Notes: a model not told the origin generated them from the letters alone. 43,869 nucleotides of DNA from an uncultured bacterium (GCA_964448115.1 CAYUVA010000039.1:1-43869); one strand, 5' to 3'; counted from the stretch's first letter, positions 1-43,869 are shown. Numbers and translations: made by a program.

Positions 1-1
1 T

Positions 2-382
2 GAAAATAATTTACCAAAGGAGGGCATCCTTCTTTACGATGGTTCTGGATTGTCGAGAAATGATCGCCTGACTGCACGATTCTTGGTTGAATTGCTAGAG
101 CTGGCTTATCGAGATCCCACCATCTCCTTTGAGTTCATATCATCCCTATCATTAGGCAATGCAGATGGGACTCTGAAAAAGCGGATGGCTGATTGCCCTT
201 CATACAGCATCCGCGCCAAGACCGGCAGGATAAAAGGAGTCTGTGCACTTGCTGGATACGCCATGAAGCAAGGCAGCGATGCAAAGGCATTTGCTATGAT
301 CTTCAACGATTATCCTACGAGCTGGGCACAAATCAGAGCTATCCAGGACGAGATCTGCAAGATAATAATCAACGCAGAGTAG
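2..382 (+). CDS. dacB: D-alanyl-D-alanine carboxypeptidase/endopeptidase (PBP4, peptidase S13), 3' part; gene starts before the window
   Basis: Frame is open from base 2 (ENNLPKEGILLYDGSGLSRND). It contains the S13 motifs DGSGLSR, GTLKKR and AKTG...ALAGY. Confidence 0.88.
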   Translation, partial: ENNLPKEGILLYDGSGLSRNDRLTARFLVELLELAYRDPTISFEFISSLSLGNADGTLKKRMADCPSYSIRAKTGRIKGVCALAGYAMKQGSDAKAFAMIFNDYPTSWAQIRAIQDEICKIIINAE

Positions 383-394
383 TAATCCTTAATG

Positions 395-823
395 CTAGTA
401 CTTTCCGAACAGCCTGGCGAAAAATCTGTGTACTGCGTGTGAGATACCCTTGACTCCGATATACATGTTGATACAGTGCCCTCGAACCATCTCCAGGTCG
501 TTCTCTTGGCAGAATTTTATAATATCATCGTTCTCTGACATGAAATTTATCCATACCTTCCGCAAGCCTGCTTCCTTGCACTGCTTCAGGTACTCGAGGA
601 CCTGCTCCGATTTACCGTCTAATATAGCAACATCTGCATCTTTCGGAGTTTCAGCATAACTAGAATAATAGTTTTTTGCAGCATCGGTAGTAAAATCAGG
701 ATCAATGTAATAGAAGCTGCGCCCGGTCTCATTAAACCTTTTCTCAGCCAGCCTTAAGCGTCGTGTATCACCGAACAGAGCCACCTTTTCAGACTCGACA
801 AATGGCTTACAGTATTCCTTCAT
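395..823 (-). CDS. CoA-binding domain protein (YccU-like), divergent
   Basis: 142 aa. 'DVAIL...VLEYLKQCKEAGLRKVWI...GHCINMY...HAVHRFFARLFGKY' matches the small Rossmann CoA-binding family; the N-terminal nucleotide-binding loop is shortened. Confidence 0.6.
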   Translation of the reverse strand: MKEYCKPFVESEKVALFGDTRRLRLAEKRFNETGRSFYYIDPDFTTDAAKNYYSSYAETPKDADVAILDGKSEQVLEYLKQCKEAGLRKVWINFMSENDDIIKFCQENDLEMVRGHCINMYIGVKGISHAVHRFFARLFGKY

Positions 824-849
824 AACTATCCCCTACTATTAAAATTAAG

Positions 850-1401
850 CTATTCAGCTTCATGGTATGTAAGGCGGATCATCTTATCGCCTTGTTTTAT
901 CTTTTTCACAGCATCCATGCCGTCGGTTACCTGTCCGAAAACCGTGTACTTTCCATCAAGATGTGGCTGCGGGGCAAGGCATATATAGAATTGACTCCCG
1001 GCGCTATCCGGCTTGTTGGGTCTAGCCATCGCTACCGTACCAGTTACATGTTTCCGCTGATTGAATTCATCCTTAATCGTATAGCCCGGTCCGCCACTAC
1101 CATTCCCTTTGGGATCGCCACCCTGGGCAACGAAGCCAGGTATTACCCTGTGGAAGGTAAGTCCATCGTAAAAGCCCTCCTTGACCAGTTTAATAAAGTT
1201 TTCAACGGTCTGCGGGGCATCTTGCGGATAAAGCTCGATAGTTACATCCCCGTATTTCGTCTCCAGAACCACATAGCCGATATCATCGGTCGAACTTCCC
1301 TTGTCCATTGATAATTGCTCCTTGTTTTTGCAGCCGCATGAGGCTAAAAGGCAAAGAGTTAGTAGCGTTGAAAAGATAACCAGATATCCTGTTCTTTGCA
1401 T
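850..1401 (-). CDS. Cyclophilin-type peptidyl-prolyl cis-trans isomerase, predicted lipoprotein
   Basis: Motifs [49 protein letters not shown]. Hydrophobic N-terminus with lipobox-like LLAS-C. GGAG RBS upstream. Confidence 0.93.
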
Positions 1402-1510
1402 CTTGAATCTCCTAATGAAGCTCTATTAGTATTGCATCTCATGATCGTTTAAAGTATGACCTTATGGGCAATTATTTCAAGTCCTAATTTACAGGTATCG
1501 CCATAAGAAA

Positions 1511-2317
1511 TTAAATATCAATCCTTTGACCAGGCAATGGCGGACAAGCTGAATAAACCTCCTTTACTAAGATAATACCTAGATCAGCAAGCGGAATTTT
1601 ATGCGCTCCTGAATAGTTTCCCTTGACTTGATAGCTAATTGGGTCAAAGGTGATCACATTTACCGCCACCGGTTGATTGTCCTGCAAATCAGTAATGTTA
1701 TGCCTTATGGGAAGGACATTGAAAACTAGCCTATTGCCAGCAATTGGGAACAACGAGAAGCTGGGCACTATCTGCGGATAGCCATCAGCGCCGACGAAAC
1801 TTAAAACCTTGAGAGCCTGGGTGCGGGAAAATTTCTCCATAACCTGTACAGGCATACTGTTCTTATTATTACCAGCCAGCTTAAATATGATTTTTCTAGG
1901 CAGGATTGGAACAAGTTCCTTTAATATGGAGATCTTGTTGACCTTATAAGACCCGGTAATCTCGGAAACCTTTATAACTCCCACCCGCCTTATGCCCATA
2001 TATGCATTGTAGCGAAGCATATCCTTGCTATTGATCTTATCGATGTAGGCACCGGTCTCTGCGAAGCCTGTAAAATCTCCCTTGATTATCCAGACATCGA
2101 GCTGCTCGGTGATTACCGCCGCGCAGACCCTGCTCGACTCTTCGAGGTTCCTTCTCGTTTTCCAGATCATCAGCTCTCCGAAGATAAGCTCATCCCCCTC
2201 CCCGGCATCCATGGTCGAGATGACCACGACATTCGGCTTGCCGTTGGCATCGCAGGTGGCGAGGAACTTTGGGGTCATGTCACCGGCAAGGGCTGTTTTC
2301 AGCTTCTCGCTCAGCAT
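1511..2317 (-). CDS. Tandem pyridoxamine 5'-phosphate oxidase-like (split-barrel) protein
   Basis: Two related halves: 'KFLATCDANGKPNVV...KTRRNLEESSRVCAAV' and 'KVLSFVGADGYPQIV...NQPVAVNV...SYQVKG'. Overlaps the activase end by 7 nt. Confidence 0.75.
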   Translation of the reverse strand: MLSEKLKTALAGDMTPKFLATCDANGKPNVVVISTMDAGEGDELIFGELMIWKTRRNLEESSRVCAAVITEQLDVWIIKGDFTGFAETGAYIDKINSKDMLRYNAYMGIRRVGVIKVSEITGSYKVNKISILKELVPILPRKIIFKLAGNNKNSMPVQVMEKFSRTQALKVLSFVGADGYPQIVPSFSLFPIAGNRLVFNVLPIRHNITDLQDNQPVAVNVITFDPISYQVKGNYSGAHKIPLADLGIILVKEVYSACPPLPGQRIDI

Positions 2318-3291
2318 CTGTAATCCCCTTTTACTGTAATAATTTTACCATTTTTGATTCTAGTTGGACCGCTCCATTTCACCAATAGCAATCCCTTCGA
2401 GGCAGCAATCGCAGCCAACTCCTCCATCCGTTCGCTATCCATAAGCTCCTTTTGAGCATATTCATACTCAAGCCCCAGCAGCTCGTATTTTGCCCGGCAG
2501 GAGTTCTCGAATGCCAGCAGATCATAGCGCTGCAGGGTGGGGGCGTTGTTTGCCAGGTATTCGGCAATCCTGGATATGTTTTCCTCGGTATCGGTAGCAC
2601 CAGGTATTACCGGCGTCCGTACCCATAGCGGTATTTTGCGCTCGGTTATAAGCGAGAGCGACTTATGCAAGCGCTCCAGCGACAGGCCGGTAAGCTCCAG
2701 TGACTCCTGCTCATCGCTGAGCTTGTAATCTAGCAATACCAGGTCAACCAGGGGCAATATCACCTCTAATGCCTTTTCGCTGGCGCATCCGCAGGTATCC
2801 AGTGCAATGTGAATATTCTGTTGTTTGAGCTGCTGGCAAAGGGCTGCAACGAAGCGCCACTGCATGAGCGGCTCGCCGCCGGATAGAGTAACACCCCCGG
2901 CAGAGGTCTCGTAGAAACTTTTGTCTTTTATCACCTCGTCGGCGACCTCAACCAGGGAGTATTCCCTGCCGATGGTCTCAAGCGCAGCGCCGGGGCACTG
3001 CTCCACGCAATCACCGCAAGTGTCGCATAATGACCGATCGATTACGATGCGGTCATCTTGGGCATGAAGCGCTTGTTTGAGGCATATTTTCAGACAGTCG
3101 TGGCAGCCGATGCAGCGAACATCGTACCAGACCAGCTCGCTTTTCAGGCTCATTCCCTCCGGATTATGGCACCATGCGCAGGTTAAGGGGCAACCCTTGA
3201 AGAAGATAGTGGTACGAATGCCGGGACCATCCTCGGTTGAAAAGCGCTGAATGTTGAATATCAGGGCTTTTTCTTGCTTATTTCCTAACAA
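2311..3291 (-). CDS. Glycyl-radical enzyme activating enzyme (radical SAM with ferredoxin-like insert)
   Basis: DGPGIRTTIFFKGCPLTCAWCHNPEG (CxxxCxxC), two CxxCxxCxxxC motifs (CIGCHDCLKIC, CDTCGDCVEQC), GVTLSGGEPL. TTG start. Confidence 0.93.
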   Translation of the reverse strand: MLGNKQEKALIFNIQRFSTEDGPGIRTTIFFKGCPLTCAWCHNPEGMSLKSELVWYDVRCIGCHDCLKICLKQALHAQDDRIVIDRSLCDTCGDCVEQCPGAALETIGREYSLVEVADEVIKDKSFYETSAGGVTLSGGEPLMQWRFVAALCQQLKQQNIHIALDTCGCASEKALEVILPLVDLVLLDYKLSDEQESLELTGLSLERLHKSLSLITERKIPLWVRTPVIPGATDTEENISRIAEYLANNAPTLQRYDLLAFENSCRAKYELLGLEYEYAQKELMDSERMEELAAIAASKGLLLVKWSGPTRIKNGKIITVKGDYRC

Positions 3292-3448
3292 TGCCTTGTA
3301 TCCTGCATGGAAAGAATAATATTTTTAGCCAGAGTTTTCCAGGCAAGATCCGTGCTTTCCAGCCCTGAAGTATTGATTTTGATGACAAGGTAGGCAAGCA
3401 GTCCTTGCCCCGAAGTGGCAATACAACAGGCGTGAGGCTTGAGAAAAT

Positions 3449-3531
3449 ATGACACATCACTAGATCCCTTCTTGATAGAGGGGACTTCCTGAACATCCCC
3501 TCCAAAAAGAGGGGATTTAGGGGTGTGTCAT
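3449..3531. repeat. REP-like palindromic element with terminal inverted repeats and two internal hairpins
   Basis: atgacacatcactagatccc ... gggatttaggggtgtgtcat is a 20-bp inverted repeat with 3 mismatches. It encloses the hairpins cccttcttgatagagggg and tcccctccaaaaagagggga. Confidence 0.65.
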
Positions 3532-3645
3532 TCACCATATCATTCTATCCTTTTCCTTCTTCGTGCCTTAGTGCCTTTGTGGTTTGACTTCTCCCTCAAG
3601 CCTATTGTATCGCCACTACATGGCTTAAGGACTGCCTGAGGCAAT

Positions 3646-6045
3646 CTACAATCCATGCGACTCCCTGGAGATTATCTCGTCCTGGATCTCCTTGCCGAGC
3701 ATGATGAAGTATGCGTTGTAGCCGGTAACCCTGACCAGCAGGTTGCGGTAATCCTGTGGATTTTGCTGCGCTTCGCGTAGCATCTGCGGGTCGGTAACAT
3801 TGACCTGCAAAGCGGTGCCTCCCTCCTGGCAATAGGCGCGTAAAAGAGCCGCCACCTTGTCGATGTGCTCCGCATCTTTGAGCATCGAAGGAGATAAGGA
3901 GAGGGTATGCGAGCCGCCGTTGGGTGCGGTCCGAAGCTCCAGCTTGCCTACAGATCTTATATTAGCGGTCGGTCCATAACGATCCATGCCGGTTACCGGG
4001 CAGACTCCATTGGATAAAAACTTGCCCCGTGGTCTGCCATCCGGGGTCGCTGAAGTGCTCGGGGCATAAGCGATCCAATAGTTCCACGAGAGATAGCCTG
4101 CTCGATACTTCTTGCCAGTCGCAGGCGCTATTCTCCGTGAGACACGCTCAGTCCATCGCCTGGAGAGATCGGCTGCTATCTTGTCAGACCTATCGTCATC
4201 ATTGCCGAACTTGGGTGCCCGATTCAGCAGCATGGTGCGGATCTTCTCGTATCCATCGAAATTGTGCTTTATTGCTTCCACAAGCTCTGCCATACTGAAT
4301 CGTCCCTGCTCAAATACAAGGCTTTTAACTGCCAGGAGGCTATCCACGGCAGTAGCCAGCCCGATCCCCTCCACGGTCAGGAAATTGTACTCTGCTCCAC
4401 CCTCAGTTATATCCTTGCCCTTCTCGGCGCATCCATCGATCATCGCAGACAGGTATGGTGTTGGCTCGAAGCGCGCCCTTATCTCATCGGCGATATTGTT
4501 GCAGGCAATTATTCTGTCAACCAGGGCATCAAGCTGCCTATAGACCGCATCACGAAACGCCTCGAAGGTGCTGAATAGTCTCGCATCCCCAGTGGATACG
4601 CCCAGCCTGATGCCGCTTCTCATATCAAGTCCGTCGTTGAGTGCAAGTTCGATCGCCTTTGCCAGGTTGAGGTTCACATCCACGGTGCCGGAGCGATCGT
4701 TGCCCTGAAGCGTGTTCTCCAGGCATCCGACCGGCGCATAATCCCAGAGCTTGTCCTCCGGCAGCCCCTGCCAGCGCAAGCCCTCCATCGACTTCTCATC
4801 GAAGTTGAGTAAAAACGGCGCCCCCTGAGCCTTGGATATCATCTGTGCCACCCGGCGAAGGAGCGTTTGGGGCGTATTTTTATGCAGGCGAATGTTCGGC
4901 TTCGGCTCCAGCAGGTTCATATCCTCGATGACATCGAGAAAAAGCCAGGTAAGCTCGTTGCTCGCATCCTTCCCGTCTTTGTCGATGCCACCTAGGGTGA
5001 TCAGTTGACCGAAGCCGGAATTGATTCCCTGGTTGGGACCCATTCGCCCTTGATAATCATAAGCGTAGTTGTGCTTGATAAAGTAGCACTGGAGAAGCTC
5101 CCTGGCTTGATCCCTGGTCAGGATGCCTTTTTCGATGTCCCTTTTATAGTATGGATAAAGGTACTGATCCACCCGTCCCGGCGACAATCCGGGTCCCGGG
5201 TAGCCCTCCTCAGCCATAACAAGCATGTGCGCCATCCAGAGGCTCTGCAGCGCCTCGTGGAAGCTCGATGCCGGCTGCCAGGGCACATTGCGACAGATTT
5301 CAGCGATGCCAAGAAGCTCTTGTTTGCGCAGGCTGTCTTTTTCCGTTTCTGCGAGCCGAGTTGCCTCATCAGCATATCGCCTTCCAAAGCTCTTCGCAGC
5401 CTCACAGGATATCATTATGGCTTTGCGGACATGATTGGCATGGCTGTCTTGGGCGGTCAAAAGCGCCTTTGTTTCCTCGTAGATCCCCTTGAAGCCGATG
5501 TTCAAGACCTTCTTGTAGTTGGGGATGATATGTCCCGGCACCGCCCCGCAGTTGCCGATGCCCTTGTCGTTCAATACGAGAAACTCATCGAAGAACCTTT
5601 TGCCTATCCTCTTGTATTCCTTGGCCTCTTTTTTAGTAAGCATCCTGGAGAGCGCGGTATTGAAATAGGACCCCACGATAAGCTCCCCATCGAGTATCTT
5701 CACCGGCAGGTGCTTGCTTAAAAGCTCCTTGAAAAACTCGGCTCTGCGGATGACCAGCGGCTGTTTGAAGATATCATCGGGCATCGGTATATGCCTTGCC
5801 ATAGCGAGCAGGCTATCCTCGTAGGACGGGAAAAAGGGAAGCGGCTCGGGAACGATAGTCCAGACATGCCTTGCCCAGACCATATCCCATGGTTTACCAT
5901 TTGTGAAGGGCATGACCTCGTTCCTGAAGTATTCTCTATCTCTGAAGGAGAAATACTCATCCCTCAGTTTCCTGACTCGTGCAGAGAGTTTATCTGAGGG
6001 TTTCCAGAGTGTGCCCGGTGGTGAGGTGGAGGGTTTTTCCTGCAT
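3646..6045 (-). CDS. Glycyl radical enzyme (PFL2/glycerol dehydratase superfamily), substrate unknown, ~799 aa
   Basis: Glycyl loop NLLVRVTGY, single-Cys thiyl loop APVGCLENT, plus APKFGNDD and ATPDGR. Start moved to ATG 6045 (MQEKPS) because a GGAGA RBS precedes it and the ORF-track extension overlaps the promoter. Confidence 0.93.
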   Translation of the reverse strand: MQEKPSTSPPGTLWKPSDKLSARVRKLRDEYFSFRDREYFRNEVMPFTNGKPWDMVWARHVWTIVPEPLPFFPSYEDSLLAMARHIPMPDDIFKQPLVIRRAEFFKELLSKHLPVKILDGELIVGSYFNTALSRMLTKKEAKEYKRIGKRFFDEFLVLNDKGIGNCGAVPGHIIPNYKKVLNIGFKGIYEETKALLTAQDSHANHVRKAIMISCEAAKSFGRRYADEATRLAETEKDSLRKQELLGIAEICRNVPWQPASSFHEALQSLWMAHMLVMAEEGYPGPGLSPGRVDQYLYPYYKRDIEKGILTRDQARELLQCYFIKHNYAYDYQGRMGPNQGINSGFGQLITLGGIDKDGKDASNELTWLFLDVIEDMNLLEPKPNIRLHKNTPQTLLRRVAQMISKAQGAPFLLNFDEKSMEGLRWQGLPEDKLWDYAPVGCLENTLQGNDRSGTVDVNLNLAKAIELALNDGLDMRSGIRLGVSTGDARLFSTFEAFRDAVYRQLDALVDRIIACNNIADEIRARFEPTPYLSAMIDGCAEKGKDITEGGAEYNFLTVEGIGLATAVDSLLAVKSLVFEQGRFSMAELVEAIKHNFDGYEKIRTMLLNRAPKFGNDDDRSDKIAADLSRRWTERVSRRIAPATGKKYRAGYLSWNYWIAYAPSTSATPDGRPRGKFLSNGVCPVTGMDRYGPTANIRSVGKLELRTAPNGGSHTLSLSPSMLKDAEHIDKVAALLRAYCQEGGTALQVNVTDPQMLREAQQNPQDYRNLLVRVTGYNAYFIMLGKEIQDEIISRESHGL

Positions 6046-6103
6046 CGTTTTTTCTCCATTGAAGGCGCATGAATAAAAGGAAATAAATCTTTTATTGAAA
6101 ATA

Positions 6104-6132
6104 AGTCTAATTGGATTATCCGATCCTGTCAA
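6104..6132 (-). promoter_or_regulatory. sigma70-type promoter of the GRE gene
   Basis: TTGACA (6132-6127), 17-bp spacer, TAGACT (6109-6104). Confidence 0.65.
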
Positions 6133-6152
6133 TTAGAGCTTCAGGTGGCGAT

Positions 6153-6248
6153 AAAAAGATAATAGGCAGGATCCACCAATTTTTATATACGAGGTAGCTA
6201 TTGCTCCTCAATGTGGTCAACGCCACTGATGCTGGGTATCCTGCCTAT
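6153..6248 (-). ncRNA. Candidate structured small RNA or leader (three-way junction followed by a U-rich tail), family not recognised
   Basis: Perfect 11-bp closing stem AUAGGCAGGAU/AUCCUGCCUAU (6248-6238 with 6172-6162). Internal hairpins GUGG-CGUUGA-CCAC and GAGG-AGC-AAUA-GCU-A-CCUC, then UAUCUUUUU. The 5' end coincides with the predicted +1 of the upstream promoter. Confidence 0.55.
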
Positions 6249-6254
6249 ACATAT

Positions 6255-6283
6255 AATATAGGTTCTGGAGCCGTTTTTGTCAA
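6255..6283 (-). promoter_or_regulatory. sigma70-type promoter driving the candidate RNA
   Basis: TTGACA (6283-6278), 17-bp spacer, TATATT (6260-6255). An A at 6248 lies 7 nt downstream. Confidence 0.65.
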
Positions 6284-6481
6284 TAGGCATCGCCCATTCC
6301 TTATCAAGTGAGTAAGAGAGCCTTGACACTTATGATTTTACTCTTTTTCCCAGAAATAAAGGTGCGTTTATACGAGCCATTTGCTGGATCTGCTGTCGTT
6401 TCAATTGTTCGATTTGGGTATTTTGATTGTGCATCTTTTTTGATATCATACCGCTACTGGTTGAACGATTATATCAAGCAG

Positions 6482-7411
6482 ATGCAGCCCTCCATTCAAA
6501 TAGTTGACTGTACCATCTTACGAAGCTCAGTGGTCGCATCTGCCCGTACTTTTTGCCTTTTGGAGCTTCGTGCTGAGGGCTTGAAGGCTGAAGACTTTAA
6601 GCCTGGTCAATTTATCAATATCCTTTGCTCCCAGGTCGATGTGCTTGAGCATTCGCACAAGACAGCGGGTAAAATTATTCGACGCCCCTTCAGCATTCAC
6701 TCTATCACCGGCAAGGATAGCTTCGAGGTGCTTATCGAGGTGGTCGGTCCTGGAACTGCCTGGCTAGCTGGTAGATCAGAAGGAGACCGCCTGGATGTAA
6801 TGCTCCCCTTGGGCAATGGTCTCGACATCGCAAAAGTGGGCGAGAGCACCATAGTTCTTGTCGGCGGCGGAATCGGCATCGCTCCTTTGCATTTCTTCGC
6901 CCAACAGGCACTGATACACGGTAAGAGGGTGATAGTTTATATTGGAGTCTATGATAGGGCATCCATACCAGCCGAGATCATTAGAGATAAGGGAAAAAAT
7001 TATATCCTACATGTTGGCGATAAGCTAAAAAAATTGGGTTGTGAAGTGCTTATTGCCACTGAAGTCTATGACCCCCAGAGCGATTTCACAGGATATATTT
7101 CCGATTTCTTTTACCAGGGTATGATCACGGAGCAAGGCGAGGTAAGATTACCTGATATCCGTGCCATTGCCTGCGGTCCTATAGACATGCTTCGCGACTT
7201 CAAGGATTATGTTTTCAAGCTCGATATTCCCGCCATGGTGTTGTTGGAGGAGCGTATGGGGTGTGGATATGGAGCCTGTCTATCATGCGTTTGTCATGGA
7301 TACCAGCGGGATGAGAATGGTGTGCTCACCGACAGGGTGGTTAACAAGAAGATCTGCACCGATGGACCGCTTTTCCTTGTTGAGGAGGTGATCCTGCATG
7401 GTATTGAATGA
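6482..7411 (+). CDS. pyrK: Dihydroorotate dehydrogenase B, electron-transfer subunit
   Basis: KPGQF, RRPFSI, VGGGIGIAPL, ACGP, and the [2Fe-2S] motif ERMGCGYGACLSC...CTDGPLF. Overlaps pyrD. Start at ATG 6482 preferred over GTG 6308 (start uncertain). Confidence 0.9.
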   Translation: MQPSIQIVDCTILRSSVVASARTFCLLELRAEGLKAEDFKPGQFINILCSQVDVLEHSHKTAGKIIRRPFSIHSITGKDSFEVLIEVVGPGTAWLAGRSEGDRLDVMLPLGNGLDIAKVGESTIVLVGGGIGIAPLHFFAQQALIHGKRVIVYIGVYDRASIPAEIIRDKGKNYILHVGDKLKKLGCEVLIATEVYDPQSDFTGYISDFFYQGMITEQGEVRLPDIRAIACGPIDMLRDFKDYVFKLDIPAMVLLEERMGCGYGACLSCVCHGYQRDENGVLTDRVVNKKICTDGPLFLVEEVILHGIE

Positions 7412-8393
7412 GGCGAATCCACTGGCTGTGAGCCTTGGAGCGCTTAAGCTGCAAAGTCCAGTAATTTTAGCCTCCGGCACCTGCGGTTATGGCTTGGAGA
7501 TGCTTCGAATCAGGGATTTTGATTTCAGGCAGGTGGGAGCAATAACGCTCAAGGGCACGACAATGGAGCCTCGTCGAGGCAATCCACAGCCAAGGATATG
7601 CGAGACTCCATCTGGATTGTTGAATTCCATTGGGTTGGAAAATCCGGGCATCGATTTCGTGCAGCAACAGATCCTTCCACAATTATCGCAACTTGATACC
7701 ATCATAATCGGTCAGGCTGCCGGATTCTCGGTGGAGGAATATGCTTATGTTGCTTCCAGGCTCGCATCCTCAGAGAATGTCCATGCCGTGGAGATAAACA
7801 TATCTTGCCCCAATGTCAAAGCCGGCGGCGCTGCCTTTGGCGCAGATGCGCATTCCGCATTCGGGGTCATAGATGAAGTAAAAAGGAACATTGACAGCAA
7901 ACCGATAATAGCAAAATTGAATCCAAATGTAACCTCCATAACCGAGATAGCAGCCGCTGTGATCCAGGCTGGTGCTGATATGATCAGCATGACCAATACC
8001 TTTAAGGGGATGGAGATAGATCTCGCTATCGGTAAGCCATACTTTGCAAATACAGTAGCCGGACTAAGCGGTCCTGCCATATTCCCATTATCGCTAGCCA
8101 GGGTTTACGAGGTGTATCAATACATTAGCAGAGAAAGGCTTGATATCCCGATAATCGGTATGGGCGGCGTTTCTTGTGGCAATGATGCGCTCAAGATGAT
8201 CCTAAGCGGTGCATCGGCGGTGGGAGTAGGTACCGCGGTTATGACAAATCCACTTATAGCTGCTCAAATAAACGAGCATCTGCACCGGTTCATCGCTGAC
8301 TGTCCCTGGAAAAAGCCGGGTGTTCAGCTAAACCGCATCTCCGACCTGGTCGGATGGGCGCATAGAACCACAAAGGCACAAGGAGGAAAGTGA
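7398..8393 (+). CDS. pyrD: Dihydroorotate dehydrogenase B, catalytic subunit
   Basis: LASGTCGYG, GNPQPRI.ETPSGLLNSIGLENPG, EINISCPNV, GLSGPAI, IIGMGGV. Confidence 0.93.
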   Translation: MVLNEANPLAVSLGALKLQSPVILASGTCGYGLEMLRIRDFDFRQVGAITLKGTTMEPRRGNPQPRICETPSGLLNSIGLENPGIDFVQQQILPQLSQLDTIIIGQAAGFSVEEYAYVASRLASSENVHAVEINISCPNVKAGGAAFGADAHSAFGVIDEVKRNIDSKPIIAKLNPNVTSITEIAAAVIQAGADMISMTNTFKGMEIDLAIGKPYFANTVAGLSGPAIFPLSLARVYEVYQYISRERLDIPIIGMGGVSCGNDALKMILSGASAVGVGTAVMTNPLIAAQINEHLHRFIADCPWKKPGVQLNRISDLVGWAHRTTKAQGGK

Positions 8394-8432
8394 AACCGTG
8401 GTACCGTGATAAAGTAATGGAGGAAAGAAAGA

Positions 8433-8522
8433 CCCTCTCCCCCCGCCCTCTCCCAGAGGGGTTTGTCTCAAAATGTCAATATTTCACCAGAAGTGTCATT
8501 GCGAGCAAAGAGAAGCAATCTC
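8433..8522. repeat. Degenerate REP-like relics after pyrD
   Basis: ccctctccccccgccctctcccagagggg followed by tgtcattgcgagcaaagagaagcaatctc. Related half-motifs recur at 25720-25746 and 40599-40630. Confidence 0.45.
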
Positions 8523-8615
8523 TATCTTAACCTATAATAACATCAGCATCTTTGGTGATACCTTTACTGACTTTAAGACCTCCAATAATTACTTGATACC
8601 TATATGGTTTTAGTG

Positions 8616-8678
8616 TGATATAATCCTACCAACTGGCGCTTGGAAAACAAACCATATCAAATATTGATTGATATTTGA
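8616..8678 (+). promoter_or_regulatory. Extended -10 promoter and downstream inverted repeat before the UbiB-family gene
   Basis: TG-A-TATAAT at 8616-8624; TCAAATAT-N6-ATATTTGA at 8657-8678. Confidence 0.4.
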
Positions 8679-8756
8679 CTATAAAAGATCTATTTTCTAA
8701 GGCAATGATTGGTATATCTATATGTAAAATCTCATTCAAGGCAGCCTAATTAACTG

Positions 8757-10445
8757 ATGGCGTTGTATCGGATAAATCGCGCTTATCGCAATATACGCCG
8801 AATACAGGAGATCATCAATGTCCTGGCAAGGCACGGCTTCGGCCAGTTGATCGCCAGGCTTAACCTATCCGAGATCATGGGCGTGGAAAAGATCGCCCTT
8901 CTATTAAAAAAATATAAAAAGCCAACCGTTATCTATACGATCCAGGAAAGGTTTCGCCTGGTTTTAGAGGATCTCGGTCCTACCTTTATCAAATTCGGAC
9001 AGCTCCTATCCACCAGGCCGGATCTGATCCCAAAAGACTTTGCAGATGAATTAAGGAAACTGACCGATCAGGTTCCTCCATTCCCTTATCACAGCGTTGA
9101 GACTATCCTGAGCGAGCAGCTTGGAGAGGACTTCAAGCAAAAGCTGTCGAACTTCTCATCTGAACCGATCGCCTCGGCATCCATTGCCCAGGTGCATCTG
9201 GCAGAGCTTGACGATGGAACCAAGGTAGTAGTCAAGGTCCAACGACCTGGCATCGAGCGGTTAATCGAGTCGGATATCGATATACTCTATTATTTCGCTA
9301 GCCTTATCGAGAAGAACATCAATGAGATCGCCCGCTTCCATCCAGTCGGGATCGTTGAGGAGTTCGCCAAGGCAATAAGACGGGAACTCGACTTCAAGAT
9401 TGAAGGCAGCAACACCGAACGCGTGCGCAGGAATCTTCAAGGCTATCCGTATATAAAGATACCCAAGGTTATCTGGGAGTTAACCACTGGTCAGGTGCTG
9501 GTTATGGAGAGGCTTGAGGGATTTCCCATAGATGATATGGCTGAGATAGCGCGCCGCGGATACGATAGAAAGCTACTTGCCCATATCGGCGCCGAGGCTG
9601 CCCTGACCATGATCCTGGAACATGGGGTCTTTCATGGCGACCCCCATTCGGGGAACCTGCTCATCCTAGACCAGAATACCATTGGGCTTATTGACTTCGG
9701 TATCATCGGTTATCTTGACCGCGAGCTAAAAGAATCGATAGCTAATATCGTTGTCGCCCTGATTGCTCGCGATTATGACCGGCTCATCCAGGCATTCATC
9801 AACCTCGGCTTGATAGACGAGGAGCATAACCTTCGAGCCATAAAACGAGAGCTGATGGAGCTTATCGAGCCGTATCACGGGATGCCGCTCAAGGTCCTGG
9901 AGATGGGCTACCTGTTGCAGAACATTCTCGAGGTCGTCTCGCGATATGATGCTGATATTCCGCCAGACCTTTACATGCTGGTTCGCTCGCTTATACTCAT
10001 CGAAGGTTTAGGCCGGCAACTTGACCCGGAGATAGACCTGGTCAAGATCGGCACCCCTTTTGCTCGTCGCATCCTCACCGCCAAGCTCGATCCCAGGCGG
10101 GCGCTATATGAATCGTACAAGCTCGCTACCGAGGCTACCGAGCTTATTCGCCTGTTACCTGAACAGCTACGAACATTGCTTCGCAGAGCAATCAAAAACC
10201 AACTCAGACTAGAGATCCGTCATGGCAACCTGGAAAACCTGGAACAAGAGATCAGCCGAGCCGGTGGCCGTATGTCAGTCGCCATTATCTTAGGCTCCAT
10301 GGTGATAGCATCCAGCTTCCTGCTCGTCTCCGGCACCGGACCTAAGGCATGGGGGGTATCCCTGTTTGGGCTTATTGGCTACCTTTTCGCTGCCATTCTT
10401 GGTATATGGATATTGTTCGCTATTTTAAGATCCGGGAAATTATAA
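8757..10445 (+). CDS. AarF/ABC1/UbiB-family atypical kinase
   Basis: LGPTFIKFGQLLSTRPDL, PIASASIAQVH, VVKVQRPGI, FHGDPHSGN, LIDFG; two C-terminal TM helices. Confidence 0.93.
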   Translation: MALYRINRAYRNIRRIQEIINVLARHGFGQLIARLNLSEIMGVEKIALLLKKYKKPTVIYTIQERFRLVLEDLGPTFIKFGQLLSTRPDLIPKDFADELRKLTDQVPPFPYHSVETILSEQLGEDFKQKLSNFSSEPIASASIAQVHLAELDDGTKVVVKVQRPGIERLIESDIDILYYFASLIEKNINEIARFHPVGIVEEFAKAIRRELDFKIEGSNTERVRRNLQGYPYIKIPKVIWELTTGQVLVMERLEGFPIDDMAEIARRGYDRKLLAHIGAEAALTMILEHGVFHGDPHSGNLLILDQNTIGLIDFGIIGYLDRELKESIANIVVALIARDYDRLIQAFINLGLIDEEHNLRAIKRELMELIEPYHGMPLKVLEMGYLLQNILEVVSRYDADIPPDLYMLVRSLILIEGLGRQLDPEIDLVKIGTPFARRILTAKLDPRRALYESYKLATEATELIRLLPEQLRTLLRRAIKNQLRLEIRHGNLENLEQEISRAGGRMSVAIILGSMVIASSFLLVSGTGPKAWGVSLFGLIGYLFAAILGIWILFAILRSGKL

Positions 10446-10450
10446 ATGAC

Positions 10451-11437
10451 ATGCTAATTGACGGCTTCAACAGGGAGATCCGATATCTTCGGCTTTCAGT
10501 AACCCATAGATGTAATCTTCGCTGCCTTTATTGTTCCGCATCTGTGCGTAGCCAGGCAAAATGCCATATAGAAACCCTATCCATAAAGAAGCTGATTTCC
10601 ATTATACAAGCAGCCGTCGGGCTTGGAGTGGATCACCTGCGTATTACCGGAGGAGAGCCGCTGCTCAGAAGGGATATTATCGAGCTGGTGAGAGAGATTA
10701 GGGATATCGGCTCTATCAAGGACTTGAGCCTGTCAACCAACGGGCTTTTACTCGCACCACTAGCCAAAGACCTTAAGGCTGCCGGCTTGGATAGGGTCAA
10801 TATCAGCCTCGATGCAATGACACCAAAGCGCTTTGAGAAGATCACCGGGGGTGGAGATGTCAAAAAAGTCTTGCAGGCGATCGATGCAGCGCTTGAATAT
10901 GGGTTGCAACCGGTGAAGGTCAATGTCGTGATCATAAAAGGCATAAACCATGACGAGCTGACCGCCTTGACAAAGCTGGCAAAGGATCGCCCCGTATGGG
11001 TGCGTTTCATCGAGCTGATGCCATTTTGTCGCAAGATTGTTTGGGATAATGACAAGGTTGTTGGCTCCCAAGAGATAAAAGCTAGGTTATCAAAGATCAT
11101 GGAGCTTTATCCAGCAGGCTCCACGAGAGGGATAGGTCCGGCAAGCTACTACAAGGCTCTTGGCTACCAGGGATTCATCGGCTTTATCGATCCCTATGCA
11201 GAGCACTTCTGCGATACCTGCAATCGCCTGCGGGTAACCTCCGATGGCAGGATCAAGCCCTGCCTCTTCAGCGAGGAATCGATCGACCTGAAGCCAGCGC
11301 TTGTTGCTGACAACCCAAGCATCCAGGCTATTGCAGACCTGTTATACAGGGCTGCCATGATGAAACCTCGCAGTCATGGATTGAAAGAGCGCGCAAGGCT
11401 CGACTCTCTTGATGACATGGCATACATCGGGGGATGA
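10451..11437 (+). CDS. moaA: GTP 3',8-cyclase MoaA
   Basis: YLRLSVTHRCNLRCLYC, RITGGEPLLR, RFIELMP, FCDTCNRLRVTSDGRIKPCL, C-terminal IGG. Start at ATG 10451, just after the kinase stop. Confidence 0.95.
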   Translation: MLIDGFNREIRYLRLSVTHRCNLRCLYCSASVRSQAKCHIETLSIKKLISIIQAAVGLGVDHLRITGGEPLLRRDIIELVREIRDIGSIKDLSLSTNGLLLAPLAKDLKAAGLDRVNISLDAMTPKRFEKITGGGDVKKVLQAIDAALEYGLQPVKVNVVIIKGINHDELTALTKLAKDRPVWVRFIELMPFCRKIVWDNDKVVGSQEIKARLSKIMELYPAGSTRGIGPASYYKALGYQGFIGFIDPYAEHFCDTCNRLRVTSDGRIKPCLFSEESIDLKPALVADNPSIQAIADLLYRAAMMKPRSHGLKERARLDSLDDMAYIGG

Positions 11438-11450
11438 ATATATTTCCCTC

Positions 11451-12962
11451 TCATCGGAAGTCATCGACAGTATATACCATATAGCCGGCATCTTCATAGA
11501 TCAGCCTGTAACCGAAGGCGGATAGCTCACCTTCATCAATTGGAAACTCGAAGTTGGGGACAACGATCCTCACATTCTGTTTTTTTATCGCCTTCATAGC
11601 CTCTTTTGCCCATAACTGGCTTGTAATCGCTCTGACTTGTGCAAAGGGCATTCGCTTGAGTTTGTGCCTCTCTTGATGAAATGTTCCCCAATCGAGCTGT
11701 CTTCGTATCATCATCATGTTACCCAGGTTATCCTTGAAGTTGATCATCTTGAGCCTGTTAGCAGCCAGCCCTACCTCTGGTGGCGCAATGATCCTATCAG
11801 TAGGCTCGGTGGCATGATGAATTGTTTTTCCAACCCGCTCAAATACAATCCTAGGGACACCGCTAAAGCCCATGGAACCTGGAAAGGGCAGCTTTGGCAC
11901 AAACAAACCTGTGCTGAATAACATGCCCAAAAGAATTATGGACAGCACGCTGAGATCGGTGATCACATCCAGCCTGCTCGCATCTATCGATAGCCGAGAA
12001 AGCCTGAGATTGAGCCATGATATATAATATGCAGCACCGATAAACAAGCCTGGGAGCATAACCAGAAGATAATGGGGCCAGAAGGCAAGGCTGTAGAAAT
12101 TAAAAGCGAGCTGGACGAACATCTCGAATGCTAAAAAGACCCCTAATCGATCCCTGTAATATACGATAGCTATAATGATTCCAGCCACGCCTAGCAGCAG
12201 GATATATCCGCACTCGCTCATAATCCCTAATATGCGCTGAGATAATGGCGAACTCGTGCCCTTGGTGAGATGGAAATACCAGGTATTGATGATCAGGTCC
12301 CTTCCATATACCAGGTAATATCCCAGATAGAGTGAAGCTGAACCGATAATGCTTATGGCAGCGAAGACCAGTCCCTGGCGGTTACGCCTTATCAGCAGTA
12401 AATACAACAAAACACCAGGAACATGCAGCAACATGGTCATCTTGCAACTAAATCCCCAAACAACCATCAATCCGAGCAGGGCAGCATCTTTTATCCGCAA
12501 ATCCTCGCGGCGTGAAAATAAGACAAAGTAAATCAAACTGACAAAGAGCATCACATATACCTCGCGCTCCAGCAGGTGATAGCGCATGACCAGGTAATGC
12601 AAAGAGAAACCGAGGCTTACTAGCAGGGCGATGACATTACCGCTTACCGCTCTAGCCGCTCTGAATATCAGCAGACCTATGATCACATAAAGGGTGGCAG
12701 TAGTCAGCTCGGCAGTGGTCAATGAAGCGCCGAGTACCCGGTAAGCGATGCCGAGAAGCGTATCCATGCCGGTCAGGTTGACATGGGAGAAGTCGATATA
12801 TGGCTTTAAGCCTTCATTCAAAAGGTATGGAATATACAGGTAATAAGGATCTTCGATCCATACTTTGTCATATAGAAGGCGTATTATCCTCGGCGCTATG
12901 GAGAAAAATGTAGCTACCAGCCATGTAGCGATACCGGTGTTTGAAGTCCTGTTCGCCTTCAT
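11451..12962 (-). CDS. GT-C fold membrane glycosyltransferase (ArnT/PMT-like)
   Basis: About 11 TM segments, acidic first-loop motif WIEDPYY, 'PYIDFSH', 'LEREVY', 'FSCK', 'FWPHY', and a soluble C-terminal domain. Confidence 0.65.
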   Translation of the reverse strand: MKANRTSNTGIATWLVATFFSIAPRIIRLLYDKVWIEDPYYLYIPYLLNEGLKPYIDFSHVNLTGMDTLLGIAYRVLGASLTTAELTTATLYVIIGLLIFRAARAVSGNVIALLVSLGFSLHYLVMRYHLLEREVYVMLFVSLIYFVLFSRREDLRIKDAALLGLMVVWGFSCKMTMLLHVPGVLLYLLLIRRNRQGLVFAAISIIGSASLYLGYYLVYGRDLIINTWYFHLTKGTSSPLSQRILGIMSECGYILLLGVAGIIIAIVYYRDRLGVFLAFEMFVQLAFNFYSLAFWPHYLLVMLPGLFIGAAYYISWLNLRLSRLSIDASRLDVITDLSVLSIILLGMLFSTGLFVPKLPFPGSMGFSGVPRIVFERVGKTIHHATEPTDRIIAPPEVGLAANRLKMINFKDNLGNMMMIRRQLDWGTFHQERHKLKRMPFAQVRAITSQLWAKEAMKAIKKQNVRIVVPNFEFPIDEGELSAFGYRLIYEDAGYMVYTVDDFR

Positions 12963-12996
12963 TTGCGTTGGTGATCGTCTAATATGGTATATGCGC

Positions 12997-13728
12997 TCAG
13001 TCGCTGAAGGAGTGGTCTTCTACCCGCTTGTCGGAGATAATCTTGCCATCAAGCAGCCGTATTATGCGATCAGCCTCCAAGGCAATGTATTCCTCGTGGG
13101 TAACCAGGATTATGGTGTTTCCTTCGTTGTGTATCAATCGAAATAGGGACATGATCTCCCTGCCGGTTTTGCTGTCCAGGTTGCCGGTAGGCTCATCGGC
13201 AAGTATCAATGAAGGATTGTTAACCAGTGCCCTAGCAATTGCCACCCTCTGTCTCTGTCCGCCGGAAAGCTCGCTCGGCTTGTGCACGCTTCGCTCGGCT
13301 AAGCCAACCTTCTCTATTATCTCCATTGCCCTCTTGCGCCTTTGCCTTCTTTTTATGCCAGAGTAGATCATCGGTAGCTCGACATTATGCAGCACCGATG
13401 CGCGGGACAGCAAATTAAAGGTCTGAAATACAAAGCCGATGCGCTGGTTGCGTATCTGAGCCAGCTTATTATCATGCATCTTGCTTACATCCTCGCCCTC
13501 TAACAGGTAGATCCCAGCGGTTGGGCGGTCGAGAGCGCCGACGAGGTTCATCAAGGTCGATTTGCCGGAGCCAGACGGACCCATGATTGCAACATACTCG
13601 TTTCGGCGGATATCGAGGTCTATCCCTCGCAAGGCATGAACCTTCTGTACTCCAATATCATAGACTTTCTCTATCCCTCGCATGGAGATGACCAGGTCGT
13701 CTTGGGAAATTGCCTCTTGGTTACTCAT
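12997..13728 (-). CDS. ABC transporter ATP-binding protein, MacB/LolD (YknY-like) family
   Basis: [52 protein letters not shown] 13728 has a GGAG RBS; 13758 is the alternative start. Confidence 0.93.
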
Positions 13729-13773
13729 GTCAGCGGCTCCTAGGATGCATTCATCCATAGGATTTGGTTTCTT

Positions 13774-15102
13774 TTACTTCTTGTTATTTTCATCCAGTCC
13801 AAGCTTTTTCTTGTTCTTGATATCCAGCTTGGAGCCGTGGTGTAGCTTCTTTAGGGAACGATAGGGACCGACTACCACGATATCGCCTTTGCTCAGACCT
13901 TCTTTGATCTCGATATGCGTGTTGCTTGAGATACCAGTCTTTATTATAACCTTCTCTGCGGTCTCTTCGGGGGTTATGCGAAAGACCACATCGACCAAGT
14001 CCTTGTCTGACAATTTATCAGTGCTATCTATTTGTTCTTCATCGGTCTTTTGGTTGTCGCTCTTTTTGTTTTTTTCATCTTGCGGTGCATCTTCAATGCC
14101 GGGAGGTCTTCTTAATACCGCTTGTATCGGCACCGCCAGCACATTTTCTCTAACCCCTGTAATGATCTCTATATCAGCCGACATGCCCGGCTTTATTCTT
14201 CTATCCGCCCCGTCGAGTACTGCTTTGACATGGTAGGTTGGAATTGAGCTTCGTTGTTTAAGCAGTCTGCTGGCTTCCTGAGATGCCGCCGAGGCGAGCT
14301 CGGTAATGGTTGCGTTAAAATCGATATCCTCTAGCGCATCGATGGTTACTTTTGCCGACTGGTTCAGATCTACCTTTACTATATCGCTCTCATCGACCTC
14401 TGCTTCGACGGTGAGCTTGGAGAGATCCGAGATACGCAAAATCTCGGTTCCCAGATTGTTCATCGTTCCCGGCACCACATTCTCGCCGACTTTGGCGCTT
14501 ATCGAGGTAATCACACCGTTTATAGGCGCCTTGATTATCGTCTTGTTTAGCTCGTCCTCTGCGGAGACGACCGCCTGTTTAGCCTGCGCCAGCCTTTCCA
14601 CTGCACTCTTGTACTCGGCTTCCTGCACCTTGTACAAGGTCAGCGCGCTCTGGTACTCAAGGGGAGACAGAAACTGCTCCTCGTATAGCTTCTTTTTGAT
14701 CTCCAGATCCTTTTTTGCCTGCTGTATGCTTGCTTTTGCCGATTCGAGGGTGGCTTGAGCCATACGAAGGTTTGCCTTGGCGCTCTTTAGCGCGGTCTCG
14801 TATTTAGTTGCATCAAGAACCAGCAGCACATCTCCCTCCTTAACCTTATCGCCCTCTTCGACCATGATCCTTTTGATCTGACCGATAACCTGGGAGGAGA
14901 TCTTCACATCGACCACCGGAACGATATTACCGCTGGCACTGACCGTGGATTTGATGGTTCTTCTGTCAACCTTTTCGCCCTGCACCTCGATAGCCTTTGA
15001 GGATCCGAATCCAAAGCTTCCCTTTTCAGCGTTTTTCAGGTTCACATAGATGATCAGTCCGACCACGACAACTATTACAATGATGATTATAGCTTTCTTC
15101 AT
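13774..15102 (-). CDS. Periplasmic adaptor (membrane fusion protein), MacA/YknX-like
   Basis: N-terminal anchor, lipoyl-like 'VEEGDKVKEGDVLL', alpha-hairpin, 'IKAPINGVIT', 'EVDESDI', 'IKPGMSA'. Confidence 0.9.
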   Translation of the reverse strand: MKKAIIIIVIVVVVGLIIYVNLKNAEKGSFGFGSSKAIEVQGEKVDRRTIKSTVSASGNIVPVVDVKISSQVIGQIKRIMVEEGDKVKEGDVLLVLDATKYETALKSAKANLRMAQATLESAKASIQQAKKDLEIKKKLYEEQFLSPLEYQSALTLYKVQEAEYKSAVERLAQAKQAVVSAEDELNKTIIKAPINGVITSISAKVGENVVPGTMNNLGTEILRISDLSKLTVEAEVDESDIVKVDLNQSAKVTIDALEDIDFNATITELASAASQEASRLLKQRSSIPTYHVKAVLDGADRRIKPGMSADIEIITGVRENVLAVPIQAVLRRPPGIEDAPQDEKNKKSDNQKTDEEQIDSTDKLSDKDLVDVVFRITPEETAEKVIIKTGISSNTHIEIKEGLSKGDIVVVGPYRSLKKLHHGSKLDIKNKKKLGLDENNKK

Positions 15103-15168
15103 ATCACGACAACCTTGATGCTCAAGTTGGTTTCATTTTGCTGAAACAGGTTCCCTAATGAACTATCA

Positions 15169-15909
15169 TCAGAATGGACCATACTTCATCAAGGCAACCC
15201 TGCCGGCAATCCAGAGCGCATAGAGAGCAAATACCATTATATAGCTACTGGCGCCCTCCAATTCAGATGTTTTCTTTATTCCAATGCCCAGGAGGATTAT
15301 CTTCCAGAGGGTGAACATGCTGATGGCTGATAAGATCAAAAAGACAATATTTTCCTTAGGCAAGAATGAGACCAATGCACCCAAGTTGATGGAAAACTCC
15401 ATGTTCTGGGTGCTTATCATTATTGGAACAGCGATAAAGCCGCCCAGGGTCTCTACTAGCGCTGCGTAATTTAGCACCGAGAAGGTCTTTACGAAGGTCG
15501 TATTGCCGCCAACAAGGTTAGTAATAAGATAGAGCACCGCTGCCAGCACCAACAGGCTGATGGCGGTTCCGAGCACCGCTGCCGGCACCGTGATTATCTT
15601 TTGTATTGAACCTGCTTTTTCCATGACTGCTTCTATTGTCTTGTCAGCCTGCTCTTGTGTCATCTGCCCCTCTTCCACCATTTTCTCGAACCTTTCCCTC
15701 ATCATCGCTGAATAATCCATGGTAAAGGCGATATAAGCGGAGACGACAATCGCAGAAACCAGGATGATTACGAAGGGCAACACCCAGTCTGGCTTGTGGT
15801 TCAGATACTTAAAAAGCTCAGCCGGATTTATGAATACGGCGATTATCCTCTGTAGCGGCTTCATCTCCGCTGGTTCACCACCTGGGCTTTTTGTAATAGG
15901 CTCTTCCAT
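15169..15909 (-). CDS. Yip1-family membrane protein (YknW-like)
   Basis: 'RIIAVFINPAELFKYL..KPDW.LP' followed by about 5 TM helices; first gene before the MFP and ATPase. ATG 15909 has an AGGAG RBS. Confidence 0.8.
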   Translation of the reverse strand: MEEPITKSPGGEPAEMKPLQRIIAVFINPAELFKYLNHKPDWVLPFVIILVSAIVVSAYIAFTMDYSAMMRERFEKMVEEGQMTQEQADKTIEAVMEKAGSIQKIITVPAAVLGTAISLLVLAAVLYLITNLVGGNTTFVKTFSVLNYAALVETLGGFIAVPIMISTQNMEFSINLGALVSFLPKENIVFLILSAISMFTLWKIILLGIGIKKTSELEGASSYIMVFALYALWIAGRVALMKYGPF

Positions 15910-16104
15910 CGCTAGCTCCTTCAAATAAGAGAGAGTTCAATCGCTCCTTACAATACGGAATTGTCCATGATATGTCAATTATGCATTTTCCTGAACACCT
16001 TGAGAATTTTATTATTTCTCGATATCATTATCTTGAAATTAAACTCTAAATAGCATCGCTGCCAGGATGAAGCCTTTGTATTCACTATATCGGCAAGTAG
16101 GAGG

Positions 16105-16704
16105 ATGGAATCGATGATAGTTGTAAGAATAAAGGACAATGCCCAGGTAAGGATCCGCAAGATGCGTATTGATGACCTGGAGAAATCGCTTCGATTTTTC
16201 AGGACACTCACCGAGGAGGATAGAAGATATCTTCGTGTTGATGTAACCGCTATCAAGGTGATTGAAAAGCGCATCCAGGATCTGCATTCTCAAAATATAA
16301 TACGCCTGGTTGCAGAGGCCAAAGACTTGATAATCGGAGATGCAACCTTAGAGATCGGACATACCAAGTGGGAGAGCCATATAGGTGAACTTAGGATCAT
16401 AGTAGCTCCCAAGTACCAGAACAAGGGACTGGGAAGCATCCTGGTAAAAGAGTTGATCCTAAAGGCGCTGGAGCGTGGATTGGAGAAGCTGATGATCAGG
16501 GTCATGCGTCCGCAGGAAGGAGTAAAAAAGCTCTTCAAGCCGCTCGGTTTTGCCGATGAGGTTATCCTACCGGCGTATGCAAAAGATCAAAACGGAGAGG
16601 TACAAGACCTCATTGTAATGACCTGCGACCTGAAAAAGGTAAAAGATCGACTACTCGAATCGATCAATAAGAGCAGGGAACAGTATCTTGTCCGCGAAGA
16701 GTAA
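16105..16704 (+). CDS. GNAT-family N-acetyltransferase
   Basis: Acetyl-CoA motif 'VAPKYQNKGLGSIL'. N-terminal 'FFRTLTEEDRRYL' resembles the GNAT domain of protein lysine acetyltransferases. AGGAGG near the start. Confidence 0.85.
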   Translation: MESMIVVRIKDNAQVRIRKMRIDDLEKSLRFFRTLTEEDRRYLRVDVTAIKVIEKRIQDLHSQNIIRLVAEAKDLIIGDATLEIGHTKWESHIGELRIIVAPKYQNKGLGSILVKELILKALERGLEKLMIRVMRPQEGVKKLFKPLGFADEVILPAYAKDQNGEVQDLIVMTCDLKKVKDRLLESINKSREQYLVREE

Positions 16705-19700
16705 ACAAGAAGCACCCGGCGCATCCGGAAAAAGTTCCCTGTCGGTATGGGTACCGATTTCATCGGTAATCTTCTTGACTACATCGCTTTATTCTCAGTA
16801 TGTAATCATCCATAGGTCCCCCGTTTTAGGCTATTTGGCTCTCTTATTGCCGCCGATTGTTCTTTGCCTGTTGACTCGAAGGCTGGCTCTCGATGAAGCA
16901 AGCAATCTATTGGGTGGCATCAGGGGTTCAAAGTTGCTTCTTATTCTTGGTTTCATTCTCTTGGTAGCTATCTTATTCCGCACCTATAGGCTCGATGATA
17001 TCGCTGCTCGGCTGCTGGTCGATGAGCCGATAAAGGGGATCTGGGCGGTTGAGATAGCTCAGGGAGCCTCATTCAAGCCGTTTTTCCACGAGAAGGAGTT
17101 TCTTTTCATCTATCTCGAAGCGCTGTTTGTTCTGCTTTTCGGAGCAAATATCGTAACCTTAAAGCTGGCAGCAGTATTCACCGGGCTGCTCAGCTTGCTT
17201 GCTGTTTATTTCATTGGCAGGGCGTTTTTTTCACCTATAGTAGGGCTGTTAGCTGCTGGCTTCTTCTCGGTAATGACCTGGGCGGTGGCGACCAATCGGC
17301 TGGCAGAGCGCTTGAACACCGCACCGCTTGCCGTGTTGACCTTTTATTTGTCAATCAAGCAACATCGCCAGATTGTAAAGCTCCCCTCATTTATCATCGC
17401 CGGCGCTTCTTTAGGCTTCGGATTTTACAGCTTTGCGAACTTTCGTCCAGTTTTTTTGATTATGCTACTATTCTTTTTTTTCTTTTCGATCATCGAGCGG
17501 GGCTTTTTTCTCAAGAATATCGCAGGCATATTGATTTACTATGCGACAGCTTTATTTGCATTGCTATTACCGCTTGGTTTCGAGTTGGACAAGCTGCAAA
17601 CCTATTTCCTACACCTGGCAGGTCACGAGACCAAGCTCTTTCGCGACCTGTACGATATGCTCATCAACCTGGAGCGTGGTCTATTAGCCTTCAATAGCAA
17701 GGCGATAGGAGACATGAGCGTGCAGCCGGGTGCGACCGGCTATGGAGGTATTATCCACCCGTTGCTGGCGGTTTTATTCATTTATGGCTTGATTTATGCC
17801 ATTTTCCATCTAGTGGATAAGAGAAATTTCCTGTTATTTGCCTGGTTCGGAGTCTCTTTTTTGCCTATTTTAGTCTCCAGCCCGGAGCCGAGACGCTTCA
17901 ACCTGGTCATGCCGCTTCTCTGCCTTTTAGCCGCACTCGGAGCGGTTATTTTAGGTTCTGCAATATTCGTAAAACAGGGATGGATCTCAAGGGTTACCAT
18001 TGGGGCGCTTTTTGTTATTCTATTTGCCATAGTGTCAGTGGATAACTTCAGGGCGATCTTTTTTCGCATGTATCCCCCAAGCAACGGCATTGTGCCTCAC
18101 TACCTCGCCTTTGCAGACTATGCCCTTGAGCAAAGCAAGTACTACCGGGTGTTGCCGACCATTCACCCAGAGCAGGCAGCAGAGTTCTATCTGATTATGA
18201 AAAAAAAGGCTGACCGGGCGGGGGTCTATAACCTGGAGGTCAACTTCAGGAACCTTGAGGAGATAATCCCTTTAGGCAGCGACCCAGAGCAAGATGTTTA
18301 CCTGGTCATCTCAGATTTCCCGGAGTTCAAGGCGGAGCTGGATCTCATCGAGGATTACTACCCCGAAGCGAGGCTCAAGGAACACCGTGATGCGAAGGGA
18401 AGGCTTCTTTTTTACTCCCTATTCCTTCAAAGGGATGAAATAACGCGCCTCATCGGGCTGGAGTGCGTTGACCTGGCAAATAAGGATCATAAAGCCAGGA
18501 TTAAAGGCGGAAATATCGCCCAGGAGCTTAAAAAAAGCGGTTTCTTGGGAAAAACAGCTAGCGATATCCAAGTTACAGGCTCAATCCGCTTGCCCCGAAG
18601 CGGCATCTACCGGCTGGCGGTTCACTCCACGGTGCCCTATCGGCTGCGCGTGGCTAACTACCTGCTCACCGATGATGATAACCGCACGGCGAACCTCCGC
18701 TTTTATAAGGGATTTTACGATGTGGAGCTTTCGGTTAACGGCATTGCCGCAAGCGATGAGCTTATCATCGAGCTTGGCTTTCCGCAGCGAGCCGACGTGG
18801 CAGCGATCCCCAGCGGCATACTTTTCTCCATTCCAGCGCTCGATAACCGCCTGAAGGGGGTAATTCCCCAGCAGACCGAACAGGTTTACAGGATCAAGGA
18901 TATGATCACACCCTATTATCCCCCTGATAAGGGTAGGCTGGTAGCGCGAGACATAATACCGTTGCCTTATGGCGATGGCTACCTTTGTGCTGATTACAGC
19001 CGGCGCCTGGTGGTAAAGTACGACAACAACTGGAATTTCATCGCTGCCGTGGATCCATTCGATGAGATAAAACGGGGCTTCGAGGAGCCTTTTCTTATGG
19101 CAGCCGGCGCTGATGGCAGAGTTTTCGTTGCCCGAAGGGATATGGTCGTTGTCCTGGGAGAGGGCTTGAAAAAACGGTACCATAAGACGCTGAATCGAGG
19201 TGTAATCTACGACATAGCAGCCTTTAACAACGGGAACCTGCTGGTGCTCTGTATCGCCAACCTGCTGCTCGAACTGGATGCATCTGGGAATGTCATATCC
19301 GAGAGCCGGCTCGATAATATCATCCCGGAGCCGGTCATCGAGCCAAGGCGCCTCGGTATTTCAGCCCAGGGTATCCTTTATATATACGATGCCAGGCGTC
19401 AGAGGATTTTCCGCTTGGATAGAGATTCTGGATACATCGACAGCTTCGGCAATGAGTTGGTTAGAATACCAGGACGCTTTTCTATCGATGATAATGGGAA
19501 TGTCATCTATATAAACCACGATCTTCCTGGCTATATATATATACTCACCCCTGGTGGCTCGCTGCTCACCTGCCCGCGGGAGATGGATGAGACGCCTAAC
19601 ATCGCCGAGAGCTTGACCGCCAAAGGCATTGATGTTCAAATAGAGGCTGATTTCGCTGCTCTTGTAAATGCGAGTTTCGCTAGCCCCAGGCTGCTATTTC

Positions 19701-19759
19701 TCAGCGGCGGGGGAGAAGAGGGGCTGGTTTGGGAACTGGAAAAGGTGGCAGTTCAATAA
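16688..19759 (+). CDS. GT-C (GT39/ArnT-like) glycosyltransferase fused to a PA14-like beta domain and an NHL-like beta-propeller
   Basis: 'FRTYRLD...LVDEP' DE loop, about 13 TM helices, 'RRF' motif, 'VTGSIRLPRSGIYRL', then propeller blades (GRVFVA; GNLLVL; GILYIYD..RQRIFRLD..GYIDSFG). TTG start uncertain. Confidence 0.72.
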   Translation: MSAKSKQEAPGASGKSSLSVWVPISSVIFLTTSLYSQYVIIHRSPVLGYLALLLPPIVLCLLTRRLALDEASNLLGGIRGSKLLLILGFILLVAILFRTYRLDDIAARLLVDEPIKGIWAVEIAQGASFKPFFHEKEFLFIYLEALFVLLFGANIVTLKLAAVFTGLLSLLAVYFIGRAFFSPIVGLLAAGFFSVMTWAVATNRLAERLNTAPLAVLTFYLSIKQHRQIVKLPSFIIAGASLGFGFYSFANFRPVFLIMLLFFFFFSIIERGFFLKNIAGILIYYATALFALLLPLGFELDKLQTYFLHLAGHETKLFRDLYDMLINLERGLLAFNSKAIGDMSVQPGATGYGGIIHPLLAVLFIYGLIYAIFHLVDKRNFLLFAWFGVSFLPILVSSPEPRRFNLVMPLLCLLAALGAVILGSAIFVKQGWISRVTIGALFVILFAIVSVDNFRAIFFRMYPPSNGIVPHYLAFADYALEQSKYYRVLPTIHPEQAAEFYLIMKKKADRAGVYNLEVNFRNLEEIIPLGSDPEQDVYLVISDFPEFKAELDLIEDYYPEARLKEHRDAKGRLLFYSLFLQRDEITRLIGLECVDLANKDHKARIKGGNIAQELKKSGFLGKTASDIQVTGSIRLPRSGIYRLAVHSTVPYRLRVANYLLTDDDNRTANLRFYKGFYDVELSVNGIAASDELIIELGFPQRADVAAIPSGILFSIPALDNRLKGVIPQQTEQVYRIKDMITPYYPPDKGRLVARDIIPLPYGDGYLCADYSRRLVVKYDNNWNFIAAVDPFDEIKRGFEEPFLMAAGADGRVFVARRDMVVVLGEGLKKRYHKTLNRGVIYDIAAFNNGNLLVLCIANLLLELDASGNVISESRLDNIIPEPVIEPRRLGISAQGILYIYDARRQRIFRLDRDSGYIDSFGNELVRIPGRFSIDDNGNVIYINHDLPGYIYILTPGGSLLTCPREMDETPNIAESLTAKGIDVQIEADFAALVNASFASPRLLFLSGGGEEGLVWELEKVAVQ

Positions 19760-22299
19760 TGAGGTATCTTGTCTTCATCGCAGCAATAGTCGCTGTCCTG
19801 GTTGCATCTATCGGTCAGGCAATGATCAGCGCCAATCGCCTTAGCTTGGGGCTGCTTTTTTTCGCTGTTGGGATCGCCTGCTTTATTTTTTCATACCTGA
19901 AAAGCTCCCGCCGTCCGCTAAAACCTCCCGCAATCAAGGATTCAGATCGCAGAAAAGATGCCCTGGTCAGCGCGGTTTACATCATCATCCTTCTCGTTGT
20001 AGCCCTTTTCTATCGCGGTTACCGGCTGGAGGATTACCCGGATGGATTTTACTATGACGAGGCGGTGGTCGGCATGGAGGCTCGCTTCATCATCGAGGGA
20101 GTTGATCATCCCCTGTTTGTCGAGGTTACCCACACCACAAAAGTCATATTTTGGATCATATCCATCGTCTTTCGTATATTGGGTCAATCTATCTTCACCC
20201 TGCGCTTCACCACAGCCCTGTTCGCTGCTGGCGCGGTGATTGCGAGCTATTTTCTCTTTCGCATCTATTTCTCCAGGGAGCTTTCTTTTTTCGCAGCCTT
20301 GCTGTTTGCGCTCTCCAAGTGGAACATAACCGTAACCCGCATCGGCTGGCCGGAATTTGGGCAGGAATTGCTCTGCTATGTGCTAGTTATCCTGTTCATT
20401 ATCAAAGCAACAAGAACTGGCAGATGGTACTATTACCTAATCCTCGGAGCGGTTACCTCCTTCGGTTTCTACGGGCACTTCGGCTTCAGGGCAGCTTTAT
20501 TCATCATCTTCTTCTACTTGTCTTACCTATCCATCTTCAAGAGGGGATTTCTTAAAGCCCATTTTCAAGGCATGCTTATGCTGGTCTTCAGCTTTATCAT
20601 CCTTTCCAGCCCTTACCTGGTTTATATCATCAAGCACCCGGATCAGTACACCAGTCGCATGAGGGAGACGCAGCTTTTTGCCAGAACTCCCCCCGGACAA
20701 GAGTGGCAAGAGGTCAAGAACAGCCTGAGAGCGAATCTATTGATGTTCCATTACCGCGGAGATGGCAACATCCGCCATAATATCCCCGGCGACCCGATGC
20801 TCAACCCGGTGAACCGAGTGCTGTTTTTGCTCGGGGGTTCGCTGCTTTTGGTCGGCTTATTCAAGGCGGAGACGATCCTGATGCTGCTATGGTTTCTAGG
20901 TCCACTGGGACAAAGCATCGTTACCATAGAATATCCTCACGCAACTCGAACTATGGGGATGACACCGCTGGTCTATTTCTTGTGTGCTTTGTGCCTGTGG
21001 CACCTGTACGTGGTATCCTCGAAGGTGCTCGGAAAGCGCGTTCTGAAGCCGATAGCTGCGGTTCTCTTGATCGCCATAAGCACTTACAACTCCTGGTTCA
21101 GTTGGGATTTCTACTTCAATCGCTATGCCCATACTCCAGGCGTATCCCAGGGCTTCTACAAGGCTTTCTCCGAGATAGGAAAATTCTTCAAGCAGTTGGA
21201 TAATAAATATTATGTAATCTCAAGGTATCGCCACCACGAGGAGGCTATCTTCATCTCCGGCGCCCTTAAGGACTGCCGCAATTTAATCATCGAGGAGATC
21301 CCCTACGAGAAACCTTTTTCCGATAAAGACCTTATGTTCGTGTTCCTGGCTGAGAGGTACGATCTACTCTATGCGATTAAGCTATATTACCCGAACGGGA
21401 TCGTGCACCAGGGAATAGATGACAAGACCAAAAGACCTCTTTTCACTGCCTACGAGGTGAAGCGAGAACATATAATCGAGGCGCATGGGATAAAGGCTAG
21501 ATACTTCTCGGCAAAGGAGCAAAATGGAGAGATAACACTTGAAACCAAGGAGGAATTCCCCGCTCAGGCACTGCAAAACAGGGAGAAGCAGCCAGCTTAC
21601 CCCCCCAAAAGCGCTCACTGGCAGGGATCGATCAAGATCACCCAACCGGGAACTTACAGCTTCGATATGACTGGGGTTGAAAAAGGAGTGGTTATGGTCG
21701 ATGGTGAGGTGATATTTGATTCGAGCCGACCTTGCGATGAGCGCAGGTACCTCAAGATGGGCATTGGCGTATATCCGCTTGAGATCAGGGCAAATCTTGC
21801 AGCATCCAGCGATAATCCGCCCCGACTGCGCATGATCCCGCGTGGAGCAAAACCTCTACCGGTACCTCCTAGAGCATTCTACGACATCGAGATCCCAGGC
21901 AATACAATGGCTGGCGACTTCAGGCAGGGGGAGAGCTTTGAGGGAGTGCCATACTCTCGTCGCTATCTGCCCAATCTTTCCATCGATGTCTGGGAGTGTC
22001 GGCTCTGCGATTCGCCGTGCACAATCGAGTTCAGCGGCGAGCTTGAATTACCGATGGATGGTGAATATCGCTTCCAGTTCGATTTCGATGGCACACTTAG
22101 GCTATTTATAGATGACGAGCTTGTCCTTTCCAAGCAGGACTACCATCACCGCCGCCTGGTAGAATCTCAGCCACGCGAATACAAGGCGGGGAGGCATCCC
22201 TATCGCCTGGAGATAGTGGCTCACGATGCCTGCAAGTTCTATTGGATTCTTCCCCATAAGGTTCGAGAAATAGTGCCACCAACGGCATTTCATCGATAA
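19759..22299 (+). CDS. GT-C (GT39/ArnT-like) glycosyltransferase with two PA14-like domains
   Basis: 'YRGYRLEDYPDGFYYDEA', TM bundle, 'GIKARYF...SAHWQGSIKITQPGTYSF' and 'IEFSGELELPMDGEYRFQFDFDGTLRLFIDDELV...AGRHPYRLE'. ATG overlaps the upstream TAA (TAATG). Confidence 0.78.
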   Translation: MRYLVFIAAIVAVLVASIGQAMISANRLSLGLLFFAVGIACFIFSYLKSSRRPLKPPAIKDSDRRKDALVSAVYIIILLVVALFYRGYRLEDYPDGFYYDEAVVGMEARFIIEGVDHPLFVEVTHTTKVIFWIISIVFRILGQSIFTLRFTTALFAAGAVIASYFLFRIYFSRELSFFAALLFALSKWNITVTRIGWPEFGQELLCYVLVILFIIKATRTGRWYYYLILGAVTSFGFYGHFGFRAALFIIFFYLSYLSIFKRGFLKAHFQGMLMLVFSFIILSSPYLVYIIKHPDQYTSRMRETQLFARTPPGQEWQEVKNSLRANLLMFHYRGDGNIRHNIPGDPMLNPVNRVLFLLGGSLLLVGLFKAETILMLLWFLGPLGQSIVTIEYPHATRTMGMTPLVYFLCALCLWHLYVVSSKVLGKRVLKPIAAVLLIAISTYNSWFSWDFYFNRYAHTPGVSQGFYKAFSEIGKFFKQLDNKYYVISRYRHHEEAIFISGALKDCRNLIIEEIPYEKPFSDKDLMFVFLAERYDLLYAIKLYYPNGIVHQGIDDKTKRPLFTAYEVKREHIIEAHGIKARYFSAKEQNGEITLETKEEFPAQALQNREKQPAYPPKSAHWQGSIKITQPGTYSFDMTGVEKGVVMVDGEVIFDSSRPCDERRYLKMGIGVYPLEIRANLAASSDNPPRLRMIPRGAKPLPVPPRAFYDIEIPGNTMAGDFRQGESFEGVPYSRRYLPNLSIDVWECRLCDSPCTIEFSGELELPMDGEYRFQFDFDGTLRLFIDDELVLSKQDYHHRRLVESQPREYKAGRHPYRLEIVAHDACKFYWILPHKVREIVPPTAFHR

Positions 22300-22340
22300 T
22301 TTTCTTTACATTCTATGCTGGTAAAAGTAGTTTTTCGCCT

Positions 22341-23774
22341 ATGAGAATATTGATTGTCTCTTATATGGACCTGAGCGGACCGGGTACCATCCAGGCTTAC
22401 AACTACGCAAATATGCTCGCAAAGCTTGGCTGCCAGGTCATGTTTCTGTTCCCTGGAGATATCAATACAGTCAAGTATATGGATACTCCACCAGCCTTTG
22501 AGATCGACCAGGTTGTTATTACTCAAGCCAGGTTGAGCAAATCTCTAACCAACAAGATAAGAAACTTTTATCCAAAGATAATTCATGTATGGACTCCGAG
22601 AACAATTCCTGCCCTGGTTGCGCTCCAGACATTGGAAGTCTGCGATAGTAAGCTGATCATACACCACGAGGATCACGAGGACTATCTTTACCAGCAGCAG
22701 GGAGTAGATGTCTTCGCAGACAAGCGCTACTTCCTGGACAGCCTGGTTAATCCGGAACGCTATCCCTGGAAGCACCCGGTGATCTCTTATGTTGCGGAGC
22801 GGCTCGCTGATGGATTCACTTGCATCTGTAAACCGCTTTACGAAAGGTTAAAAGAGCAATGGAATAAACCGACACACCTGTTATATCCAATCATCGATTT
22901 TTCAAAGTATTCCCTTGAGTCTAATCACAAATTATTCAAGAATCTTGGGCTTTCCGATAAGATGGTTTTACTTTATACCGGCTCCGTGGCAGGCTTCCAT
23001 GATTTCGACCTTGTTCTCCAAGGCTTCGCAAAGGCTGCCCAACGATGCCCTGGGTTGCACCTGCTCCATATCGGCAAGATACATATCGAGCAATCCATCG
23101 ACCAGTTGATTAAGTATCTGAAAATAAAGGATAGAGTAACCCTGTTGGGTAAGCTGCCTAACCGCCTTATACCTCATTTTTTAGCCAGTGCCGATATTCT
23201 GGTTCAGGGGGGTAGAGACAACCCATTCAACAGGTATCGTCTCCCAGCCAAGCTCCCCGAATATATGGCTGCCGGCAAGCCGATAATCACCTTTGCCACC
23301 GGCTTCGGAGAGGAGCTTGCTGATAAAAAGGATGTGCTCAAGACCTACACCGATGATCCATCTGAACTTGCGGAGTGCATAGTCCAGCTCGTAAATGATA
23401 AAAAGCTAGGTGAGCAGCTTGGAGAAAATGCGAAAAAAAAGGCTGAAGTGTTGTTCGATCCCATGAAAAATACCAAGTCTATATTAGACTTCTATCAACA
23501 TATTCTCAAAACCGAAGCAGCCGACGGAGCCATGAAACCAGTACCCCTTTCCGATTATCTCCCACTTGATATCATTGAAGAGAGGCTTCGATTTAACAAT
23601 GATGTCCAAAGATCACGAAAAATGCTCTATGAACAGTTATTAGCCAGGGAATACTTGGTTCGAGCCAAGGATATCCATATCTCAAACCTCGAAAAGGCAT
23701 TAGGAAAAGTAAAAAGAACCCCGTTTTATAAAACATATAGTATTCTCAAGCGAATAAAAGAAAGGTTCTCATAG
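22341..23774 (+). CDS. Glycosyltransferase family 4 (GT-B)
   Basis: MRILIV start, 'LLYTGSV', 'ASADILVQ', 'PAKLPEYMAAGKPII', and a C-terminal helical tail. Confidence 0.88.
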   Translation: MRILIVSYMDLSGPGTIQAYNYANMLAKLGCQVMFLFPGDINTVKYMDTPPAFEIDQVVITQARLSKSLTNKIRNFYPKIIHVWTPRTIPALVALQTLEVCDSKLIIHHEDHEDYLYQQQGVDVFADKRYFLDSLVNPERYPWKHPVISYVAERLADGFTCICKPLYERLKEQWNKPTHLLYPIIDFSKYSLESNHKLFKNLGLSDKMVLLYTGSVAGFHDFDLVLQGFAKAAQRCPGLHLLHIGKIHIEQSIDQLIKYLKIKDRVTLLGKLPNRLIPHFLASADILVQGGRDNPFNRYRLPAKLPEYMAAGKPIITFATGFGEELADKKDVLKTYTDDPSELAECIVQLVNDKKLGEQLGENAKKKAEVLFDPMKNTKSILDFYQHILKTEAADGAMKPVPLSDYLPLDIIEERLRFNNDVQRSRKMLYEQLLAREYLVRAKDIHISNLEKALGKVKRTPFYKTYSILKRIKERFS

Positions 23775-23907
23775 CGATACCTAGCCCATCCTGTCCATAG
23801 CTGGAGGTGAAGCCATGAGATGAATACTAACTACCGTTCCCTGTTATTCTACAAGATCTATAACTAACCGAAGGGGCATCGGTCTGCTGGGTAAAATCGT
23901 TGTATTA

Positions 23908-24513
23908 TCAGGTCTTTGTCATTATAGCGCCGGAGAGATCTGCGCCGATAAGGTTTGCATCAGTCGTATTTGCATCGGTCAGGTTTGCCATGAATAGAAT
24001 GGTTCCCTCCAGGTTGGTAAATGAAAGATCACAGCTAACCATCGAAGCTCCCCCCAGAAAGGCATCCTTCAGGTTGCAACCGGATAGATTCGCATGATTG
24101 AGATTGGCTTCCTTAAAGTCAGCATCCTCGCAATTGGCATCCTCCATCTCCACATTCTCCATATTAGCCTTGTGGAACTTGGCTTTTCGAAGATCTGCAT
24201 TATCCAAGTCAGCATCCTTGAATATCGCTTCATTGCATCGTGCGCCCCTGAGTCGGGCACCATTTAGCTCTGCCCCCTCCAGGTTGGCTTTGGATAGATC
24301 TGCCCCCGATAGATCAGCCTCATTAAGATCCACTCCCTCAAGCCTTGCGCCATTGAGCTTCGCACCGACCAGTCTTACACCATTGAAGTCGGATCCGGTA
24401 AAGATCCCGCCACTTAGGTTCAAGCCGGACAGATCAAGGTTAGTGAAATCGAGCATCTGCATCGGCTCTTTCTTTTTTACCTTTTCCTTTACTTGTTCAA
24501 TAGTTAGAGCCAT
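23908..24513 (-). CDS. Pentapeptide repeat protein
   Basis: Near-continuous A(D/N)Lxx repeats (ADLSG ADLSK ANLEG AELNG ARLRG...). Confidence 0.93.
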   Translation of the reverse strand: MALTIEQVKEKVKKKEPMQMLDFTNLDLSGLNLSGGIFTGSDFNGVRLVGAKLNGARLEGVDLNEADLSGADLSKANLEGAELNGARLRGARCNEAIFKDADLDNADLRKAKFHKANMENVEMEDANCEDADFKEANLNHANLSGCNLKDAFLGGASMVSCDLSFTNLEGTILFMANLTDANTTDANLIGADLSGAIMTKT

Positions 24514-24613
24514 AGTATTGCTAGGTCTTCTAAACAGTAGGTTATGGCAGTTTTACTTACCTACTCAACAATTATACTTATATAGTAAACTGCCTAAAAA
24601 ATCAATAGCTGTT

Positions 24614-25648
24614 CTATCTTGCTAGTCTTGTAAACATGTTCTTTAGTACGAATAGCACAATATGGGGATTCTCCGACATGCGGCGGCGAAGGTAAGCCAA
24701 TGCATCCTCCCAGCGATTGGCAAAGGGAACATATAGACGAATGTTTACTTCCTTGCCACTAAGATCCTTGAGATAATTGCTGGAATCACCATTCATTCCC
24801 CTTAAGAAATCAGCATTTTTAAACAGGCTCCCAGATTTGATCCCTCTATAAAGATCATCAAGAGGTATCCCTAATAGCGTCTGAAGCTCGAACTGAGAAT
24901 GAGAAATGTGGTTTGGAGCGATTATTTCCTTAAAGAATCTGTATATATAACTTCTATCATGCGTGCCCAGTTCAGTGTAAATTCCCTTTTCAAGCAGCCT
25001 TCGGGCAGATTTAAGCATCCTTTCCTTCATCTTTTTCTTACTGGTCAGCGCAATGCTCGCCGGCTCGCGGTAGATGCCGATTACGATGCGAATGCGGGCA
25101 CGCTCATCGAGACGCTCAATATCCTTTTCGGTGCGATGCAGCATTGATTGAAGCACGGTGCCGACATTGCCTAATCCCTCGTTCAGCAGCGAGATGTAGG
25201 TGTCGAGCGTGAAATCAGTCCAGTTGTGATCCTCCATGTCAATGGTTACCTTTACCTGGTTTGATTGAGCCTTGCTGCAAATATCCTTGATATGCTGATA
25301 TGTCTCGGCAAGTGCTGCATCGCCGATAGTCTGTATAGTTTTCCCTGGCGGTATCACAGTGAAAGCCGATGGCTTCAAGGAAATAGTTGGTCTTTTTATG
25401 CCAGGCTCGAAATCATCCATCTTGACAATACGATAAATCAACTCCTCATAGAGTTTTTTATATCTTGATACATTCTCGAAGGAGATCGATGCTTCTCCGA
25501 GTACATCCATGGTAGTAAGTAGCCCCTGCTCCCTGTAAATGCTCCTCGTCTTCTCGATAGCAAGTTCCAAAGAGCATCCTGCCAGGTATGGCTTGGTGAA
25601 GATCTTTACCAGGAACGAAGGAGTCAACTGCGCAAAAAGCGGATGCAT
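24614..25648 (-). CDS. Monofunctional proline dehydrogenase family protein
   Basis: PYLAG, DVLGE, SLKPS, IDMED, VGTVLQS, GIYRE, GTHD, RLYVPF...YLRRRMSENP; AGGAGG RBS. Confidence 0.85.
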   Translation of the reverse strand: MHPLFAQLTPSFLVKIFTKPYLAGCSLELAIEKTRSIYREQGLLTTMDVLGEASISFENVSRYKKLYEELIYRIVKMDDFEPGIKRPTISLKPSAFTVIPPGKTIQTIGDAALAETYQHIKDICSKAQSNQVKVTIDMEDHNWTDFTLDTYISLLNEGLGNVGTVLQSMLHRTEKDIERLDERARIRIVIGIYREPASIALTSKKKMKERMLKSARRLLEKGIYTELGTHDRSYIYRFFKEIIAPNHISHSQFELQTLLGIPLDDLYRGIKSGSLFKNADFLRGMNGDSSNYLKDLSGKEVNIRLYVPFANRWEDALAYLRRRMSENPHIVLFVLKNMFTRLAR

Positions 25649-25752
25649 AACCGACCTCCTTATTACCGCATCAGGATCAACCTCAGAATCGTACCACTTT
25701 TGTCCATAGCCGACATATATCCCTCTCCCCGCTTTGGGGGTGGGGACAAGTT

Positions 25753-25782
25753 TAGAATGTCAAAATGTCGGTGGATTGTCAA
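25753..25782 (-). promoter_or_regulatory. Possible sigma70 promoter of the proline dehydrogenase gene
   Basis: TTGACA, 17-bp spacer, CATTCT, with TG at the extended -10 position. Confidence 0.4.
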
Positions 25783-25849
25783 TGAATAGATTGTCAGGTA
25801 GATTGGCTGTTGTGCAGATGGCGGTTAAATAACCATCAAGACTCAAGCC

Positions 25850-27757
25850 TCACGCCTCATCCCTTACATCAGGCTGCCTGGGGGGCTCTGGTGGTTCGTG
25901 AGCGCGCTTTGGTACATTTGAAACACCAAATTCCTTAGCGATCTGATCGATCTGCTCACCACTCAGCGTTTCATTCTCCAGTAATTGTTTTGCCAGCTCA
26001 TGCAGTGCATCGATATTTTCGCCAAGCACCTTTTTAGCTGTGTCATAGGCATTATATACGATCTTTTTTATCTCGTTATCGATAATTACCGCCGTCGCCT
26101 CGCTGTGATCCTCCTTTTCTCCTAGTTCCTTACCTAAAAAGATATGTTCCTCCTTCTTGCCAAAGACCACCGGACCTAGCTCATCACTCATACCCCACTC
26201 GCAGACCATCTTGCGTGCTATCTGGGTTGCTCTCTCCAGGTCGTTTGCGCTGCCGTTGGTGGTCCATTCCTTGCCGAAGACCAGCTCCTCAGCCACCTTT
26301 CCGCCGAGCATTGATGCCAGGTTGTCCTCGAGATAATTCTTTGGATAAGTATATTTATCTTCCCTTGGTAGAAACTGGGTTAGTCCGAGAGCCATTCCAC
26401 GGGGGATTATGGTCGCCTTGTGTATCTCTTCAGCATTGGGGAGGAATTTTGCCACCAGTGCATGTCCAGCCTCATGGTATGCGATAAGCTTCTTTTCCTT
26501 GTCGGTTATGACGCGGCTGCGTTTCTCTGGACCCATCATTACCTTGTCCTTTGCATACTCCAGGTCAGCCATGTCAACCTTATCCTTGTTCTGCCTGGCA
26601 GCCCACAATGCAGCCTCATTGACCATATTTGCAAGGTCAGCGCCGCAGAAGCCTGGCGTACCTCTGGCTAGCACCACAAGATCGACATCTTCCGCCTTGG
26701 GTATATTTCTGAGATGTACCCTTAGTATCTCCTCTCGTCCCTTCACATCAGGGCGATCCACCACTATCTGGCGGTCGAACCTGCCCGGTCTTAGCAGCGC
26801 GGGATCGAGCACATCAGGGCGATTTGTGGCAGCGATGAGGATCACTCCCTCCTTGGACTCGAAGCCGTCCATCTCGACCAATAGGGCATTTAATGTCTGT
26901 TCCCTCTCATCATGTCCACCGCCGAGCCCGGCTCCGCGGTGTCGCCCCACCGCATCAAGTTCATCCATGAAGATAATGCAAGGGGCATTCTTTTTTCCCT
27001 TCTCGAATAGATCTCTCACCCGTGATGCTCCAACACCAACGAAAAGCTCTACGAAGTCAGAGCCGCTGATCGAAAAGAAGGGCACTGATGCCTCACCAGC
27101 GATCGCACGGGCAAGCAGGGTTTTACCGGTGCCTGGCGGTCCGACCAGCAGGACACCCTTGGGAATCTTACCGCCTAACTTTGAGAATCTTGAGGGGTCT
27201 TTAAGGAATTCTATTATCTCGCGCAGCTCCTCCTTGGCTTCCTCCACGCCAGCCACATCAGCGAAGGTTACCTTCTTATCCTGGTCGGTAGTCATCTTGG
27301 CGCGACTCTTGCCGAAGGATAAAGCCCGATTGCTTCCCCCCTGCATCTGCCTCATGAAGAAGATCCAAATACCGATGAATAAAGCCAGTGGCAGTACCCA
27401 GGTGGCGAGTATGGTCAACAGCGAGTTATCGCTCTGCTTTTCGACCTCGATGCGGACATTGTGATCGCGCAATAAAGGTATTAAATTTTGATCTATAGGT
27501 GCAAAGGTGGTGAAGGTTTGCTCTGCTTGCAACCCTGACTCAACTTGTCCCTTATAGGTACCCTCTATGCTATATCCCTTTACACTGGTTCCCACTATCT
27601 TAACCTCGGCGACAATGTTCTTTTGTACCTTATTGAGAAAATCGCTATATATAATCTTCTCGGATTGATTCTGTTGATCCTGGATGATCTTGTAGCTCAG
27701 AAGAGCGATTGCTATAATTACCATCCATAGGGTCAGGCTCTTTAGCTTGGAGTTCAA
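25850..27757 (-). CDS. ftsH: ATP-dependent zinc metalloprotease FtsH
   Basis: Two TM helices, [45 protein letters not shown] start after a G-rich RBS. Confidence 0.98.
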
Positions 27758-27814
27758 GTCTTTGTCCCCCCTTATGGGTTTTCATTATTTTAGTCTCAAG
27801 GACATATCCTTTCT

Positions 27815-27843
27815 ATTATAAGAAAAAATGCTCCTAAAGACAA
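27815..27843 (-). promoter_or_regulatory. sigma70-type promoter of ftsH
   Basis: TTGTCT (27843-27838), 17-bp spacer, TATAAT (27820-27815). Confidence 0.6.
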
Positions 27844-27972
27844 ATTTACCTTACCAATCATATTATTTTAATTCCGACAACATAATAAATGAAAATATAC
27901 CTGGCAGGAAGGCTGGCGAAAGTCAGTGCAAGGAAAACACTCTCTTTTTTGTCAATGTAGAAATATAAATTT

Positions 27973-29370
27973 TCACTTAGACATAATTCTCCGGCGAAAA
28001 ATGCGCGGTGGTGAATCAAGCCTTTTCAGGTGTCCTTTCTCAAGGGTGAAAACATTGGTAGTAGGAGTTATGCATCTCCAATCCAGATGCCTGGTACTTA
28101 AATAATTTATGTTCCTTTGCCCATAGACGATACAGATTAGTTTGCCAGTGCCATCAAGTTGCATAAATGTAGGATTATCTGATTTATCTAAATAGATAAA
28201 AGTATCATCCTTATCTACTTCTGGAAATATAGTTTTGATTTCTGAAGTGATCCTGTGCAGTAACAGGTTGTTGTTGAAAAAGCCAATCTGCCACTTAAGA
28301 TTTGAGAAAATTATGATTGCAAGAAATAAAGTAATAAGTATCCATCGAGGCATTCTATAATATCGGTAAATTAATGAGCTTATAAGCAAAGCATAGCCAA
28401 CCAAGGAGAAATAAAGATACCAAGGGGCGGTTATATTGAATACAGGAATCAAAGGGATTAGTATTAAAATAAACGATAATTTTATTAAAACAGAATCTTT
28501 TTTATCTAATAACCTATAAATTAATAAAATATATAGAGGTATTAGCAATAATAAAAAGTAGCTGCCCTTAAAAAACAATAGAATATATATATTTTTTAGA
28601 AATATATTAATAATATGAAATATCAATGAAATATCAATATTCTTTGCTAAGTTAAAACTAGACTTTATATCTCGAAAGAGGAATAATCTGGCTAAAAGAT
28701 ACAAAATCGAAATAACTATGAATGGCAAAATTGTTTTAACACCATCTGTAAATAGAATCCATTTGCCGTTAAATATTCTCTTGTGAACAATTAAACAGAA
28801 TATAAAATATAATAAAACAGCCAGGGAGAGAGCCATCTCCTTTGCAAGTAGAGAAATAGTGAATCCAATAATACTTATTATAATATATTTCTTTGTGCCT
28901 TTTGAAATATATCTAATAAAAAATATTAAAGACACAAGGTAAAAAATAAAACATAGTGAATCGTTCCTTTTTGCCAGGTCAATTGCTACCACCGCACTTG
29001 AAATATGAGATGAGAAAATCATGCATGATAGCATTGATGCCATTATTGAGATTCCTAATTCCTTAAGAAGAAAATAGACCAAGATTACACAAATGATGTG
29101 AAATGTTAGGTTACTAAGATGATATCCCCACGCTCTTAAGCCATACAGGGCGTAATCAAGGTAAAAAGAAAGGGTGGCTAACGGTCTGATCCTGTCCTCT
29201 AATTCGATTATATAAGTCAATATCCACTTGGCAGGCTCAGTTATTTCATTGAAATAAAAGGAATAAAGATATCTTGTAATAACTTCATGGGTGAAGGGAA
29301 AACTTATCGAATAACCATAAATAATGATATTTAGGACAATTATGAAGAATATCGTTTTTTTATTATTCAT
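27973..29370 (-). CDS. AT-rich GT-C/TMTC-like membrane protein
   Basis: 'RPL..LSFYLDY.LYG...WGYHLSN..FH', 'RNDSL', 'SLLAKEMA', 'YLYFS' resemble the TMTC/PMT-like TM domain. Very AT-rich (9 G+C in 28501-28560). Confidence 0.7.
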   Translation of the reverse strand: MNNKKTIFFIIVLNIIIYGYSISFPFTHEVITRYLYSFYFNEITEPAKWILTYIIELEDRIRPLATLSFYLDYALYGLRAWGYHLSNLTFHIICVILVYFLLKELGISIMASMLSCMIFSSHISSAVVAIDLAKRNDSLCFIFYLVSLIFFIRYISKGTKKYIIISIIGFTISLLAKEMALSLAVLLYFIFCLIVHKRIFNGKWILFTDGVKTILPFIVISILYLLARLFLFRDIKSSFNLAKNIDISLIFHIINIFLKNIYILLFFKGSYFLLLLIPLYILLIYRLLDKKDSVLIKLSFILILIPLIPVFNITAPWYLYFSLVGYALLISSLIYRYYRMPRWILITLFLAIIIFSNLKWQIGFFNNNLLLHRITSEIKTIFPEVDKDDTFIYLDKSDNPTFMQLDGTGKLICIVYGQRNINYLSTRHLDWRCITPTTNVFTLEKGHLKRLDSPPRIFRRRIMSK

Positions 29371-29388
29371 AAAAAATTAAATGCATCC

Positions 29389-31002
29389 TTACTTACCTAC
29401 CGGCAGGTATGGCCATAGGTCGCCTTCGCAGCCGCTGCCGCGGGGCATTATCTCGATAAGGATATACCCTTGCGGGATACCCGATGGGAACTTGTCTATA
29501 TCAAGCCGATAAAAGTAATTAACCGGATCTATCATCGGCATGGTCAGCCCGGTTGGCTCTCCCTCGAAGTAAATCTCCAGCAGCAAAGCCTGCCATTGCT
29601 GTGGATCGTAAGCAGCAGCGAACAGGCTCATATACCCTCCTGTGCTGCTGGTTATATGTGTATTAAGATAGCCGGCAATAATAACCCTCGGTGGTTGGCA
29701 TCCCGGAGCTGTTGCGGTTGCCGTGGGAGTAGTTGTCGGTGTTACTGTCGGCGAGGTGGCAGGGACCGTCGGCGTCGGCGTGGGGGTGCTATACAGCGAT
29801 CTAGTAAAGTAACATCTCGCAACGCCATCTTGATTATCCCGATAAACCAGGCAGGGATTCCAACCATCCTGCACCAGGACTAGCGCATCCTTGAAGCTGG
29901 CTGCATAGACAATCCACCTATTAGGCGACCATTGTTCGCTTTGGGCGAGCAGCTCGGTCAGGTAGATATTGCTCTGCTTGTGCGGCAGCCCCCTTGAGTC
30001 ATGCCAGGCGATAAAGACGCCAACCGGACTTGAGGTTATCCCCGGCATCACCGGCTGGTAGCGTATATCAGCATACTGATCGCTCATATTGGCCGGTGCA
30101 GACCAGCTCAAGCCCTGGTTTTCGGATTCGACCATGCATATTTTCGCCTCGCCTGCCGGATAATCGGCATAGACGATGCGCACCACGCTTCCGTCATCGC
30201 TGATGGCAGCCTTCTCCACGAACGATGGTTGGTACACCTTATTCAGCTCCACGGCAAGTATGGGCTGGGACCAGTGGTCTGCGTAGTCGGTGCTGCGCCG
30301 CAAATACAGCTTGTAGTTATCGTGTGCGCCGCTGGTGTCGTAATAGACGCCGTAAACCCGGTTATCGCGGGAATAGAGCGTGGGCAGACCGCTGAAATCT
30401 CCATCGTCGAGACTGAACATCCATGGCTGGGAGAACCTGTTCGTTTGGTCAGCGATCTTGATGCAATATGTCTCCCAGGTGCCGTTTTGATCACCCATAT
30501 AGAGTACCATTGCTCTATGGTCGATAATTGCCAGGTCAGGATGCTGAACATTCATTCCTTCCGGGGAGATGATCGCTGGCTCAATCCAAGTAGTTCCACC
30601 ATGGTCGTTCTTAGTGAAATAAAGCCTGCTGTCGCTGGAGCTTCCCTGCACATAAGCGAGGTACAGCCCTTCATCGCTCCCTGCCAGTGTATGATGCTTG
30701 ATCCTGATACCGCTGCTCAAAATGGTTGATGGCTCGCTCCAGGAGACGCCGCCGTCGCTGCTTCGTATATGCCTCAGGTTCCAGTAGTAGTCGGCTCTAT
30801 CCATGTAGATGATATCGATATCACTGCCAGAGGCATATATATCAACCGCCTCGGTCTCAATGGCTGGAGGTGAGATGGGGATAGGCTCTCTCCATTGGGA
30901 TTGTTCCCCCCTTTTGTCCCCCCGTGAAGGGTGGGAGGCGGTCAGTTGATACGATAGCGTAATCAGTATAAGCGCTACGAATATTCTGGGAGCTGCTCTC
31001 AT
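29389..31002 (-). CDS. Secreted BNR/Asp-box (sialidase-like propeller) protein with Thr/Pro linker and conserved C-terminal domain
   Basis: Signal peptide; Asp-boxes SSDGGVSW, NDHGGTTW, STDYADHW, SENQGLSW; linker TPTPTPTVPATSPTVTPTTTPTATAT; C-terminal domain shared with 41831-43438. Confidence 0.8.
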   Translation of the reverse strand: MRAAPRIFVALILITLSYQLTASHPSRGDKRGEQSQWREPIPISPPAIETEAVDIYASGSDIDIIYMDRADYYWNLRHIRSSDGGVSWSEPSTILSSGIRIKHHTLAGSDEGLYLAYVQGSSSDSRLYFTKNDHGGTTWIEPAIISPEGMNVQHPDLAIIDHRAMVLYMGDQNGTWETYCIKIADQTNRFSQPWMFSLDDGDFSGLPTLYSRDNRVYGVYYDTSGAHDNYKLYLRRSTDYADHWSQPILAVELNKVYQPSFVEKAAISDDGSVVRIVYADYPAGEAKICMVESENQGLSWSAPANMSDQYADIRYQPVMPGITSSPVGVFIAWHDSRGLPHKQSNIYLTELLAQSEQWSPNRWIVYAASFKDALVLVQDGWNPCLVYRDNQDGVARCYFTRSLYSTPTPTPTVPATSPTVTPTTTPTATATAPGCQPPRVIIAGYLNTHITSSTGGYMSLFAAAYDPQQWQALLLEIYFEGEPTGLTMPMIDPVNYFYRLDIDKFPSGIPQGYILIEIMPRGSGCEGDLWPYLPVGK

Positions 31003-31062
31003 TGCTCAATTACCTTGTATATACGCAATGGAGCGATTGAAGTCAATCGGTTGATCGATAAA

Positions 31063-32367
31063 CTATCGGAACTTGTAGCTAACCGATATGGCTGCGATAT
31101 CGAAGTTGATCCTGAACTTGCCCAGCAACGGCGGTCTCTGTGTGGAATAATCGATATTGCGCTCCTTGATGTGGTAGTATGCATAAGACAGGTCCAGGGT
31201 GAGCTTTTCGGTGGCGCGCCAGCCTAATCCAAGGCTATAGCCCTGCTTGGAGCAATCGGGCACATCGAGCCAGAATGACTCATCAGGTATGGGGGATGGA
31301 TCGTTAAGGAAACCTGCTCTCAGGGCAAACCTCTTGGTGGCTTGATACTGCACGCCCAATCGAACCTCGATGCGATCCTTCCAATTCTTGGGCAGATAGA
31401 CCTTCTCGAAATTCAGCGGATTCTCTCCGAGCAAGATCTCGTATCGCTGCATGGCTTTTGACCAGTCCATCCAGACCCCCTCGCCGCTGAGCAGCCACCT
31501 ATGGCCAAGCCTATAGCTCAATCCCAACTGACAGTATTGCGGAGTATCTATCGGCACCTCGGAGTATATCTGTATCGATTCGCCAAAGACTGGCTGCATT
31601 GGTGGAGGTATCTGTGTGGTGATATCTCCCTTGAATCTCAGTTGAATCGCCGGCACATAGTGAATCCCCAAGGTCAGCCGGTCGGTAATATCATAAAGCA
31701 ACCCGACATCAGCGGTGAAACTTCTAGCCCCGGTGCGTAATTGTGATCGTATGCGTGTATTGGGGTCTTCCATGAGTACATCGGTCAGCCCCGGGGTGTA
31801 TAGTGCATCCTGGAAGATATCGACCGAGTAATATGCGATCACTGCGTCTATATTTGCTCCTAATGCGAGTCTATCAGTAGCCTGCCAGCCGATGACCAGT
31901 CCGCTTTTTACGATATATAAACGCTCATATCGCATCATATACTTTTGCGTTCCCCAGTCTGGCCAGTCGAAGACAGCTCCATAGGGAGCAAATCCTGCAA
32001 GCCCTATGGTCCAGTTTTCCGTGCCTAGGTCATCGGTTATGGCAGCCATAGGACCGATTACTAGATGATTCTCCAGTTCTGATACCGGATAGGAGTCAGC
32101 GAGATGATCGGCAGCTCGATAGAACTCGCCGTTGTAGAGGATAGCATTACTCAGATTGAACAAGGCATTGCATCCTTTTAACTTGGCTACGCCAGCCGGA
32201 TTATAGAATACACTGGAGAGATCTTGGGCAACCGCTGTGAAGGCGCCTCCCATGCCAACCGCCCAACCGCCTTGTTCGCTGACAAAATAACCGCCAGCTA
32301 TCGCCATGGCTGGACAAACCAGTAGTACGAAGAAAAAGGGGATGGTGTCTCCTTGAAACCTAGACAT
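31063..32367 (-). CDS. OmpP1/FadL/TodX-family outer-membrane transporter
   Basis: Signal peptide, 'GMGGAFTAVAQDLSSVFYNPAG', 'APYG', 'WKD....RLG', alternating beta strands, C-terminal 'SVSYKFR'. Confidence 0.9.
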   Translation of the reverse strand: MSRFQGDTIPFFFVLLVCPAMAIAGGYFVSEQGGWAVGMGGAFTAVAQDLSSVFYNPAGVAKLKGCNALFNLSNAILYNGEFYRAADHLADSYPVSELENHLVIGPMAAITDDLGTENWTIGLAGFAPYGAVFDWPDWGTQKYMMRYERLYIVKSGLVIGWQATDRLALGANIDAVIAYYSVDIFQDALYTPGLTDVLMEDPNTRIRSQLRTGARSFTADVGLLYDITDRLTLGIHYVPAIQLRFKGDITTQIPPPMQPVFGESIQIYSEVPIDTPQYCQLGLSYRLGHRWLLSGEGVWMDWSKAMQRYEILLGENPLNFEKVYLPKNWKDRIEVRLGVQYQATKRFALRAGFLNDPSPIPDESFWLDVPDCSKQGYSLGLGWRATEKLTLDLSYAYYHIKERNIDYSTQRPPLLGKFRINFDIAAISVSYKFR

Positions 32368-32555
32368 AATGCAAGCTCCCTTTTATCTAATGTCTCAAAA
32401 CTCCCAATTCTGTTTGTCATCGTTTCTTTTCCCCTCACTTATGTCACCAAGCAGGAGAATTAGCGATCAGGAGCTATCCTATTAGCCAATGGAATATAAA
32501 CACACTGGTCTTAGCTAGTCAAATAACCGTCCATCGATGATCGATTGTCCGGGAT

Positions 32556-34253
32556 TCACTGCTTTTGAAGATCTATTATCACCTGCTCATCGGTAGAAAT
32601 GTTCAGGAACGCACGGACCTCCTCGAAGGTTGCCCCGCAATCGATGAAGCGCCAGAGTTGCTTGCACTTAAGATCCGGGAAGTGATCATCGCAAAAGCAA
32701 ATATCCTCATAGGGGCGAAAGATCCCAGCCATGATATCATCCTCGAAAAGGTACGAGGCGAAGCCATCGCCGGTGCGATAAATGAGAATATATGGCTTAC
32801 TGGAAAGTAGCCTGGGGAAAGCCCGCGAGATATCATAGCTTAAATCCACAATGTAATCTGGTTCACCGGCAATCCTTCTGAATACCTTTGCATCATAGAT
32901 ATTAGGGCTTATCAGGAACTTGTGCTCCCTGGCGATATTGGCGATCAGCTCACCTGGTTCGACAAAGAACATAAGCAACTTGTCCCAAACTAGTTGACGC
33001 ATAGTTAGATGGCCGGTCAGAGGGATGAAGTTATGCTCATACTGGTATAAAAAAAGCATGTTCCAAACAACGAGAAATAATAGCACAGCGATGAATGCGC
33101 GTTGTAGGGAAGCCTTTTTCATCGTGCTTAGCAGCTCCGCAATGCCTAAAGCGAATATGGTTGTGCAATTGGCGAACTGCCGCAAGCCGAAGTGAATGCC
33201 GGTGCCGTAGTAGATCACGCTACTGTTGAGATGAAGTTGAAGCAAAAATGCCATAAAAAGCAGGATATGTACCGATTTTTTCTTGAACCCGGCTAACAGT
33301 CCGATCAGGGCGATCCCCACCATTGGCGTCCAGGTTATCAATCCGTGATTGGTAGAAAAAAGAATTGGTCTCCAGTCAGGTAATTTGATGCTTAGAAAGT
33401 TGCTGTGAGCGTAATAGTAAACAAAGTACTTGTCATGGATCGTCTTCCAGTAAATATTTTGCGGGGAAAAGCCGATCAAGACCGCGGGCAGAAAAAGCCC
33501 ATGTTTCAAGGTCGCAGCAGAGAAATCCTTGAGATCAAGCTTCCTGGCAGCCCTGAGCTGATCCCTCAATGCGTCGAAAAAGGGTAAAACCATGAATAGA
33601 GCATTCTGCCAGCGCACCATGCACATCAAGCCACCAGCGAAACCGAGAATGATCAAGCTCTTGCAGGTGGGTTTATCCCTCTGTTGAAGCCAATAATACA
33701 CAAAAATGGTTACTATAAAATAAGAGGGTGCATGATTCATGGTGGTCTGCCAGATAGTTGTATTTAGCACCGATGTTCCGCCTATCACTGCCAGGCTGCT
33801 CATGATCGATACCCGCCGACTATAAAAAAGGCACAATGTTTTGTAGGTCAATAATATAGCCAGGAAGCTATAAACCAGGTTGGCAAAATAGGCGCTAGCC
33901 TGGTGAAAGGTCGAATATACGCTGGTGGAGATCGGCAAGCCGAGCTTGTTAAAGAAAATTGCACAAATGTGAAACAATCCAAAAAATGGCGCCCATAAGA
34001 TGGCAGTCCCCACCGGCACTGAGTGATAGAAATGTGGCTGGGGATTGAAGTACTGGATACGATCCATCCAGAAAAAATCGTGATCGATCACAAAGGAGAC
34101 CACCTGTGCATAGTATCCGAAGGCGTCTCCCTCGAGGATTATCTCGCGCCCCTTGAACTTGAAGATGATCAGAAATAAAAGACAACCTATAAATAAGACA
34201 AACAGCAGTCGATAAACATTCCTGTCCGAGCACATGTCCTGGCGATTGCACAT
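32556..34253 (-). CDS. GT-C fold membrane glycosyltransferase
   Basis: 'EGDAFGYYAQVVSFVIDHD', 'PVGTAILWAPFF', 'MNHAPS', 'VRWQN', 'LFSTNHGLITWTP', 'FGLRQF'. Start at ATG 34253 or 34235 rather than 34325, which overlaps the upstream gene. Confidence 0.72.
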   Translation of the reverse strand: MCNRQDMCSDRNVYRLLFVLFIGCLLFLIIFKFKGREIILEGDAFGYYAQVVSFVIDHDFFWMDRIQYFNPQPHFYHSVPVGTAILWAPFFGLFHICAIFFNKLGLPISTSVYSTFHQASAYFANLVYSFLAILLTYKTLCLFYSRRVSIMSSLAVIGGTSVLNTTIWQTTMNHAPSYFIVTIFVYYWLQQRDKPTCKSLIILGFAGGLMCMVRWQNALFMVLPFFDALRDQLRAARKLDLKDFSAATLKHGLFLPAVLIGFSPQNIYWKTIHDKYFVYYYAHSNFLSIKLPDWRPILFSTNHGLITWTPMVGIALIGLLAGFKKKSVHILLFMAFLLQLHLNSSVIYYGTGIHFGLRQFANCTTIFALGIAELLSTMKKASLQRAFIAVLLFLVVWNMLFLYQYEHNFIPLTGHLTMRQLVWDKLLMFFVEPGELIANIAREHKFLISPNIYDAKVFRRIAGEPDYIVDLSYDISRAFPRLLSSKPYILIYRTGDGFASYLFEDDIMAGIFRPYEDICFCDDHFPDLKCKQLWRFIDCGATFEEVRAFLNISTDEQVIIDLQKQ

Positions 34254-34269
34254 ATTTAATCTTGTACTT

Positions 34270-35088
34270 CTATGAGAGCAAGTCTTTAGCGCCCTGGATA
34301 CACTGGCTGGCAAGCTCCAGTACATCTTGACCCCCAGTGGGGATGGGCAGCTTTATTGAGAAGGGCTTGGTATATCCGATGCGCAGAAGTTCGCTCAGGA
34401 TCTGCCGGTTGGGGATCACTCCCGGTCCCGGAATTATGCGATCTTGCTCGGTCATCTCTGGTCGTGGTTTTTCATTCGCATCGCCTATATAGACCGCGTA
34501 CAATCGCCTTTGGTCGATGCCCTCGATGACCTCCAACCTCGATTCACCGATATAGAAATGAAATGTATCAATTGCGATACCTACATTATTCCTATCTGTC
34601 TTGTAGATGATATCGAGTGCCTGGGAGAGTCTGCTGATCGAGCTATCTTCAAAGCCAGGGAACTCTAGCGCCAGGCCGATATCATATCGAAGTGCGATAT
34701 GAGCCATCTCCCTTAGAATATTGACCGTCTCGGCTTTTACCTCGCGATGGGTTATCTCCTTGTCCGGCAACAAGCCAGGGGTAAGGATGATGTAATTACA
34801 TCCGATCTCTGAGGCAACCTCGCTGAGGAATCGACAGTCATCCATGACCCTTTGTTGCTGCTCGCTGTGGCCGAAGTTTATGCCAGCAATGTTATAGATG
34901 CTATAAGGAGCCAACTCTGGAAAGCCTGACACCAAGGACTTTAGCTGCTGAAGGTCTTGGTCTGTGATATATTGCCTTAGCTTATTTGACACCAGGTCTA
35001 TGCAGTTGCATCCCGCTCGATGTGCAAGGGTTAGCTGGTCCTCCAGCGAAAGCTCGGACAACAAACACGCATTGAGACAAAGCTTCAT
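34270..35088 (-). CDS. Sugar phosphate isomerase/epimerase (xylose-isomerase-like TIM barrel, IolI-like)
   Basis: 'LALEFPGF', 'NVGIAIDTFHFY', 'DRIIPGPG', 'IGY..PFS'; GGAGG RBS. Confidence 0.82.
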   Translation of the reverse strand: MKLCLNACLLSELSLEDQLTLAHRAGCNCIDLVSNKLRQYITDQDLQQLKSLVSGFPELAPYSIYNIAGINFGHSEQQQRVMDDCRFLSEVASEIGCNYIILTPGLLPDKEITHREVKAETVNILREMAHIALRYDIGLALEFPGFEDSSISRLSQALDIIYKTDRNNVGIAIDTFHFYIGESRLEVIEGIDQRRLYAVYIGDANEKPRPEMTEQDRIIPGPGVIPNRQILSELLRIGYTKPFSIKLPIPTGGQDVLELASQCIQGAKDLLS

Positions 35089-35273
35089 TTTCGTTTATCC
35101 TCCAGGAAATGATAGGGAGGTTGGGCTTCTCTCCATTTCGAGATTTGCTCGTAGCTTGATCATCGATTTCCAACAGTTCGATATTATATCATTACAGTAA
35201 GGTTTTCCAACCGCCTTTAAAAGCATCTATTCGACAACTAATCCTATTCGACATGGTGAATATGACCATTTTC

Positions 35274-37682
35274 TCAAGGCTCACATTCCATCTGCTTGTA
35301 TATCCTGTGGTACCTGAGCACCTTTTTCACATAGCCGCGGGTCTCATCGAAGGTGATATATGGGATGAACAGCTCGTCGGGCACATCATCATGATACATA
35401 TCAAGCCATGAGCGGACTGCTAAATCACCCGCGTTGTAGGCAGCTATTGCCAGAATAGGCTGCCCCTTGAACCTCTTGAGCAGGTCGTTGAAGTGATGGA
35501 TTCCCAGGCGAATGCTCACCTTGGGATCGAAGAGCATATCAGTATTGAAGCTATCTATTCCAAGCTTTTTGGCAACTGCCCTGGCGGTAGTGGGCATGAA
35601 CTGCATAAGCCCCTTTGCAGAGGTTGGAGAGATCGCTTTGGTGTCGAATTTGCTCTCTGCATAGATGATGCCATAGATGACATAGGGGTCTATATCATAG
35701 CTACTCGCCAGCTCTTTGACCTGATCCTCGTATTTAAGTGGATATAGCAGCCTGAGCAAGCCATAAGGTAAGAACCTGAGGTCTATCTGCGAGGGGATAA
35801 ATTCGAGCAGCTTGTGGATATACTTTATTGTCTGGTAGGGCATGTCAAGCTCGTGGTACATGGCGATCAATGAGAGGATGCTCTCCATATCGTTGTAATG
35901 CACTCTTTGATAGCCTCGGTAAATAAGTGCAGCCTCGCTAAGCTCGCCCATGAGCCATAGTTTCTTTGCATCCTTGAGATCCTCGTTGCCGCAAAAGTCC
36001 CCGTATAGCATATAGTCATTTATCGCTTGCCTCGCAAGATCGAATCCGAGAACCGAGATTTGACTCCAGGCTCTATTTTGCATCAAAGCCCGATGGTATA
36101 ATAGTTCCACTGTCTGTGGCGCCATCGATTCAGGGTAAATACTAAATATTATGTTCAGGATCTCTATCGCATCGATATATTCCCCATTTTCCAGGTTTTC
36201 TTGTGCCTCCGCAAGTAGTATGGCAGCAGTTATGACGCTCGTTTCCTGGAGGTCTTCTTGGTGAATTTTTTCAATCTCATGTTTTATCCTTTCCAGGTAA
36301 AAGGTAGATGGATAAAAGCGGATCAAATCATGGAATGCTTCGATGGCTAGTTTTGGCTTCCCAGCCCTGAGTAAGGACATTCCCTTCATGAATTGCGCGT
36401 CCTCCATGAATCTGCTCTCTGCCCTTTTTTGAATGATAAGGTCGAATTGAGATGCAGCCTCGTCGAATCGTCCAATGTCGAACAGGGTGCGTCCCAGGGC
36501 GAAGATGGAATCATCCCAGTATGCACTGCGAGATGGTTTCTCGCAAAGAACCTTGAGCACATCGATGGCTGCCTTTTTGTTACCGGTTCTAAGATAGTAG
36601 TAAGCAAGACCGTAGCGGGCGCGGTCTTCGCTTATTGAGCCATCGAGGTTTTCGAGCAGTTTACGATAGTGATAGGCAGCATAGTTGTAGCGATCGGTCT
36701 TATTGTAGATCCGCACCAATCCGAGACGAGCTTTTTCTTCCCAGCGAGACTTGGGGTATCGGCGGATGATATCCTTGAATCTGCTCCGCGCATCCTCGAA
36801 CCTCTCCTGTCGATAGTAACACATTGCAAGCTGGAACCTTGATCGAATAGCTATATGGCTATTGGGATTTTTCGCTATCGCTTCATTGAAGATCTTTATC
36901 GCTCGCTGGTAGTTTCCGTGGTAGTAATATGCCAGTCCCCGCCTGTAGATCTGCCTCTGGCTCAGTTTTATCCACTTGCTGGGGTGTTTTCTTCTCAGCC
37001 GATCGACCTGATCGCAAGCTTTGAATGCTGCCACGCTCCTCTGGTTGGAGTCGAAGATAACCTGGTACCAGTAGAGCGCTTGAAATATCTCGCCTTTCAG
37101 CTCATAAAATCGTGCTATGCGTAGCGCCATTTCACCGGTAATCTCCGAGCTTCGATATCTCTTTCTCTCCGCCTTGAGAAACTCTATCCCCTTGCTGTAA
37201 TAATATACCTTCTCATAGGCATCTACCTTGGAGTAGATCGCCTCGAGCCGAAAATGTCCTCTGGGGTACTCAACAAGGTAGCGATCCAAGATGCTGATCC
37301 CTCGCAGATAGTCCCCCTGTTCAATTGCAGCCAGCGCACAATTGTATAATCCAAGCTCGGAAAAGGCTGATTTATCATCAAGCATCCCCTGGAAAAGGGG
37401 TATAGCCAGCTCTATGCGTCCCAGCCCCTGATAGGTCTTGGCTTTGAGGTAATCGATATGAAGATCCCAGTACCAATGGCATCTCTCCATGCCGCTTATC
37501 TCGATGAGATCGATGATCCCCAAATAATCTCCCTTGAGTCTCAACTCATGGAGCATGGAGAGCAGAAGCTCCATGTCTTTGAGGTCGCAATCCGATGACT
37601 CAAGCGGTGAACATGGGTAAAATAATAGGGTAATTATCAACCACGTTGCTTCTATTGGCTTGAAGAGGTTTCTATAAATCAT
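35274..37682 (-). CDS. TPR-repeat lytic transglycosylase (Slt70-like)
   Basis: Many TPR motifs, then an SLT domain: AESKF, AKGLMQFMPTTA, AAYNAG, ETRGYVKKV. Confidence 0.9.
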   Translation of the reverse strand: MIYRNLFKPIEATWLIITLLFYPCSPLESSDCDLKDMELLLSMLHELRLKGDYLGIIDLIEISGMERCHWYWDLHIDYLKAKTYQGLGRIELAIPLFQGMLDDKSAFSELGLYNCALAAIEQGDYLRGISILDRYLVEYPRGHFRLEAIYSKVDAYEKVYYYSKGIEFLKAERKRYRSSEITGEMALRIARFYELKGEIFQALYWYQVIFDSNQRSVAAFKACDQVDRLRRKHPSKWIKLSQRQIYRRGLAYYYHGNYQRAIKIFNEAIAKNPNSHIAIRSRFQLAMCYYRQERFEDARSRFKDIIRRYPKSRWEEKARLGLVRIYNKTDRYNYAAYHYRKLLENLDGSISEDRARYGLAYYYLRTGNKKAAIDVLKVLCEKPSRSAYWDDSIFALGRTLFDIGRFDEAASQFDLIIQKRAESRFMEDAQFMKGMSLLRAGKPKLAIEAFHDLIRFYPSTFYLERIKHEIEKIHQEDLQETSVITAAILLAEAQENLENGEYIDAIEILNIIFSIYPESMAPQTVELLYHRALMQNRAWSQISVLGFDLARQAINDYMLYGDFCGNEDLKDAKKLWLMGELSEAALIYRGYQRVHYNDMESILSLIAMYHELDMPYQTIKYIHKLLEFIPSQIDLRFLPYGLLRLLYPLKYEDQVKELASSYDIDPYVIYGIIYAESKFDTKAISPTSAKGLMQFMPTTARAVAKKLGIDSFNTDMLFDPKVSIRLGIHHFNDLLKRFKGQPILAIAAYNAGDLAVRSWLDMYHDDVPDELFIPYITFDETRGYVKKVLRYHRIYKQMECEP

Positions 37683-37791
37683 CGGTTATGATCTCGATAC
37701 GGTGGGGTGTTCCCCAACCGAGCTATTGAATTACCTTATAACGATGCGAAAGGTAAACTTCAAGGATTTTGACAGGCAATCAAGAAGATGC

Positions 37792-39060
37792 CTAATTTAG
37801 CTTATAATCCCCGGTGGCAAGGAAATATGTGATGCTGCCAGCCTTTTGTTCCTCTCGGCGAGGATTAAGCTGGATAAGGCTGGCGTTACCACTCAGCACC
37901 ATTTTTCCTTCCTCGACCAGGTAATTTAGCTTATCACCCCTAAGTATTATCTTACCCTTATGAGTAACCTCGACAGCTTCCTGGGAGGTTATTGTCTTGC
38001 CATGCATGTTTACCTCCGCCTTGCCGGCGGTAATGACGATCTCATCCCTGTATATGCGCACATTCCCCTGATAAATAGCGATATTTTTTTCCTTGTCGTA
38101 GTTTATAGAATCCGCAGATATATTGAGCTTTGTCTGGGCTTTTTCTTTAAGTTGTTCCAGGAGGTTTATCGCATCCGGCGAGGGCGTGTTTTGCTTGATC
38201 TTTGCCTGTCCGAGCATCTTTTTAAATACCTCCAGGTTCTCTTGATGCTCAATAAATTTCTCCTTGCAGACCTGGGCGATCGGCTTGGAGATGACCGCAT
38301 AAAAGGTGTCGGGGTACTCCTTGATGATCTTATCAAAGTATTGCAGGGCATTATCCCATAGCCTAAGCTCACGATATGCGGAGCCGAGGGCAAAATAGAT
38401 CTTGGGTTCATCGCTCTTGCAGGTTTGCTCTTGCAGGAGCTGTTGATAGATCTCGATTGCCTGCGGGATGTTCCGCCTTGAGCTTTTCTCGTTCTGATAC
38501 ACCTGAGCCAGGTTATATTTGGCTTTGTGCAGCAGCCTGTTTTCGGTCGCTGTCTTGAGCACCTCCAGGAATGATGCCTCAGCTCCCTGCCAGTCGCCGA
38601 TCACAAACTGGCATTCACCCTTCATAACCAGGGCTTCAGGAAGTCGATCCCCCCGGTTATACTTGTCGATGATAAGATCGAGGTACTCCAGGGCTTGCGA
38701 GCAATCAGCCCTCGAGCCTTGGTTCAAGAGCTTCTCGCTCAGCAGGATCAAGGCATCATCAGCAAGTTCGCTTCCAGGGTAGCGATCCGTAAATTGGGAC
38801 AGGATGGTCTTGGCTTTCTCCCAATCATCGAGCAGGATATATGACCTTGCCATTAAGAAGTAGGCATCATCGGCATGGCTGATGCAACCAGGGTCATTAA
38901 GGCACTGATCATAATACTCTATTGCCTTTGAATATTCTTGGTGAACGAACTGGCGATTTGCCAGATCGAAATAGCTAACCTCTTTGGCTAGGCATAGAAG
39001 GTTTGCGTGTAAAGCTAATATCATAGCGACAATTAAATATGTAAAAGCTCTACAAGGCAT
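37792..39060 (-). CDS. Secreted TPR protein with C-terminal LptA/OstA-like beta-jellyroll
   Basis: Signal peptide, TPRs with 'YPGSELADDA' and 'YPDTFYA' caps, then 'ISADSINYD....AIYQGNVRI', 'LRGDKLNY......VLSGNA', 'AGSITY.L.TG'. ATG 39060 overlaps the anti-sigma TAA. Confidence 0.75.
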   Translation of the reverse strand: MPCRAFTYLIVAMILALHANLLCLAKEVSYFDLANRQFVHQEYSKAIEYYDQCLNDPGCISHADDAYFLMARSYILLDDWEKAKTILSQFTDRYPGSELADDALILLSEKLLNQGSRADCSQALEYLDLIIDKYNRGDRLPEALVMKGECQFVIGDWQGAEASFLEVLKTATENRLLHKAKYNLAQVYQNEKSSRRNIPQAIEIYQQLLQEQTCKSDEPKIYFALGSAYRELRLWDNALQYFDKIIKEYPDTFYAVISKPIAQVCKEKFIEHQENLEVFKKMLGQAKIKQNTPSPDAINLLEQLKEKAQTKLNISADSINYDKEKNIAIYQGNVRIYRDEIVITAGKAEVNMHGKTITSQEAVEVTHKGKIILRGDKLNYLVEEGKMVLSGNASLIQLNPRREEQKAGSITYFLATGDYKLN

Positions 39061-39743
39061 TACAGGGTTACCACGGTTTGGATACGGTTCGTTGTATCGC
39101 AGCCCTCGCCAAAGCATATCGATTGCACCAGCGGGGAGAATTCCTGTGCTCGGTTCGTGCCTTGGTGATCGGAGATGAAATTGATCGATTGAGCGATCAG
39201 CGGCACCTCGAAGCTACGCAACTCCCCTGATCTTCTCTGCTTCTCCAGTTTCTCGATTAGACGAGGGTCCAGATCTAACTCTGATACTGAAACCTGGTCG
39301 AACGAGGTTTCGGTTGCTGGAGTAATTGGTTCCCCTGGCAGATCGCTGTCGATCTCGTGCCTGGCTAGATAGCCAACATTGGGGCTGAAGTTTAGATATA
39401 TCCCGGAGGCGACCACGATTAAAAGAGCGCTGAGGATGGACGCGGTTGCGATCAGCTTGAATCGATGGGTTAAAAAGACGGTTGTTAAGGTGGTTTTAGA
39501 TTCCTTTGAGCCGCCGAGGTTATACTCCTCTATGATGCGATTCATGGTCTTGTTGATCAAGGCATCCTGAGGTTCGAGGGCTTTGTAATGTTCCAGGAAT
39601 GAGTTGGCCAGGTTCATCTCTTTGAGCATCCGGCTGCATTTTCCGCAACCCTGAAGGTGCTTTTTTATCTCGTTTGCCTTACTTTTCGGCAGTCGCTTGA
39701 GTGAAAAATCATCTAGTACCCTTTTTACATCCTTGCATCTCAT
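39060..39743 (-). CDS. Zinc-binding (zf-HC2/ZAS) transmembrane anti-sigma factor
   Basis: MRC...HLQGCGKC (HxxxCxxC), one TM helix, ATGA overlap with the sigma gene. Confidence 0.85.
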   Translation of the reverse strand: MRCKDVKRVLDDFSLKRLPKSKANEIKKHLQGCGKCSRMLKEMNLANSFLEHYKALEPQDALINKTMNRIIEEYNLGGSKESKTTLTTVFLTHRFKLIATASILSALLIVVASGIYLNFSPNVGYLARHEIDSDLPGEPITPATETSFDQVSVSELDLDPRLIEKLEKQRRSGELRSFEVPLIAQSINFISDHQGTNRAQEFSPLVQSICFGEGCDTTNRIQTVVTL

Positions 39744-40327
39744 GCCATCCCTGCCTTTTTAAGATATTCATAAAGTTGCTTTTTAGCCCGGTGGACCCTA
39801 GATTTCACTGTTCCGATCGAACATTTCATCACCTTTGCGATCTCCTCGTAGGGCATCCCCTCGTAATAGCTCAAGATAAGCACGGTTCTTTGTTTTTCTG
39901 GCAGCTTTTGTAGTGCTTCCTTGACCAATATCTCTCTCTGGGAGCGCTGGTAGATCTCCTCGGGTCCCTCGCCGTTATCGCTAAGCTCTATGCCCATCTC
40001 CTCTTCGCTGCCATCCATTTCCTCTCGAAGAGGCAGATGTTTTCTTAGCTTGCGTTTTTTTAGCTCGTTTATCGAAAGGTTGGTAGCGATCGTATATGCG
40101 AAGGTGCTGAACTTGGCTTTATGCTCGTAGGTCGCCCGGTTCTTGAAGATCTTAAGGAAGGTCTCCTGGAAGATATCCTCCGCGGTCTGGCGATCGCCTA
40201 TGAACCTGTAAATATAGTTTAGCAATGGTCTCTTGTACCTGTTTAACAGGATCTCAAAGCTTGCCAGGTCATCATCCCGGCAGCGGAGCATGAGTTCCTC
40301 ATCGGGAAGCTGGTCTCTCGGCTCCAT
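39740..40327 (-). CDS. ECF RNA polymerase sigma-70 factor (SigW/RpoE-like)
   Basis: 'DEELM', 'AEDIFQETFLKI', 'FSTFAYTIATN', 'LPEKQR...EGMPYEEIA.VM.CSIGTVKSRVHRAK'. Confidence 0.95.
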   Translation of the reverse strand: MEPRDQLPDEELMLRCRDDDLASFEILLNRYKRPLLNYIYRFIGDRQTAEDIFQETFLKIFKNRATYEHKAKFSTFAYTIATNLSINELKKRKLRKHLPLREEMDGSEEEMGIELSDNGEGPEEIYQRSQREILVKEALQKLPEKQRTVLILSYYEGMPYEEIAKVMKCSIGTVKSRVHRAKKQLYEYLKKAGMA

Positions 40328-40494
40328 TAACCAGCCTCCTCTTTATCGATTAAACATCCTTTATCAGACACGGTTCCCATGATAATCATCGCTATTTTAC
40401 TTAGCAAAGTAGAGCCTTTTATATCATATTTTGCATTCTTTGCATTATCTAGTTTCTGGTTAATTAGTTGCTAGTTGGTTAGAATACTTACCTA

Positions 40495-40557
40495 TAAAGA
40501 TAGCACACTTTTGCGGGTCATAATTTTCATGCCTCCCTAATAGGTCGGGATCGGTGC
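40495..40557. repeat. 63-bp dispersed direct repeat, copy 1
   Basis: 54/63 identical, ungapped, to 43551-43613; core cataattttcatgcctccc. Confidence 0.85.
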
Positions 40558-40598
40558 TGCTCTGGATATGTAATTTTTGTCGCCACCAGGCACCTCCA

Positions 40599-40630
40599 TG
40601 TCATTCCCGCCCCCTTTCTTGTCATTCCCG
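40599..40630. repeat. Two copies of tgtcattcccg (REP-like half sites)
   Basis: Exact 11-mers at 40599-40609 and 40620-40630. Confidence 0.45.
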
Positions 40631-40659
40631 GGCTTACTTTAATAATATCATATTTCCGG

Positions 40660-40800
40660 CTCGATGACCTGTACAACGATCGGGGGATTTTTCGATGATG
40701 ATCTTGGATACAGCGCAGGAATCCGCTGCTCGTATCAGCGCATCCTTGTAATTAGCAGGAAAGTGAGCAGATAACCTCATCAATATAGCAAACTCGGGCG
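40660..40800 (-). pseudogene. 3' remnant of an OsmC-family gene
   Basis: 'LSAHFPANYKDALIRAADSCAVSKII' matches the OsmC-like C-terminal segment (FP.KY..A..RAA..C.V). No N-terminal half, and a probable frameshift follows. Confidence 0.55.
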
Positions 40801-40904
40801 GTGCAGTACTAACATGCTGCAATGGGGAAAAATTCCTTTTTCTCAAGATTGTTGGATACTTTTGAACACCATGAAACCACTGTTTTGTATTACAAAATTG
40901 TATT

Positions 40905-40947
40905 TTAACCATTTACTAATTGAAAATTAACTTATGTTAGTTATAAT
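40905..40947 (+). promoter_or_regulatory. -10 box with 11-bp-periodic direct repeats (Pho-box-like) upstream of the response regulator
   Basis: TTAACC (40905), CTAATT (40916), TTAACT (40927), then TATAAT at 40942-40947. Confidence 0.45.
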
Positions 40948-40991
40948 TGATTGCCTAAGAGATAAAGAAGATACACAAGGGAAATCATAAG

Positions 40992-41678
40992 ATGCCGAAT
41001 GAAAAGATACTAGTGATAGATGATGAGGAGGGTATCCTTGAACTTATCGCCTATAACTTTAAGAAGGAAGGCTATCGAGTGGTAACCGCTGATAGCGGTG
41101 AGCGAGGCTTGAAGGCAGCCAGAGAGGGCGGCTTCGACCTTATTATCCTTGACCTTATGTTGCCGGGCATTGACGGATTGGATGTTTGCAAGATCTTAAA
41201 AAGCGAGGATAAGACCGCGCACATACCGATTATCATGCTTACCGCCAGGGGAGAGGATATCGATATGGTAACCGGCTTGGACCTGGGCGCTGATGATTAC
41301 ATACCAAAACCATTCAGCCCCCGAGTGCTGCTTGCCAAGCTCAAGGCGGTGCTCAGAAGAAAGCTAATCCTGGCTGAGGATAAGACCCACAAGCTAAAAA
41401 GAGGGGTACTACTTTTAGACATCAAGCGCCGTCAGGTTACCATAAATGATAGACCTGTCGAGCTTACCTTCACCGAGTTCGGCATCCTCCAGTTCCTAGC
41501 CACAAGACCTGGCAATGTCTATAATCGCCAGCAGATCATAAGCGCAGTAAAGGGCGATGATTATCCGGTAAACGATCGCTCGGTCGATGTCCAGATAGTC
41601 AATCTGCGAAGGAAGCTCGGCGAGGCAGGCATGCTGATCGAGACCGTCAGGGGCGCTGGCTACCGATTCAAGCATTGA
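40992..41678 (+). CDS. OmpR/PhoB-family response regulator; no cognate kinase in the window
   Basis: ILVIDDE, DLMLPGIDG, GADDYIPKPFSPR, winged helix RSVDVQIVNLRRKL...IETVRGAGYRF. Confidence 0.95.
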   Translation: MPNEKILVIDDEEGILELIAYNFKKEGYRVVTADSGERGLKAAREGGFDLIILDLMLPGIDGLDVCKILKSEDKTAHIPIIMLTARGEDIDMVTGLDLGADDYIPKPFSPRVLLAKLKAVLRRKLILAEDKTHKLKRGVLLLDIKRRQVTINDRPVELTFTEFGILQFLATRPGNVYNRQQIISAVKGDDYPVNDRSVDVQIVNLRRKLGEAGMLIETVRGAGYRFKH

Positions 41679-41830
41679 AATAGAACATCTTCTACCGGCA
41701 GTTGACCATCTTCAAGTACAATCCCTTGAACAGGTGCGAATATGCCGAATAACAATGGGATTACAAGATACAGCATCCCCCCTTTAGCCGATGTGCGGCT
41801 TTTGATAGATATTCGAGTCCATCAGGTAGG

Positions 41831-43438
41831 CTACTGTAGGATATTCATAAATGGGAAGGGTTCAGTGAGCCTGCCGTCCTTGGTAGTGCAGCGGCATTCC
41901 AGCAGAATAAGACCAGGTGCCAGGGCGCCTGGCTCGATGCCAAGCGGTGGAAGCATGAATATACCGCTGCCTGGGGGACTTTCCGGCAGGGTTACTCCAG
42001 TAGCTGCTTCGTTGAAGTAAAGCTCGCATCCTGAGAAACCATGCTCCGCAGGGTCTGATGCATAAATAAGCAAGGTCAAATTACCACCTGTTGATGAAGT
42101 GATCATAGTATCCATATAGCCACCTAACAGGATCAATGGATTCGGCAAGGGTGTTTCTGTGGCGGTTGCAGTAGGCTGCTCGGTCGGCTCCTCGGTCGCG
42201 GTCGGAGTCGGGGTCTCAACAGTCGCAGTGGGAGTGTTGGTCGCTACGGTCGGCGTTGAGGTCGCTGTCGGAGTATTGGTCGGTGGTATGGCTGTCGGGG
42301 TCGAGGTGAAGGTCATGGTGGCTGTGGGCAAAAGAGTAAAGGTGCTGGTTGCCGTCGGAGTCTCCGTGGGTACAGTTGCCGTTGGAGTATTGGTCGGCGT
42401 ATCGGTTGGTGTATCGGTAACCGTCGGGGTGGCTGTGCTGGTCGGAGTATGGGTAATCCCCTCCAGCATTACATCATAATGCGATTCGGGTCCAAAATAA
42501 CCGTTGTTGTCGAAGATTTGTATGTAATAGATGTTCTCCGAGTATCCAAGAAAATCTACCCTTGATGCCAGGGTATCGTTGTAATCGTTGTTGTGATCGA
42601 CATAGTATTGGTTCTCATCGAGAAGATATAACACCGTGTCCACTCCCGGCTGAAGATTCAATGTATATATAGCAAACATGGTGCTAGGAGCGCTCCAGAA
42701 GTACAGCCAATCCTCGTCGTTGGGATCGCAGAACAGATGCGTCTGCGGGGGGTGGTTCAAGATTATCTCATTGGCGCTGCCGGCATCGTTGTCATACTCG
42801 TAGGGATCATCGTTGGTGCATGGAGTGCTGGTCGGTGTTGCAGAAGGAGTGCTGGTCGGAATAGCACTGGGGGTGTTAGTAGGCGTGAGGGTCGGAGTCA
42901 TACTGGGCGTTGAGCTCGGAAGCATGGTCGAGGTGGGAGTCATTGTCGGAGTATCACTTGGCAATGGGGAGGGAGTGTAGGTGTGAAAGTTCACCATTAT
43001 CCGGTATGAGTTGGTCGCTCCCCAGGCTCCATTAGCGCTCTCGATAACTATGTAAAAGATGTCCTCGTAATCTAACATGTCATAGTCGATTCTCGATGCT
43101 AATGTTTCGTTCCAGTCATTATTTTCATCCACCGGAGATAAGGTATTATCCATCAACAGCATGGTGGTATCTACATTGCTGTTCAGATCAAAGGTCTCGC
43201 AGGAAGCAACATATCCTGAGACACCATAGAATGACATGAAGTCAACATCCCCCTCCTTGCAAAGGTAGTGAAGCTGCGCTGTGCCATCGGTAGGGATGGG
43301 TGTAGCCAAGAAATACACATCATTTGGCTCGTAGGCATCATTAGCACATGGATCGATTGCATAAGAGCTGCCAGGTGTAGCCAAAGAGACCACTAGTAAT
43401 CCAAGCCCTACTAAAAAGACCTTCAAAGGGACTGGCAT
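41831..43438 (-). CDS. Secreted acidic protein with two PPC-like domains, two Thr/Pro linkers and the conserved C-terminal domain
   Basis: Signal peptide (..SSYA/ID); repeated domain D.YE..ND...Q.H..C...D.D...F...VDT..L....VD.NND.N.TLASR.D; long TPT tracts; AGGAGG RBS. Confidence 0.82.
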   Translation of the reverse strand: MPVPLKVFLVGLGLLVVSLATPGSSYAIDPCANDAYEPNDVYFLATPIPTDGTAQLHYLCKEGDVDFMSFYGVSGYVASCETFDLNSNVDTTMLLMDNTLSPVDENNDWNETLASRIDYDMLDYEDIFYIVIESANGAWGATNSYRIMVNFHTYTPSPLPSDTPTMTPTSTMLPSSTPSMTPTLTPTNTPSAIPTSTPSATPTSTPCTNDDPYEYDNDAGSANEIILNHPPQTHLFCDPNDEDWLYFWSAPSTMFAIYTLNLQPGVDTVLYLLDENQYYVDHNNDYNDTLASRVDFLGYSENIYYIQIFDNNGYFGPESHYDVMLEGITHTPTSTATPTVTDTPTDTPTNTPTATVPTETPTATSTFTLLPTATMTFTSTPTAIPPTNTPTATSTPTVATNTPTATVETPTPTATEEPTEQPTATATETPLPNPLILLGGYMDTMITSSTGGNLTLLIYASDPAEHGFSGCELYFNEAATGVTLPESPPGSGIFMLPPLGIEPGALAPGLILLECRCTTKDGRLTEPFPFMNILQ

Positions 43439-43550
43439 CTTGCCCTCCTATTGAGTATTTATTCGTAGATATGCTCCTTTACAATACTTGAATATAACAG
43501 AGGCTTTGCCCAAATACAAATATTGTCGAACAGTCTCTAGAGCACTCTCC

Positions 43551-43613
43551 TAAAAATAGCGCAATTTCGCAGGCCATAATTTTCATGCCTCCCGAATAGG
43601 TGGGAATCGGTGC
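43551..43613. repeat. 63-bp dispersed direct repeat, copy 2
   Basis: 54/63 identical to 40495-40557. A gapped inverted echo (ggcacgattattcgggggcaaaattgg) lies at 43764-43790. Confidence 0.85.
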
Positions 43614-43869
43614 CTGAGGGTCTTTGCGTGAGATCTTCGGCGGGTGGCGCAGCTTTTTAAATGCGGCACCCCCCGAAAGCCGAGTTATAAGCAATAACAA
43701 ATAATATTATCCTATCCAAAAATACAATTAATTCAATGAGTTATCCCCTCTGCGTGCCATATTGGCACGATTATTCGGGGGCAAAATTGGAGGCTTGAGG
43801 ATCCTCGGAAGAATTTTTCAAAAAAATTATTCTTTAATATCAATGAGTTAATCTAAATAGATCAATTAG

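Follow-up and report, generated by a model that had tools for sequence, protein, structure and literature searches.

Does the end shared by two different exported proteins of an uncultured bacterium represent a sorting or anchoring signal? The question comes from a stretch of 43,869 nucleotides (GCA_964448115.1 CAYUVA010000039.1:1-43869, hereafter the window). The original prediction, made from this sequence alone, described two signal-peptide proteins with different passengers that both end in a Thr/Pro linker plus a homologous domain, here called the WPYL domain, and took that domain for a lineage-specific tag with its own recognition machinery. The features concerned are as follows.

27973..29370, minus strand: membrane protein with a weak match to PMT_2 (GT-C glycosyltransferase; PF13231, 27.9 bits, above the cut-off)
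29389-31002, minus strand: ORF of the BNR protein, 537 aa, intact
29392..29706, minus strand: copy A of the WPYL domain, residues 433-537 of the 537-aa BNR protein, loop-less type 1
29707..29790, minus strand: Thr/Pro-rich linker from the BNR passenger to copy A (translation)
29791..31002, minus strand: signal-like N-terminus and BNR/sialidase-like propeller passenger (Pfam BNR_2)
41831-43438, minus strand: ORF of the repeat protein, 535 aa, intact
41834..42145, minus strand: copy B of the WPYL domain, last 104 residues of the 535-aa protein, loop-less subtype
42146..42448, minus strand: long Thr/Pro-rich linker upstream of copy B (translation)
42449..43438, minus strand: signal-like N-terminus and two homologous passenger repeats of ~125 aa with a T/P linker between them (self-alignment)

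Copies A and B are homologous, far above chance. The last ~105 residues of the two proteins align with 36% identity over 81 aa (BLASTP, E 6e-14), and the heptapeptide ITSSTGG noted at the outset is identical in both. The WPYL-domain profile matched copy A at 1.2e-24 and copy B at 2.8e-25. The predicted Thr/Pro linkers are present before both copies in the translations (29707-29790 and 42146-42448), and the propeller assignment of the first passenger is borne out by Pfam BNR_2 (9.3e-11, residues 73-247). The 'PPC-like repeats' ascribed to the second passenger are indeed two internal repeats (37% identity over 122 aa, E 4e-21); the label itself found no backing, with no Pfam or NCBIfam match to this passenger at E <= 1. 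Both proteins stop a few residues past the last strand with no transmembrane (TM) helix and no hydrophobic or basic tail, as had been described. On the same strand, 19 bp downstream of the BNR gene, lies the gene of the membrane protein with the PF13231 match, which is possibly associated with the BNR gene; no family matched this protein at E <= 1e-5.

The WPYL domain forms one undescribed family of acidic, Ig-like beta-sandwiches of ~100 residues (median net charge -8). Each copy starts with a GYxxT strand and ends with a [W/F]P[Y/F]L-x-[I/V] strand located 3-4 residues before the stop codon. The GY pair near the domain start is followed three residues on by Thr or Ser in 181/190 copies, many copies have a G-N-x-S turn upstream of the last strand, and the terminal aromatic-Pro-aromatic-Leu strand is found in 167/201. 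Two subtypes can be distinguished in the window's own genome: type 1, which includes both window copies (116 copies, median 101 aa), and type 2, with an inserted Asp-rich loop (85 copies, median 106 aa). Either of them can be terminal, type 1 in 81 proteins and type 2 in 62.

AlphaFold2 models of type 1 (copy A; mean pLDDT 89.5, pTM 0.79) and of the second subtype (pLDDT 93.6, pTM 0.85) are both confident beta-sandwiches. Structure searches returned only generic Ig, FN3 and E-set matches, with best Foldseek E values of 5e-3 and 6e-3 and a best VIA Z of 8.6 (FN3/Ig domains at Z 8.0-8.6), in a range common for VIA. Among the matches are FN3-like and X-modules of glycoside hydrolases and the Ca-binding adhesin SiiE. 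Because these matches are generic, no binding site can be argued from them. A sequence search of the PDB with the WPYL domain gave no match at E <= 1, ESM Atlas returned Ig-like clusters only, all with scores < 0.9, and a word-index search with a single domain recovered the query alone.

Comparison of 38 domain copies with Pfam identified no family matched by more than one copy. Single weak matches were obtained to DUF4625, CarboxypepD_reg, Big_7, Big_3_4, BBP2 and Big_13, those to Big_7, Big_13, Big_3_4 and DUF4625 from one of the 38 members each at E 0.003-0.08. No CBM family of Pfam or NCBIfam matched any of the 38 copies, nor did the SLH (PF00395) and dockerin (PF00404) models; the whole genome contains one SLH and two dockerin matches, none at the coordinates of the domain matches listed. 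Identity with a type IX secretion (T9SS) C-terminal domain (CTD) was rejected, with 0/38 copies matching Por_Secre_tail, TIGR04183, FlgD_ig or CHU_C at E <= 0.1 and a probability of 0.3% in an hhalign comparison of the WPYL profile with six T9SS CTDs. PF07589 (PEP-CTERM) and TIGR04183 (T9SS type A) had no match in the genome, and none in any control genome either. A signal of the PEP-CTERM or LPXTG type was discarded on anatomy, the domain proteins ending 3-4 residues past the last beta-strand with no TM segment and basic tail. As in the original prediction, no T9SS CTD, dockerin or SLH motif was recognized, and Pfam, NCBIfam, the PDB search and the T9SS profile comparison revealed no strong match to a characterized family.

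One NCBIfam model nevertheless touches part of the family. NF041940 (choice-of-anchor X), a 37-position model with a cut-off of 25 bits, matched 8/38 copies at E <= 0.1, and 4/9 retested copies scored above the cut-off. It aligns only to the inserted Asp-rich loop, at about residues 52-80 of the domain, and it did not match window copies A and B at E <= 1; therefore, what it detects is a feature of some members and not the domain as such. The supposition that the family is unrecognized thus holds for the window copies and not wholly for the family, since the loop-bearing subtype carries this motif. In our sample of 61 genomes, made up of the window's own genome (G000) and 60 genomes of other phyla, the motif occurs in 21, usually 1-7 times, with 59 matches in G000, 22 in G041 and 8 in G022, and elsewhere it sits in quite different contexts. 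Among nine motif-bearing ORFs from other genomes, the domain HMM matched one (from G060), partly and at 1.4e-6. Another, from G035, ends in what we take by eye to be a T9SS CTD. Literature searches of limited scope found no mention of 'choice-of-anchor X' and, in the portions of the 'choice-of-anchor' literature consulted, nothing on the WPYL domain. A keyword search of PMC8248873 gave 'Gram negative' as its only match, with no mention of secretion, a surface or a C-terminus.

The domain extends well beyond the two window proteins. G000 comprises 3.98 Mb in 86 contigs and is 94% complete. Its ORFs were called mechanically, and the ORF, signal-segment and subtype calls are our own heuristics. 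A search with a two-copy profile gave 150 scored matches, and the HMM, iterated until convergence, identified 201 copies in 163 ORFs (one copy in 127 ORFs, two in 35 and four in 1). The 163 ORFs represent 151,358 residues, ~11% of the DNA, and the domain marks ~5% of the genes.

The last copy ends <= 15 residues from the C-terminus in 143/163 proteins (88%; median 2 aa). A terminal motif of the [W/F/Y]P[Y/F]L type is present in 120/143 terminal copies, and the protein ends 3-4 residues later in 105/120; the final residue of these proteins is mostly E, D or Q. An N-terminal hydrophobic, signal-like segment was detected with a crude hydrophobicity rule in 149/153 of the 5'-complete domain ORFs, compared with 734/1645 background ORFs of at least 300 aa, spurious ORFs included, which agrees with the claim that the domain sits on signal-peptide proteins. 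A lipobox-like site was seen in only 4/153. Among the exported non-membrane proteins, as crudely predicted and with membrane proteins excluded, the domain is found in 36/40 of those of at least 1200 aa, 43/72 at 800-1200 aa, 43/119 at 500-800 aa, 11/209 at 300-500 aa and 3/280 below 300 aa. A T/P-rich window of 20 residues occurs in 129 genes of G000, and 108 of them bear the domain. One bacterium thus fuses the WPYL domain to the end of ~160 unrelated exported proteins, most of its largest ones included, usually behind a Thr/Pro-rich stalk.

The passengers include BNR, PQQ and Kelch propellers, beta-helices, purple acid phosphatases, subtilases, and caspase-like and C25 peptidases; hydrolases are represented by GH31 proteins, peptidases and phosphatases, and 17/28 passengers have no Pfam match. 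The domain had been expected always to be C-terminal. This is so for most proteins, and 20/163 depart from it. In six of these the domain follows the signal segment directly and precedes GH31, FGE-sulfatase-like, FG-GAP or unrecognized passengers, and in ~14 it is internal, with T/P linkers and further modules, PKD among them, on its C-terminal side. One of the 20 ORFs is unreliable because it has a run of X inside. More than one domain copy is present in 36/163 proteins.

The range of the family was established on the 61 genomes, on further sets of 7 and 14, and on 701 library matches, the genome counts being matches and not genes. In the collection searched, the phylum of G000 is represented by G000 alone, one genome of one species. 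Among the 60 genomes of other phyla, G041 has 36 matches, G022 has 16 and G053 a single marginal one. All 7/7 genomes of the phylum of G041 carry the domain (28-41 matches each), as do 11/14 genomes of the phylum of G022 (4-49 matches); the three genomes without it belong to other families. The domain-bearing genomes thus number 19 (G000; G041 and G061-G066; G022 and G067-G076), and the domain-free ones in the phylum of G022 are G077-G079. The last copy lies <= 7 residues from the C-terminus in 22/22 proteins fetched from G041, G022 and G053, and all three phylum-level groups conserve the terminal strand motif.

A library of 1.84 billion representatives yielded 701 matching proteins at E <= 1e-3 and 118 at 1e-30. 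The best 150 of the 701 include 28 from G000 itself and 120 HMM-matching proteins from elsewhere. Ranking by summed score explains why every one of these 120 has two copies; 92/120 end in the domain. Two giant repeat proteins in the list (P0003 and P0066), whose scores are sums of many weak per-repeat matches, were rejected as members. Where the records carry a name, it is Candidatus Coatesbacteria, candidate division CSSED10-310 or 'bacterium', and their domain proteins are annotated as hypothetical or lamin-tail-domain proteins. In the genomes searched, the WPYL family is therefore confined to three rare phylum-level groups, in line with the lineage restriction that had been proposed. FtsH identity did not decide whether the three domain-bearing phyla are one another's closest relatives.

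The layout had been likened to that of T9SS cargo, and T9SS markers were looked for accordingly. SprA_N (PF14349) was found in 16/60 other genomes, 15 of them above the cut-off, on ORFs of ~2000 aa, and not in G000 (94% complete), G022 or G041; a different export route would therefore be needed. The GldM and GldK TIGRFAMs gave no usable matches, the SprA-positive control genomes included. The clearest parallel comes from Peptidase_C25 proteins. All 6/6 of G000 end in the WPYL domain, and 5/5 from SprA-positive genomes end in FlgD_ig, Por_Secre_tail or CHU_C as judged with the same Pfam library, a count that leaves out six further loci without an ORF by the BLAST filter. In G022 and G041, two C25 proteins bear the domain, five do not, and one is cut by the end of its stretch.

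A second feature of the domain-rich genomes is an expansion of PMT_2 proteins. G000 has 90 matches, 76 of them above the cut-off and five inside the window. When matches at E <= 1e-5 are counted, the three domain-rich genomes occupy the first three places among the 61, with at least 50 in G000 (50 of 117 candidates scored) and 36 and 27 in the other two; the remaining 58 genomes have at most 25, and their median is 3. In the phylum of G022, domain and PMT_2 counts correlate with a Spearman coefficient of 0.65 (n = 14), and such correlations are overstated because the genomes are kin and not independent. The direct adjacency link is marginal: 15 domain genes of G000 have a PMT_2 neighbour, against 9.4 +/- 2.9 when labels were shuffled on the gene order, and 85/2000 shuffles reach 15. 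GT-C-rich genomes devoid of the domain also exist, namely G078 with 38 matches and G018 and G046 with 25 each. The parallel GT-C expansion suggests a heavily glycosylated surface.

Gene neighbourhoods were searched for the dedicated recognition machinery implied by the original prediction, and none was found in those examined. In the phylum of G022, a conserved protein of ~200 aa consists of a signal segment and the domain, and its neighbours are housekeeping genes only (SelA, an FabF-like synthase, an Mfd-like helicase and an IF-2B-like protein). Ten FadL-like genes are present in G000, ~3 of which adjoin domain genes, as judged by eye from the coordinates.

What, then, does the domain do? 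Its architecture by itself points to an extracellular retention or attachment module, a reading that we hold tentatively, at a probability of about 0.4. According to this scheme, Sec would first export the passenger and its domain, and a route other than T9SS would carry them across the outer membrane. By binding non-covalently to a component of the envelope, the domain would then keep the passenger on the cell surface or within the matrix; in type 2, with its Asp-rich choice-of-anchor X loop, this binding may depend on calcium. Its mode of action would thus be that of an SLH, dockerin or cell-wall-binding module and not that of a translocation signal. Anchoring modules tolerate varied placement, and obligatory C-terminal signals do not. 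We favour retention because N-terminal, internal and tandem placements are tolerated and no machinery was found. G000 also has few matches to other tags of this mass type (SLH 1, dockerin 2, and none to the PEP-CTERM and T9SS type A models, which matched no control genome either). Of the sorting or anchoring tag first proposed, the anchoring part fits these data; an obligatory C-terminal export signal fits them worse, given the 20/163 non-terminal and 36 multi-copy proteins. Two observations go against retention. The extreme C-terminal bias and the fixed tail of 3-4 residues would also suit an export or processing system that reads the terminus, and an acidic domain would not readily be expected to bind an anionic envelope, except through bridging cations.

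The first of these observations leads to a different possibility, that the domain is an export or sorting signal which takes the role of the T9SS CTD in lineages lacking T9SS and is read by an outer-membrane translocon, or a processor of the sortase kind, not described so far. We consider it doubtful. It stays alive because of the slot equivalence on C25 peptidases, the terminal position (143/163 proteins in G000, 22/22 from other genomes), the fixed short tail and the absence of SprA from the three domain-rich genomes; furthermore, T9SS cargo sets are similar in size to the set of tagged proteins. The N-terminal, internal and multi-copy proteins nevertheless speak against it, as do the housekeeping neighbourhood of the small domain protein, which offers no candidate machinery, the adjacency to only ~3/10 FadL-like genes (by eye) and the 5/7 complete C25 proteins of G022 and G041 that lack the domain.

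The generic Ig/FN3 structure matches and the weak single matches to Big_7, Big_13, Big_3_4 and DUF4625 are what one would expect of a passive Ig-like cap, spacer or folding and stability aid, shuffled through repetitive Thr/Pro linker DNA and devoid of any targeting or binding role. Internal and tandem copies, as in ordinary Ig spacers, and the tight coupling to T/P linkers (108/129 linker genes) are consistent with this explanation as well. We nevertheless think it unlikely. A spacer has no reason to come last in 88% of the proteins here and in 22/22 elsewhere, to conserve a terminal strand motif across three phylum-level groups, or to be borne by nearly all of the largest exported proteins.

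Binding could also be directed outward, to an environmental polymer or to another cell, as by a CBM- or adhesin-like module. Beta-sandwich modules at the C-terminus of secreted enzymes often bind carbohydrates, some of the passengers are hydrolases (GH31, peptidases, phosphatases), and the structure matches to glycoside hydrolase FN3-like and X-modules and to SiiE go in the same direction. However, many passengers are non-enzymatic propellers or belong to no family (17/28 without Pfam match), and no CBM family matched the domain, which makes outward binding very unlikely.

Lastly, a glycosylation handle, in which the domain, its GYxxT hydroxyl residue or the T/P stalk would serve as acceptor or recognition element for PMT-like GT-C enzymes, much as eukaryotic TMTC and TMEM260 O-mannosylate folded cadherin and IPT Ig-like domains, would account for the PMT_2 expansion (90 matches in G000, ranks 1-3 of 61, the correlation in the phylum of G022), the Thr/Ser three positions after GY and the PMT_2-like gene 19 bp downstream of the BNR gene, yet appears highly improbable in view of the marginal adjacency (15 vs 9.4 +/- 2.9) and of the GT-C expansions without the domain in G078, G018 and G046.

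Retention remains our preferred reading. A more ambitious proposal would have the WPYL domain address proteins to an undescribed system, independent of T9SS, for outer-membrane export or surface attachment. Three rare phylum-level lineages, with labels such as Candidatus Coatesbacteria and CSSED10-310, would have this system in common; the domain would replace the T9SS CTD on cargo of the same kinds, and the system might be coupled to mass O-glycosylation by the dozens of PMT-like GT-C enzymes of these genomes. We regard this combination as improbable. Bacteria use shared terminal tags to sort or anchor whole sets of surface proteins. To our knowledge, each tag characterized so far (LPXTG, PEP-CTERM, T9SS CTD, SLH) has led to dedicated machinery. 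If the WPYL domain were an address tag, these lineages, so far represented by metagenomes alone, would possess a hitherto unknown envelope system. A binding or structural module and nothing more would still be worth a family model and could serve directly to mark the surface proteome of these organisms. The domain recurs in all or most genomes of two further rare phyla. In either case, the family is unmodelled and lineage-restricted, marks large exported proteins and prefers the extreme C-terminus.

Among known systems, the WPYL domain shares its fold class with the bacterial Ig-like (E-set) families Big_7, Big_13, Big_3_4, DUF4625 and FN3, as well as the G-N-x-S turn before the last strand. 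In contrast with Big/FN3-type Ig domains, which are typically internal repeats, it is terminal in 88% of the proteins. With choice-of-anchor X (NF041940) it has the Asp-rich motif in common, in the loop-bearing subtype and not in the window copies. SLH and dockerin modules resemble it in that one module is found on many unrelated exoproteins, mostly at the terminus, with either end tolerated and no membrane anchor, and its acidic, possibly Ca-binding loop is a trait of the same kind. It differs from them in being a beta-sandwich with no sequence match to either, and no cohesin-like or polymer partner was identified. The closest parallel in layout is with the T9SS CTDs (PF18962/TIGR04183, PF13860, PF13585). 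They too are terminal Ig-like sandwiches on signal-peptide proteins with many unrelated passengers, they number dozens to hundreds per genome, and they occupy the same slot on C25 peptidases. The WPYL domain reproduces this layout with its extreme C-terminal position, the signal-like N-terminus of its proteins and its Ig-like sandwich. Unlike the T9SS CTDs, it also occurs N-terminally, internally and in tandem, it is longer, with ~100 residues compared with models of 72-86 positions, and it has no sequence or profile similarity to them. The WPYL domain is thus not a T9SS CTD, yet it fills the same slot.

The window's own genome (G000, 3.98 Mb) represents the sole species of its phylum among the 199,900 species of the collection searched. 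Its FtsH protein is at most 64% identical to its closest relatives in 60 other phyla.

The passenger of the second protein harbouring the Ig-like 'WPYL' domain is composed of two homologous repeats of approximately 125 residues, which share 37% identity (E 4e-21). Searches of Pfam and NCBIfam with this passenger returned no match at E <= 1.

Window 42449-43438 (-): passenger of the second domain protein, two repeats

Elsewhere in G000, two proteins continue for approximately 120 residues beyond the domain. Both stop abruptly, with similar Pro- and Asn-rich '...DGAT.V.PN' ends, as if another module had been truncated.

Contig C29, 36661-38718 (-), locus L046: protein continuing past the domain
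Contig C16, 63855-66227 (+), locus L043: protein continuing past the domain

Analyses of the phylum that includes the domain-rich genome G022 revealed, in each domain-bearing genome, a small protein (~160-220 aa) that joins a single domain copy to a signal-like segment and a short N-terminal part. In most of these genomes it is the top-scoring copy, and its gene lies in a common housekeeping neighbourhood in seven of the ten loci (L113-L122).

Locus L114, 7495-8163 (+): example of the small domain protein

In the window, a gene for a FadL/TodX-family outer-membrane protein precedes the BNR-domain gene; both are read from the (-) strand and lie 60 bp apart. G000 harbours ten genes of this family, this one included, of which about three adjoin domain genes, as judged by eye from their coordinates.

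Window 31063-32367 (-): FadL/TodX-family gene

Other window genes code for an 828-aa PFL-like glycyl-radical enzyme, adjoined by a radical-SAM activase with additional ferredoxin-type clusters, and for two envelope proteins that are unusual fusions to TPR repeats: in one, of 802 aa, the repeats are joined to an SLT lytic transglycosylase, and in the other, of 441 aa, to an LptA/LptD_N domain. The latter two genes are neighboured by a gene for an ECF-type sigma factor and by an unassigned 227-aa ORF.

Window 2311-6132 (-): glycyl-radical enzyme and activase
Window 35274-39117 (-): two envelope proteins

Lastly, five genes for PMT_2-type GT-C membrane glycosyltransferases were found within the 44-kb window, one of whose products carries a C-terminal PA14 domain.

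Window 11451-12962 (-): PMT_2-type gene
Window 16688-19759 (+): PMT_2-type gene
Window 19729-22299 (+): PMT_2-type gene
Window 27973-29370 (-): PMT_2-type gene
Window 32556-34325 (-): PMT_2-type gene

The entire 3.98-Mb genome yielded 90 PMT_2 matches, compared with a median of three (at E <= 1e-5) in 58 genomes of other phyla.
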